Assembly: GCA_964586775.1 (NCBI GenBank)
Contig: CAZPJD010000061.1
Location: forward strand, 2,183 to 66,182
DNA from: an uncultured bacterium
GTDB lineage: Bacteria; Lernaellota; Lernaellaia; JACKCT01
DNA length: 64,000 nt
Reading direction: 5' to 3'
In this document: positions 1-64,000 of the stretch, piece after piece
Layout of the letters: every line of letters begins with the position of its first letter
Position numbering within the stretch: position 1 is the stretch's first letter
Notes under the pieces: model-generated
Told to the model about the DNA's origin: nothing
What the model saw: only the letters and a program-made list of their open reading frames with translations
Databases searched by the model: none
Translations under genes and position numbers: made by a program

Positions 1-2
1 GG

Positions 3-1082
3 ATCTGCGGTTTCACCGCAACCTCGACCGCGTTGTCTTACCGCGAGATGATCGCGAAAGCGGCCCGAATGGCCTATGAGGACGCCGGAATCGGACTCGA
101 TCTGATCGACGGCGCCGTGTCGGTGGAAGAGGATCTGATCTCCGGATACTCGATCGCCGACGAGTACGTGCCCGACCAGCTCGGCGTCGTGCGCAAGCCC
201 GTCTACACGATCCCCGGCGATTTCCTGCACGGCCTCGGCTCGGCCGTCATGCAGATCGAAACGGGCCAGTTCAACATCGTCGTCGTGCAGTCGTACAGCA
301 AGGCGTCGAACCTGTTGACCAAGGACGAGCTGCTCCGCTTCGCCTTCGATCCCGTCTGGAACCGCTTCGGCGTCAGCCCGCATTGGCTGGCGGGGGTCGA
401 GATGCGCAGCTTCCTCGCCGCTTCCGGCTACGAGGTCGACGACGTCGCCGAGGTGGTGGTGAAAAATCGCGCCAACGCCGTGCCGAATCCCATCGCGCCG
501 TGGGGAGCGATCCTCGAGGCGCGCGACGTGCTCGAATCGCGGCCCGTGGCGACCCCGATTACCGAGGGAATGATCGCCCGTCACGCCGACGGCGCGGTCG
601 TGGTGGTGCTCGGCACCGACGCCGCCGCCCGCGAATACGCCCGCAAGCCGGTCTTCATCTCGGGCACGGGCTGGGGTTCCGGCAACTCGATTCTGGAGCG
701 CCGCGAGCACGAGGAATCGATCGGCACGCGCATCGCCGCCGAGCACGCGTACAGCGAGGCCGGCATCGCCGATCCGGCGCGCGAGATCGACGCCTTTTTC
801 ATCTCCGACATCTACGCGCATCGCGAATTGATGCACGGGCTTGCTCTCGGGCTGACGGAGTCCGACTCCGTCATCATCAATCCCAACGGCGGGGCTCTCG
901 GCGGCGGCGACCTCTTCGAGGCCACCGGCGGCGCGCGGCTCTACGAAGCCGTGACGCAGATCCGGGGCGAGGCCGGCGCCTGCCAGGTGCCGATCAAGCG
1001 AGCCCTCGTCCACGGGTGGCGCGGCATCCCGACCGATTCGTGCGCGGTGGCGATCCTCGAAGCCGAAAGGAGGATGTCATGA
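3..1082 (+). CDS. Thiolase-like protein (SCP-x / lipid-transfer-protein type thiolase family), 5' partial. The reading frame is open to the window edge.
   Basis: The frame is open from nt 3 with no stop upstream of the first ATG at 33. The translation has thiolase-like Gly-rich segments (NPNGGALGGGD, GTGWGSGNS). The stop overlaps the next thiolase gene by 4 nt (ATGA). Confidence 0.7.
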   Translation: MCGFTATSTALSYREMIAKAARMAYEDAGIGLDLIDGAVSVEEDLISGYSIADEYVPDQLGVVRKPVYTIPGDFLHGLGSAVMQIETGQFNIVVVQSYSKASNLLTKDELLRFAFDPVWNRFGVSPHWLAGVEMRSFLAASGYEVDDVAEVVVKNRANAVPNPIAPWGAILEARDVLESRPVATPITEGMIARHADGAVVVVLGTDAAAREYARKPVFISGTGWGSGNSILERREHEESIGTRIAAEHAYSEAGIADPAREIDAFFISDIYAHRELMHGLALGLTESDSVIINPNGGALGGGDLFEATGGARLYEAVTQIRGEAGACQVPIKRALVHGWRGIPTDSCAVAILEAERRMS

Positions 1083-3277
1083 GCCGCAAAGTGGGAGTGA
1101 TCGGCGCGGGAATGACGCGGTTCGTGCGTCGCGCGCAGGATTCGCCGGGCGAACTGGCCGCTCAGGCGGTGCAAATGGCCCTCGACGACGCGGGGATGAC
1201 GATCGACGACATCGACGCCGTGTGCCTCGGCACCGCACCGGACGCCTTCGACGGCGTTCACATGAAGGGCGAACACCTGATCGCCGGGTGTGGGGGCACG
1301 AACAAGCCGTATATGCGCCACTACGTCGGCGGCGGCACGGGCGTGATGAGCCCGATCCACGGATGGATGCACGTCGCGTCGGGCAAGTTCGACACCTGCC
1401 TCGTGGTCTGCGAAGAAAAGATGTCGCCGTGCAATCCGCACCCGGCCGGCGCGTTCCTGACGATCTTCGACCGCGTGACCGAGCAGCCGCTCGAGCTGAC
1501 GCTGATCCACATCTTCGCGCTCGAAATGGCGCGCTTCATGCACGCTTACGGTTACACCGAACGCGACATCGCCGCGATTTCGGTGAACAACAAGCGCAAC
1601 GCGCTCGACCACCCGGCGGCCCAGGTCGCCGAGGACCTGACCGTCGACGACGTCATGAACTCGAAGCTGCTGTCCTGGCCCGTAAAGCGCCTCGACATCA
1701 GCCCCACGTCGGACGCCGCGGTGGCGATCGTCATGACGACCGAACGCGTCGCCCGGGCGCGCAAAGCATCGCCCGTGTGGATCGAGGGCGTCGGTTACCG
1801 TCTCGACACGGCCTATTGGTGTACGCGCGATCTGGCATACCCCAACTACGTGGCGATGGCCGCGATGGACGCCTACAAGATGGCGGGGATCGTCGATCCG
1901 TATCGCGATATCGACATCTTCGAGCCCTACGATCCCTTCGACTACAAGGCCCTGCACCACATGAACGCGCTGCTGCTCGACAAGAGCGGGCGGCGGATGC
2001 GCGAGATTTTCGATTCCGGCGGCTTCACCCGCGACGGCTCCCACCCGCTTTGCCCCTCGGGCGGCGCGCTGGGCGTGGGCAACCCCATCGCGGCGACGGG
2101 TCTGATGAAGATCGCCGAGCTGTATTTCCAGCTATCGGGACAGGCGGGCAAGCGCCAGGTGAAAAAGACCGCCCATCGGGGCGTCGCGCAGGCGTGGGGC
2201 GACCTGATGCAGGTCGGCACGGTGGTCGTCATGGGCTCCGACGGCGCGACCCCGAATCAGCGCACGCTCTGGACCGGGATCGAACCGGGCGATCTGGGCG
2301 GGCACGGCCTGAAGTCGCTCGATGGCGTCACCACGGTTTCCGACGCGCCCGACCTGAGTTACTGGTGGGACAACGGCGAGGGCATCACGAACTACCTGGC
2401 GGGGCTCAAGGACGGCAAGATCCGCGGCTCTTACGATCGGCGCGGCAACCGCATGATGATCCCCGCGCGCACGTTCAGCGAGATCTACGACCTCGCCCCC
2501 GCGGGCGGCTACTTCGACCTGCCCGACACGGGCACGGTCATGACCTACACGCTCTCCCACGTGAACTGGGACTCCTCGCCCCTGCCGGACGGCCAGATCA
2601 ACATCTTCGCGGTCATCGCCATCGACACGGCTGGGCAGCACATGGGGCTTGTCCACCGTCTGAGCGATGTCGATCCCGCGGATGTGAAGATCGGCATGCG
2701 GGTGCGCGCCGTCTGGAAACCGGCCGAGCAGCGGATCGGCAACATTCTGGACATCGACTACTTCCGTCCCGCAGGCGCCGACGACGAGGCGGCGCAGTTC
2801 CCCAAGCCGGTCAAGCCTGTGGAATTCCACGCGAAATCGGCCGGCGCGAAGGAAGGCAAGATCCCGCTGACCTACAAGTACACGACCGGCGTGGCCGGCG
2901 GCGCGTTCGTCCAGTCGCTGATGCAGGGCAAGGTGCTCGCGACGTGGTCCGAGGCCAAGCAGCAGCTCCTGCTGCCGCCGACGACCTTCGACGAATATGA
3001 AATGGAATCGCTCGAACATGGCGACCGGGCCTGCGAACTCGACGGGGGGGAGGGGTATATCGAATCCTTCAGCGTCGTGTACGAGGATCGGAGCGGTCAC
3101 GAGCTTTCCGAGCCGAAAATCGTGGTTCATGTGGGCTTTCCTGGCGTTCAGGGGTCGATTTTCGGCATTTTGGACCGTACCGACGAAGGTTTCCCGGCCA
3201 TGGGACAGGAGGTCGAACTCGTCGTTCCCGACCAATGGACGGGGCCCGACGACGTTCGATTCCGCCTGAAGGGCTGA
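1079..3277 (+). CDS. Thiolase domain fused to two tandem DUF35 OB-fold domains.
   Basis: ATG at 1079 is preceded by AAAGGAGG. The N-terminal ~390 aa are thiolase-like (GVIGAGMTRF, CPSGGALGVGNP). The C-terminal ~340 aa contain two DUF35-like OB-fold repeats whose usual Zn-ribbon cysteines are absent. The 964-aa ORF-track extension upstream is an Arg-rich alternate-frame artefact. Confidence 0.75.
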   Translation: MSRKVGVIGAGMTRFVRRAQDSPGELAAQAVQMALDDAGMTIDDIDAVCLGTAPDAFDGVHMKGEHLIAGCGGTNKPYMRHYVGGGTGVMSPIHGWMHVASGKFDTCLVVCEEKMSPCNPHPAGAFLTIFDRVTEQPLELTLIHIFALEMARFMHAYGYTERDIAAISVNNKRNALDHPAAQVAEDLTVDDVMNSKLLSWPVKRLDISPTSDAAVAIVMTTERVARARKASPVWIEGVGYRLDTAYWCTRDLAYPNYVAMAAMDAYKMAGIVDPYRDIDIFEPYDPFDYKALHHMNALLLDKSGRRMREIFDSGGFTRDGSHPLCPSGGALGVGNPIAATGLMKIAELYFQLSGQAGKRQVKKTAHRGVAQAWGDLMQVGTVVVMGSDGATPNQRTLWTGIEPGDLGGHGLKSLDGVTTVSDAPDLSYWWDNGEGITNYLAGLKDGKIRGSYDRRGNRMMIPARTFSEIYDLAPAGGYFDLPDTGTVMTYTLSHVNWDSSPLPDGQINIFAVIAIDTAGQHMGLVHRLSDVDPADVKIGMRVRAVWKPAEQRIGNILDIDYFRPAGADDEAAQFPKPVKPVEFHAKSAGAKEGKIPLTYKYTTGVAGGAFVQSLMQGKVLATWSEAKQQLLLPPTTFDEYEMESLEHGDRACELDGGEGYIESFSVVYEDRSGHELSEPKIVVHVGFPGVQGSIFGILDRTDEGFPAMGQEVELVVPDQWTGPDDVRFRLKG

Positions 3278-3415
3278 AATTTCCGCACCCGGCGGGGTGA
3301 TGGGGAACATCGCCCCGTCGGGTGCTGTCTCGTTCTCATTCGGGCCCGAATGCGCGGGCTTGACGCGGCGCGCCGAGTCCCGCAAACTGGGGACGGTCAG
3401 GGCGGTGAGGACGAA

Positions 3416-3700
3416 ATGGATACATTCAGCGTTTGTCAGGTGAAGGGTTGCGGCGATACCGCCATCTCGCGCGGGTATTGTCGCCTTCACTATATTCAGT
3501 ATTGGCGTCAGATTCAGGTGCGCAAAAACGTCGGCGGCGAACGCCTGCGCAACCGCGTCAAGGAAGCCTTGATTCGCGACCACGTCGAGGGGACCTCGAA
3601 CCGACGCCTGCGCGAAGTCGCGCGCCTCGAGCGCCTCGATCGCGACACGATGGACACGATTCTGGGCGAACTGCGCGCCGAGCCCCGCGTCTATTTCTGA
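3416..3700 (+). CDS. Small hypothetical Cys/His zinc-ribbon protein.
   Basis: ATG at 3416 is preceded by GGTGAGGACGAA. The motif C-x4-C-x9-C-x2-H occurs in CQVKGCGDTAISRGYCRLHY, and the C-terminus is basic and helical. No family was recognised. Confidence 0.4.
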   Translation: MDTFSVCQVKGCGDTAISRGYCRLHYIQYWRQIQVRKNVGGERLRNRVKEALIRDHVEGTSNRRLREVARLERLDRDTMDTILGELRAEPRVYF

Positions 3701-3804
3701 TTTCCAAATCCTTTGCTAAGGTGCGTCCGCGAAACGGTCGAGCGCGGAGCGCGCGTGCGCGTGTCGCGTTCGCGGTCCATCGATCGCGCGGGGGGGAATC
3801 GCCG

Positions 3805-4137
3805 ATGTCCGATTGCATCTTTTGCCGCATCGCGAGCGGCGAGTTGCCGTCGAAAAAAGAATACGACGACGGGGAATTCATGGTCATCCACGACATCAAC
3901 CCGTCGGCGCCCGTTCATCTGCTCGTGATTCCTCACCGTCATATCGAGACGTTGATGGACATGTCGGCGGATGATCTGCCGCTCATTGCGCGGCTTCACG
4001 CGGTGATCCAAAAAATCGCGGGCGATCACGGCATCGCGAAGCCCGGGTTCCGCGTGCTCCACAACGTCAACGACTGGGGCGGTCAGAAAGTCTTCCACAT
4101 CCACTGGCACATCCTGGCCGGGAAAAAGTTCGCATGA
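3805..4137 (+). CDS. HIT-family (histidine triad) nucleotide hydrolase.
   Basis: The sequence MSDCIFCRIASGELPS...HIHWHIL carries the histidine-triad motif HxHxHxx. Its stop overlaps the next gene's start (ATGA). Confidence 0.85.
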   Translation: MSDCIFCRIASGELPSKKEYDDGEFMVIHDINPSAPVHLLVIPHRHIETLMDMSADDLPLIARLHAVIQKIAGDHGIAKPGFRVLHNVNDWGGQKVFHIHWHILAGKKFA

Positions 4138-5108
4138 CCCGGCGCGCGATTCGGTCGGTGTTCCTCGCGTTCGCATTGGCGTTCGTATCGGCGTTCGCGT
4201 TCGCGTCGTCCGGGTGGGCCGAGTGCGGCGCCACCGACGAGGACTGCCTGATCGACGCCCTCAAAAAGCCCGGCCCCGAGGCGCTGCGCGCCATCATGGC
4301 CCTCGGCGAGATCAAGTCGGTAAAGGCGATCGAACCCCTGATCGAGCAGTTCAAGAGCACCGACCAATACGTGGCCACGGCCGCGGCCCACGCGCTCACC
4401 AAGATCGGCGACGCGGCGGTGCCCGCGCTGGTGGACGCGACCACGAGTTCCAAGGCGTCGGTGCGCAAGTATGCGGGATGGGCGCTTGGCCGCATCGGCG
4501 GGGGTAACGCGGTGGCCGCGGTTTCGCGGCTCGCCAAGGACGAAGACCCCGAAATCCGCGCCCGTGCCGCGCAGTCTTTCGGACTGCTCAAGGACAAAGC
4601 CGCGCTCATCGACCTCGTCACGCTGCTGGAGGATCGGCATCGCTCGGTTCGGCTCGCGGCCGTTCGGGCGTTGTCGACGATGCCCGACCCAAAAGTCGCA
4701 AAACCCCTGATCGATCGTGGCCTGATGGACCTCGATCATCAGGTCTCGGCGGAAGCCGCGGGCGTGTTGCTGCAAATCGGCCCGCCGGCGATCGATCCGC
4801 TCATGGCGACGCTCGACGCCTCGCCCGATCACGTTCGCACGCGAGCGTGCCTGCTGCTTGGCGAGTTGGCGGCGAAGTCGAATGATCCGATGGTGAAAAA
4901 GCAGGTGAAAAAGCGTCTGCTGCTCGTGCTGAAAGACGAGTACGCGAAGCCGGAGATTCGTCAGGCGGCCTGCGCGGGATTGGTCCCCGTCGGCGACGCC
5001 GAGGTGCGCGCGGCGCTCGAAGCCGTTGTGGCGAAATACGCCGAAAAAACCGAGGCCGCGCCGCTGGTTCAGTCGGCGAAGTCCGCCCTCGAAAAAATTC
5101 CCAACTGA
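4134..5108 (+). CDS. Secreted HEAT-repeat (PBS-lyase HEAT-like) protein.
   Basis: An N-terminal hydrophobic signal-like segment (FLAFALAFVSAFAFASSGWA) is followed by repeated ~30-aa units containing AAxALgxIGd/pAVpALv motifs typical of HEAT_2/PBS repeats. Confidence 0.65.
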   Translation: MTRRAIRSVFLAFALAFVSAFAFASSGWAECGATDEDCLIDALKKPGPEALRAIMALGEIKSVKAIEPLIEQFKSTDQYVATAAAHALTKIGDAAVPALVDATTSSKASVRKYAGWALGRIGGGNAVAAVSRLAKDEDPEIRARAAQSFGLLKDKAALIDLVTLLEDRHRSVRLAAVRALSTMPDPKVAKPLIDRGLMDLDHQVSAEAAGVLLQIGPPAIDPLMATLDASPDHVRTRACLLLGELAAKSNDPMVKKQVKKRLLLVLKDEYAKPEIRQAACAGLVPVGDAEVRAALEAVVAKYAEKTEAAPLVQSAKSALEKIPN

Positions 5109-5174
5109 CGGACCCGATCGCTTTCGCGTCCCACCCCACGGTTGTGATATGATCGCGCCGAACGGGGGGCGATC

Positions 5175-6572
5175 ATGATTTTTGGCCCGGTCGTTGCGGG
5201 GCAGTTTTACACCGACAAGCCCGACAAACTTCGCGCCGAGATCGATCGCTATTTGCGCGAGGCACGCTCGCCCGAGTCGCCGGGCGAGGTCTTCGGCCTC
5301 GTCAGCCCGCACGCCGGTTACACGTATTCGGGACCCTGCGCCGCGCACGGGTTCAAGGCGGTTGCCGGAAAAACCTACGACACGGTCGTCGTGATCGGGC
5401 TCTCGCATCGCGTTCCGGGCACCATGAGCGTTCTGGATGTGGACGCTTACCGAACGCCGCTCGGCGAGGTGAGGATCGACCGCGAGAGTTCGCGACGCCT
5501 GATCGACGCGCTGCCCTTTGCCACCGACGACCCGTCGCTCTTTTCGTTCGAGCACTCGATCGAGGTTCAACTCCCGTTCTTGCAGCGCGTGCTCCCGCCG
5601 TTTCGCGCCGTGCTGATCTCGATGCGCTCCACGTCGGGCAAGGTCGTCACGAGCCTCGCCGCCGCGCTGGACAACATCTTCGCCGAACGCAAAGTGCTCT
5701 TTGTCGCCAGCTCGGATCTCAGCCATTTTCATGGCTACGACGAAGCGGCGCGCATGGACCGCGAAACGCTCGCCATGGTCGAGGCCATGGATCTGCGCCG
5801 CCTGGAGCAGGAGTGCGAATCCGGCGCGCACGAGATGTGCGGCATCGGGCCCGTGCTCGCGCTGCTGCATTTGTATCAACGTCGGGGCGGGCGCGAGGCG
5901 ACGACACTTTGCTACATGAACTCCGGCGACACATCGGGCGATCGCGGGCGCGTGGTGGGGTACGGGTCCGTCGCCCTCCGGGTGCCCGACGTCCGTGAGC
6001 CGAAAGACGACGACGAATTGTCCGACGATGACCGCTCGGCGCTTCTTGCGCTCGCGCGTGCCACGCTCGAACGACGGATCGCGCACGCCCCGTCCGAGAG
6101 ACCGCTGCCCGACGTGATCCCTGAGCGACTGTCCCGCCCCGGCGCGGCGTTCGTGACGCTGCACAAAAACGGCGAGCTCCGCGGATGCATCGGGCGGATT
6201 CAACCGACGGGGTCTGTGTGGGAGTGCGTGCGGGATATGGCCGTCGCGGCGGCCACCGAGGACCCGCGATTCGATGCCGTGCGTCCGGACGAAGTCGACG
6301 ATCTGCGCATTGAGATCTCGGTGCTCACGACGCCGCGCGACGTGGACGGACCCTCCGACATCGTGCCCGGCCGCGATGGCCTGATCGTCGAGAAGGGATT
6401 CTATCGTGGCCTGCTGCTGCCGCAGGTCGCCGAGCGCTACGGCTGGAGCGCCGAGGAGTTTTTGGACAACACCTGCCTGAAGGCCGGGATGTCGAAGAAC
6501 GAGTGGCGGCGGGGCGGTGTGCGAATCCAGACATTTCGGGCCGTCGTTTTCGGCGAACACCCGGTGAGCTGA
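5175..6572 (+). CDS. Fusion of a MEMO1-family protein (AmmeMemoRadiSam system protein B) with an AMMECR1 domain (protein A).
   Basis: The N-terminal half has MEMO signatures PHAGYTYSG, EHSIEVQLPFLQ and SSDLSHF. The C-terminal half has the AMMECR1 signature AAFVTLHKNGELRGCIG in a single ORF. Confidence 0.8.
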   Translation: MIFGPVVAGQFYTDKPDKLRAEIDRYLREARSPESPGEVFGLVSPHAGYTYSGPCAAHGFKAVAGKTYDTVVVIGLSHRVPGTMSVLDVDAYRTPLGEVRIDRESSRRLIDALPFATDDPSLFSFEHSIEVQLPFLQRVLPPFRAVLISMRSTSGKVVTSLAAALDNIFAERKVLFVASSDLSHFHGYDEAARMDRETLAMVEAMDLRRLEQECESGAHEMCGIGPVLALLHLYQRRGGREATTLCYMNSGDTSGDRGRVVGYGSVALRVPDVREPKDDDELSDDDRSALLALARATLERRIAHAPSERPLPDVIPERLSRPGAAFVTLHKNGELRGCIGRIQPTGSVWECVRDMAVAAATEDPRFDAVRPDEVDDLRIEISVLTTPRDVDGPSDIVPGRDGLIVEKGFYRGLLLPQVAERYGWSAEEFLDNTCLKAGMSKNEWRRGGVRIQTFRAVVFGEHPVS

Positions 6573-6651
6573 CGCCTCTTTCGCCCGGTTGCCGGGCTGC
6601 GTATGATGCCGCCCGTTTTGCGGTCGCGACCAAGAGGAAGCTTCGAGGACG

Positions 6652-8025
6652 GTGTTGGACAGGGAACCGAAGAAAATTCATGTGCGCACGTTCGGATGTC
6701 AGATGAACGACTACGACTCCGAGCGCATGTACCGCCTGATGGAGCGGGAAGGGTGGGTCCGCACATCCGCGGCGGACGACGCCGACCTGATCGTCATCAA
6801 TACGTGCTCCGTTCGCGAGAAGGCTGACCACAAGGCCGTCAGCGAGGTAGGACTGCTACGTCGCCACAAAGAGCGGCGGCCGGGCACGCTACTCGCGCTC
6901 TCAGGCTGCACGGCGCAGGTGTCGGGCGCGCAGATCATGAAACGCATGCCCGAGCTCGATCTCGTCATCGGAACGCACGCCATCGACAAGCTGCCTGACC
7001 TGGTCCGCGAGGCCGCCGCGAAGCGAGTCATCAACATCGAGTGGGATTACGAAGGCCTCGTCGATTTCGACGCCATCGCGCCCCGAGCGGCGAGCGGCGA
7101 AATCTCTTGGAAGGGTACGCGGGCGTCGGGATTCGTGGCCATCATGCGCGGGTGCGACAAGCACTGCGCGTTTTGCATCGTGCCGCAGACGCGCGGTCGC
7201 GAAATCTCGCGTCCGACGGACGACATTGTCGCCGAGGTGCGTTCGCTGGTGGACGCCGGTGTGCGTGACATCACGCTGCTGGGCCAGATCGTGAACCGGT
7301 ACGGGCGGGGGATCGAGGGCCAGCGGCCGACCTTCCACCGACTCGTCCGCGCCCTGACGCCGATCGAGGGGCTCGCGCGCCTGCGTTTCACGTCGAGCCA
7401 TCCGACCTACGTCACGCCGGAGTTGATCCGGTGTTTCGCCGAGGAACCGAAACTCGCGCCGCATGTCCATCTGCCCGTGCAGTCGGGGTCGGACGCGGTG
7501 CTGCGGCACATGAAGCGCGGACACAAGATCGACACCTATCTGGAAAAGGTGCGCGAACTGCGCCGGGTGCGTCCGGAGATGTCGATCACGACCGATCTGA
7601 TCGTGGGCTACCCCGAGGAGACGCGCGAGGACTTTGAGGCGACGCTCGATCTGATTCGTGACGTCGAGTTCGATCATCTGTTCGCGTTCAAGTATTCCAC
7701 GCGGCCCAATACGCCCGCGGCGACGCAGGAAGATCGTGTGCCCGAGGACGAAAAGGCCGCGCGACTGGCGCGCGTGCACGAGGTGTCGCAGCCGATCATC
7801 CTGCGGCGGAATCGTGCGCTGGAAGGCCGTGTTGTGGATGTGATCGTCGAGGGATCGTCGCGAAACGGAACGGATGTCTTCGGGCGATCGGGATGCAACC
7901 GCATCGTCCATTTCCCCGATCGCGGATTCGGCATCGGAGAAACCGTCGCCGTTCGAATCGAAACCGGCCTGCCCAACGCGCTGCGCGGACGAGCCGTGGA
8001 AGCAGAGCGGGCCGCGACCGGTTGA
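6652..8025 (+). CDS. miaB: tRNA-i6A37 methylthiotransferase MiaB family (radical SAM MTTase with TRAM domain).
   Basis: The N-terminal UPF0004/MTTase motif HVRTFGCQMNDYDS is followed by the radical SAM motif CDKHCAFC and a C-terminal TRAM-like domain. The start is GTG, preceded by GAGGA. Confidence 0.8.
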   Translation: MLDREPKKIHVRTFGCQMNDYDSERMYRLMEREGWVRTSAADDADLIVINTCSVREKADHKAVSEVGLLRRHKERRPGTLLALSGCTAQVSGAQIMKRMPELDLVIGTHAIDKLPDLVREAAAKRVINIEWDYEGLVDFDAIAPRAASGEISWKGTRASGFVAIMRGCDKHCAFCIVPQTRGREISRPTDDIVAEVRSLVDAGVRDITLLGQIVNRYGRGIEGQRPTFHRLVRALTPIEGLARLRFTSSHPTYVTPELIRCFAEEPKLAPHVHLPVQSGSDAVLRHMKRGHKIDTYLEKVRELRRVRPEMSITTDLIVGYPEETREDFEATLDLIRDVEFDHLFAFKYSTRPNTPAATQEDRVPEDEKAARLARVHEVSQPIILRRNRALEGRVVDVIVEGSSRNGTDVFGRSGCNRIVHFPDRGFGIGETVAVRIETGLPNALRGRAVEAERAATG

Positions 8026-8051
8026 CGGTTGGTGGTCGCGAGAGAGTCGTC

Positions 8052-8555
8052 ATGCTGATCGAGATGAAAATCGCGAGCTTGGGCATCGACCCGGCGCAGA
8101 ACATGCCGGTGGTGATCCTCAAGGATGTCGCCACGGGCGAGATGGTCCTGCCGATCTGGATCGGCGTGCTCGAAGCGACGGCGATCGCGCTGAAGCTCGA
8201 ATCGGTCGAGGTCGCTCGTCCGCTCTCGCACGACCTGATGATGACAATTCTGGAGTCCTTCGGCGCGCGGGTCGATCGCGTCGTCGTCAGCGATCTGCAC
8301 GACAACACTTATTTTGCGCGGATCGTAGTGGTCGCGCCGGATCGCGAATTCGAACTCGACGCGAGGCCCAGCGACGCGATGGCGATCGCGCTGCGCGCCG
8401 GGGCCAGAATCTTTGCCCACTCGAAGGTTCTCGAGAAGTCGGACAGCGATGAAGAGCGCCCCGCGCCCGCGGCCATCGACCCCGCGGATCGCGAGAAGTG
8501 GCTGGAGATCCTCGAAAACATGGACCCCGAGGACTTCGGCAAGTACAAGACCTGA
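8052..8555 (+). CDS. Bifunctional nuclease (BFN/DUF151) domain protein.
   Basis: The MLIEMKIASLGIDP...LPIWIGVLEA pattern is typical of the BFN domain. ATG at 8052 lies 26 nt after miaB. Confidence 0.65.
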   Translation: MLIEMKIASLGIDPAQNMPVVILKDVATGEMVLPIWIGVLEATAIALKLESVEVARPLSHDLMMTILESFGARVDRVVVSDLHDNTYFARIVVVAPDREFELDARPSDAMAIALRAGARIFAHSKVLEKSDSDEERPAPAAIDPADREKWLEILENMDPEDFGKYKT

Positions 8556-8638
8556 CGCGCTCGTGACGGTTGCGCGACGATCGTCGCCGCCCCGCGCCGC
8601 CCTTGTACGTCCAAACCCTTTGTGCTAAAGAGCGCGCG

Positions 8639-8676
8639 CCCCAGGGCCGAAAGGCTGTGGGGTTTGTTCCATTTTG
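8639..8676 (+). terminator. Rho-independent terminator candidate.
   Basis: CCCCAGGGCC-GAAA-GGCTGTGGGG forms a hairpin with one mismatch, followed by TTTGTTCCATTTTG. Confidence 0.45.
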
Positions 8677-8705
8677 TCGCCGATCGAGCGGATTCGGAGA
8701 GGACA

Positions 8706-10784
8706 ATGAGTTTGACGACGAGACGAAATATCGGGATCGCGGCCCACATCGACGCGGGCAAGACGACGGTCACCGAGCGAATTCTGTTCTACACGGGCGT
8801 CACGCGCGCACTGGGCGAGGTCCACGACGGCACGGCCACGATGGACTTCATGAAGCAGGAACAGGAGCGCGGTATCACGATCGCGTCGGCGGCGATTTCG
8901 ACCAAGTGGGACGGGCATGAGATCAACATCATCGACACGCCGGGGCACGTCGACTTCACGATCGAGGTCGAGCGCTCGATGCGCGTGCTCGACGGCATCT
9001 GCGCGGTGTTCTGCGCGGTCGGCGGCGTCGAACCCCAGAGCGAAACCGTGTGGGGACAGGCCGACCGCTACCACGTGCCGCGCATCGCGTTCATCAACAA
9101 GATGGACCGCGCCGGCGCGGACTTCTTCGACGTCGTGGGCCAGATGAACGAAAGGCTCGACGCCAACGCCGTTGCCTACCAGGTGCCGATCGGCGCGGAG
9201 GAAAACTTCGCGGGAACGGTGGACCTCGTTACCGGCAAGGCGTGGATCTTCCGCGATCTGGAAGGCGAAGTGGGCGAGGTGCCGGAGGATCTGAAGGCCC
9301 TCGTCGCGGAGAAGCGGGCCGTGCTGCTCGAAAAACTCGCCGAGTATGACGACGAGATCGCCGAACTCTACCTCGACGAAAAAGAGATTCCGGTCGAGCT
9401 CATCAACCGCATCACCCGCCGGTGCGTGCTGCGTTCGCAGGTCACGCCCGTCTTCTGCGGAGCGGCGTATCAGAACAAGGGCGTGCAAAAGCTGCTCGAC
9501 GCGGTGTGCGCGTATCTGCCGTCGCCGCTCGATCCGCCGGCCGTGACCGGCGTCGACATCGACGACCCCGAAAAGACGCACACGCGCCACCCTACCTCGA
9601 CGGACCCCTTCTGCGCGCTCGCGTTCAAGATCATCCACGATCCCTACGTCGGCCAGCAGACCTTCGTGCGCACCTATTCGGGCGTGCTCAAGGCCGGGCA
9701 GACGTTACTCAATGCGACGAACGGGACCAAGGAGCGCGTCGCGCGCATCATGCGCATCCACGCCAAGGACCGGCAGGAAATCCCCGAGGTCGGCCCCGGC
9801 GACATCGTCGCCCTCATTGGTATGAAGGACACGCACACCGGTCATACGCTCTGCGATACGGTTTCGCCGCTGCTGCTGGAAACCGTGACGATTCCCGAGA
9901 CCGTCATCAGTGTGAAGGTTTCGACCGAGACGCCGAAGGAACTCGAGAAGCTCCACCAGTCGCTGCGCAAGATGTCGCTCGAAGACCCGTCGTTCCGCGT
10001 GCGCGTCATGGAACGCACGAGCGAGACGGTCATTTCGGGCATGGGCGAGCTGCACCTGGAGATCATCGTCGACCGCCTGAAGACCGACTTCAAGGTGAAT
10101 GCGATCGTCGGCGCGCCGTCGGTCGAGTATCGCGAGACGATCACGACGGAATGCGAACACGCCTACAAGCACGTGAAGCAATCTGGAGGAAAGGGCCAAT
10201 TCGCGCACACGGTGATGCGCGTCGAGCCGAACCCCGGCGGCGGCTTCGAGTTCGTGAACCATATCGTGGGCGGTGTGATTCCCTCGGAATTCATCCCCGC
10301 GTGCAAGACCGGCGTGATGGACGCGATCAACAACGGCATCATGGCGGATTACCCCGTCGTGGACGTGCGCGTCGTACTGACCTTTGGCAGTTTCCACGCG
10401 GTGGACAGCTCCGAAATGGCGTTCCGCACCTGCGCGTCGATCTGCTTCAAAGAAGCCTTCATGAAGGCGCGGCCGACGCTGATGGAACCCGTCATGTCGG
10501 TCGAGATCGCGACGCCCGACGACTACATCGGCGATGTCGTGGGCGACCTGAACCGGCGGCGCGGCAAGGTCCACAACATGCGCCGTTTCCGCAAGGGCGC
10601 GCAGAAGATCTCGGCCGAGGTGCCATTGATGGAGATGTTCGGCTATGCCACGACCCTGCGTTCGGTGTCGTCGGGCCGCGCCAACTACTCGATGGAGCTC
10701 GACCGCTACGACGCGCTGCCCGCGCACATGCAGACGAAGGTGCTCGAAGAGGCGCACAAGCGCATGAAGGCCGAAGGCCGCTGA
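8706..10784 (+). CDS. fusA: Elongation factor G paralog (EF-G2-like), standalone and outside a str operon.
   Basis: The G-domain motifs [17 protein letters not shown] and NKMD are present. The protein is 692 aa, with ATG at 8706 preceded by GGAGAGGA. Confidence 0.85.
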
Positions 10785-10800
10785 TCAGTGCAGATTCGAC

Positions 10801-10835
10801 GAAACGCCGGTTCTTCGGGGCCGGCGTTTTTTATT
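10801..10835. terminator. Bidirectional rho-independent terminator with an 11-bp stem and a UUCG tetraloop.
   Basis: AACGCCGGTTC-TTCG-GGGCCGGCGTT is flanked by an A-tract (GACGAAA) and a T-tract (TTTTTTATT). It serves the convergent fusA and the minus-strand secreted-protein gene. Confidence 0.6.
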
Positions 10836-11916
10836 GCGCGTGCAGCGCACGCCGCCAGTGCAGCATGTTGTCGAGAAACAGGAAATTGCACCCGGTGCAA
10901 ACGTAGCCCGCCTTGCCGATACCCTCGGTCCAGTGGTGCTCCAGCAAGCCCTCGCCCAGCAAATCGCGCTTCATCCAGCCCAGACTGTCGAGGACCGCGT
11001 CTCGATGGACCATCTCGTCGGTGAGTTCGAACAGCGCGATCAGCCCGCGCTGCGCCATCAGGTTCTTCGAAAAGTGTTTGACGTTGTCGCCGGGCTCGTT
11101 CCAGAACGCGCCGCGGTCGCCGTCGTGCAGCTCCGTCATCATCGCGTCGAAGAGATCCCGTGCTCGCTGTTCCATCATCGCGTCATCGGCGAGCCGCGCG
11201 TACTGAGCCGTCGCCGCCAGCATCACGCCGTTCGACATCAGATAGCCGTCGTCGAATAGCCCCGTGCCCGCGTCGTACTGCTCCGCAAAGGCCCAGTCGA
11301 TCAGGTCCTTCGCCCAGTCGAGAGCCTGCTGCCGCTCATCGGCCCGCTTGTACCGGGCGACCTCGTTGTCGATGTGCGCCATGAAACCCACGATGGTGGA
11401 GGCGGGCCAGTATTCGTCGGCCATGGCCTCGGCCACGGGGATCGCGATCAGGTTCACCAACGGCGGCAGCAGCCGCGCATAGGTGTCGAACGCGGGATCG
11501 ACGTTGTAACGATAACCCCACCACAGGGCGAGCGCGCCCATCGCCGCCTGTTGAAGCGCGTCGACATCGCCTCCAAACCCGGCATCGAGAAGCGCGAGTT
11601 CCCAGCGGCAGGTCTGCTCGCCCATCGCCACCAGATCCTCGTCGCCGCTCTCATAACCCCAGGCGAGCAGGGCCTCCGGCGCGAAAGTCGTGGCGTCGTC
11701 CATCAGGTCTTCGTCCCAATTGCCTTCGGGGTTCCAGTACCCCGTGACGAGCGTGTCGAGAACGAGGTTGAAGAGTTCCCAATAAGGGACATCGGGACCT
11801 GCGGGCAGGGCCCCGTACTTCGCCTGCGCGTGGGGCGTCGCGTCGGAAACGGCGGCGAATCCCGTGAGTGTCGCAAGAACCAGAGCCACAACAGTCGCAA
11901 CCACGCCCGCGCGCAT
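10831..11916 (-). CDS. Secreted hypothetical protein, possibly an (alpha/alpha)6 six-hairpin-like fold.
   Basis: ATG at 11916 is preceded by GGAGGT. A signal peptide (MRAGVVATVVALVLATLTGFAAV) is followed by a W/Y/D-rich helical protein. The N-terminal 233 aa of the ORF-track entry is an Arg/His-rich artefact. Confidence 0.5.
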   Translation of the reverse strand: MRAGVVATVVALVLATLTGFAAVSDATPHAQAKYGALPAGPDVPYWELFNLVLDTLVTGYWNPEGNWDEDLMDDATTFAPEALLAWGYESGDEDLVAMGEQTCRWELALLDAGFGGDVDALQQAAMGALALWWGYRYNVDPAFDTYARLLPPLVNLIAIPVAEAMADEYWPASTIVGFMAHIDNEVARYKRADERQQALDWAKDLIDWAFAEQYDAGTGLFDDGYLMSNGVMLAATAQYARLADDAMMEQRARDLFDAMMTELHDGDRGAFWNEPGDNVKHFSKNLMAQRGLIALFELTDEMVHRDAVLDSLGWMKRDLLGEGLLEHHWTEGIGKAGYVCTGCNFLFLDNMLHWRRALHAQ

Positions 11917-11975
11917 CACGCACCTCCGATGACTTTGGCGCATGATACCACGTTTCGGGCGGATGTAAGGAGACT

Positions 11976-12908
11976 TCACACGAACGTGTGCCAGCCGTGC
12001 GCGTCGGGCAGATCGCCCTGGATGTAGGCGAAAAAGCGCTCCTGCACCGCTTTCGTGATCGGCCCGCGCTTGCCCGAGCCGACGGGAATCTTGTCGACGC
12101 TCGCGATGGGCGTGACCTCGGCGGCGGTGCCGGTGAAAAACACCTCGTCGGCGATGTAGACCATCTCGCGCGGGATCATGCCCTCGACGACCTCGTAACC
12201 GAGTTCCTTGAGAATCGTGATGACGCTGTCGCGCGTGATGCCCGGCAGCACCGAGTTGCCCAGCGGCGGCGTGATGACGCGCCCCTGACGCACGACGAAG
12301 ATGTTCTCGCCGGAGCCCTCGCTGACGTAGCCGTTGGTGTCGAGCGCGATGCCCTCGGCGTATCCGTTCAGCACCGCTTCCATCTTGATGAGCTGGCTGT
12401 TCGCGTAGTTCGCGCCGCACTTGGCCATCGCGGGCATCGTGTTGGGCGCGAAGCGGTTCCAGGTCGCGAACATCACGTTCACGCCTTTTTCCAACGCGTC
12501 GGGCCCCAGGTACGCGCCCCATTCCCAAGCGCAGATGAAGGTCTCGACGGAATTCTGAAGCCCGTTCACGCCGAACGGCCCCGTGCCGCGAAACACGATG
12601 GGGCGCAGGTAACACGACTTGAATCCGTTGACCCGCACGGTTTCGAGCATCGCGTTCTTCAGATCGTCATACGCGTAGGGAATCGCGATGCGATACATCT
12701 TCGCCGAGTCGTAGAGTCGCCGGACGTGTTCGTCGAGCCGAAAGACCGACGAGCCCTTTTTCGTCTCGTAGCAGCGGATGCCCTCGAACACGCTCGATCC
12801 ATAGTGCAGGGCGTGCGACATGACGTGGATGGTCGAGTCCTTCCAGTCGATGAACCCGCCGTTTTTCCAGACCTTGGTGCTGCCGGGAATGTCCGAAAAT
12901 GCCGTCAT
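11976..12908 (-). CDS. ilvE: Branched-chain amino acid aminotransferase.
   Basis: Full-length similarity to class IV aminotransferases, including YGSSVFEGIRCY, the catalytic-Lys region and GTAAEVTPI. Confidence 0.9.
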   Translation of the reverse strand: MTAFSDIPGSTKVWKNGGFIDWKDSTIHVMSHALHYGSSVFEGIRCYETKKGSSVFRLDEHVRRLYDSAKMYRIAIPYAYDDLKNAMLETVRVNGFKSCYLRPIVFRGTGPFGVNGLQNSVETFICAWEWGAYLGPDALEKGVNVMFATWNRFAPNTMPAMAKCGANYANSQLIKMEAVLNGYAEGIALDTNGYVSEGSGENIFVVRQGRVITPPLGNSVLPGITRDSVITILKELGYEVVEGMIPREMVYIADEVFFTGTAAEVTPIASVDKIPVGSGKRGPITKAVQERFFAYIQGDLPDAHGWHTFV

Positions 12909-13100
12909 GAACCCCTCCGAAACGCATGGCGCAAATCAATAAGCGGCGTGCGCGACGCGAAAAAGAACTTAGGGGAATCAAACGACAAAATCAAGAAAAA
13001 CCGCTGCGCGAATCGCGCGCGAACCCTATGAAAGCGCGCCCCGACATGCGACAAGATCGCGCGCACCCGCGCGGTCGCGGGCGCATCCACGGGTTCAGCC

Positions 13101-13997
13101 ATGCAGGACGCACTGGTCCAGATCCGCGACGACATCTTTTTGATCGTCGGTCCGTTTCGCGGAAAATTCCCCGACGCTTTCAGCTTTCTCATCACCTCCG
13201 ATCCCGTCACCGTCGTCGATACGGGGTTCTCTCCCGACATCGCAGAGTGGATCCGCGACAAATTCCATCCCGCGCGCATCGTCAACACGCACTCCCACAT
13301 CGACCACTGTCGGCAAAACGTCGTCTTTGCCGGGTGCGAGATCTGGGTGCCCGAGATGACCGCGGAGACCTTTGGCGTCGTCGACCTGCTCGCGCCCAGA
13401 TTCTGCGACGAACCCGAGGTCTCCGATGCCTGGTCGCACGCGATCCGTCACGATCTGATGTACCTCGAGGCGCGCCCCGCATTTACACACACGTTCGGCG
13501 ATGGTCACCTCTTCGACGGCGGGCGCGTGCGTCTGCGGGCCATTCACGCACCGGGTCACTTGGAAGATCACTTCGTCTTCTTCGAGGAAAACTCGGGGCT
13601 CGCGCTCACGGTGGATATCGATCTGACGAAATTCGGGCCGTGGTACGGCAACCCCGAGTCCGACGTGCTCCGATTCCGCGCATCGGTCGAGGCCGTGCGC
13701 GCGCTGCGTCCTCGCGTCGTGGCGTCGGCGCATCGCATGCCGATCGTGGAAGGGGCCGACGCGGAACTGGCGGCCTATGCGCGGCGCTTCGACGACAACG
13801 GCGAAATGGTCCTGTCGCTTTTGACGAAGCCCGCCACGATGGCCGAACTCATCGAAATCAAGCCGTTCTATCGCACGCACCCGCACCGCCGCACGCTGCT
13901 TCGCTACTTCGAAAAACAGATGATCGGCAAACACCTGCGGATTCTGATCGAAGACGGTCGCGTGACCCTGCGCGATGGAGTTTTCGCGCGCGCCTAG
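13101..13997 (+). CDS. MBL-fold metallo-hydrolase.
   Basis: The THSHIDHC (HxHxDH) motif is present. The gene is divergent from ilvE across a 192-nt intergenic region. Confidence 0.8.
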   Translation: MQDALVQIRDDIFLIVGPFRGKFPDAFSFLITSDPVTVVDTGFSPDIAEWIRDKFHPARIVNTHSHIDHCRQNVVFAGCEIWVPEMTAETFGVVDLLAPRFCDEPEVSDAWSHAIRHDLMYLEARPAFTHTFGDGHLFDGGRVRLRAIHAPGHLEDHFVFFEENSGLALTVDIDLTKFGPWYGNPESDVLRFRASVEAVRALRPRVVASAHRMPIVEGADAELAAYARRFDDNGEMVLSLLTKPATMAELIEIKPFYRTHPHRRTLLRYFEKQMIGKHLRILIEDGRVTLRDGVFARA

Positions 13998-15178
13998 TCG
14001 TCGCGATCGGCGCGGTGCCACGTCTTGGGCGGGCGCAGCCGCGCCAAGACGGCGAGTGCGACCTTCCACACGATAAACATCGGCGCAAGCGCGAGGCCCC
14101 GGATCACCGCCGAACGGGGGCGCGTCTTGACGACACCGACCAGCGTCGCCGCCGCCAGCATCGCGAGGCCAATACACGACGCCAGCCAAACCCAGGGCAG
14201 CACGAAGTGGCAGGCGCCGAGCGCGAGCACGACGAGCGCTGCGGCGTTGATGGCGTAGCCCGGCAGCACCACGTCCATGGTGAGTTCCCACAGCGGCCAT
14301 GAATGTTCGCGAATGGCCTTGCGTCGCGCGTAGCGACCGAGGGTTCTCGCCACCTGCGCCTGCCCGCCGCTCCAGCGCTTGCGCTGCCCGGCTGCCTTGG
14401 CAAATGAAGAAGCCTTCTCGGAACGCACCGCGACGGAATCGACGAAGCGTGGAAACACGCCGAGCACGGCAAGGCGCAGTGTCTGCTCGAAATCTTCTGC
14501 GACGGAAAAACTCATCCATCCGAAATTTCGCAGCGTGCTCCCCGCGAGGCACCAGCCGTTCATCAACGGGGCGGGGAGCCCCAGTCGCGCGCGCCCCGCG
14601 TAGGTGCCCGCGTTTTTCATCGTGTTGGTCAACGTCGAGAGCGCGGCCAAAGACGAGCGTCCCGGATCGCGCGCGCCGTTGTAGCCTTGCACGGCGGGCG
14701 CACCGTCCTGAATCGCCGCGTCGAGCACCGCGAGATAACCCGCGTCCACGACCGAATCGGCATCGAGGCACACCAGCGCGTCGTCGTCGGCCCACGTTCG
14801 AGCACAAATGAACCAATCGAGAGCAAAGCCTTTGCCGCGCTTGCGCAAGGCGCGTCGCTCGACGACCTTCACCCCGGCTCGCCGGGCGACATCGGCGGTC
14901 GCATCGTCGCAGTTGTCGGCGAGCACGACGATCTCGAACAGATGCGGGGGGTAGTCGAGCGCGCGGGCGGATTCGATGGTGCGCCCGACGCCCGCTTCCT
15001 CGTTGTGCGCGGGAATCAGGACGAAAAACCGAGTACGCGCCTCAGGGAGTTTGAGTTGGGGACGGTGCGCGACGAGGGCGACGAGCGAGAATGCCGCGTG
15101 ACGCAGGGCCGCCGCCGCGAAATAGACCGCCAGCACGAAGGCCAGAAACTCAAGGAGGCGAAGGACAATCCCGATCAC
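13994..15178 (-). CDS. Glycosyltransferase family 2, membrane-integrated.
   Basis: The GT-A signatures VLIPAHNEE, DxD (CLDADS) and the QxxRW-like motif QRKRWSGGQ are present. Multiple TM helices occur at both ends. The start is GTG, overlapping the upstream GT4 stop (GTGA). Confidence 0.8.
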   Translation of the reverse strand: MIGIVLRLLEFLAFVLAVYFAAAALRHAAFSLVALVAHRPQLKLPEARTRFFVLIPAHNEEAGVGRTIESARALDYPPHLFEIVVLADNCDDATADVARRAGVKVVERRALRKRGKGFALDWFICARTWADDDALVCLDADSVVDAGYLAVLDAAIQDGAPAVQGYNGARDPGRSSLAALSTLTNTMKNAGTYAGRARLGLPAPLMNGWCLAGSTLRNFGWMSFSVAEDFEQTLRLAVLGVFPRFVDSVAVRSEKASSFAKAAGQRKRWSGGQAQVARTLGRYARRKAIREHSWPLWELTMDVVLPGYAINAAALVVLALGACHFVLPWVWLASCIGLAMLAAATLVGVVKTRPRSAVIRGLALAPMFIVWKVALAVLARLRPPKTWHRADRDD

Positions 15179-16284
15179 GACGCCACCTCGCGGTAGATCG
15201 TCGCGACCCGCTCGGCCATTGCGTCGGCGGTGTAATCGCGCACGAACCGATCTCGCAGCGCGGCGCCGATCGTTGCGCGCTTCGACGCTTCGCGAACGAG
15301 TGGAATCAACCGCTCCGCCAGCATATCGACGTCGGGCGGCGCGAGCAGATCGTCAAGGCCGGAAAGGATTTCGGGGATGCCGCCGACGTGCGAGCAGACG
15401 GCGGGAATGCCCGCGCGCATGGCGGCAAGCAATGCCTGCGGCACCCCTTCGGAGTCGGAGGGCATCAGCAGAATGTCGAATGCGTCGATCACGTCGTCGA
15501 TGTCCACCCGAAAGCCGAGAAAGCGAACGCGATCGTCGATGCCCAGGTCGTGCACACGAGCGACGCACTGGGCGCGCAGTGGTCCGTCGCCCGCCATGGC
15601 GAATCGCGCCGACGCCGCGCGCTCACAGACTCTTTCAGCAACTTCAATGAAACGCAGCGGCGCTTTCACGGGATCGAAGCGCCCGACGAATCCAACGACG
15701 ACATGATCGTCCGCGAAGCCCCACTCGTCGCGAAGCCGCATTCGCGTCGCGTCATCCTTCACGCGCTCGGCGAGGCCGTTCGCCACGACGCGCAATCGCG
15801 AATCGTTCACGCCCGAAGAACGAAGCTCTTGGGCGAGCGGCTTCGAGACCGCGATCACGCGATCGGCGTGGCGCGCCGCGTGGCGATCGAGCGCCATATA
15901 CGCGCCCATCTTGAGCCCATTCCAACCGGCGAACGGTTCGCGGTGGCCGTGAATGGTGATGACGTGCGGCTTTCCCGCCAGGCGCGCCGCGCGCGATGCG
16001 TGAATATTCGCGAGATAGCCGTGAGAGTGGACGACATCGACTTCGCGAGCGAGGTCGGCAATCTCGCGGATCGGTGCGGTGTCGAACTTCGAGCGACGAT
16101 GAAGGATGCGGCATTCGACGCCCAGGGCACGCAGTTCGCGCGCGAGTTGTCCGCCAAAAAACAGCGCCGCGTGCACGCTCACATCGCCGCGAAACGCGTT
16201 CGCCAGCGCCAGGACGTGCGTCTCGATCCCGGCGAACGCCGCGCCCTCGGCAACCTGCAATACGCGAAGCGGCCGTGCCGACAT
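15175..16284 (-). CDS. Glycosyltransferase family 4 (GT-B).
   Basis: The C-terminal EX7E-type region is present (SDSEGVPQALLAAMRAGIPAV; GFVGRFDPVKAP). Confidence 0.8.
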   Translation of the reverse strand: MSARPLRVLQVAEGAAFAGIETHVLALANAFRGDVSVHAALFFGGQLARELRALGVECRILHRRSKFDTAPIREIADLAREVDVVHSHGYLANIHASRAARLAGKPHVITIHGHREPFAGWNGLKMGAYMALDRHAARHADRVIAVSKPLAQELRSSGVNDSRLRVVANGLAERVKDDATRMRLRDEWGFADDHVVVGFVGRFDPVKAPLRFIEVAERVCERAASARFAMAGDGPLRAQCVARVHDLGIDDRVRFLGFRVDIDDVIDAFDILLMPSDSEGVPQALLAAMRAGIPAVCSHVGGIPEILSGLDDLLAPPDVDMLAERLIPLVREASKRATIGAALRDRFVRDYTADAMAERVATIYREVAS

Positions 16285-16286
16285 GC

Positions 16287-17081
16287 TCAGTGTTTCTTAG
16301 CTCGCAGGGTCATGACGCCGTTTGCGAGGATCTGCGGAAAATCCGGCGCGGAGACCGCCGCGGTTTGCGCCATCACCTCGCTGTCGAAGCTCGTCATACG
16401 CTCCATCGACGTGGACCAGTCGATCATTCGCTTGGCCAGCCCAAGGGCGCGCGCGGGCCGCGCAACGAGTCGTTCGACCAGCGCGGCGGTGTGCGCTTCG
16501 AGTTCCGCTCGGGAGCAGACCTCGTTGACGATGCGAAGCGCGAGCGAGGTCTGCGCGTCCACGGCGTCGCCCAGCAAAATCAGTTCCTTCGCGACCGCGG
16601 GTCCGACCATGCGCGTGAGGCGCGTCGTGCCGCCGCAATCGGGAATCAGGCCGAGGTAGATTTCGGGAAGGCCGAAGCGCAAATCGTCGGCGGCGATGCG
16701 AAAATCGCACGCGAGCACGATCTCCATCGCAAGGCCCAGCGCATGACTGTGTAGAACGGCGATCACCGGTTTTTCGAGCGTTTCGATGCGGTTGATGACC
16801 TGCTGGATGCGCCGGGCTAGCTCGCGCAAGTGCAGGCCGCGCTCGGTCTCGTCCACGCCACCAAGCCCCGCTACGGCGGTGATGTCGATCCCCGCCGAAA
16901 AGCACGCCCCCTCGCCGGCGAGCGTGACGACACGCACGTCGGAGCGCAGCGCGAGGTCGTCGAGATGCCGACCGAGCTCGAGAACCACGTCCACGTTGAT
17001 GGCATTGCGCTTCTCGGGACGGTTGATGACGAGGCGCGCGACGGCGCCGTCCACAACGCATTTGACCGCTTCGGTGCTCAT
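16287..17081 (-). CDS. Enoyl-CoA hydratase/isomerase (crotonase) family protein.
   Basis: The crotonase-fold motifs AVRVVTLAGEGACFSAGIDI and ACDFRIAADD are present. Confidence 0.8.
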   Translation of the reverse strand: MSTEAVKCVVDGAVARLVINRPEKRNAINVDVVLELGRHLDDLALRSDVRVVTLAGEGACFSAGIDITAVAGLGGVDETERGLHLRELARRIQQVINRIETLEKPVIAVLHSHALGLAMEIVLACDFRIAADDLRFGLPEIYLGLIPDCGGTTRLTRMVGPAVAKELILLGDAVDAQTSLALRIVNEVCSRAELEAHTAALVERLVARPARALGLAKRMIDWSTSMERMTSFDSEVMAQTAAVSAPDFPQILANGVMTLRAKKH

Positions 17082-17123
17082 GAAATTCCCCCGAATGGAG
17101 CCCGGCGGCGGGCTGGGCGCATG

Positions 17124-19331
17124 CTAGGAGGATTCGAGGGTCGGAACAAGCGAGCCCGACATCGCGCGACGCAACCGCTCGGCGAGCAGGCCGTAGCGGC
17201 GGCTCACATCATCGTTGCGAATCGCGAGTTCGAGCGCTCGGCGGCTGCCGACGATGACGACCAGGCGGCGTGCGCGCGTCACGGCGGTGTAGAGCAGGTT
17301 GCGCTGGAGTAAAATGAAGTGCTGCGTCGATAGGGCGACGATCACCGCGGGATACTCGGAGCCCTGCGACTTGTGGATGCTCGTGGCGTAGGCGAGGGCG
17401 AGGTCGTCGAACTGCGCGCCCTCGACCTTGACGGTCACGCCGTCGAAATCGACGTTCAAAAACCGCCCCGTCGCATCGATGTAGTTCACGCGTCCCAGAT
17501 CGCCGTTGAAGACGCCGCGATCGTAGTCGTTGGCGGTTTGCAATACACGGTCGCGCACACGAAAGATCCGCTCGCCGCGCCGCAGCTCGGCCCCCGACGG
17601 GTTGAGCGCGAGTTGCAGGCACTCGTTGAGCCGACGCACCCCGATGTCGCCCTTGTGCATCGGCGTCAGCACCTGAATGTCGGCCAGCGGATCGAGGCCG
17701 TAACGCTTCGGCAAACGCTTTGTCACGAGATCGACGATGGTGTTCTGCGCGCCCTCGGGGTTGTCGCGCTGGATGAAAAAGAAATCCGCTTCGGCGTCGT
17801 CGGTCAGCACCGGTTCCTGACCGCGGCGAATGCGATGCGCGTTGGTGACGATCAGGCTCCGCTCCGCCTGCCGGAAGATCTCGGTGAGCCGCGCGACGGG
17901 AATCTCGCCGCATTCGATCAGATCGCGCAGCACCGACCCCGGTCCCACCGACGGCAACTGATCGACGTCGCCAACGAGAATCAGGTGCGTGTGCGCCGCG
18001 GCCGACATGGCGATCGTCGCCATCATCTGCACGTCGATCATCCCCGCCTCGTCCACCACCAGCACGTCAGGGTCGAGTCGCGCCGCCGAAAAGCGCGCCG
18101 TCACGCCGGGGCGTATTTCGAGCAGCCGATGCAGAGTCTTCGCCTCGCGCCCGCACGCCTCGGAAAGGCGCTTGGCCGCGCGGCCCGTGGGCGCGGCGAG
18201 CACCACGCGGCCCTTGAGCGCCTCCGTGATCTCCACGATCGCGCGGATGATCGTGGTCTTTCCCGTGCCCGGCCCGCCCGTGATGACGGCGACCTTGTCC
18301 TTGAGCGCGTTTCCGACCGCGGTGGACTGCGTCGGCGAGAGCTCGATGCCCTTTTTTGTCGCGAGCCACGCAATCGCCTTGGCCGCGTCGAACTCGCGAA
18401 GGCGCGTCGGGCCGGATCGGATCCCGCGCAATCCGCGCGCAACGGCGGTTTCGGCGTCGTGCAGTTCCTTCAAGAACACCGTCGGCTCTTCGGACGGGTC
18501 CACCGCATCGGCGACGACAAGCCCGCGCTCGGTGAGCTTTTCGAGCGCCTCCTCGGCCCGGTGGGCATCGATGCCGAGTTGATCGGCACACGCGCGGCAG
18601 AGCCCGCCGCGCACGTATCCCGTGTGACCTTCGCCCGCCATCTCCGACAGAATGTGCACGAGCCCCGCTTGTGCGCGGTCGACCGAGTCGTGCTCGATTC
18701 CCAGCGCTTGGGCGATTTTGTCCGCTGTGGCGAAACCGATGCCTTTGACGTCGAGGGCGAGCTCGTAGGGATTCGCCTTGAGCCGCCGGATTGCGTCCTG
18801 GCCGTAATGTTTGACGATTTTCCCGGCGAGCGACCGCGGCACGCCCACGCTCTGCAAGAAGACCACCAGCTCGCGCCAGTTCCTCTTGGCGGTCCACACC
18901 GACGCGAGCGACGCGCCGCGCTTCGCGCCGATGCCCTCGACCTCCATCAGCCGCGCGGGATCTTTGTCGAGAATCGCGAGCGATTCCGGTCCGAAGTGGC
19001 GCACGATGCGCTCGGCCATCACCTTGCCGATTCCCGGTACGACACCCGACGCCAGATAACGCGCGATGCCCGCGGGCGTGCTCGGCAGGATCGGCTGGTA
19101 CGAACGCACCCGAAAACGCATTCCGTGGCGCGTCTCCTCGCGCCCACCGACAACCTCGAGTTCCTCGTCGACGTGAACGTCGAACAGATCGCCCGCGATG
19201 ATTTCCTCGCGGCCATCGACGAGCGCGAGGCGGCAGATCGCGAAGCCCGACTCCTCGTTGGCGAAGACAATGCGCGTGACGCGGCCGCGAAGCGACTGCT
19301 CGCCGCCTCCAATCAGCGAAGTCTGCGTCAT
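17124..19331 (-). CDS. recD2: RecD2-type SF1B ATP-dependent DNA helicase.
   Basis: The ATG at 19331 is confirmed by reverse complement. The protein has Walker A (ITGGPGTGKTT) and LVGDVDQLPSVGPG, plus an HhH region and a C-terminal SH3-like domain. The ORF-track N-terminal extension was discarded. Confidence 0.85.
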   Translation of the reverse strand: MTQTSLIGGGEQSLRGRVTRIVFANEESGFAICRLALVDGREEIIAGDLFDVHVDEELEVVGGREETRHGMRFRVRSYQPILPSTPAGIARYLASGVVPGIGKVMAERIVRHFGPESLAILDKDPARLMEVEGIGAKRGASLASVWTAKRNWRELVVFLQSVGVPRSLAGKIVKHYGQDAIRRLKANPYELALDVKGIGFATADKIAQALGIEHDSVDRAQAGLVHILSEMAGEGHTGYVRGGLCRACADQLGIDAHRAEEALEKLTERGLVVADAVDPSEEPTVFLKELHDAETAVARGLRGIRSGPTRLREFDAAKAIAWLATKKGIELSPTQSTAVGNALKDKVAVITGGPGTGKTTIIRAIVEITEALKGRVVLAAPTGRAAKRLSEACGREAKTLHRLLEIRPGVTARFSAARLDPDVLVVDEAGMIDVQMMATIAMSAAAHTHLILVGDVDQLPSVGPGSVLRDLIECGEIPVARLTEIFRQAERSLIVTNAHRIRRGQEPVLTDDAEADFFFIQRDNPEGAQNTIVDLVTKRLPKRYGLDPLADIQVLTPMHKGDIGVRRLNECLQLALNPSGAELRRGERIFRVRDRVLQTANDYDRGVFNGDLGRVNYIDATGRFLNVDFDGVTVKVEGAQFDDLALAYATSIHKSQGSEYPAVIVALSTQHFILLQRNLLYTAVTRARRLVVIVGSRRALELAIRNDDVSRRYGLLAERLRRAMSGSLVPTLESS

Positions 19332-20143
19332 GCGCCGCCGTCTTCCCGGGCCGACCGTTCGCGCAAGGCTCGGCGCGACTCGATAAACCTCGCCGCGTTT
19401 TCGCGAACGCCCTCGCCAAGCGATCGGTCGTCCTGAATCTCGATCAGATCGGAGAGCAGCAGATGCGGCAACAGGTTGTTCGCCAGGTTTTCCGGCGTGT
19501 AGGGATTTCGCGCGAGCGCCAGCTTGACGGTGTAACGCGTGATCCACCGGGCGGAACGGTAGATGGTCTCCAAAATGGCGATCGAAGACGGTCGCCTCGC
19601 CGCCAGACGCACCACGTCCATTTCGGTCGTTCGCGTGTTTTGCAGATACGCCTCGATGACCTGGGGATTCGCGTCATACATGATCTTCGCGCGCGTCTCG
19701 CGATCGGTGTCGCGCGCCTTCGAGACGCGTCGCCCCACGGTTTGGCCGGCCAAACCGTAGATCAGGAAGTCTTCATCCGGGCGGGCCGAGGTGCGCGCCG
19801 GGCGACCCTTGGAAAAGAGGGCGACCACCTCCCGAACACCCAGCCGGGTCGCGCAATGAAAGATGCGGCTGCGTCGGTAGGCGTCGAGCCGCTCGGCCAG
19901 AGTGCGAGGATTGGCGAGCACGCTCCAGGTGTCGAGCGCACCGTGGTCGGCCTCGCGCGCCCGGCGATGGATGAGCGTGACCGCGCGCACGACGTTGTCG
20001 TCCGTGAGGGCGAGGAGCTTCTCACCCACGAACGCCGCGCGCAGCTCCGGGTCCGACACGCGCCCGATATACGCCAGAATATTCTCGACGCATTCGATCG
20101 CGCTGGTGTCGCCCACCGGCCACAGGGGACCCAGATCGTTCAC
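19328..20143 (-). CDS. Hypothetical alpha-helical protein, translationally coupled to recD2.
   Basis: 271 aa with no recognised motif. The stop/start overlap with recD2 is ATGA. Confidence 0.5.
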   Translation of the reverse strand: MNDLGPLWPVGDTSAIECVENILAYIGRVSDPELRAAFVGEKLLALTDDNVVRAVTLIHRRAREADHGALDTWSVLANPRTLAERLDAYRRSRIFHCATRLGVREVVALFSKGRPARTSARPDEDFLIYGLAGQTVGRRVSKARDTDRETRAKIMYDANPQVIEAYLQNTRTTEMDVVRLAARRPSSIAILETIYRSARWITRYTVKLALARNPYTPENLANNLLPHLLLSDLIEIQDDRSLGEGVRENAARFIESRRALRERSAREDGGA

Positions 20144-20274
20144 ATGGTCTCCGGACGACGAAGAATCGATGGGGCGATTCTATGTGATCCGGGGCGCGGA
20201 ACAAAGTGGGCGAGCGGGAAGGGGAGGATGCGGAGCCGAAAGTCAGCTTGACCACGCGCGGAGGCGGAAGGTCG

Positions 20275-20490
20275 TCAGGACTGATCGGCGGTCAGCATGT
20301 TCTGGCGCTCGGCGAAGGAGCGCAGGTCGTCGTACAGAATCTTTGTGACGCCGTGACCGCGCGTGTTGAACGCCTTGAGCTCGCTGTTGCGAATCCATCT
20401 GCGAATCGTCTCGGTCGAGACCATGCAGAATTCGGACGCTTCCTTCACCGTCAAAAACCGGGGATTCGTGGAAAGGCCGTTTCCAGACAT
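20275..20490 (-). CDS. Small excisionase/MerR-type helix-turn-helix DNA-binding protein.
   Basis: LTVKEASEFCMVSTETIRRWIRNSELKAF is typical of HTH_17 excisionase-family domains. ATG at 20490. Confidence 0.55.
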   Translation of the reverse strand: MSGNGLSTNPRFLTVKEASEFCMVSTETIRRWIRNSELKAFNTRGHGVTKILYDDLRSFAERQNMLTADQS

Positions 20491-20673
20491 GTCAAAGCCT
20501 CGTTCGTTGCCTCGTTGGTCTCTCGGACGATCCGAGGGAGATCGCCGCCGACTTATCCCATTCATCGGCGCGCCCGTATCGCGCCTGAAGCATATTCAGG
20601 CCGCCCACCTCGATATCCATTTCCGACCGATTTCGCTTGACACGGGCCGCGCGTTGACCGCAAATCGGGTGCG

Positions 20674-21516
20674 TTGCGCGGGGGGATTGACGTGGAACAG
20701 ACGGGATTTTTCACTCAGGCCGAACCCAAACTCTTCTACCGCTTCGAGCACGATTCCAACGACCGAGCCGCGCTGATCATCGCCCATGGCCTCGGCGAGC
20801 ACTCGGGGCGTTATCGCAACCTCATCGACGCGGTCCGTCCTCGAAAAATTTCTACCTTCGCCGTGGATCACCGCGGATTCGGGCAGTCCGGCGGAGCGCG
20901 GGGGTGCGTCGAGCGGTTCGATCAATACGTGGACGGCGTTAAGACACTGGCCGACTTCGCCGCTTCGAAAATGGGCGGAAAGAAGCTCTTTCTGCTCGGT
21001 CACTCGATGGGCGGGCTCATTGCCATCCACTACGCGCTGCGTTTTCCCGACACGATTGCCGGAGTGATCCCGAGCAGCGCGGCGCTACAGGTGTCGGTGC
21101 CGATTCCGCCGGTCAAGGGCGCGCTCGGCAAGCTGATGTCGGGCATCGCGCCGGGTCTTACCCTCGACAACGAACTCGTGCCCGACCACCTGTGCAGGGA
21201 CCCCGAGGTTGTGCGCGATTACGTCAACGATCCGCTCGTACATCGGCGCATCAGCACGCGGCTGTTCACCGAGCTGATGGCGGGCATGGACGTCGCTCAC
21301 GCGCGGGCGACGCAGCTGCGCATGCCGCTCCTGATTTTTCACGGGACCGGCGACAAGATCACGCACCCCGACGGCTCGAAGCGCTTTTTCGACGCCGCGG
21401 GCTCGACGGACAAGACGCTGCATTTCTTCGACGGGTACTACCACGAGACGATGAACGATCCCGGTTTCGAGCAGGTCACGAAGACCGTGGCGGACTGGAT
21501 CGACGCGCGGATCTGA
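20674..21516 (+). CDS. Alpha/beta hydrolase (lysophospholipase / monoacylglycerol lipase-like).
   Basis: Contains HGLGEHSGRY and the nucleophile elbow GHSMGG. The start is TTG at 20674 or GTG at 20692. Confidence 0.8.
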   Translation: MRGGIDVEQTGFFTQAEPKLFYRFEHDSNDRAALIIAHGLGEHSGRYRNLIDAVRPRKISTFAVDHRGFGQSGGARGCVERFDQYVDGVKTLADFAASKMGGKKLFLLGHSMGGLIAIHYALRFPDTIAGVIPSSAALQVSVPIPPVKGALGKLMSGIAPGLTLDNELVPDHLCRDPEVVRDYVNDPLVHRRISTRLFTELMAGMDVAHARATQLRMPLLIFHGTGDKITHPDGSKRFFDAAGSTDKTLHFFDGYYHETMNDPGFEQVTKTVADWIDARI

Positions 21517-21548
21517 AGGGAAAACCCGCGGGATTTTTCGGCCTACCG

Positions 21549-21582
21549 TTCGTTGACACGCAAAGTCCCGTTTCGTTGACAC
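21549..21582. repeat. Direct repeat TTCGTTGACAC x2 with 12-nt spacing, upstream of the yfgM-like/bamB genes.
   Basis: Exact 11-bp repeats at 21549-21559 and 21572-21582, each containing a TTGACA -35-like hexamer. Confidence 0.5.
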
Positions 21583-21651
21583 TCGTGGGCCCCGTGGCCT
21601 AACATTCGCCGCCGAATTTCATCCCGGATGCGCGGGGCAGGAGCATATCTC

Positions 21652-22407
21652 GTGGCCAAGAAGATCAAGATCACGCGCAAGCAGATCAAGCAGGACGACG
21701 AGTTCCTTCACGTCGTGAAGGAGTCGCTCGGCCGACTCGTCGAATACCGCACTTACATCGTGGTCGGCGTGGGCGTCGTGGTCGGAGGGTTGCTCGTGGC
21801 GGGCATCGTGACGCTCATCGTTTCGGCCACCAGTGTCAGCGCGCATCGCGAGTTGGCGGGGGCGGAAGCCGTTTTCAACGCGCCCGTCGTCGATCAGGAA
21901 ATCATCGACAAGAATCCCCGCATCCATGAGATGTTCCCCGCGGTCTTCACGAACGACCACGACCGCTACGCCGAATCGGCGAAGAAGTTCGAGGCAATCC
22001 GCGAGGACCTGGGTGGCAAGCGCGAGGGTTCGCTGGCCGATTACTACATCGCCGTCTCGAAAATGAATCTCGGCGAGTACGACGCGGCGCGCGCGGCCTT
22101 CGACAAAGTCGTCGCCGCGACCGTGCCGACCGATCCGCTGTGGGGACTCGCGGCGAGCGGCGCGGGGCTCGCGGCCGAAGCGTCGGGCCAGTCCGACGCG
22201 GCGATCGAATCGTTCACGAAGATCGTCGGGGCGAATCCCGGCGCGGCGTTCGTGCAGACCGCGCACAAAAACCTCGCCCGCGTGTACGAGGCCAAGGGCG
22301 ACCGGGACAACGCGGCCAAGAGTCTTTCCGCCTATCTCGCCGCCGCCGGTGAGGCGATGGACAAGGCCGAGGTCGAACAGCGCATCACCGCGCTTCAGGG
22401 AAAGTGA
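21652..22407 (+). CDS. YfgM-like membrane-anchored TPR protein (ancillary SecYEG translocon subunit family).
   Basis: A basic N-terminus is followed by a single TM helix (IVVGVGVVVGGLLVAGIVTLIV) and an alanine-rich TPR-like periplasmic domain. It lies immediately upstream of bamB, as in E. coli yfgM-bamB. GTG at 21652 after AGGAG is preferred over ATG at 21628. Confidence 0.6.
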   Translation: MAKKIKITRKQIKQDDEFLHVVKESLGRLVEYRTYIVVGVGVVVGGLLVAGIVTLIVSATSVSAHRELAGAEAVFNAPVVDQEIIDKNPRIHEMFPAVFTNDHDRYAESAKKFEAIREDLGGKREGSLADYYIAVSKMNLGEYDAARAAFDKVVAATVPTDPLWGLAASGAGLAAEASGQSDAAIESFTKIVGANPGAAFVQTAHKNLARVYEAKGDRDNAAKSLSAYLAAAGEAMDKAEVEQRITALQGK

Positions 22408-22411
22408 CCGG

Positions 22412-23629
22412 GTGATTCGTCGCCATCGCGCGCGGGCCGTCGCGTTCGCGCTCATCCTTCTCGCCGGTTGCGCATCGGCCCGGCCCGTGCCGACGCCGCT
22501 TCCCGACTCGTCGCTGGCCGCACTCGCCGACACGCCGCTGCCGCTGCGTGTCGACTGGATCTCGCCCGTCGGCGTCCGTGCGCTCGAGACGCCTTCATTC
22601 CATCCGCTCGAGTACGCGCAGCCCCTCGTGGACGGCGACCGGATCTTTGTCGGCGTGACGACCGGCGCGTGTTACGCGCTCGCGGCGCGAAACGGCGTGC
22701 CCGTTTGGACGTTTCAAGCCTTCGGACCCGTCGAGGGGCAGCCGGTGGCCGCGGGAGATGTCGTCGCGTTCGGCGACTCGGACGGCATGGTCTACGGCCT
22801 CGATCGCGCCACGGGATTCGCCAAGTGGACCTTCCAACTCGGCGGCGAGGTGATGGGCGGCGGCGCTTACGACGGTCAGGCCGTCTATGTGGCGACGTCC
22901 TACAACCGTGTTTACGCCATCGACGCCGCAACCGGAAAATGGAAGTGGATGTATCAGCGCGATCTCGCCGCCAGTTTCAGCGTGCGCGGCGTCGCAACGC
23001 CGGTGCTGTTGAACGGCGTGCTCTACGCCGGATTCTCCGACGGCTACATCGCCGCGATTGACGTGAAGACCGGCAAGGAGATCTGGAAGAACCTGCTGAA
23101 GATCGACGAGCGTCTGGCGGACGTGGACGCTTCGCCGCTTGTTGAGAATGACGCCCTCTACGTCGCGGCATACGACGGCGCGCTCTATAAACTCGGGCTC
23201 GCGTCCGGCGAGGTCATCTGGAAGTCGGATCGCGTCGGCGGCGTGTCGCGGCCCGCGTCGGTGGGCGACTACCTGATCGTCGCCTCGTCACGCGGCTTTG
23301 TGCACGCGATCTCCAAGGCCGACGGCACGCAGATGTGGGAAACCGATATCCGCCACGAGGACAAGGCGGGCTCGGTCGCGCGAGCGCCGAGAATCCGCAT
23401 CAAAGTCCCGACCGCGCCGACCATCTTCGGCGACGTGATCCTGACGACCTCGAACGAGGGATTCCTGTACGCGATCGACCCGCGCATAGGCTCGATCCGC
23501 TGGCGGTTCCATCCCGGCCTCGGCGCGTCGTCCGGGTTTGCCCGCGACGCGAATCGGATCTATTTTCTCGCCAACGGCGGCAACCTCTACGCGATGTCCA
23601 AAGGCTCCCCCGAATCGGTCGGCCCCTGA
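22412..23629 (+). CDS. bamB: Outer membrane protein assembly factor BamB (PQQ-like beta-propeller lipoprotein).
   Basis: The lipobox LLAGC is followed by repeated PQQ-type propeller motifs (VYALDAATGK.W, YGLDRATGFAKW). GTG start at 22412. Confidence 0.8.
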   Translation: MIRRHRARAVAFALILLAGCASARPVPTPLPDSSLAALADTPLPLRVDWISPVGVRALETPSFHPLEYAQPLVDGDRIFVGVTTGACYALAARNGVPVWTFQAFGPVEGQPVAAGDVVAFGDSDGMVYGLDRATGFAKWTFQLGGEVMGGGAYDGQAVYVATSYNRVYAIDAATGKWKWMYQRDLAASFSVRGVATPVLLNGVLYAGFSDGYIAAIDVKTGKEIWKNLLKIDERLADVDASPLVENDALYVAAYDGALYKLGLASGEVIWKSDRVGGVSRPASVGDYLIVASSRGFVHAISKADGTQMWETDIRHEDKAGSVARAPRIRIKVPTAPTIFGDVILTTSNEGFLYAIDPRIGSIRWRFHPGLGASSGFARDANRIYFLANGGNLYAMSKGSPESVGP

Positions 23630-23653
23630 CGACGCGCGGTGCCGTCACGTCAC

Positions 23654-23727
23654 GCCCTCGTAGCTCAGTCGGATAGAGCATCGGATTCCTAATCCGGGGG
23701 TCGCAGGTTCAAATCCTGCCGGGGGCA
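23654..23727 (+). tRNA. tRNA-Arg (anticodon CCT).
   Basis: The cloverleaf folds by hand: acceptor GCCCTCG/CGGGGGC, D-arm GCTC..GAGC, anticodon loop TTCCTAA, T-arm GCAGG-TTCAAAT-CCTGC, discriminator A. CCA is not encoded. Confidence 0.85.
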
Positions 23728-23774
23728 TCTGCGTAACTCTCCGTCGGCGTCCCTTGCGGGCGAAGGGGATTTTC

Positions 23775-24530
23775 ATGCGACTGCGCGTTCTCGGCTGCTA
23801 CGGGCGTTTGACGCCGACGCATCGCTCGACGGGGTTCCTGCTGAACGACGACGCCCTGCTCGACGCGGGCACGGTCAACTCGGTGCTCGACGTGGCCGCG
23901 ATGGAGCGGCTGCGCGTCCTCTTTCTCACCCACGCCCACGTCGATCACGTGAAGGAATTGCCGTTTTTGCTGATGGAGCGGGCAAATAAGGGTCTGCCCA
24001 GCCTGATTTTAGCCGCGATCCCCGAGGTGATCGACGTCGTTCGTCGCCACCTGCTGAACGGCGCGTTGTGGCCGGATTTTACGGTCATCGGCGATCCGCC
24101 GGCGCTCGTTTATCACGAATTGCCGATCGCCAAGCCGACGAAGGTCGCCGGCTACAAGGTGACGGCGGTGCCGGTGCATCACACGGTTCCGTGCACGGGG
24201 TTTCATCTGCAAAAGGGCGGCGTGGGGTTCGTTTACACCGGGGACACGGCGACGACCGACGCGATCTGGCGAGTCGTGAAGACGCACGACGACGTGAAGA
24301 CGGTTCTGGTCGAAACCACGTTTCACAACGCGGGCGAGGCCGCCGCGCGCGCGACCGGGCACTACTGCCCGCGCACGCTCGCCGAGGATGTCGCCAAGGC
24401 GGATCGCGAAATTCGGCTCCTCATCACGCATATGCGCCCGGAACTTTGCGACGTCATCGCGACGGAATTGGCCGAAGCGGGTCTCGATGCGCGGCTTGTC
24501 GAGCAAGACCACGCATACGAACTGGGCTGA
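23775..24530 (+). CDS. MBL-fold hydrolase, class II cyclic-nucleotide phosphodiesterase-like.
   Basis: The LTHAHVDHV motif is present, with ATG at 23775. Confidence 0.7.
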   Translation: MRLRVLGCYGRLTPTHRSTGFLLNDDALLDAGTVNSVLDVAAMERLRVLFLTHAHVDHVKELPFLLMERANKGLPSLILAAIPEVIDVVRRHLLNGALWPDFTVIGDPPALVYHELPIAKPTKVAGYKVTAVPVHHTVPCTGFHLQKGGVGFVYTGDTATTDAIWRVVKTHDDVKTVLVETTFHNAGEAAARATGHYCPRTLAEDVAKADREIRLLITHMRPELCDVIATELAEAGLDARLVEQDHAYELG

Positions 24531-24662
24531 GGGCTGGGGTAGGGGCATCGCCATCGCGCCCGAAATTTCGCGCCGCGCCCTACGTTTCCGATTGCCGCGC
24601 TCGCGGGATTTTTCTACAATCGAAGGGTTGCGACATCGCCGGATTGCTTATGGAGGTCCCGA

Positions 24663-24857
24663 ATGGGCTTTTTTCAGCTGGACGAAGTGATCGAAGCGTT
24701 CCGAAACGGGAAACTGGAAGAATATTGCGACTCCATGTCGCAGAACGACCTCGTCCTACTCAAGCACGAAATCACCGGCTTTGCCGCCAAGCACGGCCAT
24801 GAACTCGAAATGGACGTCCTCTTGGAGCGTCTCGACGAGATGATGGCCGCCAAATGA
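24663..24857 (+). CDS. Small acidic hypothetical protein (64 aa).
   Basis: Preceded by GGAGG, with no recognisable domain. Confidence 0.35.
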   Translation: MGFFQLDEVIEAFRNGKLEEYCDSMSQNDLVLLKHEITGFAAKHGHELEMDVLLERLDEMMAAK

Positions 24858-24908
24858 CGGCGAATTGACGTCCGGCGGATAGCCGGGCCGCCCGGCGCAG
24901 TCGAATCC

Positions 24909-25829
24909 ATGACATCCTCAAATCCCGAAAAACGACCACGGGCGCTCACGGCGGGCGATGCGATCTCGCTGATCGCTCCAGCCGGGCCGTTTGACTCCGC
25001 GCGCTTCGTCGACGGCGTTCAGCGGCTGCGCGACTGGGGGTTTCGCCCGGTCTGGCGCGACGACCTCTTCGAGCGCGACGGGTATCTCGCGGGCAGCGAC
25101 GAGCGGCGCCTCGCGGAATTGCAGGACGCGCTCGACGGCGACGTACCGTGCGTGTGGTGCGTGCGCGGGGGATACGGGACGATCCGCCTGCTGGAACGGC
25201 TCGACCTGTCGCGATTCGCGGAGTTGCCGAAGCTTTTGATCGGCTTTTCGGACATCACGTTTCTGCAATGGGACCTGTGGCGACGAACGGGTATTCGCTT
25301 GATACACGGCCCGATGGTTGCGGGCGAGCAGTTCCAGCGCGCGGACGATGCGAACGACGCGTGGTACAGGCGGCTTTTGATGGACACATCGCCACCCGGG
25401 ATCGCACCGATCGGCGCGTTCGAGTGTGTCGCGGCGGGCAGGGCGACCGGGCGGCTCTTCCCCGGCAACCTGACGCTGATCGTGCACCTTCTCGCGGCAA
25501 GGCGCTGCCCCGACCTGGCGGGTGCGATTCTGGTCATCGAGGACATCGGCGAAGCGCTGTATCGCGTCGATCGCATGCTCGCGACGCTGCGCTTGTCGGG
25601 GGCGGTCGATCGCATCGCGGGGCTCGTTTTCGGCGATTTCGGCGGCGTTGACGCGGCAACGGTTCGGCGACTCGCCGAGGAGACCGCGCGAGCGCTTGGC
25701 GGTGTGCCGTGCGTCACCGGGGCGCAGTTCGGCCACGGCGAACGAAATACCGCGTTGCCGGTCGGCACGATGGCGACACTCGACGCGACAAACGGAACAC
25801 TCGATTTGCTGGAATCGCCGGTATGCTAA
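24909..25829 (+). CDS. ldcA: LD-carboxypeptidase (murein tetrapeptide carboxypeptidase, S66).
   Basis: Contains the nucleophile region GFSDIT and the ...LIHGP...E...H pattern typical of S66. Confidence 0.8.
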   Translation: MTSSNPEKRPRALTAGDAISLIAPAGPFDSARFVDGVQRLRDWGFRPVWRDDLFERDGYLAGSDERRLAELQDALDGDVPCVWCVRGGYGTIRLLERLDLSRFAELPKLLIGFSDITFLQWDLWRRTGIRLIHGPMVAGEQFQRADDANDAWYRRLLMDTSPPGIAPIGAFECVAAGRATGRLFPGNLTLIVHLLAARRCPDLAGAILVIEDIGEALYRVDRMLATLRLSGAVDRIAGLVFGDFGGVDAATVRRLAEETARALGGVPCVTGAQFGHGERNTALPVGTMATLDATNGTLDLLESPVC

Positions 25830-26893
25830 AAAAGGCCACACGCGCGCTGAACGAGGCGTTTCGCGACCGCGCGTTTCCCGGGGCGCAGCTCGGGATTCTG
25901 GCGGGCGACGAGACGCGCGTCGTCGTCGCCGGGAACCTGTCGTACGCGCCGAACTCGTTCACCGTCACCGAGGATACGATCTACGATCTCGCGAGCGTCA
26001 CGAAGATCGTCGCGACCACCGCCGTTGCCATGATCTTCGTTCAACAGGAACGATTCGAACTCGACGCCACGATCGGCGAATTCTTCGCGGGCATCGCGGA
26101 CGAACGATTGGCCAAGGCGACAATCCGCCAGCTCTTGTCCCATTCCGCGGGTCTTCCCGCGTGGCGTGCGTTTTACGAAGAGATTTCCGAAGAGGCCATC
26201 GGTTTTGGGTCGGCCAAACAGCGGATCTTCGAGTTGTTGCGCGACACCGCATGCGTTTATGAACCGGGCACGTCGGCGATCTACTCCGATCTCGACATGA
26301 TGTGGATCGGATTCCTGCTCGAAAAACTCGGCGGCGCGAGTCTCGACGTGCTCGCCGAGCGATTCGTCTTCGAGCCGCTGGGAATGACGATGTGCGCGTT
26401 TCGGCCGCTCGAAAAACTTCCGAATGCGTTTCCCGCGCCGACGCGCAAGTGCGCGTGGCGGCGTCGTGTGATGGTGGGCGAAGTCGACGATCAAAACACC
26501 TTCGCGGCGGGCGGCGTGCTGGCGCAGGCGGGGGTCTTCGCGAACGCCGAATCGCTGCTCGTCTTTGCGCGCGAATTGCTACGCGCGCTGGGCGGCGACG
26601 GCGAGGTCTTCGACGAGGACGTGATTCGCCTGTTTCTCGAACCGGCTTTTCCGAATGGCGAGCATTCGTTTCGCTTGGGATTCGACGGAAAATCTTTGCT
26701 CGGATCGCTTTTACCCGACGCGTTCGGGCCGAATACGTTCGGGCATTGGGGCTTCACGGGCACGGGCCTTTGGATCGATCCCGACGCGCGGCGCGCGGTG
26801 ACGTTGCTCGCCAATCGCGTGCATCCCGACATCGAGAACGATCGAATCCAGTTCTGGCGGCCGCGCATTTTCAAAGCCGCGATGGCCCAATGA
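25823..26893 (+). CDS. Beta-lactamase-family serine hydrolase (AmpC/class C-like esterase).
   Basis: Contains the SxxK motif (SVTK) and the YSN-equivalent YSD. It overlaps the ldcA stop by 7 nt. Confidence 0.8.
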   Translation: MLKKATRALNEAFRDRAFPGAQLGILAGDETRVVVAGNLSYAPNSFTVTEDTIYDLASVTKIVATTAVAMIFVQQERFELDATIGEFFAGIADERLAKATIRQLLSHSAGLPAWRAFYEEISEEAIGFGSAKQRIFELLRDTACVYEPGTSAIYSDLDMMWIGFLLEKLGGASLDVLAERFVFEPLGMTMCAFRPLEKLPNAFPAPTRKCAWRRRVMVGEVDDQNTFAAGGVLAQAGVFANAESLLVFARELLRALGGDGEVFDEDVIRLFLEPAFPNGEHSFRLGFDGKSLLGSLLPDAFGPNTFGHWGFTGTGLWIDPDARRAVTLLANRVHPDIENDRIQFWRPRIFKAAMAQ

Positions 26894-26900
26894 GCCGGCG

Positions 26901-28307
26901 ATGCACATCCATTTGATCGCCATTTGCGGAACCGGCATGGGCTCACTCGCGGGTATCCTGAAGGCCGCGGGGCACCTCGTCACGGGCAGCGACGCGAATG
27001 TCTATCCGCCCATGTCCACGTATTTGGCGGGGCAGGGGATTCCCATCTTCGAGGGATACGAACCCGCCCACCTGACGCCGCGCCCCGATCTGGTCGTGGT
27101 CGGCAACGCCATCCGGCGCGACAATCCCGAAGCCCGCGCGGCCATCGACGGCGGCATCGAGTACACCAGCTTCCCCGGCGCGCTGCGTCGCTTCTTTCTC
27201 GACGAACGCACCACCGTGGCCATCACCGGCACGCACGGGAAAACCACGACGACCGCCATCCTCGCGTGGATCTTCACGCAAGCCGGGCTCGATCCGTCAT
27301 TTCTCGTCGGCGGCGTCGCACAAAATTTGGGTTCGCCCGTGCGCCTGGGCGCGGGTCGCCACTTCATCGTCGAGGGCGACGAATACGACACGGCGTTCTT
27401 CGACAAGGTGCCGAAGTTCGTGCGCTACCGGCCCGACCACGCGATCCTCGCGAACATCGAATTCGACCACGCCGACATTTATCCCGACCTCGACGCCGTC
27501 AAGCGCGCGTTCGCCATGCTGGTGGACGGGATGCCACCCGAAGGGTCGCTCATCGCGGGGATCGATTGCCCGAATGTGCGCGAGCGAATCGAGCACGCGC
27601 GTTGCCGAGTCGTCACGTTCGCCATCGACCGCGAGGCCGACCATCGCGCGCAAAACCTACGCGAGGAATCGGACCGCGTCGTCTTCGACATCGCGACGAC
27701 CGAAGGAATCGTTCGTAATTTACGGATCGCGCTACCGGGAAGGCACAATGTGTTGAATGCTCTGGCGGCCTTCGCGATGGCACGCGAGCTCGGGCTCGAC
27801 GCCGACGCGATTCGAGCGGGGCTCGCGGGCTTCGAAGGCGTCAAAAGGCGGCAGGAGGTTCGCGGCGAGGAAGCGGGCGTGGTGGTCATCGACGATTTCG
27901 CACATCACCCGACGGCCGTGCGCGTGACGCTCGAGGCGCTGCGTGGGCGGTATGCGGGACGGCGCGTCGTGGTGCTTTTCGAGCCGCGCACGAACACCAG
28001 CCGCCGCGCGTATTTTCAGGAACTCTATGCGTCGGCGTTCGACGCCGCGAGGGCCGTGGTGATCGCGCCGGTGTTCGGGGCCCAATCGCTGCCGGAGTCG
28101 GAGCGATTCGACGCGGCCCGCCTCGCGCGCGATCTGTGCGCGCGTGGAATCGACGCGCACGAAACGGCGAGCTATGACGAAACGCTCGTGTCGGCGCTCG
28201 ATCGCCTCGAATCGGGCGACGTGGCCGTGTTGATGAGCAACGGCGGCTTCGGCGGCCTGCACGATCGGCTGCTCGAAGCGCTGCGCGCGAGGGGAGACGC
28301 ATCGTGA
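26901..28307 (+). CDS. mpl: UDP-N-acetylmuramate:L-alanyl-gamma-D-glutamyl-meso-DAP ligase (murein peptide ligase).
   Basis: Shows Mur-ligase architecture: N-terminal MHIHLIAICGTGMGSLA, the P-loop GTHGKTTTTA, and the middle and C-terminal Mur domains. Confidence 0.85.
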   Translation: MHIHLIAICGTGMGSLAGILKAAGHLVTGSDANVYPPMSTYLAGQGIPIFEGYEPAHLTPRPDLVVVGNAIRRDNPEARAAIDGGIEYTSFPGALRRFFLDERTTVAITGTHGKTTTTAILAWIFTQAGLDPSFLVGGVAQNLGSPVRLGAGRHFIVEGDEYDTAFFDKVPKFVRYRPDHAILANIEFDHADIYPDLDAVKRAFAMLVDGMPPEGSLIAGIDCPNVRERIEHARCRVVTFAIDREADHRAQNLREESDRVVFDIATTEGIVRNLRIALPGRHNVLNALAAFAMARELGLDADAIRAGLAGFEGVKRRQEVRGEEAGVVVIDDFAHHPTAVRVTLEALRGRYAGRRVVVLFEPRTNTSRRAYFQELYASAFDAARAVVIAPVFGAQSLPESERFDAARLARDLCARGIDAHETASYDETLVSALDRLESGDVAVLMSNGGFGGLHDRLLEALRARGDAS

Positions 28308-29278
28308 ATCTTCCCGCGCTGCGTCCATCGGAAACGTATCTGGTCGTCCCGGCGACCGACGACGGCATCGCATGCGCCATGGTACTGGGCCGACGCAGCC
28401 CGAAACCGGCGAAGATCTGGTGCGTCGCGCCGTTTTCGCTCGCGTCGTTCTTCGATTATCCAGCTTGGCAGCGCGTTCGCTCGGGCGCGCACTTGCACAT
28501 CGCGGGATTCAACGGCACCGGCGCGATCGCCGATGCGATCCGCCGCGCACCCGCCTCTCAAACCACTTGGTGGACGCATCACTTTTGGGATTCGGCGGGC
28601 GAGCGCGATGTCTCGTCCGCCAACGTCAAGCTCCGGCGAAGTTCCGAGTTTGGGTCCACGTGCTCGTGGTTGATTCACGATCTGGGCATCGGCGACGAGG
28701 AATCCCGTGAGATCGCCGAGATGATCGCGCATGGGCGCATGCCGGGTGATCGACTCCGGCCTCTGTTTTTCGCGTCCTTGGCGGTGCGGGCCGAACCACC
28801 GCAGCTCGACCGCGCGCTCGCGGGCTATCTTGACAGCGGCGACCCGCACGACCTCGACGACGAGTGGGTGGCGCGTGGCGAGGTCGTTTGGGAGTCGCTG
28901 CGAGAGTCGTACGAAAACGCGAATCGCTGGGGTTTCGCGGCGGCGCGGGAAGGGCGGGCGAGTGTGCTGCCGATTCCCCGGTCGATGGTGTCGCATTACC
29001 CCGTCTTGACGCACATCGCCTTCGAGCGGGGCGGCGACGACTGGATCGTGCTGCTCATCGACCGTGAGGAACACCTGATCCTTCGGCTCAACGCGCGTCT
29101 GCGCGCCGAACCGTTGCGGGCGGCGCGGCTGGTGGACGAGGCGCTCGGTGGGCAATCGACAAGGCTCTTCGACCGCCTCACGCTGCTGGTCGATACAACG
29201 CGACTGGGCAACATCGGCACGGTGGAGGCGCTCGCAAAGGGGGCGCATCTTCTGGACTTCGCCGCGTCGGACTGTTAG
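28304..29278 (+). CDS. Hypothetical protein coupled to mpl.
   Basis: 324 aa with no confident family; possibly a degenerate DHH-like phosphoesterase fold. ATGA overlap with mpl. Confidence 0.45.
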   Translation: MNLPALRPSETYLVVPATDDGIACAMVLGRRSPKPAKIWCVAPFSLASFFDYPAWQRVRSGAHLHIAGFNGTGAIADAIRRAPASQTTWWTHHFWDSAGERDVSSANVKLRRSSEFGSTCSWLIHDLGIGDEESREIAEMIAHGRMPGDRLRPLFFASLAVRAEPPQLDRALAGYLDSGDPHDLDDEWVARGEVVWESLRESYENANRWGFAAAREGRASVLPIPRSMVSHYPVLTHIAFERGGDDWIVLLIDREEHLILRLNARLRAEPLRAARLVDEALGGQSTRLFDRLTLLVDTTRLGNIGTVEALAKGAHLLDFAASDC

Positions 29279-29377
29279 ACACGCCGCTGGCGTGGAATCC
29301 ATTCGGGGATATTGTATGATTCGCGGGTCGATATCCGACGGCCTACGGGTCGGAACGGCACTCATCGCGGACGAGAG

Positions 29378-30385
<1,008 letters not shown>

Positions 30386-30404
30386 TTTCCGGACGCGCCG
30401 TTTC

Positions 30405-31259
30405 ATGAAAAAAGCCGCCGTCATCGTCCTCGTTGCCGTCGCCGTGCTGGCGCTGCTGGCCATCGCCAATCGTGAGCGCGATTTTTCCGAAGACGAGATG
30501 CGAAACATCGTCGCGCAGAGCGGCGCACTGCTTCATCTTGCGCAGGCCGACCCCGTCGATTTCGCGACTTTTACTGCGACCTACGAAAGCGGCCCGCGCG
30601 CCATCGCCAAATGGGTCGATGCCAAGCTCGACATTGAAATGGACGACAAGATCACCACCGCGCTCGACGCCGCCGAAACTGGCGCGTATCCACGAATCAA
30701 CGCGCAAATCGCGGCGCTGACCGTGACGCGCGTGCTTCGCGAGTACTTCAACATTCAGGCGAAACTCGAACCCGGTGACGACGTTGCGATGCGCCAGCGA
30801 TGGGCCGTGGCGGGGATGCTCGCGGCGCTCGACGGCGCCGCGGCCCAGGGCATCGCCGACGCGGACGTCTATGCCACGCTGCGCGACTTTGCCGCCGCGA
30901 ATTCTGTCCACACGACGCCCGCCGCCGTCGACTCGGCGATCAAGACGGCGGTTGCCGCCGCGTGGATCATCGAGGTAAAGGGCATCGACCGCGAACGCGA
31001 ACGAAATCTGCCCGCGGCGCTGATTCACGCCGTACGCGCGCTGCAATTCATGCACATTCTTTACGAGGACTACTCGCCGACGCATCGCGAAGACGCGGTT
31101 TACATTTACGGCGAGCTGCAAAAAGACCCGCGCGAGATGGATCTGGCAGAACTGCGCACGCGGATGGGCAGGGTGCTGAACACGGTCGCGCCGTCGATTC
31201 CAGGTACAGCGCTGGACACGCCGCCCGGCGATGAAAACGATGCGCAGGCCGGGACTTAG
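30405..31259 (+). CDS. Hypothetical exported/membrane-anchored protein.
   Basis: An N-terminal hydrophobic segment (AAVIVLVAVAVLALLAIA) is followed by an Ala/Asp-rich helical domain. Confidence 0.45.
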   Translation: MKKAAVIVLVAVAVLALLAIANRERDFSEDEMRNIVAQSGALLHLAQADPVDFATFTATYESGPRAIAKWVDAKLDIEMDDKITTALDAAETGAYPRINAQIAALTVTRVLREYFNIQAKLEPGDDVAMRQRWAVAGMLAALDGAAAQGIADADVYATLRDFAAANSVHTTPAAVDSAIKTAVAAAWIIEVKGIDRERERNLPAALIHAVRALQFMHILYEDYSPTHREDAVYIYGELQKDPREMDLAELRTRMGRVLNTVAPSIPGTALDTPPGDENDAQAGT

Positions 31260-31965
31260 CGTTCCGCTGGCTTGCCTGTTGCTCGTCGCGGCGACGGGAG
31301 TTTTAGCCGACGATTCGCTTCGCACGGGACCGATCGGCGAAGACACCGACGCGGCGCACTGGGTCATCCTCGACCCGTCGGCCTTCGACTTTCGCGTCGT
31401 CTACACGAACCCGCCAAGAAGCGTCCAGGAACAGCACCGAATCGCGAAACCCGTGCTGACCGTCAATGGCGGTTACTGGACGGCGGAATACAAGCCGACC
31501 GATCTGCTCGTTTCGGGAGGCAAGACGATCGCCGCGTACAACCGGCTGGCTTCGTTCAAGGGACTTTTTGAAGTGCGTAGCAGCCGAGCCGCCGTTCGTG
31601 ACCTCGCGAAACGCCCTTGGAGCGCGTCGGAGTCGTTCGAGCACGCCGTGCGTTGCGGACCGGTCGTGGTCCGAAACGGCGCGCCCGTGTCATCGAAGTC
31701 GGTCACGCGCCACCGGCGGACCGTGATCGGCGAGACACGCGACGGCCGGATCTTCCTCGTCGTATCGGGCCGCCAGATCTGGACGTACGACGATTCGGCC
31801 GCGATTTGCCTGCGCGAACCGATTAACGCGGTCTTCGCGTTTCAACTCGACGGGGGCGGATCGACGGGGATGGCGCTCGACGACGCCGACGAGCATTTCG
31901 TCGTGGGGTCCGTGCCGGTCGGCTCGCATATTCAGGCGTTTCGTAAATCCACGGTCAGGCCGTAA
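31231..31965 (+). CDS. Secreted phosphodiester glycosidase family protein (NAGPA-like).
   Basis: Signal peptide, then VNGGYW...RTVIGETRDGRIFLVVSG...FQLDGGGST, typical of the DUF2233/phosphodiester glycosidase family. Confidence 0.6.
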   Translation: MKTMRRPGLSVPLACLLLVAATGVLADDSLRTGPIGEDTDAAHWVILDPSAFDFRVVYTNPPRSVQEQHRIAKPVLTVNGGYWTAEYKPTDLLVSGGKTIAAYNRLASFKGLFEVRSSRAAVRDLAKRPWSASESFEHAVRCGPVVVRNGAPVSSKSVTRHRRTVIGETRDGRIFLVVSGRQIWTYDDSAAICLREPINAVFAFQLDGGGSTGMALDDADEHFVVGSVPVGSHIQAFRKSTVRP

Positions 31966-32046
31966 TTTGACATAATATAGATTATGACCACTACAGGTCG
32001 GATGGCAACCAACGGATTGCCCGGCCCCATCGGTGATTGTGGGCTG

Positions 32047-32562
32047 CTAAAAGTGTATCAGGCTGTGGATCGGAACGCCCGCGAGTTTGTCGCGGCCCTT
32101 CAGGAAATCGAGCTCGATCACGAACGCGCACTCCTCGATCACGCCGCCCATGTCGCGCACGAGTCCCGCAACCGCACCCACGGTTCCGCCGGTCGCGAGA
32201 AGATCGTCCACGATCACGACGCGCTGACCGGGGCTCACGGCGTCCTCGTGGATCTCCAGCGTGTCGGTGCCGTATTCCAGCTCGTAGCTCGCCGAGCGCG
32301 TCTTGTACGGCAGCTTTTTCGGCTTGCGCACCGGAACGAACCCCACACCCAACTCGTAGGCCAGCGGTGCACCGAAGATGAACCCGCGCGCCTCGATCGC
32401 CACGATGCGGTCGATCCCCCGGTCTCGATACCGATCGGCCAGCGCGTTCACCGTGCGTCGAAACGCGTCGGCGTCGGCGAGCAGCGTTGTGATGTCCTTG
32501 AACAGGATCCCGGGTTTCGGAAAATTGGGAATGTCGCGGATGCGTTCGGCGAGTTCCTGCAT
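32047..32562 (-). CDS. apt: Adenine phosphoribosyltransferase.
   Basis: Contains the PRTase motif VVIVDDLLATGGT and an N-terminus of IRDIPNFPKPGILFKDIT. ATG at 32562 is preceded by AGGAG. Confidence 0.9.
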   Translation of the reverse strand: MQELAERIRDIPNFPKPGILFKDITTLLADADAFRRTVNALADRYRDRGIDRIVAIEARGFIFGAPLAYELGVGFVPVRKPKKLPYKTRSASYELEYGTDTLEIHEDAVSPGQRVVIVDDLLATGGTVGAVAGLVRDMGGVIEECAFVIELDFLKGRDKLAGVPIHSLIHF

Positions 32563-32582
32563 GGTCGGGTCTCCTGATGGGA

Positions 32583-33383
32583 TCACTTCGGCAGCAACGT
32601 GAGCGGATCGATGGTCGCGAGCTTGTGGCGGATCTCGAAATGCAGGTGCGGAACCGTGGCGCGGCCAGTGTCGCCGACCTCGGCAATGACCTGCCCCTGC
32701 TTCACTTTGTCGCCTTTTTTCACCAGGTTCACGCGGTTGTGGGCGTAGACCGTCATGTATTCGCCCGAATGCTGAATCGCGATCATGTTGCCGAAGCCCG
32801 CGAGCGGCGTTCCGCTGACGATGACCTCGCCGTCCGCCGCGGCCACGATTTTCGTTCCCGCCGCGGCCGAGATGTCGAGTCCCTCGTTCAGGCGTCCGTC
32901 GGGCCCCTTGCCGAATTTGCGCAGCACATCGCCCTTGGTCGGCCAGATGAACTGCCCCGGTCCATCACTGCTCTTCAACGGAGCGACGACGGCAGGCGTG
33001 GGCTGCGTCGGCGCGACTTTTGTCGTCTTCGGCCGGTCGGAGGTCTGGTCGCGGTCGGCGCGGTCGTTCGGCCGATCGGCCGACTTGGCCTGTTTCTCGG
33101 TGGCCGCGAATTTGTACGACTTGTCGCGAGGGATCTTGATCTTCTGACCCTCGTAGATGCGATCGGCGTCCTGGATGCCCGGGTTCGCCTCGAGAACGTC
33201 GTTGACGGTCAGCCCGTACTCGCGCGAGAGCGAATACAGCGTGTCGCCCTTCTCGGCCGTCACGTAATAACCGCACCCGCTCGCCAGCGCCGCCACCGCG
33301 ACGAAGCAAACCGCGATCGAAAAAATCCCGCGCGAATTTGGAGACTTGCGTTCGATTTCGACGATATGGGCCGTGCGCGTCAT
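32583..33383 (-). CDS. nlpD: LysM-M23 peptidoglycan endopeptidase-like lipoprotein.
   Basis: Lipobox LASGC, a LysM domain (YVTAEKGDTLYSLSREYGLTVNDVLEANPG), a Pro/Thr-rich linker and an M23 domain (HLHFEI). It lies downstream of pcm as in E. coli. Confidence 0.85.
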   Translation of the reverse strand: MTRTAHIVEIERKSPNSRGIFSIAVCFVAVAALASGCGYYVTAEKGDTLYSLSREYGLTVNDVLEANPGIQDADRIYEGQKIKIPRDKSYKFAATEKQAKSADRPNDRADRDQTSDRPKTTKVAPTQPTPAVVAPLKSSDGPGQFIWPTKGDVLRKFGKGPDGRLNEGLDISAAAGTKIVAAADGEVIVSGTPLAGFGNMIAIQHSGEYMTVYAHNRVNLVKKGDKVKQGQVIAEVGDTGRATVPHLHFEIRHKLATIDPLTLLPK

Positions 33384-33480
33384 CTCGTCCGATCCGATTT
33401 CAGATCCCGTATGATCGCGAATCATAACGAAGGGTCGTGCGTGTCACAACGGTCACGCACCGCGCGTGCGAACTTTTCGG

Positions 33481-34131
33481 TCACGACTCCCAGCCGTAAC
33501 GGCCGATCAGCTTCACGAAACGGCACGAACCCAGTTTTTTCTCATCGTAACCGGTCTTCGTACGAGTGATTCGATAGAGAAACTGGCGGTCTTCCGGCCC
33601 GAGTGGGATCACAAGGCGTCCGCCCATCGCGAGTTGCCGCAGCAAATTGTCCGGCACACCCGGCGCGCCCGCGGCCACGAGAATCGCGTCGTACGGGGCT
33701 TCTTCGGCCCAGCCGTGCGTTCCGTCGGCGATGCGCACGAGCGCGTTGTGAATGTCGAGCGAGAACAGCAGTTTTTCCGCGCGACGCCCCAACCGACCGA
33801 GGCGCTCCATCGAGAAAACACGGTCCGCGAGCGCGGCCAGGACCGCTGTCTGGTATCCGCTGCCGGTACCGATCTCCAGCACCTTCTCCTTGCCACCGAG
33901 CTGGAGTGACTGCGTCATCAGGGCGACCATGTATGGCTGGCTGATCGTCTGCCCTTCGCGGATCGGAAGCGCGGAATCGTCGTACGCGTGTTCCTGCGAA
34001 TCGGCGTCGACGAAAAGGTGTCGCGGCAGTCGTTCCATGACGGCCAGAACGTGCTCGTCGGTAATTCCCCGCGCACGCAACTGCGTGCGAACCATCGCCC
34101 GACGTTTGCGTTCGAAGGGATCGCCGGTCAC
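33481..34131 (-). CDS. pcm: Protein-L-isoaspartate O-methyltransferase.
   Basis: Contains the SAM motif VLEIGTGSGYQTAVLA and a C-terminal LGxxGRxV region. The preferred start is GTG at 34131, overlapping the surE stop (GTGA); an alternative is ATG at 34095. Confidence 0.75.
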   Translation of the reverse strand: MTGDPFERKRRAMVRTQLRARGITDEHVLAVMERLPRHLFVDADSQEHAYDDSALPIREGQTISQPYMVALMTQSLQLGGKEKVLEIGTGSGYQTAVLAALADRVFSMERLGRLGRRAEKLLFSLDIHNALVRIADGTHGWAEEAPYDAILVAAGAPGVPDNLLRQLAMGGRLVIPLGPEDRQFLYRITRTKTGYDEKKLGSCRFVKLIGRYGWES

Positions 34132-34877
34132 AGAAATACGCCCAGCGCGCGCAATCGATCGAACTGCGCGAGATCGGTTTGATCGATGCGGATGGGCGTG
34201 AGCGAGACGAAACCCGCATGGACGGCGTCGAGATCGGAGTCGGGGATCGACTCGAACCCGTGCTCCTGCCCGGCGATCCAATAATAATCGTTGCCGCGCG
34301 GATCGACCTTGCGCACCACTTCGTCGCCGTAAATGCGGTGGCCGAGGCGCGTGATGCGAAACGGCGGCGCCGGCGCGGGGCCGCCGGGCACGTTGACATT
34401 GAGCATGATGCCCTTGGGAAGCGGGTTTTCCAGCAGATGGCGAACGAGCCGCGCGGCGAACTCGGCCGCGGCGGAAAAATCGTGTTCATCGCCGCCCTGC
34501 TCGTTCGAGATGGCGAACGACGTGAAGCCCAGGATGGCGGCTTCGCGGGCGGCGGCGACGGTTCCCGAATACGTCACATCGTCACCGAGGTTGCCGCCGC
34601 GATTGATGCCCGAAACGACCACTCGCGGCGGATCGGCCTTGTAGATGCCGTTGAGCGCCAGGTGCACGCAGTCCGCCGGCGTGCCGTCGACGGCGTAGAC
34701 GTCGTCATCCAGCTTTTTCATCTGCAGCGGCAGATGGAGCGTGAGCGCGTGCGAGGCGGCGCTGCGTTCGCGATCGGGAGCGACCACACGGACGCGATCG
34801 ATTGACCTGAGGGCGTTTCGCAGGTCGACAAGGCCGGGCGCGAATACGCCATCGTCGTTGGAAATCAGAATGGACAA
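34128..34877 (-). CDS. surE: 5'/3'-nucleotidase SurE.
   Basis: From a TTG start the N-terminus reads MSILISNDDGV, the canonical SurE N-terminus, and GINRGGNLGDDVTYSGTVAAA follows. The ORF-track extension overlaps the tRNA-Pro and is rejected. Confidence 0.75.
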   Translation of the reverse strand: MSILISNDDGVFAPGLVDLRNALRSIDRVRVVAPDRERSAASHALTLHLPLQMKKLDDDVYAVDGTPADCVHLALNGIYKADPPRVVVSGINRGGNLGDDVTYSGTVAAAREAAILGFTSFAISNEQGGDEHDFSAAAEFAARLVRHLLENPLPKGIMLNVNVPGGPAPAPPFRITRLGHRIYGDEVVRKVDPRGNDYYWIAGQEHGFESIPDSDLDAVHAGFVSLTPIRIDQTDLAQFDRLRALGVFL

Positions 34878-34981
34878 CGCCGAAACACCTGAAATCGCAC
34901 ATGAAATCGGACCGGTCGTCCGATCGTCGCGACGGGGATCGGCACGAGTTTCGTCGCGCCGCGATCGCCAAGTTCGTGAGG

Positions 34982-35061
<80 letters not shown>

Positions 35062-35111
35062 ATTCGCCGGTAAAACGGCCTTAAAAAAGGCCGCCTCTTA
35101 TAGCGCGCCGG

Positions 35112-35480
35112 TCAGCCTTTTTCAACCAGTTCCTTGATCGAAAGGATCTCTTTGCGAAGTTGGACCAGGAACTCGTGCGACTTTTCGTCCTGAAAGTTCA
35201 AAGGGAGCTGGTCCTCGGCGCGGGTGCGGAATTTTTCGTGCATGACCTTCTTCGCACCGGCGATCGTGAACTTTTCCTCGTAGAGCAGGCGCTTGATCTC
35301 GAAGATCAGTTCGACTTCCTTGCGCTTGTAAAGCCGCTGATTCTTGGGCGTTTTCGTGGGTTTGACGATGTCGAATTCGGTTTCCCAATAGCGCAGGACG
35401 TAGGGCTTGATGCCCGTCAGGTCGCTGACTTCGCCGATTCGGAAATAGAGCTTGTCGGGAATCCGGACCGATTCGCTCAC
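35112..35480 (-). CDS. MerR-family transcriptional regulator.
   Basis: The N-terminal HTH ([25 protein letters not shown]) is followed by a coiled-coil. GTG start after GAGGGGGG. Confidence 0.75.
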
Positions 35481-35508
35481 CGAAGGCCCCCCTCAGGCCC
35501 GCGGCGCG

Positions 35509-35823
35509 TCACGCGTTCGGGATGTCGGCGACGTCGACGACGTCCTGGATATCCTTGAGCGCGTTGCGCAGCACCTGGCTTGGCTTGAATGTCAGCACCT
35601 TGCGCGCCGAGATCGTGATCTCTTCGTTGGTCTGCGGGTTTCGCCCGATTCGCGATCGTTTTTCGCGAACGACGAAGTTGCCGAAGCCGGAGATCTTGAT
35701 TTTCTCGCCCTTCTCGAGCGTGTCCTTGATGATCTCAAAGACCAGCTCGACGATCCGCGCGGACTCTTTCTTCGAGAAGCCGACCTTCTCGTAGATCGTG
35801 TTGACAAGGTCCGCCTTGGTCAT
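35509..35823 (-). CDS. ihfA: Integration host factor alpha subunit.
   Basis: The HU/IHF fold sequence MTKADLVNTIYEKVGFSKKES...GFGNFVVREKRSRIGRNPQTNEEI is present. ATG is preceded by GGAGGT. It sits downstream of pheT as in E. coli. Confidence 0.85.
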   Translation of the reverse strand: MTKADLVNTIYEKVGFSKKESARIVELVFEIIKDTLEKGEKIKISGFGNFVVREKRSRIGRNPQTNEEITISARKVLTFKPSQVLRNALKDIQDVVDVADIPNA

Positions 35824-35940
35824 CGGACACACCTCCCCCCGAAGATGGATTTCGGCACGCTACCAGAAAACTTGAGCCTCGGCAAGGGAAATCCGTCGAT
35901 TTTTTATGACGTTCGCGCGGATAGTTCAAGGGATTCTTGA

Positions 35941-36009
35941 GCCTTGGGCGGCTGCAAGGTAAATCTAGAATATACTTATTATTCAGCTACTTGGATGCAA
36001 ATAGTTAAA
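35941..36009. promoter_or_regulatory. AT-rich palindromic island in the pheT-ihfA spacer.
   Basis: About 70 nt of near-30% GC in a ~67% GC genome, containing the perfect palindromes AAACTAGTTT and TCTAGA. It may be an ihfA promoter, a UP element or an IHF site. Confidence 0.35.
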
Positions 36010-38406
36010 CTAGTTTCTTAGGGTTGCCCCGAAGCGGCTCGTGAGCACCGACAGGCATGCCTCGAACAGCCGGTTCGTGTCCTCGGCCGTCAGCGTTCGC
36101 GAAATCGACTGGATTTCCACTGAGAACGCAACCGATTTCTCGTTAGCCGCCACGCCCTGCCCCGTGTAGACGTCAAAGACCGTCACACGCGCGATATTCT
36201 CGGGATCGACCGCGCGAAGGGCCTCGACCATGGGGCCGACGGGCGTTTGTCGATCGACCGTCACGGCGATGTCGCGACCGGTCTTCGGGAAGCGCGACCA
36301 CGGTTTGAAATAGGGCTTCGGCAGCGCGTCGTCCGCGAGCGCCGACAGGTCGATCTCGAATCCGAACGCCGGTGCGTCCACGTCGAACGACGCCAGGACT
36401 TCCGCGTCGAATCGGCCGAGGCGACCGACGCGGCGCGCCCCGATGCGAATCCACGCCGCCGCGCCGAGCGTCAACGCGGGGTCGTCGTCAGCGGCCTCGA
36501 ACTCGGCCAGGGTGGACAAGCCGAGCTGCTCGAGAAGCACCTCGACCGCGCCCTTGACGTCGAAAAAGTCCACGTTCTCGCGGATCTGCGCCCAGCCCTG
36601 CGGATCGCGCGCGCCGCTGACGAGCCCCGCGACGAACAACGATTCGAGGGGGAATTTTTCACCGGCGACCGGGCGGAACACCCGCCGCGTTTCGAAAATC
36701 GCGACATTTTGTTCCTGCCGCGCGAGGTTGAACGCGAGCGCCCGAAAAAGATTGGGGAGCAGCGTGTCGCGCAGCACCGACATCTCGCTCGTCAGCGGAT
36801 TCCGGATCGTCACGTAATTTCCGGGCTCGCGGCGCACCTTGTCCAGATTCGCGGCGCTCGTCATCGAGAGGCCAATGACCTCGTTGTAGCCGAGCCCGAC
36901 GAGGGTCTCGCGGCAGCGCTGCTGGATGCGATCGATCTTTGCGCTCGGTTTCGCGGCGGCGTTGGTGGCCGGCATCGTGTAGGGGATGTTTCCGAACCCG
37001 TGCAGACGGCCAACCTCTTCGATCAGATCAATTTCGCGCGCCAGATCGACTCGAAAGGCCGGAATATGGGCGTCGAACGAATCCGCATCGACGGCCTGCG
37101 ACGAAATCTCGATGGAATCGAGCAGTTCACGCACACGGTCCTGCGTGAGTTCGGTGCCGAGAATCCAGTTCACGCGCGAGGCGCGCGCGCGCACGTTCCG
37201 CATCTCCCACCTGACGGGATATTTGTCGATCATGCCGGGAACGACGCGCCCCTGCCCCAGCTCGGCCATCAGCGACGCCGCCCGCGCAAGGCCCCAGGGC
37301 ACGCCGTCGATGTCGACGCCGCGCTCAAAACGGTAGCTCGAATCGGTGGACAGACCGAGGCGCTGCGACGTCTTGCGGACCGCGACCGGCTGGAAGAACG
37401 CGGACTCGATGAAGACCGCGGTCGTCGAATCCGAGACGAGGGAGTTCGCGCCGCCCATCACGCCGGCGAGCGCAACGGGTTTTTCGGCGTCGCAAATCAG
37501 TAGATCCGTCGCGACGAGCTTTCGCTCGACATCGTCGAGCGTCACCATCGTCTCGCCCTCGCGGGCGGCGCGCACCACGATGGTCGATCCAGCGAGAAAC
37601 CGAGGATCGAATGCGTGTAGCGGCTGGCCGCACTCGTGGAGCACGTAGTTGGTGATGTCCACGAGGTTGTTGATGGCGCGGATGCCAACGGCCTCAAGAC
37701 GCAGTTGCATCCACAGCGGCGATGGTGCGATGCAAAGGCCCTCGACCCACGAACCCGTGTACCGCGGGCACAGATCCGGCGCGTCGATGCGCACCGACAT
37801 TTTCGAGGCCACGTCCCCGCCGACGCTCTGCATGGCCACGTCGGGCCGACGCAGCGCCACGCCGAGCGCCGCGGCGATCTCGCGCGCGAAGCCGATGGTC
37901 GAAAGCAGATCGGGCCGGTTCGCGGTGATGTCCACCTCGATCACGGTATCTCGAACGGGGACGGCGTCTTCGAGCGCGACGCCGATGGCCGTGCTTTCGG
38001 GCAATATCCAGATCCCCGCGTGGTCTTCGGAAATCCCCAGCTCGCGCTTGCTGACCAGCATTCCCGCGCTGCGCACGCCGCGGACGTCTTTTTCGCCGAC
38101 CGCGCCGATCCCGGGAAGCGTCGAGCCCGGCCTTGCCCACGCGGCGACGATTCCCGCGCGCACGTTGGGCGCACCGCAGAGCACACGATGCGACGACGCG
38201 CCGTCGAAGACGTCGCAGACGGTCAGGTGATCCGAACCCGCCAGAGGTTCGACCGAGCGCACGAGCGCCGTCAGCACGCCGGAAAAATCAAACCCGATCC
38301 TCGCGACCGATTCGACTTCCATGCCGCGCAGGTTGCAGATCTCGGCCACACGCTCGGCCGAGGGCGCGTTAACGTAATCGAGCAGCCAATTGTGACTGAT
38401 CTTCAT
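36010..38406 (-). CDS. pheT: Phenylalanine--tRNA ligase beta subunit.
   Basis: 798 aa with an N-terminal tRNA-binding domain, B3/4 and B5 domains, and a C-terminal FDX-ACB domain. Confidence 0.9.
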   Translation of the reverse strand: MKISHNWLLDYVNAPSAERVAEICNLRGMEVESVARIGFDFSGVLTALVRSVEPLAGSDHLTVCDVFDGASSHRVLCGAPNVRAGIVAAWARPGSTLPGIGAVGEKDVRGVRSAGMLVSKRELGISEDHAGIWILPESTAIGVALEDAVPVRDTVIEVDITANRPDLLSTIGFAREIAAALGVALRRPDVAMQSVGGDVASKMSVRIDAPDLCPRYTGSWVEGLCIAPSPLWMQLRLEAVGIRAINNLVDITNYVLHECGQPLHAFDPRFLAGSTIVVRAAREGETMVTLDDVERKLVATDLLICDAEKPVALAGVMGGANSLVSDSTTAVFIESAFFQPVAVRKTSQRLGLSTDSSYRFERGVDIDGVPWGLARAASLMAELGQGRVVPGMIDKYPVRWEMRNVRARASRVNWILGTELTQDRVRELLDSIEISSQAVDADSFDAHIPAFRVDLAREIDLIEEVGRLHGFGNIPYTMPATNAAAKPSAKIDRIQQRCRETLVGLGYNEVIGLSMTSAANLDKVRREPGNYVTIRNPLTSEMSVLRDTLLPNLFRALAFNLARQEQNVAIFETRRVFRPVAGEKFPLESLFVAGLVSGARDPQGWAQIRENVDFFDVKGAVEVLLEQLGLSTLAEFEAADDDPALTLGAAAWIRIGARRVGRLGRFDAEVLASFDVDAPAFGFEIDLSALADDALPKPYFKPWSRFPKTGRDIAVTVDRQTPVGPMVEALRAVDPENIARVTVFDVYTGQGVAANEKSVAFSVEIQSISRTLTAEDTNRLFEACLSVLTSRFGATLRN

Positions 38407-38418
38407 GACGACCCACCA

Positions 38419-39456
38419 TCAAAACTGAGTGCTGAAACGCAGATCGCCTTCGAAAAAGTGCCGGATCTCGTCGACGCCGAATTTGAACATGGCGAGACGC
38501 TCGACGCCCATGCCGAACGCAAGGCCCGTCCACTCCTCCGGGTCGTAACCGACATTCGCGAACACGTTGGGGTCCACGAGGCCACTGCCCAGGATCTCTT
38601 TCCATCCCGAGCCCTTACAGACGCGGCATGATCCCTGGGGCCCCTGCCCCGTTCCGTTGCAGATGATGCACGTGACGTCCATCTCCGCCGACGGTTCGGT
38701 GAAGGGGAAAAAGCTCGGCCGAAAGCGCGTCTTGAAGTTCTTGCCGAAGAACCGATGAACGAACTCGTCGAGAATGCCGAACAGGTCGCCCATCGTGACG
38801 CGACGGTCCACGAGCAGACCCTCGACCTGCGAGAACATCGGCGAATGCGATGCGTCGAGGGTGTCCGATCGATAGACCCATCCGGGGCATATCATGCGGA
38901 TCGGCGGACGCGACGAGGTCATCACGCGAATCTGTACCGGGCTGGTGTGCGTGCGCAGCAGAAGATCGTCGCCGACGAAGAGCGTCTGCTGCATGTCCCG
39001 CGCCGGGTGATCGGGCGGAAAATTCAGCGCCGTGAAGTTGTGGTAGTCGTCCTCGACCTCGGGCCCGTCCTCGACGGAAAAGCCCATGCCGCGAAAGATG
39101 CCCACCACCTCGTCGTAGACCTGCGTGAGCGGCGAAAGGTGCCCGCGCGGACGCCGCCGCCCGGGCAGCGTGATGTCCACGCGCGCCGCCTCGAGGGCAC
39201 GGCGCTTTTCGGCGTCGCGAAACACCGCGAGGCGCGCGTCGAGGCGCTCCTCGATCCGCGCGCGAGCGTCGTTGATCGCCGCGCCGAACTTTGGGCGATC
39301 CTCGGGCGCTACGTCGCGCACACCCTTTTGCAGGGCGGTCAGTTCGCCCTTTTTGCCCAAATATTGCACGCGCAGCGCGTCGAGCGCGGCCAGATCGCCG
39401 GCCGACTCGATCGCGCCGAGCGCGGAATCCACCAGTTTGTCGATTTCGCCTGCCAC
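38419..39456 (-). CDS. pheS: Phenylalanine--tRNA ligase alpha subunit.
   Basis: Class II aaRS motifs are present (FPFTEPSAEMDV, GMGVERLAMFK). It contains a CxxC-x9-CxxC Zn-ribbon insertion, as in Bacillus-type PheS. GTG start after AGGAG. Confidence 0.9.
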   Translation of the reverse strand: MAGEIDKLVDSALGAIESAGDLAALDALRVQYLGKKGELTALQKGVRDVAPEDRPKFGAAINDARARIEERLDARLAVFRDAEKRRALEAARVDITLPGRRRPRGHLSPLTQVYDEVVGIFRGMGFSVEDGPEVEDDYHNFTALNFPPDHPARDMQQTLFVGDDLLLRTHTSPVQIRVMTSSRPPIRMICPGWVYRSDTLDASHSPMFSQVEGLLVDRRVTMGDLFGILDEFVHRFFGKNFKTRFRPSFFPFTEPSAEMDVTCIICNGTGQGPQGSCRVCKGSGWKEILGSGLVDPNVFANVGYDPEEWTGLAFGMGVERLAMFKFGVDEIRHFFEGDLRFSTQF

Positions 39457-39471
39457 GGGAGCGCTCCTGGG

Positions 39472-39825
39472 CTAGAGGGCGCGCTTCGCCGCCTCGGCGA
39501 TCTCCGAAAACGCCTTTTTGTCCGACACCGCCAGCTCCGCGAGAATCTTGCGGTCGAGCTCCATTCCGGCGTTCTTCAGACCGTGGATCAGGCGCGAATA
39601 GGTCAAGCCGTTCTCCTGGGCCGCCGCGTTGATGCGGATGATCCAGAGGCGACGGAACTCGCGCTTTTTGACCTTGCGGTCACGATACTGAAACTTGAGA
39701 GCCCGACGGACGGTCTCCTTCGCGACGCTGTAATGTTTCGACCGGGCCTCGCGATAGCCCTTGGCCATCTTGAGGACTTTTTTGTGCCGGGCGTGGGACT
39801 TCGTACCGCCTTTTGCGCGGGGCAT
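39472..39825 (-). CDS. rplT: 50S ribosomal protein L20.
   Basis: The sequence [24 protein letters not shown] is near-identical to the L20 consensus. Confidence 0.95.
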
Positions 39826-39847
39826 GGGAGGACTCCTTTCTTACGGT

Positions 39848-40039
39848 TCAGCCGAGCAGATTTCGAATACGCGCCGAGTCCGCCTTCGCGAGCGTCGTCA
39901 CGCCCCGGATTTGTCGCTTTCGTTTCGCCGTCTTCTTCGTCAGGATGTGACGGGCGTTGCTGGCCTTGTGCAGCACCTTGCCCGTCGCGCTGAGCTTGAA
40001 GCGCTTCTTCGTCGCCTTGTGGGTCTTGGCCTTCGGCAT
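39848..40039 (-). CDS. rpmI: 50S ribosomal protein L35.
   Basis: MPKAKTHKATKKRFKLSATGKV matches L35. The ATG at 40039 is verified by reverse complement. Confidence 0.9.
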   Translation of the reverse strand: MPKAKTHKATKKRFKLSATGKVLHKASNARHILTKKTAKRKRQIRGVTTLAKADSARIRNLLG

Positions 40040-40118
40040 TTCGTGCTCCGTTTCGTTCACGCAACCGCCCCGCGAGCCCTTCATCGGGTCCGCAACGCCG
40101 TCGCGCCGTGTTTCGCGT

Positions 40119-40634
40119 CTAGTTCTTCTTCGCCTTGGGCGAGAGCACCATGTGCATCGTCCGCCCTTCCATTCGCGCCGAGCTCTCGAGCTGCCCGGCG
40201 TCCTCCGTGTCCCGGATGATTCGATCCAGGTGCGCCTGGCCCAGATTGGCGTGGACGATCTCGCGACCACGGAACATCACGGTCACTTTGACCTTGTGTC
40301 CCTTGCCCAGGAACTCCCGAACGTGCTTGAGCTTCGTCTGATAATCGTGCTCGCCGGTCTTGGGACGGAGTTTGATCTCCTTGAGCGTCACGGTCGTCTG
40401 GCCCTTGCGTCCCTCGTGCTGCCGCTTTTCCTGCTGATACTTGTATTTCCCGTAGTCCATGATGCGGCAAACGGGGGGCCGCGCCTCGGGCGCCACTTCG
40501 ACGAGGTCGAGCCCCTGATCCTGCGAGGCGCGAAGCGCCTGCGGCAGGGACATGATCCCGAGCTGCTCGCCGTCCTGCCCGATCACGCGGATCTGACTGG
40601 CCGTGATCCGATCGTTGATATTCGGCTTTTTAAT
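40119..40634 (-). CDS. infC: Translation initiation factor IF-3, with a non-canonical AUU start codon.
   Basis: Upstream of the ORF-track GTG the frame reads ATT AAA AAG CCG AAT ATC AAC GAT CGG (I-K-K-P-N-I-N-D-R...). This matches the IF3 N-terminus and is preceded by AGGGAGG 6 nt upstream. IF3 genes classically initiate at AUU. Confidence 0.75.
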   Translation of the reverse strand: MKKPNINDRITASQIRVIGQDGEQLGIMSLPQALRASQDQGLDLVEVAPEARPPVCRIMDYGKYKYQQEKRQHEGRKGQTTVTLKEIKLRPKTGEHDYQTKLKHVREFLGKGHKVKVTVMFRGREIVHANLGQAHLDRIIRDTEDAGQLESSARMEGRTMHMVLSPKAKKN

Positions 40635-40651
40635 GACCGCCTCCCTGGAAT

Positions 40652-42577
40652 TCAGTTGATCGTCTTCTCGCTGACCTCGCGACGCACGCGGGCCAAGAAT
40701 TCATCGACCGTGATCGCGCCCAGATTCTCGCCGCCGCGCGTGCGCGGGGCGACCAAACCCGCCTCGGCCTCTTTCTCGCCGATGACAAGCATGTAGGGCA
40801 CCTTCTGCTGCTGCCACTCGCGGATCTTGTAGCCGATCTTCTCGTTGCGGAAGTCCTCTTCGACGCGCACATCCGCATCGCGCAAGGTCTGCGCCACGGT
40901 CTTCGCGTAGTCGATGGCCTTGTCGCTGATCGTTAGCACGACGGCTTGCACCGGCGCGATCCACGTCGGGAACGCCCCCGCGTACTGCTCGGTGAGCACG
41001 CCGATAAAGCGCTCCATCGAGCCCAAAATGACGCGGTGGATCATGACGGGCTGGTGCGGCTTGTTGTCGCTGCCGACGTAGGTGAGCTCGAAGCGCTCGG
41101 GGAGCGTGAAATCGCACTGCACCGTGGCGCACTGCCAGTAGCGACCGAGGCAATCGCGCAGCTTGACGTCGATCTTCGGGCCATAGAACGCGCCATCGCC
41201 CTCGTTGATCTCGTAGGGCAAGCCGAGCCCGTCCAGCGCCGACTTGAGCGCGTTCGTTGCGAGTTCCCAGATCTCGTCGCTGCCCATCGAATTTTCGGGC
41301 CGCGTCGAGATTTCGAGTTTGTAGTCGAACCCGAAGACCTTCATCGCATCTTGTACGAAACGCACGACGCCCTGCACCTCGTCGTTGAGCTGTTCGGGCA
41401 TGCAGATGATGTGCGCGTCGTCCTGCGTGAAGCACCGCACGCGGAACAGGCCGTTGAGCACGCCGGACTTCTCGTGGCGATGCACAACGCCGAGCTCGAA
41501 ATAGCGCTTGGGCAGGTCGCGGAACGAGCGCAGCTTCGTCTTGTAAATCAGCATGTGCGCGAGGCAGTTCATCGGCTTGATGCCGAATTCCTGGTCGTCG
41601 ATCTTCGTGAAGTACATGTTGTCGCGGTAGTGGTCGAAGTGCCCCGAACGCACCCATAGGTCTTTTTTGAGGATCTGCGGACCCATCACGATCTCGTAGC
41701 CGCGCCGGAAGTGCTCGCGCTTCTCCCAATCCTCGATCAGCGTGCGCAGGCGCATGCCCTTGGGGTGATAGATGACGAAGCCCGGCCCCGCCTCTTCGTT
41801 GAACGAGAAAAGGTCCAGCGTCTTGCCGAGCACGCGATGGTCGCGCTTTTTCGCCTCTTCGATGAGATGCAGGTACTCGTCGAGGGCCTGCTGCGTCGGG
41901 AAAGCCGTGCCGTAGATGCGCTGGAGCATCTTATTCTTTTCGTCGCCGCGCCAATACGCGCCGGCGACCGACAGCAGCTTGACGGCCTTGATCGGCTTGG
42001 TGTCCGACAGATGCGGCCCGCGGCACAGATCGACCCAGTCGCCGTGGTAATAGAGCGAGAGCGGCACGTCGCCCAGATCGCGGATGATCTCGACCTTGTA
42101 CGTCTCGCCCATCTTCTCGAACATCGCGATCGCCTCGGACGCGGCGACCTCGACCCGGCGAAACGGAATATTCTTCGCGATCACGGCGCGCATCTCGTTT
42201 TCGATGGCGATCAGATCGTCCTCGGTAAACGGGTGCGCGGAATCGAAATCGTAGTAGAACCCGTTTTCGATGGCGGGTCCGATGGTGACCTGCGTGCCGG
42301 GGAAGAGCTTTTGCACGACCTCGGCCATGATGTGGCTGGTCGAGTGACGCAGCACCTCGAGTCCGTCCTTCGTATCCGCGCCGAAAAACTCCACGTCGCC
42401 GCCTTCGGTGAGGGGCGTGTGCAGATCGCGAATTTCGCCGCGAATCTCGCCGCCCACGCGGGCCGCGATGATGGACGAGGGCTTGTTCGGGCCGAGTTCG
42501 CGCAGCAGATCGCGCAGCGTCGAGCCCTGCGGCAAGACGTACGACGCACCCGCGTACGCGAGGGTGATGTCCGACAT
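40652..42577 (-). CDS. thrS: Threonine--tRNA ligase.
   Basis: Has a TGS domain N-terminus, a class II catalytic core and an anticodon-binding domain. ATG is preceded by GGAGAA. Confidence 0.9.
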
Positions 42578-42763
42578 CCGTTCTCCAAAGGACCGCCGAT
42601 GGCGGCGATCCGCAACAGTTCGACCGACGAAGGTCGATTAACGTTCGCGCACGCTCGACCGACTGAAATCCCGCAAGAACGGGTGGCAAGGGACGCCTGG
42701 CCGACGGCGAGGAAAGCCGCGCGGACGCGTCGGGAGCGATCCGAAGACCGCCATTTCAGAAGG

Positions 42764-42840
42764 TGGTAGGCACGGACGGGGTCGAACCGCCGACCTCTAC
42801 CGTGTCAAGGTAGCGCTCTAGCCAACTGAGCTACGTGCCT
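42764..42840 (-). tRNA. tRNA-Val (anticodon GAC), with CCA encoded.
   Basis: Folds on the minus strand: AGGCACG-TA-GCTC-AGTTGGCTA-GAGC-G-CTACC-TTGACAC-GGTAG-AGGTC-GGCGG-TTCGACC-CCGTC-CGTGCCT-A-CCA. Confidence 0.85.
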
Positions 42841-42935
42841 ACACTTTTGCGTTTTGGACGCGCGAATTGTCAAAAGACCGTATCAGGGGCGCTTCTGTAG
42901 CAAAATCCCCATGCGGCGTCAATCTTTACGCGGGT

Positions 42936-43724
42936 TTAGCGGTATTTCGCCGGGTGCTTTTCCAAAAAAGCGGCCAGTCCCTCGCGGCCCTCGGGCCCAT
43001 TCGCCGCATCGGCGAGCCCCAGGCGCTCGCGTTCCATCTGCTCCTCGATGCCGGACGAAAACGACTGGTTGAAGAGACGTTTCGTGCGTCCGATCGCTCC
43101 GACGGGCATCCGCGCGGCGCGTTCTGCGAGGTCCAATGCCACATCGATGACCGCGTCGTCCTCGGCAATTCGGTGGACGAGCCCCAGGCGAAGGGCCTCG
43201 TCGGCGCCGATCCGTTCGTCGAGGATCGCGATCTCCAGCGCCTTCGCCACACCGACCAGGCGCGGCAGCGTGAAGGTGCCCGCGCCGTCGATGCAAAGCC
43301 CATTCGACGTATACGCCTGCTGCAGGAACGCGGACTGCGCCATGACGCGCAGGTCGCAGGCGAGCGCGAGCGAGAATCCGCCGCCCGCCGCCGGGCCGTT
43401 GATCGCGGCGATCACCGCTTTGTCCATCGTGCGGATCTCCTGCACGCACTGATGAAAGATCGCGGCGACCTGATAAAAGCCCTCGCCGGGGCGCTCGGGG
43501 TTCATCGCCACCACCGCGCGCAGGTTGCCACCCGCGCAGAACGCCCTGCCCTCACCGGTCAATACCACGGCGCGCACAGTCGGATCCCTCCCAATGGCGC
43601 GCAGGATGTTTTTCATCTCGGTTATGGTCGCCTCGTCGAAGGCGTTGAATACGCGCGGCTGTCGAAAGGACACAATGGCCACATCGCCACGCCGCTCGCA
43701 GCTCGCCCGGACTTCTTCACTCAT
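42936..43724 (-). CDS. Enoyl-CoA hydratase/isomerase family protein.
   Basis: Crotonase motifs VRAVVLTGEGRAFCAGGNL and ACDLRVMAQSA are present. Confidence 0.8.
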   Translation of the reverse strand: MSEEVRASCERRGDVAIVSFRQPRVFNAFDEATITEMKNILRAIGRDPTVRAVVLTGEGRAFCAGGNLRAVVAMNPERPGEGFYQVAAIFHQCVQEIRTMDKAVIAAINGPAAGGGFSLALACDLRVMAQSAFLQQAYTSNGLCIDGAGTFTLPRLVGVAKALEIAILDERIGADEALRLGLVHRIAEDDAVIDVALDLAERAARMPVGAIGRTKRLFNQSFSSGIEEQMERERLGLADAANGPEGREGLAAFLEKHPAKYR

Positions 43725-43745
43725 ACCGCCGCCCTTTCCGATCGT

Positions 43746-45299
43746 TTACGGGGTTTGTCGTGCTTGAAAAAAAGAAAACTCGCCCTTCGGGGTTTTCAGG
43801 GCAATGACGTCGTAATCGGCCATTTCGGGCCGATCGACGTAGTACGGCGACGGAAAGATCGACGCGAGCGCCTTTTCGCGCGGCCACGCGCGCGGCATGG
43901 GCACCGGCGGATAGGGCAGGATGAATCGGACCTTTCGCTCGAGCGCGACCTCGGGCGCGACGACGCCGAACGAGGTGAATCGCGCCGGGTCTGCCGCGCG
44001 TCCGCGACGGGCGATCTCGACACTGTTGAGGCCCCAGGTGTCGAGTACGCGGCAGTTCGTGAAATACGCAAACGTCCCCGCCACATCCGTCGCAAGTTCA
44101 TCGCTGTCGCGGCACAAAGGCTCGAAAGCGCGGGCCATGTCGATATATCCTGCGACGAGTTCGGCGTTGAAATGGGCCTTTTTCACTTGCGCGTCCGCGT
44201 CCGATCCGATCGGCAGAATCCACTGAACGCTTACGACGCACGCCAACGCGCAAAGGACGATCGCGACGCGAAAAATCGCGGTCGTCTTCGCCCACCACAG
44301 CGAAAATCCCGCGGCCGCCATTGCGAACACCAGCGGCAGCGCGGGGGCGACGAATCGAAAGCCCATCATGGCGTCGCCGCCGACGGCCACGCTCTTTGCG
44401 AGAAACAGCCCGGCGAGGGCGCCGACGAAGACAACGGCGAGCGTGCGACGAAAGTAGAGAAGCGCCGCGCAACCGACCGCGAGGTACTTCAAGCCGAGCG
44501 CGCTATCCGCGCCGCGCAGGTACTTCACGCCTTCGGCAAGGCGCATCGAAAAGGGATACGCGGCGCTCATTTTCGCGACCACCGTGTTTGGCGTCCACGT
44601 GCCGTAGGTCGCGAACGAGGCGTCGACATACACACCGTAGATCGCGAGCGACGCGAGCATCGCCACAGCCGCGCGTCGGTCGCGTCGCCGCCAACCGTCC
44701 CAAGCCACGTAGGCGAGTCCCAGCGCGAACGGAAACATGCCATCGAAGCGCGTGATCGCCGTGAGCGCCAGCACGACGAGCCCGCCGAGCGCGTCGATCC
44801 GCCCGTCGTCGTTCGGCAGCAGACGCCACGCCGCAAACGTCACCAGCGCCGTTTCGAGCATCGTTTCGAGGCCGGAGTTGACGTGCAGCGCGAACATCGT
44901 CGCGAGGGCGGGCATAACGACGCACACCCCCTGACCGACGCGCCCCGCGCCCAGTCGGCGGGCGGCCAGCGGCGTCGTGATGAACAGACTGACGAGCGCG
45001 AAAAACGACACCACCTTCATCGCGACGAGTAGCCGATCCGCACCGATCACCGCATACATCGCGGCGCTGACCATCATCCACAGCGGATTGGAATAGCCGA
45101 TCACGGTTTCGTCGGGGCGATAGAGCGCCCTGCCCGTCTCGACCCAGTGCCGCGCGTAGGCGAACGTGATAAACGCGTCGTCCTGGGCATAAACCCAGAA
45201 CGAACGCACCTGAAACGCGGCAATCGCCGTCGCGACGATCACCAGCGCGGCGAATACCGGCCTCGCGAGCGATTCACGAGCTTCCGGCTCACTCGTCAT
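43746..45299 (-). CDS. Polytopic membrane protein, GT-C-like glycosyltransferase candidate.
   Basis: About 12 predicted TM helices with a first extracytoplasmic loop bearing YAQDDAFITFAYARHW (an acidic DD motif as in GT-C enzymes), plus a ~150-aa C-terminal soluble domain. ATG at 45299 overlaps the upstream lipoprotein stop. Confidence 0.5.
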   Translation of the reverse strand: MTSEPEARESLARPVFAALVIVATAIAAFQVRSFWVYAQDDAFITFAYARHWVETGRALYRPDETVIGYSNPLWMMVSAAMYAVIGADRLLVAMKVVSFFALVSLFITTPLAARRLGAGRVGQGVCVVMPALATMFALHVNSGLETMLETALVTFAAWRLLPNDDGRIDALGGLVVLALTAITRFDGMFPFALGLAYVAWDGWRRRDRRAAVAMLASLAIYGVYVDASFATYGTWTPNTVVAKMSAAYPFSMRLAEGVKYLRGADSALGLKYLAVGCAALLYFRRTLAVVFVGALAGLFLAKSVAVGGDAMMGFRFVAPALPLVFAMAAAGFSLWWAKTTAIFRVAIVLCALACVVSVQWILPIGSDADAQVKKAHFNAELVAGYIDMARAFEPLCRDSDELATDVAGTFAYFTNCRVLDTWGLNSVEIARRGRAADPARFTSFGVVAPEVALERKVRFILPYPPVPMPRAWPREKALASIFPSPYYVDRPEMADYDVIALKTPKGEFSFFQARQTP

Positions 45300-47757
45300 A
45301 GTACTCGAGCGTCGGTTGCCCCTGCACCAGCCGGATGAACCGCTCGATCGGCGGATCGTTCCACGTCTCTTCCGAACCACCCGGCCAATCGACGGTCACC
45401 GAATCGATCTCATCGATCGAGCCGAGCCCGAACTCCACCGGCAGCGACGGACCCGCGCTCGCGTGGCCGCGCCCGCACTGGACCTCGCGGATCTGCGTGA
45501 GCGATCCCGCGACGAGCGTCACCCGCGCGCCGCACGCGCTGGTGTTGGTGCCGACGCCGTCGCCCTCCAGGCGGAACGTCGCCCAGTTGTTGTCCTGGCC
45601 GATCTCGTTTCGCCACAGGTGCACCTGCACGCCGTCGGACCGGCGCGTGACGAGCAGGTCGAGGTCGCCGTCCATGTCGGCGTCGCCCCACGCGTGATTC
45701 GTGCAATCGTGCATGAAGACGCCCGACTCGTAGGTCACGTCCTCGAAGCTGCCGTCCTCCAACTGCCGGAAGAGGCGGCCATAGTGGCCGGTGTAGAGAT
45801 CGGAGACAAACAGGTCGAGGCGGCCATCGTTGTCGAAGTCGGCGAAGCTGCCGTCGATCTCGCCCTCGTCGCGCGCAATGCCGGCCGACGTCGTGATGTC
45901 GGTGAAGGCGAAGTCCGGCGCGCCCGCGTTCAGGTGCAGCACGCTTCCGCCGGTCACGCCCTCGTAGCGCGGGTGCTGAATATTCGATTGATACGCATCG
46001 AGGTCGCCGTCGTTGTCGATGTCGCCGAAGTCGATGCCGAACGACGTTCCGCTCTTGCCGTCGCCGCCTCGCGCGAAGCCTTTGTCCATCGCGACCTCGA
46101 CGAACGTGCCGTCGCCCTGGTTCTCGAACAGGAAATTCGGCGAACCGCCGTAGTTGGCCACGCCGATGTCGGCCCAACCGTCGTTGTTGAAATCACCGAA
46201 CGACGCCCCGTAGGACGGCCTGGCATACGGGTTGATCCCCGAGCCGTCGGAGACGTCCTCGAATGTTCCGTCGCCGTTTCCGTGGAAGAGAATGTCCGGA
46301 TATGACAGCGCGTTGGGGTACTCGACCTCCCAGTTGCCCGCGTAGAGATCGACGATGCCGTCCTTGTCGTAGTCCGCCGCCGTGATCGCCACATGACTGG
46401 GACGACGCGTCACGGCCTCACTATAAAGCGTGACGTCGAAAAGCACGTCCACGCCGTTGTCGGGCACCTCGGTGAACGATCCCAACCCGTCCCCCAGCAG
46501 GATCGTGGAGTAGTAGTCGAGCACGTCGTCCTGCGGCGTGTTGACGCCCAGATAGGCGTCGAGATTGCCGTCGTTGTCGAAGTCCGCCAGCAGCGCCACG
46601 CCCGCGCCCCAGCCGTTGAGCCCGGATGCGTCCGTGATATCGGTGAAGGTGCCTTCGTCGTTCAGGAAAACCGAAAACCCGTTCTGGTCGTACCCGCCGG
46701 TCGAGACGACCACGTCGTCCCATCCGTCGTTGTTGATGTCGGCCCACACCGTGCGTTGTCGGTGCAGATCGGGACCGAGATCGACATCTTCGGTGGCGTC
46801 GGAGAACCACTTGTCCTCCTGCCGGCAGAAATAGTTGCCGTGGGCGCGGACCATGTAGTTGTGCTGCGGGTTGCCGTGCGTCCACGGGGAGTTCTGAATC
46901 GCCCAGTCCTGATCCCAAAAAGCGCTGCGGTAGTCGTTTGTCAGGTCGTCCTGGCCCAGGTAGGGATACTTCTGGAGGTGTTCATAGACGATCCAGAACG
47001 GCTCGTCGGGTTCGCGGATGAAGTCCCACTGCGGCATCGGCAGCTCCGACCATTCTGCGTCGGCCGGGATCGCGGCGCGGAAGGGATCCGCCAGATCGCC
47101 ATCGACCACGAACACCGAGCCCAGCAGGTCGGGCACGATGCGCACGTTGACGTCGCCGCAGTCGTTGTAGAAATAGAACTCCAGGCTCTTCAAATGGAAG
47201 GGATGCTCCGGCGTGAACCGGACGCCTTCCATCGATCCATCGTCCCAGCCCGTGCTGCCGGTCGTCTGGGTGTCGCTCGAATATTGGAGCGTGACTTCCT
47301 CGAAAGCCTCAGGGTCGGCCGCGTCGGGGCAACGGGCGGCGTAGAGTTCCGCGTCCGTCATCTCCGGCGTTTCGGGTTCCACGTCCACGAGCGTCGGCTC
47401 GTCCGCGCACTCGTAGGTCGTGTCGTCATCCGCGTCATCATCCACGTCGTCATCCGTGTCGTCGTCGGAACCGAGTCCCAAGCAGGAGGCGACCTCATCG
47501 CATGATGAGGCACTCTCGACGCAGGCGATCACTCCGGCGTCCGCCGACGCCACATACGCTTCACAATCGGCGACCGACGAAATTCCCAGTTCGCCGCCGA
47601 ATCCGCATTCGGCGACCCGCGCGCAGAAGGCATCTGCGGAACCGCCGCCGTCATCGTCATCGTCGTCGTCCCCGCCGGCGCAGGCCGAAAGGATCGTCGC
47701 CAGGGAGATCAGAAGAACCGCCATCCATCGCCGGGAACGCCATTTCAACATGGTCAT
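45289..47757 (-). CDS. FG-GAP repeat / ASPIC-UnbV (CRTAC1-family) lipoprotein with a Cys-rich N-terminal module and poly-Asp tracts.
   Basis: Lipobox LSAC, followed by D7 and DDDTDDDVDDDADDD tracts and six Cys in 55 aa. The body has repeated FG-GAP-like DxDxDGxxD motifs (DFDNDGNLD, DFNNDGWAD, DFDNDGRLD, DADMDGDLD). The C-terminal UnbV_ASPIC-like segment reads NNWATFRLEG...CGARVTL...GRGHASAG. ATG at 47757 is preceded by GAGG. Confidence 0.75.
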   Translation of the reverse strand: MTMLKWRSRRWMAVLLISLATILSACAGGDDDDDDDGGGSADAFCARVAECGFGGELGISSVADCEAYVASADAGVIACVESASSCDEVASCLGLGSDDDTDDDVDDDADDDTTYECADEPTLVDVEPETPEMTDAELYAARCPDAADPEAFEEVTLQYSSDTQTTGSTGWDDGSMEGVRFTPEHPFHLKSLEFYFYNDCGDVNVRIVPDLLGSVFVVDGDLADPFRAAIPADAEWSELPMPQWDFIREPDEPFWIVYEHLQKYPYLGQDDLTNDYRSAFWDQDWAIQNSPWTHGNPQHNYMVRAHGNYFCRQEDKWFSDATEDVDLGPDLHRQRTVWADINNDGWDDVVVSTGGYDQNGFSVFLNDEGTFTDITDASGLNGWGAGVALLADFDNDGNLDAYLGVNTPQDDVLDYYSTILLGDGLGSFTEVPDNGVDVLFDVTLYSEAVTRRPSHVAITAADYDKDGIVDLYAGNWEVEYPNALSYPDILFHGNGDGTFEDVSDGSGINPYARPSYGASFGDFNNDGWADIGVANYGGSPNFLFENQGDGTFVEVAMDKGFARGGDGKSGTSFGIDFGDIDNDGDLDAYQSNIQHPRYEGVTGGSVLHLNAGAPDFAFTDITTSAGIARDEGEIDGSFADFDNDGRLDLFVSDLYTGHYGRLFRQLEDGSFEDVTYESGVFMHDCTNHAWGDADMDGDLDLLVTRRSDGVQVHLWRNEIGQDNNWATFRLEGDGVGTNTSACGARVTLVAGSLTQIREVQCGRGHASAGPSLPVEFGLGSIDEIDSVTVDWPGGSEETWNDPPIERFIRLVQGQPTLEYYDE

Positions 47758-47912
47758 CAACCTCGAAAACTCGCCCCATTCGGGCGACCGAAGAATAGCG
47801 CCGCGGGCGCGATGCCGCAACGCGGGACGCCCGCCGCGATCGCGTGGTCGAGACCGACGGGATTCAGCCCGATCTTCGGCCCCGATCGGCGATTCCCGCG
47901 CGCGAAACGACG

Positions 47913-47941
47913 TTGACGCAACCACGCGGACTCCCTAATAT
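47913..47941 (+). promoter_or_regulatory. Sigma70-like promoter (TTGACG-N17-TAATAT) facing the HEAT/glycan operon.
   Basis: Read directly: -35 TTGACG at 47913-47918, a 17-nt spacer, and -10 TAATAT at 47936-47941. Confidence 0.45.
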
Positions 47942-48001
47942 TTTTCGGCTTTATCCTCGCGGCGGGCCTTGTCCCGCGATGACACGGGAAATGCGGCATC
48001 C

Positions 48002-50530
48002 ATGATGAAGTTTGCGGACAATGCGGATCTGCTGAACGCGCTATGCGAATTCATTCAGGCATTCGGCGGGACGCTGATCAACATTAAACGGTATCCCGAG
48101 GGCTCGACCATCGTGACGATGGCCCTCGATCGGTGCCGCCAGAACTCCGACCTGATCTTCGGGCAGGTCGAATCGTTCACCCTTACCGAGAGCGAGCGGC
48201 GCATTCTCGTCGACAACGAGCCGCTCGGCGAGAAAATCCAGGACCGGGCGTACATGCGCACCTTCGTCGATTCGATGATCGCGCGCGGTATCCGGTCGAT
48301 CACGTTTCGACGTGAGATGACGCCCGCGGAGCTTCTCGCGTTCCTCAAAGTCATGGGCGAAAAGCCCGAGGAACTGCGCCGGCGCGGGCCGCTCGACCTG
48401 CAGCTCAGCAGCGCCGACGTGGCGAATATCGTGATCGACGAAAAGGTTTTCGTCGCGCTCATCAAGGGTCAAACGGTCGCCGACATCGCCGATCTCGAAA
48501 AGCTCGAGGCGCTCGGCAAGGGCCAGCTCGACCCCTCGCAGGTCAAGGACGGGTTGTTTCTCAGCTATCTTCTGTCGAAAATCCCGGTTCAGTCGCTCAA
48601 CGTCTCCGAGGAGCGTATTGAGCAGCTCAAGGAAAAGATCGGTTACGCCAACGCGAAGAACTCCGACGACCTCGATTTCGCGCACATCGGATCGGCCATC
48701 GCGCAGTCGCTGGAGGAGTGGACCGGCGCCGACAAGGTTCCCGACGCGGGCACGCCGGAAGCGGACTCCAAGGACTCCCGACGCGCCCAGCGATACGCCG
48801 ACGAACAGGTCGATAAAATCGTTTCGAGTTTCGAGGAGATCAGCAATTCGATCCTGAATTTCAAACAGCCCGCGGTTCGCGCGAAGCTGCTCAACGACTT
48901 CTTACGTGTGGTGCTCGGTTTCAAAGAGATGACGCTCGCGAAGGTTCTGTCGTCTCGCCTCGCCGCGTCCGAGGACCTCGATCTCAAGGCGCAGATTCTT
49001 CAGAACCTGTCGCAGAAAAAGCGATCCGCGGTCATCGATCACCTGCTCCAGCGTTATCAACGCGTGTTCGACGGGCTTCGCGGCGAGGATTTTGCCGTCG
49101 ACCCCGACGAGGTGACCGAGAGCGAGGACGCGCTGAAAAAGATCTTTGTCCTCGCCAAGCGCACCGATCGCGCCGATCTCGCCGAAAAGGCCCAGCGGGC
49201 GATCGGCCTCGCGCGCGTTATCACCAAGGAGACCGCGAGCCCCGGCGGCATTCTCATTCTCAAAATGAAGCGGCTATTCAGCCGTCCGGCCGCCTTTCTC
49301 ACGCAGGACGACTTTCTCGACGATTTCGGCGAGTTCGCGAAGATCCTGTGCGAGACGAATCGCGTCGATCTCGTACGCAAAGTCCTCGAGCGCGTCGCGG
49401 CGAATTTCGCATCCGAAGAGCAGGACGCGCGGCTCGCCACGGTGCAGGCCTTCGTGCGCATCAATCAGGATCTGCTGGACCTGCGTCGCACCGATCTGGC
49501 GGGCGATGTCTACCTGCTGCTCGCCAAACAGATGAAGGTCGAAAAGGAAATGGTGGTGTTCGCGAGGATTCTCGCGTCGATCGTCGCCGATTTTCAAAAG
49601 GTGATGGCCGAAGGCGATTACGCCCTTGCGCACAACATCCTGCGTCTGCTCGGGCGGTCTCGCGACGAAGCCGAGGGTGTCGCCGCGCGCCAAATCTTTG
49701 AGCAGGCACTGGCCAAGCTGACCGCGGCAAATCTTTTGACCGACGCGATGTTCGACGCGATGGAGTCCGAGGACGAGCGCGAAAGCGAGACGGCGATCCG
49801 GCTGCTCATGAGCTTCCCCGCCGCCGACGTCATCCAGCGCGTGTTGACGCGACTCGCGGCCAGCGAAGATCGCCGCGTGCGCAAAAAGTGCCTCTCGTTC
49901 GTCACGCGTTACGGAGACAAGGCCCGCGATATCGTGACGACGCGTATTCGACCCGAGCACCCGTGGTATTTCAATCGTAACCTCATCACGCTTCTCGGCG
50001 ACGTCGGCGACGAAACCTCCGTCGCGGCGATCACGCCGTTCCTTCGTCACGAGGACGATCGGTTGCGCAAGGCCGCGATTGGCACGCTCACGCGCATCGG
50101 CGGACCGGAGGTCGGCCGCGTGCTGGCCGAGGCGTTCGACGATCAACCCATCGAGGTGCAGTCGGCGCTCGTCGGGCTATTCGGCAAGGAAAAAACCACT
50201 CACGCGGTGCCCCGATTCGTCGCGCGTCTTCGCGAAAAGACCTTTGCCGATACCAACGAGAGTCTGGCGATCGGTATGATCCACGCGCTCGGGGAGATCG
50301 GCGATCGTTCCGCCGTCGAAACGCTTCAGGGCTTTCTCAAGCGCGGTGGCCTGATGGGCATGTTCGCCAAGCAGAACGATTCCATCGTGGCCGCGTGCAT
50401 CGGCGCACTCGGCCGGCTGGGCGATGCGTCGATCAAGGATCAGCTCCGAAAATTCGTACACCACTCCAATCCCGACGTGGCCAAGGCCGCGCAACAGTCG
50501 ATTCGTCTGCTCGAGGATCAGGCGGGATAA
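48002..50530 (+). CDS. Large cytoplasmic HEAT-repeat protein (~840 aa) at the head of the glycan operon.
   Basis: No signal peptide. The C-terminal third has PBS/HEAT-like repeats (IRLLMSFPAADVIQRVLTRLAASEDRRVRKKCL, AAITPFLRHEDDRLRKAAIGTLTRIGGPEV). ATG at 48002 is preferred over TTG at 47969. Confidence 0.55.
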   Translation: MMKFADNADLLNALCEFIQAFGGTLINIKRYPEGSTIVTMALDRCRQNSDLIFGQVESFTLTESERRILVDNEPLGEKIQDRAYMRTFVDSMIARGIRSITFRREMTPAELLAFLKVMGEKPEELRRRGPLDLQLSSADVANIVIDEKVFVALIKGQTVADIADLEKLEALGKGQLDPSQVKDGLFLSYLLSKIPVQSLNVSEERIEQLKEKIGYANAKNSDDLDFAHIGSAIAQSLEEWTGADKVPDAGTPEADSKDSRRAQRYADEQVDKIVSSFEEISNSILNFKQPAVRAKLLNDFLRVVLGFKEMTLAKVLSSRLAASEDLDLKAQILQNLSQKKRSAVIDHLLQRYQRVFDGLRGEDFAVDPDEVTESEDALKKIFVLAKRTDRADLAEKAQRAIGLARVITKETASPGGILILKMKRLFSRPAAFLTQDDFLDDFGEFAKILCETNRVDLVRKVLERVAANFASEEQDARLATVQAFVRINQDLLDLRRTDLAGDVYLLLAKQMKVEKEMVVFARILASIVADFQKVMAEGDYALAHNILRLLGRSRDEAEGVAARQIFEQALAKLTAANLLTDAMFDAMESEDERESETAIRLLMSFPAADVIQRVLTRLAASEDRRVRKKCLSFVTRYGDKARDIVTTRIRPEHPWYFNRNLITLLGDVGDETSVAAITPFLRHEDDRLRKAAIGTLTRIGGPEVGRVLAEAFDDQPIEVQSALVGLFGKEKTTHAVPRFVARLREKTFADTNESLAIGMIHALGEIGDRSAVETLQGFLKRGGLMGMFAKQNDSIVAACIGALGRLGDASIKDQLRKFVHHSNPDVAKAAQQSIRLLEDQAG

Positions 50531-50535
50531 CCGTC

Positions 50536-51423
50536 ATGACGTTGTCCCTGGTCATCGCGTGTCGCGACGGCGGCGCGACGCTCGACGCGTGTTTGCGATC
50601 GGTCGCCGCGTCCACGACGCACCCGCTCGAAGTGATCGTCGCCGATGACGGGAGCGTGGATGACTCGGCCCGCATCGCTGAGAACGCGGGCGCGCGGGTG
50701 CTGCGTCTCGCGCGACGGGGCCGCGCGGCGGCTTTGAATTCCGGAATCGACGCCGCGACGGGTGACGTGATCATGTTCACCGACGCCGATTGCGTAGTAC
50801 CCGTCGGGTGGGCCGAGCGGCTCGAATCGTATCTCGCATCGGGATTCGACGGCGTGGGCGGCAACCTGCTGCCGTCCGCGTGGACCGCCGTCGAGATCGC
50901 GAAGATCCTGCGTTACCTGCACGAGTTCGAGGGCGACTTCGAGCTGACCGGCGACTACACGCGCTGGTGCCTGAACGGCAACAACATGGCGATCAAAAAG
51001 GCGGCGCTCGACGCCGTCGGCGGATTCGACGAGGGCTATCTGCACGGCGCCGATGCCGATCTGACGCGCCGCCTGCTGCGTGCCGGCTACCGTCTTCTGC
51101 GCACGCGGGATGTCACCACGACGCACCTCAAGATCGACAACCTCGCGAGCTTTCGGCGGACTTTTTACCTGCGTGGATCGGCCGTGCGTTTTTCGATGAC
51201 CGACCGCGCATTGGGCGTGCGGGACCTGCTTTCGATGCTGGTTTCACCGCTGCGGCGCGCTCTTGCCGACTATACCCGCGTCGCCGCGATGAAACGCATG
51301 TTTCCCGCGATCGAATGGAACGCCCTGCTCGCCGCGCCGATCGCGCACGCGCTGGCCGACTGGAGCGCCGCGCGCGGGCAGCGCGACTTTCATCGCCGCT
51401 TCCGCGCCGAGGGCATGCGATGA
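50536..51423 (+). CDS. Glycosyltransferase family 2.
   Basis: GT-A motifs LSLVIACRDGG, DDGSVDDS and DADCVV are present. It starts 6 nt after the HEAT gene. Confidence 0.8.
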   Translation: MTLSLVIACRDGGATLDACLRSVAASTTHPLEVIVADDGSVDDSARIAENAGARVLRLARRGRAAALNSGIDAATGDVIMFTDADCVVPVGWAERLESYLASGFDGVGGNLLPSAWTAVEIAKILRYLHEFEGDFELTGDYTRWCLNGNNMAIKKAALDAVGGFDEGYLHGADADLTRRLLRAGYRLLRTRDVTTTHLKIDNLASFRRTFYLRGSAVRFSMTDRALGVRDLLSMLVSPLRRALADYTRVAAMKRMFPAIEWNALLAAPIAHALADWSAARGQRDFHRRFRAEGMR

Positions 51424-52865
51424 GCCTCGGGCGACGCGCGGTGCGTCAGACGCTCTGGGTCGCCGGGGGAACCTACCTCAAGACCGGCGTCAACTTCCTC
51501 GCGAACATTCTTCTCATGCGTCTCATCGCGCCGGATCAGTTCGGCATCCTCGCGATGGCGATGTTCTTTCTGACGCTCGGGCGCAAGCTCGTGGGATTCG
51601 GGTTCAATCACGCGCTCGTCCATCAACAGGAGGACCTGGATCGCCACGTCCCCACGCATCTGTGGCTTAACGTCGGGCTCGGCGGTGTGGTCGCCGCGGC
51701 GGCCGTGATTGCGCGGCCCATCGTCGCCGCCAGTTACGACGCGGCCACCGCGAACGCGCTTCTGGCGCTGGCGATCTTTGGCCTGCTCGAAAACATCGGG
51801 CACACGCCGCGTTTGTTGCTCGAAAAGGAGCTGAGGTTCGATCGTCTGATTCGTCTCGACCTCGTCAACACGGTGCTCTCGAACCTCGTGGGCATCGTCT
51901 GCGCGCTCGCGGGCTGGGGGTGGACGGCGCTCGCGGCCAAGCAGATCGCGGCTTGGGCAATTCAGACCGCCGGTACTTGGCGATTACATCCGACGCTACC
52001 CGGTTGGCGACCGTGCCTGCGGTCGGCCAGGTGGTACTGGGGGTTCGGTCTGCCGATGTGGTCGGCGGGGATCGCGACGTTCATCTCGCTTCAATTCGAC
52101 GACTTTCTTGTCGGCAGTTTTTCGGGAAACGAGGCGCTCGGCTTCTACGGCCGCGCATACGCCCTCGCCAGCTTCCCCACGGTGATGGTCACGCACATCG
52201 TCGGACGCGTGGCGTTTCCGCTCTACGCGAGCGTTCAGAATGACCGCGAAGCGCTCTCGAACGCGTTCGCGCGGGTGGTGCGCGTCATCATCACACTCAC
52301 CGCTCCGGGTGTGTTGTGGCTCGCCATCTGCGCGCCGGAGCTGGTTTCGCTCGTCTTCGGGCCGAACTGGACGGGGATGATCGTCATCCTCCAACTCCTC
52401 GTGGTCTACGCGTTTCTGCGCCCCGTCTACGACAACTGCGGAGAGCTCTTCACGGCGGTCGGCCAGCCCAAAATCGCCAGCCGCATATTGATTGCGCAGG
52501 CCGTGGCCGTGCTGATCGCGTGCCCGCCCATGACGTGGGCCTTCGGCGCCAAGGGCGCGGCGATCGCGGTGGGGGTGTCTCTCGCGGTCGGCGTCGTCCG
52601 CGCATACCAGATCGTTCCAAGGTATGTTAACTTTTCCGCGACCCGGGCATTCGGTCCCGCGACCGTCGCGGCCATGGTGGGCGTCGCGGTCGCGCTGTTC
52701 GCGGCGCGTATTCTCGGCGACGCCGGCCCGGTGGCGGTCCTCGCGATGAAGACCGTCGTGTTCGTGATCGCCGACATCCTGGTTTTGTTCGCAATGGAGG
52801 GACGTCAACTGCGCGAAGACTGGCGCGAGTTTCGGGCCGCGATGACCGGCGGAGAATCGCCTTGA
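51420..52865 (+). CDS. wzx: Wzx-type oligosaccharide flippase (MOP superfamily).
   Basis: About 12-14 TM helices with a polysaccharide-biosynthesis-protein N-terminal pattern. ATGA overlap with the GT2 stop. Confidence 0.75.
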   Translation: MSLGRRAVRQTLWVAGGTYLKTGVNFLANILLMRLIAPDQFGILAMAMFFLTLGRKLVGFGFNHALVHQQEDLDRHVPTHLWLNVGLGGVVAAAAVIARPIVAASYDAATANALLALAIFGLLENIGHTPRLLLEKELRFDRLIRLDLVNTVLSNLVGIVCALAGWGWTALAAKQIAAWAIQTAGTWRLHPTLPGWRPCLRSARWYWGFGLPMWSAGIATFISLQFDDFLVGSFSGNEALGFYGRAYALASFPTVMVTHIVGRVAFPLYASVQNDREALSNAFARVVRVIITLTAPGVLWLAICAPELVSLVFGPNWTGMIVILQLLVVYAFLRPVYDNCGELFTAVGQPKIASRILIAQAVAVLIACPPMTWAFGAKGAAIAVGVSLAVGVVRAYQIVPRYVNFSATRAFGPATVAAMVGVAVALFAARILGDAGPVAVLAMKTVVFVIADILVLFAMEGRQLREDWREFRAAMTGGESP

Positions 52866-53443
52866 GAGTGCTTGACGTCGGGTGCGGGCCGAACAAGGAG
52901 CCGGGGGCGTTCGGGGTCGATCACGAGCCCTTTGCGGGCGTCGATCTGGTGCACAATCTCGACGCGCGGCCGTGGCCGATCGCGGATTCCAGCTTCGATC
53001 GCGTGAACGCGAGCCATATCGTCGAGCATGTGGACGATCTGATCGGCTTTTTCCGCGAACTGCACCGCGTCTGCGCTCCCGGCGCCGAAATCCGCATCGT
53101 GACGCCTCACTTCACCAATCGCTGCGCCTATCTCGATCCCACGCACCGCCGGTACCTGTCGGTGCGCTTCGTCGATTTTTTCGCCGATGTTCCGCCATGG
53201 TATCCCGCGAACCGGTTTGCCGTCGCCCGCAGTTATCTCGGCGAGCACCACCACAGTTACCGGCCGCTGCTCCCGGGAATGTTCGATCTGTGCGAGGTCC
53301 GCATGACCTTTGCCCGGGTATTCCGTTGGCTCGGCGTGGAGTGGCTCGCGAATCGCAAGCCGGATTTCTACGAGTTCTTTCTGGCGTATCTCGCCCCCGC
53401 CCGGGATATCATCGCGACGCTGCGCGTGCGGAAGGAGTCGTGA
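52862..53443 (+). CDS. Small class I SAM-dependent methyltransferase.
   Basis: Motif I is VLDVGCGPN. TTG start overlapping the wzx stop (TTGA). Confidence 0.7.
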   Translation: MRVLDVGCGPNKEPGAFGVDHEPFAGVDLVHNLDARPWPIADSSFDRVNASHIVEHVDDLIGFFRELHRVCAPGAEIRIVTPHFTNRCAYLDPTHRRYLSVRFVDFFADVPPWYPANRFAVARSYLGEHHHSYRPLLPGMFDLCEVRMTFARVFRWLGVEWLANRKPDFYEFFLAYLAPARDIIATLRVRKES

Positions 53444-53444
53444 C

Positions 53445-54479
53445 TTGAGCGAGCGCCGCGTCACCAAGGGCAAAGTGAAGGTGTTTTCCAACACCACGGA
53501 GCCCGGCGTGGTCGGTCAGATCAAACGCATCGCCGACTGGCGGCATCGCGAGCCCATCGAGCTTGCTGGGACGGTCGCGCGAAAGGTGTGGCGACGCGGC
53601 GACAGGTTCCGGATGCTGCCGTTCCCGCAGGCGGTGCACATCGAGATCACGAACCGCTGCAATCTGAAGTGCGTGATGTGTCCTCATCCCACGATGTCAC
53701 GCACGCAGGGTCAGATGAGCGAAGAACTGTTCCGCAAGATCGTCGACGAGATTTCCGGGCACCGGCTGCTGCTCGAAAACGTCGCGATCATGGGCCTCGG
53801 CGAGCCGATGCTGCACACCGACTTCGAACGGCTGGTGACGATCGCCGCCGAGGCCGGCGTGCCGAATCTTTACGTCAGCACCAACGGCACCGCGCTCACC
53901 GAAAAGCGCGCGCAGCGGCTGGTGGAGGATGGCGCATTGGGCCGCCTCATCATCAGCCTCGACGGCGCGACGAAGGAGACGTACGAGGCGGTGCGTATCG
54001 GCGGCAAGTTCGACCTCGTCATGGAAAACACCGTGCGCGTCCTGCGCATCAAGCGCGCGATGGGGCGGCGCAAGCCCGTTGTGACGCTGCAAATCCTGAC
54101 CATGCCGCAAACGCGCCACGAAATCGACGACTTTGTGAACCGGTGGGAGCCGGAACTCGGCGAAGGGGATGAGATTCTCATCAAGGAGGTCGACACCTTC
54201 GGCGGCCTCGTCGACGACCTACGTCTCGATGCCGAACGGGAACCCGTTCAGCGCATCCCCTGCCGCATGCTGTGGAAGGACATGTCGATCGCGTGGGATG
54301 GTCAGGTGACCGTCTGCTGCAAAGACGTGTACTACCAACTCACCGCGGGCAACGCGAATACGCAGTCGCTCGCCGAAATCTGGAACGCGCCCAAGTGGAA
54401 TGCGTATCGCCGTCTTCACATGACCGGCGAATGGGATCGCATCCATCCCTGCGACATCTGCCGCGAATGGTACGTGTGA
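53445..54479 (+). CDS. Radical SAM enzyme with a C-terminal SPASM/twitch-like Cys cluster.
   Basis: The CxxxCxxC motif CNLKCVMC is preceded by a ~65-aa N-terminal extension. The C-terminus reads CRMLW...VTVCCKD...HPCDICREW. TTG start after AAGGAG. Confidence 0.8.
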   Translation: MSERRVTKGKVKVFSNTTEPGVVGQIKRIADWRHREPIELAGTVARKVWRRGDRFRMLPFPQAVHIEITNRCNLKCVMCPHPTMSRTQGQMSEELFRKIVDEISGHRLLLENVAIMGLGEPMLHTDFERLVTIAAEAGVPNLYVSTNGTALTEKRAQRLVEDGALGRLIISLDGATKETYEAVRIGGKFDLVMENTVRVLRIKRAMGRRKPVVTLQILTMPQTRHEIDDFVNRWEPELGEGDEILIKEVDTFGGLVDDLRLDAEREPVQRIPCRMLWKDMSIAWDGQVTVCCKDVYYQLTAGNANTQSLAEIWNAPKWNAYRRLHMTGEWDRIHPCDICREWYV

Positions 54480-55684
54480 GCGCCCAATTCGGCCATATCG
54501 TCTTCGTCACCGACGCGTTCTGGCCCGAAGTCGGCGGCGTCGAGCGCGTGAGTCTCGAACTCGCCCGCGCGTTCGTGCGTCGCGGTTTGCGGTTGACGGT
54601 CATCGCCCGCCGCGCGAGCGGGCGTCCGGATGACGAAGAGATCGACGGAATTCGAATCGTGCGTTTCGCTCCGGCAACAAGCCCGACGCCATGGGTGTGG
54701 GCGACCGGCGCCATTTCGGCGGCGAGGCGATTCCTCGACGTCGCGCGGCGCGATCGTCCGGATCTCGTGCACATGCATCTCGCGATGTCGGCGCAGGGGC
54801 CGCTGTCGGTTCTGCGACCGCGCGGGATTCCGCTCATCGCGTCCTTCTATGGTCGGTGGGATCGGGAGTTCGAAGCGGAGATCGACGACGTGCCAACGCC
54901 GCCGTGGCGGATGATCTATCACGACGCGCAGATGGCGGCGCAACGGGCAATGCAGCGACGACTGCTGACGCGCGCCGATCGCGTGGTCGCGCTCTCCGAA
55001 TTCAGCCGCCGGCAAGCCATTTCGCTCGCCCCCGGCATCGGCCACAAGCTTCGCAGGATTCCCGGCGGAATCGATCCTTTGTGTTTTTCGCTCACCGATA
55101 TGGCCCGTGGCGTTGCGCGGCCGACGACCATCGTGACGGTGCGCAGGCTCGTTCGCCGGATGGGGGTCGATCTCCTGATCGCCGCCCTGCCCGCCATCTC
55201 GCGGGAGTGTCCTGATGTGCGCCTTGTGATCGGCGGGCGTGGTCCACTGGAGGGCACGCTCCGCGAATTTGCGCGCGAGACCGGCGTCGCCGACCGAGTC
55301 GAGTTTCGCGGTTTCGTGACCGACGACGATCTACCCGCGCTCTACCGCGAGGCGGATCTTTTCGTCGTGCCCACGCGTGCGCAGGAAAACTTCGGCCTGC
55401 CCGTTCTGGAGGCCGCCGCGTGCGGCGTCGATGTCCTCGCGACGCGCGTCGGGTCTCTGCCCGAGGTCGTCGCGCTCGCGGGCGGCGAAAACGCGTGCGT
55501 CGAACCCGCCGCCGACGCCATCGCCGCGGGGGCGATTCGCGCTCTACAGCGTTCGCGCGATGATGCGTCGATCGAGCGGCGACTTCGCGAGTCGGAGCGC
55601 GTCCGTCGCGATCTGTCGTGGGACGCCGTCGCCGATTGCCACCTCGATCTGTACCGGGAGGCGCGATCGTGCGCGTGGCGGTGA
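54467..55684 (+). CDS. Glycosyltransferase family 4.
   Basis: GT-B with the EX7E region FGLPVLEAAACGVDVLATRVGSLPEVV. The start is ATG at 54467 or GTG at 54476; both overlap the radical-SAM gene end. Confidence 0.75.
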   Translation: MVRVSAQFGHIVFVTDAFWPEVGGVERVSLELARAFVRRGLRLTVIARRASGRPDDEEIDGIRIVRFAPATSPTPWVWATGAISAARRFLDVARRDRPDLVHMHLAMSAQGPLSVLRPRGIPLIASFYGRWDREFEAEIDDVPTPPWRMIYHDAQMAAQRAMQRRLLTRADRVVALSEFSRRQAISLAPGIGHKLRRIPGGIDPLCFSLTDMARGVARPTTIVTVRRLVRRMGVDLLIAALPAISRECPDVRLVIGGRGPLEGTLREFARETGVADRVEFRGFVTDDDLPALYREADLFVVPTRAQENFGLPVLEAAACGVDVLATRVGSLPEVVALAGGENACVEPAADAIAAGAIRALQRSRDDASIERRLRESERVRRDLSWDAVADCHLDLYREARSCAWR

Positions 55685-56787
55685 TCGGCCACACCTACGT
55701 GGTGGACGCGAATCGCGGCAAATGGCGCGCGCTCGCGCCGCGTTGCGAGGCGCTGCGCCTTTTCGCGCCGTCGGTCTGGCCGGAACGGGACTTTTGGACG
55801 CGCGAATGCGAACCGGCCGGGGACCTCGACGTGGTTGCGCTGCCGGCCCGGGACGCCGGGCACGCACGTCGTTGGCGATTTTCGTTCGTTAAACTGCGAG
55901 GAGAACTCTTGGCGTTTCGTCCCGACGTCTTGCACGTCGAGGCCGAGGCGGGCTCGGCGATCGCGCTGGAGGCGGCTTGGCTCTGCCGGTCCGCTCTTTT
56001 TACGCAGTTCGTGTGGGAGAATATCCCCATCGATTCCCCGTGGCGTCGAGCGCTCGCGAAATGGAACTACGCGAGAATCGATCATCTGTTTGGCGGTTCC
56101 AACGGCGCGCTGTCAGCCGCCCGTGCGGACGGATATTGCGGTGCGGCGACCGTCGTGCCGCAGGTGGGCGTCGACGTCGCCTCCGTGGATCGCACGAACG
56201 CCACCCGCGTCTTCAACGACGATCGTTTCGTCGTCGGCTTCGTCGGGCGGATGGACGCCAAGAAGGGCGTCCATGTACTGCTTGACGCGATAAGAATACT
56301 GGACGGCCAGCGCATCGGATTGGTGTTCGTCGGCGACGGGCCAGAACGCGGTATCCTTCGCGAGCGCGCGTCACGGGATGAATTGTCGGGCCAAGTGCGG
56401 TTCGTCGATCCCGTCCCGCACGATACTGTCGCGTCGTACATCAAGGGCTTCGACCTTCTCGTGTTGCCGAGTGTTTCGACGCCCGGTTGGCGCGAGCAAT
56501 TCGGGCACGTGTTGATCGAGGCGATGGCGTGCGGCGTGCCGGTGATTGGCTCGCGATGCGGAGCGATCCCCGAGGTGATCGGCGACGCGGGCGTGGTGGT
56601 GGACGAAAACGATGCGACGGCATTGGCGCGGGAAATCGCGCGTTTGATCGGCGACGCGGATGGGCGTAACAAATACGTGCTGGCAGGGCGACGTCGCGTG
56701 GAGAGCCTGTACACGGACGAAGCGGTTGCCGACGCCCTGCGTTGCGTGTGGACTTCGCTCGCGAAAGAGTCAAAACGGGATCGGTGA
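55669..56787 (+). CDS. Glycosyltransferase family 4.
   Basis: GTG is preceded by GGGAGG. Contains the EX7E-type region FGHVLIEAMACGVPVIGSRCGAIPEVI. Overlaps the upstream gene by 16 nt. Confidence 0.75.
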   Translation: MRVAVIGHTYVVDANRGKWRALAPRCEALRLFAPSVWPERDFWTRECEPAGDLDVVALPARDAGHARRWRFSFVKLRGELLAFRPDVLHVEAEAGSAIALEAAWLCRSALFTQFVWENIPIDSPWRRALAKWNYARIDHLFGGSNGALSAARADGYCGAATVVPQVGVDVASVDRTNATRVFNDDRFVVGFVGRMDAKKGVHVLLDAIRILDGQRIGLVFVGDGPERGILRERASRDELSGQVRFVDPVPHDTVASYIKGFDLLVLPSVSTPGWREQFGHVLIEAMACGVPVIGSRCGAIPEVIGDAGVVVDENDATALAREIARLIGDADGRNKYVLAGRRRVESLYTDEAVADALRCVWTSLAKESKRDR

Positions 56788-56796
56788 GTCGGCACC

Positions 56797-58281
56797 ATGA
56801 CCGAAACCACTCTCGATTCGCTGATTCGCAAGATCCAGACGCACCGCAACGCGCGCGATGTGGCCGCGGGTTTTGCGGCGTTGCTCGTGTGCTGGGCGGT
56901 GGGTCAGTCGGTGGCGCAACAGGATCTCGCCCTTCCGATCGGGCTGGCCGGCGCCGCCATCTTTGTCCTCGTCTTTTTTCGCCGCGCGTCTCTCCTGCTC
57001 CTCGCGCCGGCGGCGATGTGCGTTCCGAATATGGGCCTCGATATCCCTGGGCCGTGGGCGATCTCCATCGAAGACGCGTTCGTGATGCTGTGCTTCGCGG
57101 CGCTCGTCGCGCGCGGGATCGTCCTCGGTCGTCCGGTTTTTCCACGCGGCCTTCCGGGCATGCGCCCCATGTTCGCCTTTTGGGGCATCGCGATGCTCTC
57201 GCTCGTCAAGACGGCGACGATCTCGCGATCGAGCCTGATGCTCGTGATGAAGGACCTGATGCGCCTTTCGCTGCTCATGCTCTTCTTCGCCGTCATGGTC
57301 GATGCGATCCGCACCAAGGCGCATCTGCGAACGATCACACGCGTGCTGATCGCGCTCGCCGTGCCCATGGCTGCGGTCTCCTGGTACATCTACCTGACGA
57401 GGAGCGACTTTTTCTACACGATCCTGACGATGAAGCCCGCGTACATCTACTACAAGGGCAACATCCTGCGCATGATCTCGATCGCGGGATCGACCAGCTT
57501 CACGGGGCTTTACTACGCCGTCATCCTCGCGCTCGCGCTGAATCATCTGCCGTTCTTCCGCAACACCACCACCCGCGCCTGGGGCTACGCCATCGCCGGC
57601 CTGCTCCTCTCGTGCCTCGCGATGACCTTCAATCGCGGCACGTGGGTCGGCGTGCTCTTCGGGTATTTCCTGCTCTCGCTGGTCGGGCAACTCAATTGGC
57701 GTCGCGTGGTGGTGGCCGCGATGCTGCTCGGCGGCCTCGCGCTCATCACGAGCGCGCATTTCTTCCACCAGCTCGAGGTCGAGAACAAGCTCAACGTGCT
57801 GGTCGAGGTTTCCCGATCCTCGGGCACGACGCGCCTCGTGCGCTGGATGTCGTCGATCAACGTCATCCTCGATCAGCCGCTGCTCGGCGTCGGCTACAAC
57901 AACTACGCCTACGTTTACGGTCTGTATTCCATCGAGGAAGGCATCACGCGTCTCTACGGGTCGCCGCACAACATGTACGTCGATATCGTCACCGGCACGG
58001 GCCTCGTAGGTTTTACGGTGTTCGCGACGTGGATGTACCGGCTGTGGCGAATCCACGTCGAAAACCTGCGTGGAACGATCGACCCCGAGATGAAAATGCT
58101 CGCGGTCGGCCTTTTCCTCGCGTTCGGCATCTTTCTTGGAGCATCGGGATTCGACTCGTTCTTTTTCAAACCGCATCACACCTCGTTCATCCTGATGCTC
58201 CTCTGGGCGATGAGCACGGCTTTGTGGCGGCTAAATCGCGACGAAGACCGCAACCAAGCACGCGGCGAGGCGAAGTCGTGA
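56797..58281 (+). CDS. O-antigen ligase/polymerase family membrane protein (Wzy_C/WaaL-type).
   Basis: About 11-12 TM helices with a large periplasmic loop near the C-terminal third (the RLYGSPHNMYVDIVTGTG region, typical of Wzy_C). Confidence 0.7.
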   Translation: MTETTLDSLIRKIQTHRNARDVAAGFAALLVCWAVGQSVAQQDLALPIGLAGAAIFVLVFFRRASLLLLAPAAMCVPNMGLDIPGPWAISIEDAFVMLCFAALVARGIVLGRPVFPRGLPGMRPMFAFWGIAMLSLVKTATISRSSLMLVMKDLMRLSLLMLFFAVMVDAIRTKAHLRTITRVLIALAVPMAAVSWYIYLTRSDFFYTILTMKPAYIYYKGNILRMISIAGSTSFTGLYYAVILALALNHLPFFRNTTTRAWGYAIAGLLLSCLAMTFNRGTWVGVLFGYFLLSLVGQLNWRRVVVAAMLLGGLALITSAHFFHQLEVENKLNVLVEVSRSSGTTRLVRWMSSINVILDQPLLGVGYNNYAYVYGLYSIEEGITRLYGSPHNMYVDIVTGTGLVGFTVFATWMYRLWRIHVENLRGTIDPEMKMLAVGLFLAFGIFLGASGFDSFFFKPHHTSFILMLLWAMSTALWRLNRDEDRNQARGEAKS

Positions 58282-59282
58282 ACTCGGCGAGCCGGGAGAA
58301 CCGGTCGATTCTCGTTCACAAACCCGATCACTTGGGCGACGTGCTTTGTGCGGCGCCCGCGATCCGGCGTCTGCGCGACGCATTTCCCAACGCGCGTGTC
58401 GTCGCGTCCGCCATGTCCGGCCCGGGGCGGTTTCTGGTGGAGATGCGGCTCGCCGACGAGATTCTGGAACTGCCCGGTCCCGATTGGTGGAAGCGGCGCG
58501 GAGCGGCGGGATTTGTCGCGTCGTGCCGTCGCGTTCGTTTCGATCTGGCCGTGAATTTCCGGCATGATGCGCGCGACATTACTTCGATGGCGCTCATCGG
58601 TGCAAAGGAAGTTTGCACGTACACGCACCGACGATTCGGTTCGCGGCATTCCTTCGCGGCAGCGCCGCCTTCCGGCGACCGGGCGGAACTCCTGAACCAC
58701 CTCGCGCTCGTGCGTGCGTTAGGGATCGCGACCGATTTCGTTCCGGGCGAATTCCGAGACCGGCTCGCGCCTACCGACGTCGCGCGATTTCGACGCGACG
58801 GACGGTGGATTGCGTTCCATCCTTTCTCGCGCACGCGGGCCAAGGCGTGGCCGATCGAGCACGCGCACTCGTTTGTGCGGATGGCGATCGATCGCGGCCT
58901 TGGCGTTCGATTGATCGGCGCGCGCGAGCACGAGGGCGAATCGGAGCGGATCGGATGCGACTCCCCGTTGTGCGAGAACCTCGTTGGGCGGACCGATGTG
59001 CGCGAATTGCTTTGCTGCATCGCGGCTGCCGACGCGCTCGTTTGCGCGGACTCAGGGCCGGGTCACATTGCTCCGCTGGTCGGCACGCCGGTCGTCTCGA
59101 TCGCCAGCGGAACCAACGAGCACGCGCGCTGGGCCCCTTACGGTGCGGTCGTGCTGTCGAAACCCGTCTCATGCGCCCCATGCCATCTCGAAACGTGCCC
59201 TGTGCCCGGCCACCCGTGCATGAACGATCTCACGCCAGCCGCCGCGATGTCCGCGTTGACGCAATTGCCGGGTTTCGCATGA
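58278..59282 (+). CDS. Glycosyltransferase family 9 (heptosyltransferase-like).
   Basis: ILVHKPDHLGDVL...GPGHIAPLVGTPVVSI is the GT9 pattern. GTG start overlapping the upstream stop. The 846-aa ORF-track entry is an alternate-frame artefact. Confidence 0.75.
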   Translation: MNSASRENRSILVHKPDHLGDVLCAAPAIRRLRDAFPNARVVASAMSGPGRFLVEMRLADEILELPGPDWWKRRGAAGFVASCRRVRFDLAVNFRHDARDITSMALIGAKEVCTYTHRRFGSRHSFAAAPPSGDRAELLNHLALVRALGIATDFVPGEFRDRLAPTDVARFRRDGRWIAFHPFSRTRAKAWPIEHAHSFVRMAIDRGLGVRLIGAREHEGESERIGCDSPLCENLVGRTDVRELLCCIAAADALVCADSGPGHIAPLVGTPVVSIASGTNEHARWAPYGAVVLSKPVSCAPCHLETCPVPGHPCMNDLTPAAAMSALTQLPGFA

Positions 59283-60406
59283 CCATGCGCATCCTGCTCG
59301 ATGCCACGTGCGTGAACGACGATGCGCTCACCGGCGCGGCGCGATACGTCATCGCGCTCGTCCGCGCGCTAAGGGTCGAGCGCGGAATCGATCTTCACGT
59401 CTTCACTTTTTCGCGGCGCGCTTTTGCCGAATTTCCGGACCACGTGCGCGTATCCCGACTCGATCTCCCGCGCGTTTTGGGCCCGGTTGCGCGGGAGGCT
59501 TCACGGCGAAGATTCGTCTCGCGCGCCGCGCATAGCGGCGTCGATCTCGTCCACTACACGCTCGATCCCGCGCCGCCGATAGACGGCGTGCGATCCGTGT
59601 TGACGCTGTTCGACATGGCGCGTCGTGCGCCGAGCTTTCGCGCCGCAACGGGCGCATCGCTTCGCGCGCTCATGCGCACGCACCTGCGCTATGGCCTCGC
59701 CAAGCGAATGGACCTGCTCATCGCGACCACGCCCCATGCGGCGCGTGAAATCGCTTCGGACCTGCCATATCCGGCAGCGAAGATTCGCGTGTCGCCGATT
59801 GCGACGGATCCCGCGTTCACGCCGGGCGTTCCTGACGCGTCTGCGTTGTCCCGTCACGGGCTCGTCGCGGGCGAATACGTGCTTTTTGTCGGGCAGCTCG
59901 GGCGGCAAAAAAATGAAGACGGCTTGTTGGCCGCGTTTCGATCGGCGAAAGAGCGCAATTTGGTACCGGCGACAATGCGACTGGCACTCGCTGGTGACGA
60001 TTCGCAGGCCGCCGCGGGTACGCGGGCGGCCATTCGCAACGCGGCGAGCGTAAGCATGCTCGGCACCGTGAGCGACGACGATCTCGTTCACCTTTACCGT
60101 GGCGCGGTGTGCCTCGCACTACCGAGTTTCGTCGAGGGCTACGGGCTCCCGGTGCAGGAGGCGATGGCGTGCGGAACTCCCGCGCTCGTCTCGCGCGGGA
60201 CGTGCCTTGTCGATGTCGCGGGCGCTGGCGGCATCGCCGTCGATCCGAATAACCTCGACGGGATGCGTGACACCATCGCGAATCTCGTGAACGACCGCAA
60301 TCTGTACGAGCGGCTGTCGCGCGGGGGAATCGAGCAGTCGTCTTCGCGGACCGACGCCGAAATGGCGCGCGCACATCTGGAGGCGTACCGTGACGCACTC
60401 CGGTAG
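59279..60406 (+). CDS. Glycosyltransferase family 4.
   Basis: Contains YGLPVQEAMACGTPALVSRGTCLVDV. ATGA overlap with the upstream stop. Confidence 0.75.
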   Translation: MTMRILLDATCVNDDALTGAARYVIALVRALRVERGIDLHVFTFSRRAFAEFPDHVRVSRLDLPRVLGPVAREASRRRFVSRAAHSGVDLVHYTLDPAPPIDGVRSVLTLFDMARRAPSFRAATGASLRALMRTHLRYGLAKRMDLLIATTPHAAREIASDLPYPAAKIRVSPIATDPAFTPGVPDASALSRHGLVAGEYVLFVGQLGRQKNEDGLLAAFRSAKERNLVPATMRLALAGDDSQAAAGTRAAIRNAASVSMLGTVSDDDLVHLYRGAVCLALPSFVEGYGLPVQEAMACGTPALVSRGTCLVDVAGAGGIAVDPNNLDGMRDTIANLVNDRNLYERLSRGGIEQSSSRTDAEMARAHLEAYRDALR

Positions 60407-61451
60407 ATCCCCGCGCACGCTGGTCGTCAGTTTGCAGGGAATCGGCAACAACCTGCTCGCGTTGCCGCTCGCGTCCGCGCTGGCGCGTCGCGACGAAAGC
60501 TCCGTCTGCATGCTGGTGCGTTCGCCGCGCGTGCGCGAACTCCTGCGCATTCGGTCGGATATCGACGACGTGATCGCGCTCGACGACGAGCGAATTCGCG
60601 GTGTCGCGGGGACGGTTCGACTGCTGCGCGAACTGCGCGCGCGACGGTTCACGCGGGCCGTGCTGGCCCACCCCGCCGGTTCGCGCGCCGCCGCCCTCGT
60701 GGCCGCGGCGCGTATCGACGAGCGCGTCGCGATCGTGAGCCCGCGCATGTCGCGTGGAGCGCGTTTCCTCACGCATGGTCGGACGTACGTTCAGGGGATG
60801 CACGATCTGGAACACAACCAGTGGCTCGCCGAGATGTGCGACGCGCACATCGACCTCGCTCGCGACTGGCCGCCGCTGCGTCCTGAGCAGGGAGATGTCG
60901 AGGGCGCACGCACCTGGCTTTCCGCTCTCGGTTTCGACCCCGCCGCCCGGTACGTGGGATTTCACTCGGGCTGCGACGGCGATTTCGCCGAGAAGCGCTG
61001 GCCCGAATCGTCGTTCGCGGCGCTCGCGCGCGGGTTGCATGAAGATACGGGTCGAGCGGCCATCGTCTTCGACGGGCCGTCGGAGCTTGGTTCCGGCCGA
61101 CGCATCGCCCACCTCGCCGCATCGCCCGTCGTCGCCATGGACGGCTGGGGCGGCTTGGCGCAGGCCCTCGGGATGCTTTCTGTCTGCGACGTGTTCGTCT
61201 CCAACGATTCGGGGCTCATGAATCTCGCCGCGGCGGCCGGGGTGCCGTGCGTCGCCATCTTTGGTCCGAGCGAGGTCGCGCGAACGAGGCCCTTGGGTGG
61301 GCGTCACCGCGTGATCCACGCCAATCGCGCGTGCGTGCCCTGCTACCACCTCGGCCCGTGGAGCGGATGCATTCATCCGGCTCGCCCGTGTCTCGAAGAC
61401 GTGAGTGTCGATGTGGTGCTGCGCGCCGTGCTGGAACTGCTGCCGTCATGA
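60390..61451 (+). CDS. Glycosyltransferase family 9 (heptosyltransferase-like), second copy.
   Basis: Contains LVVSLQGIGNNLL...VSNDSGLMNLAAAAGVPCVAIFGPS. GTG is preceded by GGAGG. Confidence 0.7.
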   Translation: MTHSGRSPRTLVVSLQGIGNNLLALPLASALARRDESSVCMLVRSPRVRELLRIRSDIDDVIALDDERIRGVAGTVRLLRELRARRFTRAVLAHPAGSRAAALVAAARIDERVAIVSPRMSRGARFLTHGRTYVQGMHDLEHNQWLAEMCDAHIDLARDWPPLRPEQGDVEGARTWLSALGFDPAARYVGFHSGCDGDFAEKRWPESSFAALARGLHEDTGRAAIVFDGPSELGSGRRIAHLAASPVVAMDGWGGLAQALGMLSVCDVFVSNDSGLMNLAAAAGVPCVAIFGPSEVARTRPLGGRHRVIHANRACVPCYHLGPWSGCIHPARPCLEDVSVDVVLRAVLELLPS

Positions 61452-63298
61452 AGATTCTCTACATCGACCAGTACTACTCGAATCGACGCGGCAACTCCGG
61501 CACACGCAGCCACGAGTTCGCCCGGCGTTGGGTGCGCGATGGGCACGACGTGACGATCGTCACCACCGCGAGCGCGTATTCGCACCTCGCCGGACAGCGG
61601 CGATGGCTGCGCCGAAGCGTCGACGAGGGCATCACGGTTTGGAGCCTTCGCATCCCCTACGCGCAATCCATGGGCTACGCGCGGCGAGTCTGGTCGTTCG
61701 CGACGTTCATGGTCATGTCCACGCTGATCGGACTTCTCGTCCCGAAGCCCGACGTGGTCTTTGCCAGCAGCACGCCCCTCACCGTGGGTGTGACGGGAGC
61801 GATCGTCGCTTGGCTTCGCACGCGACCGTTCGTCTTCGAGGTTCGCGACTTGTGGCCGCGAGCGCCCATCGAGCTCGGCGCGATCCGCAACCGGTATCTC
61901 ATCCCGGCGCTCGAAGCGGTCGAGCGGTGGATCTATCGGCGGGCGGACGCCATCAACGCGCTCTCGCCGGGCATGGCGACGGGAATCATCGCCACCGGCG
62001 TCGAACCCGAGCGGGTCTCGGTCGTCTCCAATGCGTGCGACTTCGACCTGAATGCCGCGCCGCGGACGCCCCGCCCGGAAGCGAATCACCGCGTCGTCTA
62101 CGCGGGCGCGCTCGGTCCCGCCAACGACTTGGGCGATCTCATCCGCGTCGCGGGCGAGTTGCACCGACGCGGGCGGGCGGACATCGAGATCGTCATCGCG
62201 GGCGAGGGGTCGCAGGAGCCGTTGATCCGCGATCTGGTGCGACACGGTGAACTCGCCAACGTGCGTTTCGCGGGTTCGCTGCCCCGCCGCGAGGTGGGCG
62301 AGCTTCTCGCGACCGCCGACATTGCGGTCACGTGTTTTGCCCCGCTGCCCGTGCTCGCGACGAACAGCCCCAACAAGTTTTTCGATTATCTCGCGTGCGG
62401 CATTCCGCAAATCACCAACTCGCCCGGATGGCTTCGGGAGTTGCTCGAAGAGTCCGGCGCGGGCGCGTTCTGGCCGTGGGGCGACGCAGCCGCCGGCGCG
62501 GATCTCATCGAATCGCTTATCGACGACGCGCCTTGGCGCAATGTTATGTCGAAATCCGCCGCGAAGCTCGCTCAGCGTTTCGAGCGGGGCGCGCTCGCGA
62601 AGGAACTGCTGAATGTCCTGACAGGCGCAACAAAATCCCCGGTACGCGGATTATCGGTCGCATGGCAGGGCATCTTCGACCGCACTTGCGCCCTCGCGGG
62701 ACTCGCCCTGCTCTCACCCCTGCTGCTGGGTATCGCATGGATGATCCGTCGCGATGACGGCGGTCCGGTGTTCTATCGCCCGACGCGCATCGGCCTCGGC
62801 GGACAACCGTTTCGCATGTGGAAGTTCCGGACGATGACGCCCAACGCGGAAAGCTTGGGTCTCGGCCTGAATGTCGGCGAGAGCGACCCGCGCATCACGC
62901 GTGTCGGCGAGTGGCTGAGGAAGTGGTCGCTCGACGAACTCCCGCAGCTCATCAACGTCGTGACCGGCGAAATGCGTCTCGTGGGTCCCCGACCCGCCCT
63001 GCCCGGCCATGCCGAGCGTTACACGACCGAGCAGAAAGAGCGCCTGCGAGTGCGCCCGGGCCTGACCGGTTGGGCGCAGGTGAATGGACGCAACGCGCTT
63101 TCGTGGTCGCGGAAGTTGGAGTTCGACGTGTGGTACGCGCGGCATCGAAGCTTCTGGCTCGACCTGTGGATCCTGATTCGCACGGTCGGCGTGGTGGCCC
63201 GGCGCGAGGGCTTATACGAAACCGACGCGGGACTGGCGGACGATTTCAACCGGTTCGAGCCGCGCGTTCACGACGCCGCCCCGCCCGGTGGCGACTAG
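61448..63298 (+). CDS. Fusion of a GT4 glycosyltransferase with a PglC-like monotopic phosphoglycosyl transferase (Bac_transf).
   Basis: The N-terminal ~400 aa are GT4 (MKILYIDQYY...). The C-terminal ~200 aa have a reentrant hydrophobic helix (CALAGLALLSPLLLGIAWMI) and PGT motifs (GGPVFYRPTRIG, FRMWKFRTM, DELPQLINVVTGEMRLVGPRP). Confidence 0.8.
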   Translation: MKILYIDQYYSNRRGNSGTRSHEFARRWVRDGHDVTIVTTASAYSHLAGQRRWLRRSVDEGITVWSLRIPYAQSMGYARRVWSFATFMVMSTLIGLLVPKPDVVFASSTPLTVGVTGAIVAWLRTRPFVFEVRDLWPRAPIELGAIRNRYLIPALEAVERWIYRRADAINALSPGMATGIIATGVEPERVSVVSNACDFDLNAAPRTPRPEANHRVVYAGALGPANDLGDLIRVAGELHRRGRADIEIVIAGEGSQEPLIRDLVRHGELANVRFAGSLPRREVGELLATADIAVTCFAPLPVLATNSPNKFFDYLACGIPQITNSPGWLRELLEESGAGAFWPWGDAAAGADLIESLIDDAPWRNVMSKSAAKLAQRFERGALAKELLNVLTGATKSPVRGLSVAWQGIFDRTCALAGLALLSPLLLGIAWMIRRDDGGPVFYRPTRIGLGGQPFRMWKFRTMTPNAESLGLGLNVGESDPRITRVGEWLRKWSLDELPQLINVVTGEMRLVGPRPALPGHAERYTTEQKERLRVRPGLTGWAQVNGRNALSWSRKLEFDVWYARHRSFWLDLWILIRTVGVVARREGLYETDAGLADDFNRFEPRVHDAAPPGGD

Positions 63299-63368
63299 TA
63301 GGCGAAAAGCGCTTGTCGTTGGCGCGCCGCGCTGATAACCTGCCCAAGACTTCCGAACGAGGCTCCTC

Positions 63369-64000
63369 ATGTCTACCGGCGTTTTTCGCGCGCTTTCCCT
63401 CGCGGCGATCCTGTTCGCGTTTTTCCTCGTCACGGGTTGCGCCTCCGAGCGCGGCGGTGAATCCGACGGTGTGACCGCCAATGCGCTGAGCGCGTCCGAG
63501 ACGGCGGACGACCGGGCCGACGACCCGCAGGCCGAACCGGGTTCCGATCTGCCCGCGGGCGCCGAGGTGGACGGCAAGATCATCATCCCCAACGGTCGGT
63601 TCATTTCGCCGCAGGGCAACCAAATCACCGGGCCGCGCTTCGTCATCAACATGCGGATCTCGCCCGACGGCGCGTACATCTACATGGTCTCGCTCGCCGA
63701 CCGCCTCATCGCCGTCTTCGATACGCAGACCCTCGATTTCACGCAGCAGATCCAGCTCGGCTCGGTGTTCAACGGCCTCGCCCTCAACGCGGCGGGCACC
63801 AAGCTTTGGGTTTCGGGTGCGACCGAAAACGTCGTGTACGAATTCGACATTTCGGGCGGCGTATTGACGCTCAATCGCGAGATCTCGCGCTGGGGCAACC
63901 CGACGGGCCTCGCGCTCTCGCCCGACGAATCGACGCTCTACGTCGCGACGTCCTACGGCAACAAGCTCTTTGCGATCGACCTCGCCACCGGCCTCACCAC
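63369..64000 (+). CDS. Lipoprotein with YVTN-type beta-propeller repeats, 3' partial.
   Basis: ATG at 63369 is preceded by GAGG. The lipobox LVTGC is followed by repeated propeller blades (PDGAYIYMVS, GTKLWVSGA, PDESTLYVATS). The frame is open to the window end. Confidence 0.55.
   Translation, partial: MSTGVFRALSLAAILFAFFLVTGCASERGGESDGVTANALSASETADDRADDPQAEPGSDLPAGAEVDGKIIIPNGRFISPQGNQITGPRFVINMRISPDGAYIYMVSLADRLIAVFDTQTLDFTQQIQLGSVFNGLALNAAGTKLWVSGATENVVYEFDISGGVLTLNREISRWGNPTGLALSPDESTLYVATSYGNKLFAIDLATGLT

Follow-up and report, generated by a model that had tools for sequence, protein, structure and literature searches.

A GT4 glycosyltransferase and a PglC-like phosphoglycosyl transferase in one chain: a candidate bifunctional enzyme closing a Wzx/Wzy-type operon of an uncultured bacterium

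Does a single gene of an uncultured Myxococcota-like diderm carry both the enzyme that would start a lipid-linked glycan and the glycosyltransferase that would add the next sugar? The question is raised by an open reading frame (ORF) in the window, i.e., the whole 64,000-nucleotide stretch of DNA analysed here. A first-pass annotation had read this ORF as one polypeptide with a GT4 glycosyltransferase in front of a PglC-like monotopic phosphoglycosyl transferase (monoPGT), and had called it a rare architecture that could channel the lipid-linked intermediate. Judging from its sequence, we consider it fairly likely that the protein is a bifunctional monotopic PGT (Bi-PGT) closing a Wzx/Wzy-type operon, in which the PGT domain would start the glycan and the GT4 domain would add the next sugar. 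Fusions record enzyme partnerships. The direct succession of the two enzymes, for which this fusion and the frequent gene pairs in related loci argue, makes it easier to arrange the steps of glycan clusters that lack annotation, of which there are thousands. In public annotation, these proteins are named only "sugar transferase" or "glycosyltransferase" and thus one of the two activities is lost.

One continuous gene at the end of an 11-gene operon

The fused gene lies at 61448..63298 on the + strand, as do all features described below, and encodes 616 aa plus stop in a single ORF; the coordinates and the domain order given by the first-pass annotation were correct. The ORF is free of stops over 61247..63298. 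Within it, the fused gene probably starts at 61448 with an ATG that shares bases with the TGA of the GT9 gene upstream (GTCATGA). With a GC3 of 0.79, the fused gene is typical for genes of the window. A terminator scan 3' of the gene found none.

Close pairs of GT4 and small PGT genes, overlapping or only a few bp apart, are common in related loci (21 of 80) and hence a single-base error could create an apparent fusion. Such an artefact, in which a sequencing or assembly error removed a stop or a frameshift between the two genes near nt 62650, is nevertheless exceedingly improbable here. At the junction, the fusion frame contains no stop while the other two frames are broken by stops, and homology runs on unbroken in this frame across the linker, the length of which is conserved. 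Moreover, a gene called in the independent Logan assembly of SRR13076506 encodes the same 616 aa with 100% identity, and about 80 protein clusters, drawn from varied samples and sources, likewise have both domains in a single ORF, some of them at 75-79% identity to the query. The junction check, the continuous homology and the second assembly rule out a missed stop or frameshift, and the fused GT4 and PGT gene is confirmed to be genuine.

The gene is the last of an 11-gene glycan operon of the Wzx/Wzy type. The ten upstream genes span 50395..61451, with several of their start codons being uncertain, and according to Pfam encode a GT2 (about 50395-51423), a Wzx flippase (about 51441-52865), a small methyltransferase (52862-53443), a radical SAM/SPASM enzyme (to 54479), two GT4 enzymes (to 55684 and 55618-56787), a Wzy_C protein (56797-58281), a GT9 (58278-59282), a third GT4 (59279-60406) and a second GT9 (60390-61451), the gene overlapped by the ATG of the fused gene. 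The operon holds six other glycosyltransferases (the GT2, three GT4 and two GT9 enzymes), and the fusion protein is the sole PGT that Pfam scans detected in it. The gene order of the operon is the same on four other contigs (L085, L086, L088, and L089). NCBIfam yielded no match at curated cut-off for the ten neighbouring operon proteins. In the labels of a broader pathway reading, which is discussed further below, the radical SAM enzyme is described as spiro-SPASM-like and the two GT9 enzymes as "heptosyltransferase-like".

Two complete domains joined by a short linker

First, we focus on the C-terminal half (aa 402-603; 62651..63256), which a profile match to PglC and Foldseek identify as a PglC-like monotopic PGT catalytic domain. 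Pfam PF02397 (Bac_transf) matches residues 409-584 (E 2.7e-64; 216.4 bits against a gathering score of 27) and this match covers profile positions 3-178 of 179. The family profile aligns with C. concisus PglC (8g1n) over residues 5-204 of 205 (E 5.6e-75). In Foldseek, the PGT half of the AF2 model matches PglC (8g1n and 8e37) with TM(target) of 0.80-0.82 and 40-41% identity. The similarity extends to other monoPGTs, with 40% identity to the catalytic domain of WcaJ and an E of about 1e-61 to WbaP structures.

The domain begins with a putative re-entrant membrane helix (aa 402-437; 62651..62758), to which hydropathy, the alignment with PglC and a helix in the model all point. It contains the strongest hydrophobic segment of the protein (KD peak of 2.14 at aa 408-435) and aligns with PglC residues 5-40 including Ser23-Pro24; the corresponding break, Ser423-Pro424, lies inside the predicted helix in the stretch LLSPLLL (aa 421-427). 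MonoPGTs are recognised by one re-entrant helix at the N-terminus that is broken by Ser-Pro, with no other TM helices, and this is the arrangement predicted for the domain. Since this helix is the lone strongly hydrophobic segment of the chain that has no other structural role, the predicted topology permits a cytoplasmic location of both domains.

Both motifs quoted in the first-pass annotation are found, FRMWKFRTM at aa 455-463 and DELPQL at aa 496-501 (62933..62950). D496 and E497 in the latter align with the Asp93-Glu94 dyad of PglC, which is catalytic in that enzyme (PMC10186338), and are invariant in 32 homologues. The PRP nucleotide-binding motif, which is named in the same study (PMC10186338), is likewise invariant and was placed by alignment with PglC (P514-R515-P516; segment 62984..62995). 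The C-terminal tail EGLYETDAGLADDFNRF (63206..63256) is the counterpart of the PglC loop that closes the aromatic box, and retains a Phe at the position of PglC F197. Three of the five residues of this box are kept in the query (Y122, W150, and F197), while Y118 is replaced by H and F154 by L, and the GLLLP loop of PglC reads GLGLNV with an insertion of 3 residues. UDP-diNAcBac-specific PGTs of the PglC sub-family are recognised by the five-residue box together with the GLLLP loop. With the box partly kept and the loop absent, UDP-diNAcBac specificity hence does not follow for the query. From the sequence of this half we infer phosphosugar transfer to Und-P, with UMP being released, as its predicted activity.

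The N-terminal half (aa 1-395; 61448..62632) is a domain of the retaining GT4 glycosyltransferases (CAZy) with a two-Rossmann GT-B fold and belongs to a WbuB/WcaI-like clade, as indicated by Pfam, the AF2 model and Foldseek. Pfam places Glyco_trans_4_4 at residues 18-195 and Glycos_transf_1 at residues 208-373, both above their gathering scores, and PF13579, PF13439, PF00534, and PF13692 all exceed their cut-offs. Glycos_transf_1 and Bac_transf thus both stand above gathering scores in one chain. The AF2 model of the GT4 half has a pLDDT mostly >90, and Foldseek matches it to MshA, BshA, WlaC (6eji), and PglA with TM(target) of 0.75-0.83. Stand-alone homologues of this half are about 410 aa long and share 45-49% identity with it. 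The best glycosyltransferase match of the query in NCBIfam is the WcaI family (NF007640), with a score of 83.5 bits that does not reach the curated cut-off of 276. An orthologous relationship with WcaI is ruled out by an identity of only 22% to the E. coli K-12 protein.

Within the GT4 half, the FEVRDLWP motif (aa 130-137; 61835..61858) is invariant across fused and stand-alone members of the clade. Instead of the EX7E motif that is canonical for GT4 enzymes, the query has T305...D313, and an SPNKFFD motif in the C-terminal Rossmann half (aa 307-313; 62366..62386) stands where the EX7E region would be. The missing EX7E might indicate that one domain is catalytically dead and acts as a scaffold or regulatory module, e.g., as a pseudo-GT that controls the activity of the PGT, and fusions of regulatory domains to monoPGTs have reportedly been described. 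We regard the loss of one activity as very unlikely, however. The replacement is found throughout the clade, stand-alone enzymes included, with N309, K310, and D313 being invariant. All of 72 non-fused homologues, presumably active enzymes, carry this replacement, which points to a trait of the clade rather than to decay. Furthermore, neither the query nor any of 39 fused homologues has lost a residue that is invariant in these 72 proteins (R20, R80, D102, F130, E131, R133, D134, W136, P137, N195, G220, N226, G252, G254, N309, K310, D313, and G339). In the PGT half, the dyad, the PRP motif and the predicted re-entrant helix are intact, and this half belongs to the only PGT of the operon.

DSSP on the AF2 model assigns helices at residues 380-394 and 402-437, so that a linker of some six residues (aa 396-401 by DSSP and alignment; 62633..62650) connects the final helix of the GT4 half to the re-entrant one. 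The length of this linker is conserved among close relatives. The model of the whole two-domain chain has a mean pLDDT of 89.9 and a pTM of 0.84. Conserved columns occur in both domains across 32 fused homologues of 36-78% identity, which indicates at the sequence level that purifying selection acts on both halves. ORF, Pfam, profile, model and Foldseek agree with the first-pass reading of one polypeptide comprising a complete N-terminal GT4 and a complete PglC-like monotopic PGT.

Fusions and gene pairs in related loci

Contrary to the first-pass annotation, the architecture itself is neither new nor very rare. About 80 protein clusters (90% identity) share the GT4-PGT domain order and are 36-79% identical to the query, and at least 32 clusters with this order are obtained when clustering at 50% identity. 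These fused relatives come from different samples and sources, the closest of them being 75-79% identical to the query, and one fused homologue is carried by a cultured strain, Alloalcanivorax profundimaris ST75FaO-1. Moreover, bifunctional monoPGTs with a glycosyltransferase at the N- or C-terminus form a named class (O'Toole, Imperiali and Allen, PNAS 2021, as relayed in passages of PMC11626204 and PMC10942596). Members of this class have been expressed and purified, including "Myxococcales bacterium GT1" (A0A7Y3BPP4), which is listed as a bifunctional monoPGT. Like them, the query has a monoPGT core and a second catalytic domain in one chain, in this case the GT4 of aa 1-395. The query is a further member of this already described class of GT-monoPGT fusions, and its architecture was already catalogued.

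At the level of genes, blastp on stop-to-stop ORFs was used to sort 80 species-level loci that carry this GT4 clade into classes. Fused single ORFs account for 7 of the 80 loci. In 21 of 80, the GT4 gene is directly followed on the same strand by a separate small PGT gene, often with an overlap of a few bp, and in another class (23 of 80) a PGT is found within 10 kb of the GT4 with other genes between. A count of about 33 fusions among the 80 loci, obtained from tblastn matches to residues 1-589 or 1-600, was rejected since most of these matches are two adjacent genes at the ORF level and 7 are fused. In the syntenic operon of one locus (L003), the two halves are separate genes, each 48% identical to the matching half of the query. 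Fusions with the reverse order, PGT-GT4, exist as well (P0076, P0209, and P0232), and NJ-parsimony gives at least 9 changes as a crude estimate of independent fusion events. The fusion recurs as a derivative of a widespread pair of translationally coupled genes, in which a GT4 gene is followed by a small PGT gene. Consecutive steps are the simplest explanation for this pairing and for fusion having occurred repeatedly in both orders. The fusion together with the frequent gene pair argues that the initiating enzyme's product is the direct substrate of this GT4 clade.

Proposed order of action and comparison with known systems

In the mechanism that we propose, a fusion that would have arisen from a GT4-then-small-PGT gene pair might provide the first two enzymes of the pathway. 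The PglC-like domain would dip into the cytoplasmic leaflet via its one re-entrant helix, and its Asp496-Glu497 dyad would convert undecaprenyl phosphate to Und-PP-sugar, with a UDP-sugar as donor of the sugar-1-phosphate. The GT4 domain, which the linker of about six residues would tether at the membrane surface to the start of the re-entrant helix, could then use a nucleotide sugar to extend Und-PP-sugar by one further residue, most likely the second. Extension of the glycan might be carried out by the GT2, the three GT4 and the two GT9 enzymes of the operon, and the methyltransferase and the radical SAM enzyme may modify it. Finally, Wzx would flip the glycan and the Wzy_C protein would polymerise or ligate it. 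We found no published enzyme activity for the sub-family of the query or for close homologues in the literature.

A hexosamine derivative of the N-acetyl or 4-amino type is the probable initiating sugar. In four related loci (L086, L088, L089, and L090), the fusion has a DegT aminotransferase and an acyltransferase as neighbours, and in L003 a PglD_N acetyltransferase adjoins the split small PGT. These neighbours hint that an amino-sugar derivative is probably the initiating sugar. Within the window, no sugar-nucleotide genes of the DegT, PglD/E/F or Fnl type were found among the ORFs scanned, a set that includes 3 ORFs without a Pfam match and leaves out some small ORFs.

In the E. coli systems of the WbuB group, D-GlcNAc is the initiating sugar. 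The GT4 enzymes of this group form the linkage to D-GlcNAc (PMC7685785), and the fucosyltransferase WcaI precedes WcaE, for which Fuc-(1->3)-Glc-PP-Und is annotated as the acceptor. By analogy with WbuB and WcaI, the second step would be the most likely role of the fused GT4. With six further glycosyltransferases in the operon, however, the sequence does not reveal which enzyme acts when, and the fused GT4 could therefore act at a later step or on another acceptor, with the fusion only recruiting it to the membrane or to an assembly complex. The distant relationship to characterised second-step enzymes, with 22% identity to WcaI, and the 23 loci in which other genes separate GT4 and PGT are in line with a later step, which we consider somewhat unlikely. 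A later step is at odds with the tight gene pairing and the repeated fusion in both orders, with the linkage to D-GlcNAc formed by the WbuB group (PMC7685785) and the position of WcaI ahead of WcaE on Glc-PP-Und, and with the short linker, which in the model puts the GT4 beside the PGT domain at the membrane.

For the preferred reading, in which the GT4 acts directly after the PGT, channelling of the lipid-linked intermediate between the two sites, as suggested by the first-pass annotation, would be plausible. A natural single-chain PGT-GT would be a convenient test object for membrane channelling of lipid-linked intermediates and could serve as a compact part for glycoengineering. A more far-reaching reading combines these elements and is unlikely to hold as a whole. 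According to it, a rigid module with two active sites would hand an Und-PP-(amino)sugar directly from the PGT to the GT4 at the membrane, and may be the committed entry of a conserved, uncharacterised 11-gene pathway in uncultured Myxococcota-like lineages. The product of this pathway could be a glycan of unusual type that contains heptose, and might serve protein O-glycosylation via the Wzy_C protein (PglL/TfpM-like) rather than O-antigen or EPS.

In Campylobacter, the first two membrane steps of N-linked glycosylation are carried out by PglC and PglA, which are separate proteins, unlike the domains of the query. The C-terminal domain of the query resembles PglC (40% identity, TM of about 0.8) and shares the DE dyad, the PRP motif, the Ser-Pro helix and the C-terminal tail, whereas the aromatic box and the GLLLP loop differ as described above. 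PglA is a GT4 acting on the product of PglC and has the same GT-B fold as the N-terminal domain of the query (TM(target) of 0.77) but only 11-12% sequence identity. WbuB and WcaI fall within the broad GT4 clade of the query, with the likeness to WbuB lying in the NCBI name of stand-alone homologues at 47% identity. In E. coli, these L-FucNAc transferases of O-antigen synthesis (WbuB) and the fucosyltransferase of colanic acid synthesis (WcaI) are stand-alone enzymes that have WecA or WcaJ as their partner PGTs.

Neisseria PglB is also a Bi-PGT and joins an initiating PGT to another enzyme of the same pathway. Its partner domain is an acetyltransferase that modifies the sugar nucleotide and acts before the PGT, whereas the partner in the query is a glycosyltransferase that would act after the PGT in the proposed model. 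The large monoPGTs WbaP and WcaJ have a catalytic domain homologous to that of the query. In contrast, their N-terminal four-helix TM bundle and PF13727 are absent from the query, which carries the soluble GT4 domain instead.

The fused gene and its two domains

The first-pass annotation read window positions 61448-63298 (+) as one polypeptide with an N-terminal GT4 glycosyltransferase and a C-terminal phosphoglycosyl transferase (PGT), which a frameshift or missed stop near nt 62650 would split into two genes. Inspection of the frames at the junction revealed no stop near nt 62650 in the frame of the fusion, and the remaining two frames are broken there. The open reading frame in the window spans 61247-63298 (+), and its likely start is ATG 61448, which shares bases with the upstream gene's TGA stop codon (…GTCATGA…) in a typical translational-coupling junction and yields 616 codons with the stop codon at 63296-63298. 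The gene product called in an independent Logan assembly of run SRR13076506 also has 616 aa and is 100% identical. In this single frame, Pfam domains of both enzymes lie above the gathering threshold: Glyco_trans_4_4 (aa 18-195) and Glycos_transf_1 (aa 208-373) in the N-terminal half, which is a complete GT-B enzyme, and Bac_transf (aa 409-584, E 2.7e-64) in the C-terminal region, where the previously noted motifs lie at aa 455-463 (FRMWKFRTM) and aa 496-501 (DELPQL).

The fused architecture is conserved. Among 5.8 billion proteins searched, about 80 clusters at 90% identity carry both GT4 domains and PF02397 (602-653 aa, 36-79% identity to the query, 95-99% query coverage), and exhaustive HMMER searching against 1.84 billion cluster representatives (50% identity) gave at least 32 full-length, single-stretch matches among the best 150. 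In an alignment of 32 fused proteins, invariant columns occur in the GT4 half (R20, SSTPL, FEVRDLWP, G220/G223/N226, G252/G254, S307-N309-K310-F312-D313) and in the PGT half (K459-R461-M463, D496-E497, P499-Q500, G513-P514-R515-P516, R548-N549), and closer relatives keep the length of the linker between them. Hence, purifying selection acts on both domains, and the fusion cannot stem from an assembly artefact. That the fusion is genuine is practically certain.

Stand-alone homologues of the GT4 half have about 407-415 aa and 45-49% identity, one of them named 'glycosyltransferase WbuB' at NCBI. The top NCBIfam glycosyltransferase match of this half is the WcaI family, at 83.5 bits vs a cut-off of 276, and E. 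coli K-12 WcaI shares only 22% identity with it. T305…D313 stands in place of the canonical EX7E motif. When 39 fused and 72 non-fused relatives were aligned, the query retained every residue invariant among the 72 non-fused proteins, and thus the T305…D313 motif is a trait of the clade rather than decay.

A profile of the fused family matches Campylobacter concisus PglC (8g1n) over its full length (residues 5-204 of 205, E 5.6e-75) and WbaP catalytic domains at about 1e-61. PglC Ser23-Pro24 of the re-entrant helix aligns with S423-P424 inside LLSPLLL, catalytic Asp93-Glu94 with D496-E497, and the PRP motif with P514-R515-P516 (residue roles: PMC10186338). The C-terminal tail of the PGT domain is likewise PglC-like (EGLYETDAGLADDFNRF). 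Five 'aromatic box' residues mark PGTs specific for UDP-diNAcBac (PMC10186338); the fusion keeps Y122, W150, and F197 of PglC and has His for Y118 and Leu for F154, and the GLLLP loop of PglC has become GLGLNV with a three-residue insertion. The fold of the PGT half is PglC-like, and specificity for diNAcBac is not established.

Predicted structure and topology

An AlphaFold2 model of the whole chain, computed from an alignment of 32 fused proteins, has a mean pLDDT of 89.9 and a pTM of 0.84. Foldseek against the PDB places the GT4 half with MshA, BshA, WlaC (6eji), and PglA (TM(target) 0.75-0.83) and the PGT half with PglC (TM(target) 0.80-0.82, 40% identity), and it returned no solved PDB entry that spans both halves. 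In the model, the last GT4 helix (aa 380-394) is followed by about six residues and then by a long helix (aa 402-437). Hydropathy reveals a single strongly hydrophobic segment of the re-entrant-helix type (aa 408-435); the remaining peaks correspond in the model to β-strands and one helix of the Rossmann folds. Both ends of the PglC re-entrant helix are cytoplasmic. With the same arrangement in the fusion, a soluble N-terminal GT4 is topologically compatible, in line with the cytoplasmic placement proposed earlier. Judging from the model and the analogy to PglC, the short tether would have to keep the GT4 next to the PGT domain on the surface of the membrane.

Class membership, frequency and origin of the fusion

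Monotopic PGTs (monoPGTs) comprise three classes, namely small, large, and bifunctional, as defined by the Imperiali and Allen laboratories (PMC11626204, PMC10942596); both papers cite a 2021 sequence-similarity-network study (O'Toole, Imperiali and Allen, PNAS). A 2025 preprint reports the purification of several bifunctional monoPGTs (Bi-PGTs), among them 'Myxococcales bacterium GT1', which it lists under the bifunctional monoPGTs. The GT4::PGT architecture is therefore already known, and the 616-aa fusion and its conserved operon are unannotated members of the Bi-PGT kind, whose relatives carry only the names 'sugar transferase' or 'glycosyltransferase' in databases. In the literature covered, the GT4-PglC-like sub-family has no published activity, no structure, and no test of channelling.

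A survey with one genome per species (GTDB) yielded 80 loci (L005-L084) that encode relatives of this GT4 clade. By tblastn, many of them match query residues 1-589 or 1-600, and ORF-level re-analysis showed that matches over both halves are often two adjacent ORFs, a GT4 and then a small PGT. A single fused ORF occurs in 7/80 loci (Alloalcanivorax profundimaris, Anaerolinea, a Prochlorococcus single-cell genome, and Rhodospirillaceae, Thermoleophilia, Peptococcaceae, and Deltaproteobacteria MAGs), and in 21 the GT4 ORF comes immediately before a distinct small PGT ORF on the same strand. In another 23 a PGT lies inside the 10-kb flanks, and 29 have no PGT in these flanks. The ORFs of the 21 adjacent pairs, for example in Acinetobacter junii CIP 64.5, Marinobacter, Rheinheimera pacifica, Psychrobacter, Chryseobacterium aahli, and Legionella, often overlap or lie a few bases apart, and such pairs are widespread among cultured members of the Gammaproteobacteria and Bacteroidota. 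A crude neighbour-joining tree built from the GT4 domains requires at least nine changes of the fused state and groups the query with other fused sequences in one coherent clade (about 24 members). Repeated changes of state and widespread gene pairs mark the fusion as a recurrent, easily reached derivative of a translationally coupled pair. The architecture, initially described as rare, is thus uncommon but, with its many clusters and a named class, not exceptional. Reverse-order fusions (PGT then GT4, 641-678 aa; P0076, P0209, P0232) also exist, as do longer variants around the same GT4 clade, P0126 and P0164 among them: GT4-PGT-cytidylyltransferase (869 aa), GT4 + ~300 aa + PGT (880 aa), and proteins with two GT4 domains (about 800-850 aa).

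Operon context and proposed pathway

The fusion is the final gene of a + strand series at about 50.4-63.3 kb, whose members overlap or sit close together. This 11-gene operon (window 50395-63298, +) encodes, in order, GT2, Wzx, a small methyltransferase, a radical SAM/SPASM enzyme, GT4, GT4, Wzy_C, GT9, GT4, GT9, and GT4::PGT, and holds no second PGT. None of the operon neighbours of the fusion reaches a curated NCBIfam cut-off; the closest family of the radical SAM/SPASM enzyme is 'spiro-SPASM', under the cut-off. It is unusual for an Und-PP/Wzx-type cluster to contain two GT9 'heptosyltransferase-like' genes together with a radical SAM enzyme. The mechanical starts of ORFs 53310-54479 and 54272-55684 overlap by about 200 bp, and domain positions suggest that the GT4 of the latter truly starts near 54480; several operon start codons are uncertain and call for proper gene calling.

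Four other contigs keep the operon order from Wzx onward and end in the fused gene, which is 58% identical in L085, 49% in L086 (Candidatus Lernaella stagnicola), 49% in L088 (a Myxococcales MAG), and 50% in L089. In the last three, an Acetyltransf_6/FemAB-like gene, a methyltransferase, and a DegT aminotransferase follow the fusion (L086 11838-14727; L088 11835-14732; L089 11838-14709). In a more distant fused clade (L090, 11974-13161), DegT and hexapeptide acyltransferase genes adjoin it. In a fifth syntenic operon (L003), the halves are separate genes, each 48% identical to the matching query half: a 410-aa GT4 occupies the corresponding position and a 203-aa small PGT, about 2 kb off on the opposite strand, adjoins a PglD_N acetyltransferase (region 10757-12011). 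These neighbours in related loci hint at a 4-amino/N-acyl hexosamine derivative as initiating sugar; among the window ORFs scanned, no DegT, PglD, or PglF-type gene was found.

In the proposed pathway, the reading with the best support, the PglC-like domain would use its Asp-Glu dyad to convert UDP-sugar and undecaprenyl phosphate (Und-P) to Und-PP-sugar, and the tethered GT4 would then attach the next sugar. Other operon glycosyltransferases would lengthen the chain, Wzx would flip it, and the Wzy_C protein would polymerise or ligate it. Both domains are probably active. D-GlcNAc is the initiating sugar in E. coli WbuB-group systems. The GT4 enzymes of this group form the L-FucNAc-α1,3-D-GlcNAc linkage (PMC7685785), and WcaI is the fucosyltransferase before WcaE, which is annotated as using Fuc-(1→3)-Glc-PP-Und as acceptor. 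By analogy with these steps, and from the gene-pair and fusion statistics, we slightly favour a GT4 that acts on the immediate PGT product. Because this GT4 is only distantly related to WbuB and WcaI and the operon holds six other glycosyltransferases, we infer this step rather than regard it as demonstrated. True kinetic channelling between PGT and GT4 is doubtful, and a rigid hand-off module as the committing step of an uncharacterised glycan pathway that contains heptose and radical SAM, perhaps serving protein O-glycosylation, is quite improbable. The original observation is confirmed and its interpretation, a coupling of the first and a later transfer, partly supported.

Outside the operon, the window is housekeeping (pheS/pheT, thrS, EF-G, a BamB-like protein, Mur ligase, RecD2). 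The EF-G protein shares no more than 76% identity with any named sequence, its closest named relatives being MAGs of Myxococcales, Myxococcota, or 'Deltaproteobacteria', which makes the host an uncultured diderm near these groups. Immediately upstream of the glycan operon lies an 853-aa HEAT-repeat protein (47969-50530, +), divergent from an 877-aa FG-GAP/ASPIC-UnbV repeat protein (45289-47925, -), and a beta-propeller (SGL/lactonase-like) gene runs downstream of the fusion from 63369 to the window end. ORFs 28304-29278, 30405-31259, 43746-45380 (-), and 19328-20143 (-) have no Pfam match at E<=1e-4 despite high GC3, and ORF 29312-30385 has a weak hexapeptide-repeat match only. Thiolase-like ORFs, one with a ChsH2-type C-terminal OB-fold domain, occupy 33-3277 (+), where ORF calls overlap and starts are unresolved. 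A 465-aa ORF (5175-6572, +) fuses Memo-like and AMMECR1 domains; downstream of it, 6652-8025 (+) encodes a MiaB/RimO-type radical SAM methylthiotransferase (UPF0004 + Radical_SAM + TRAM).
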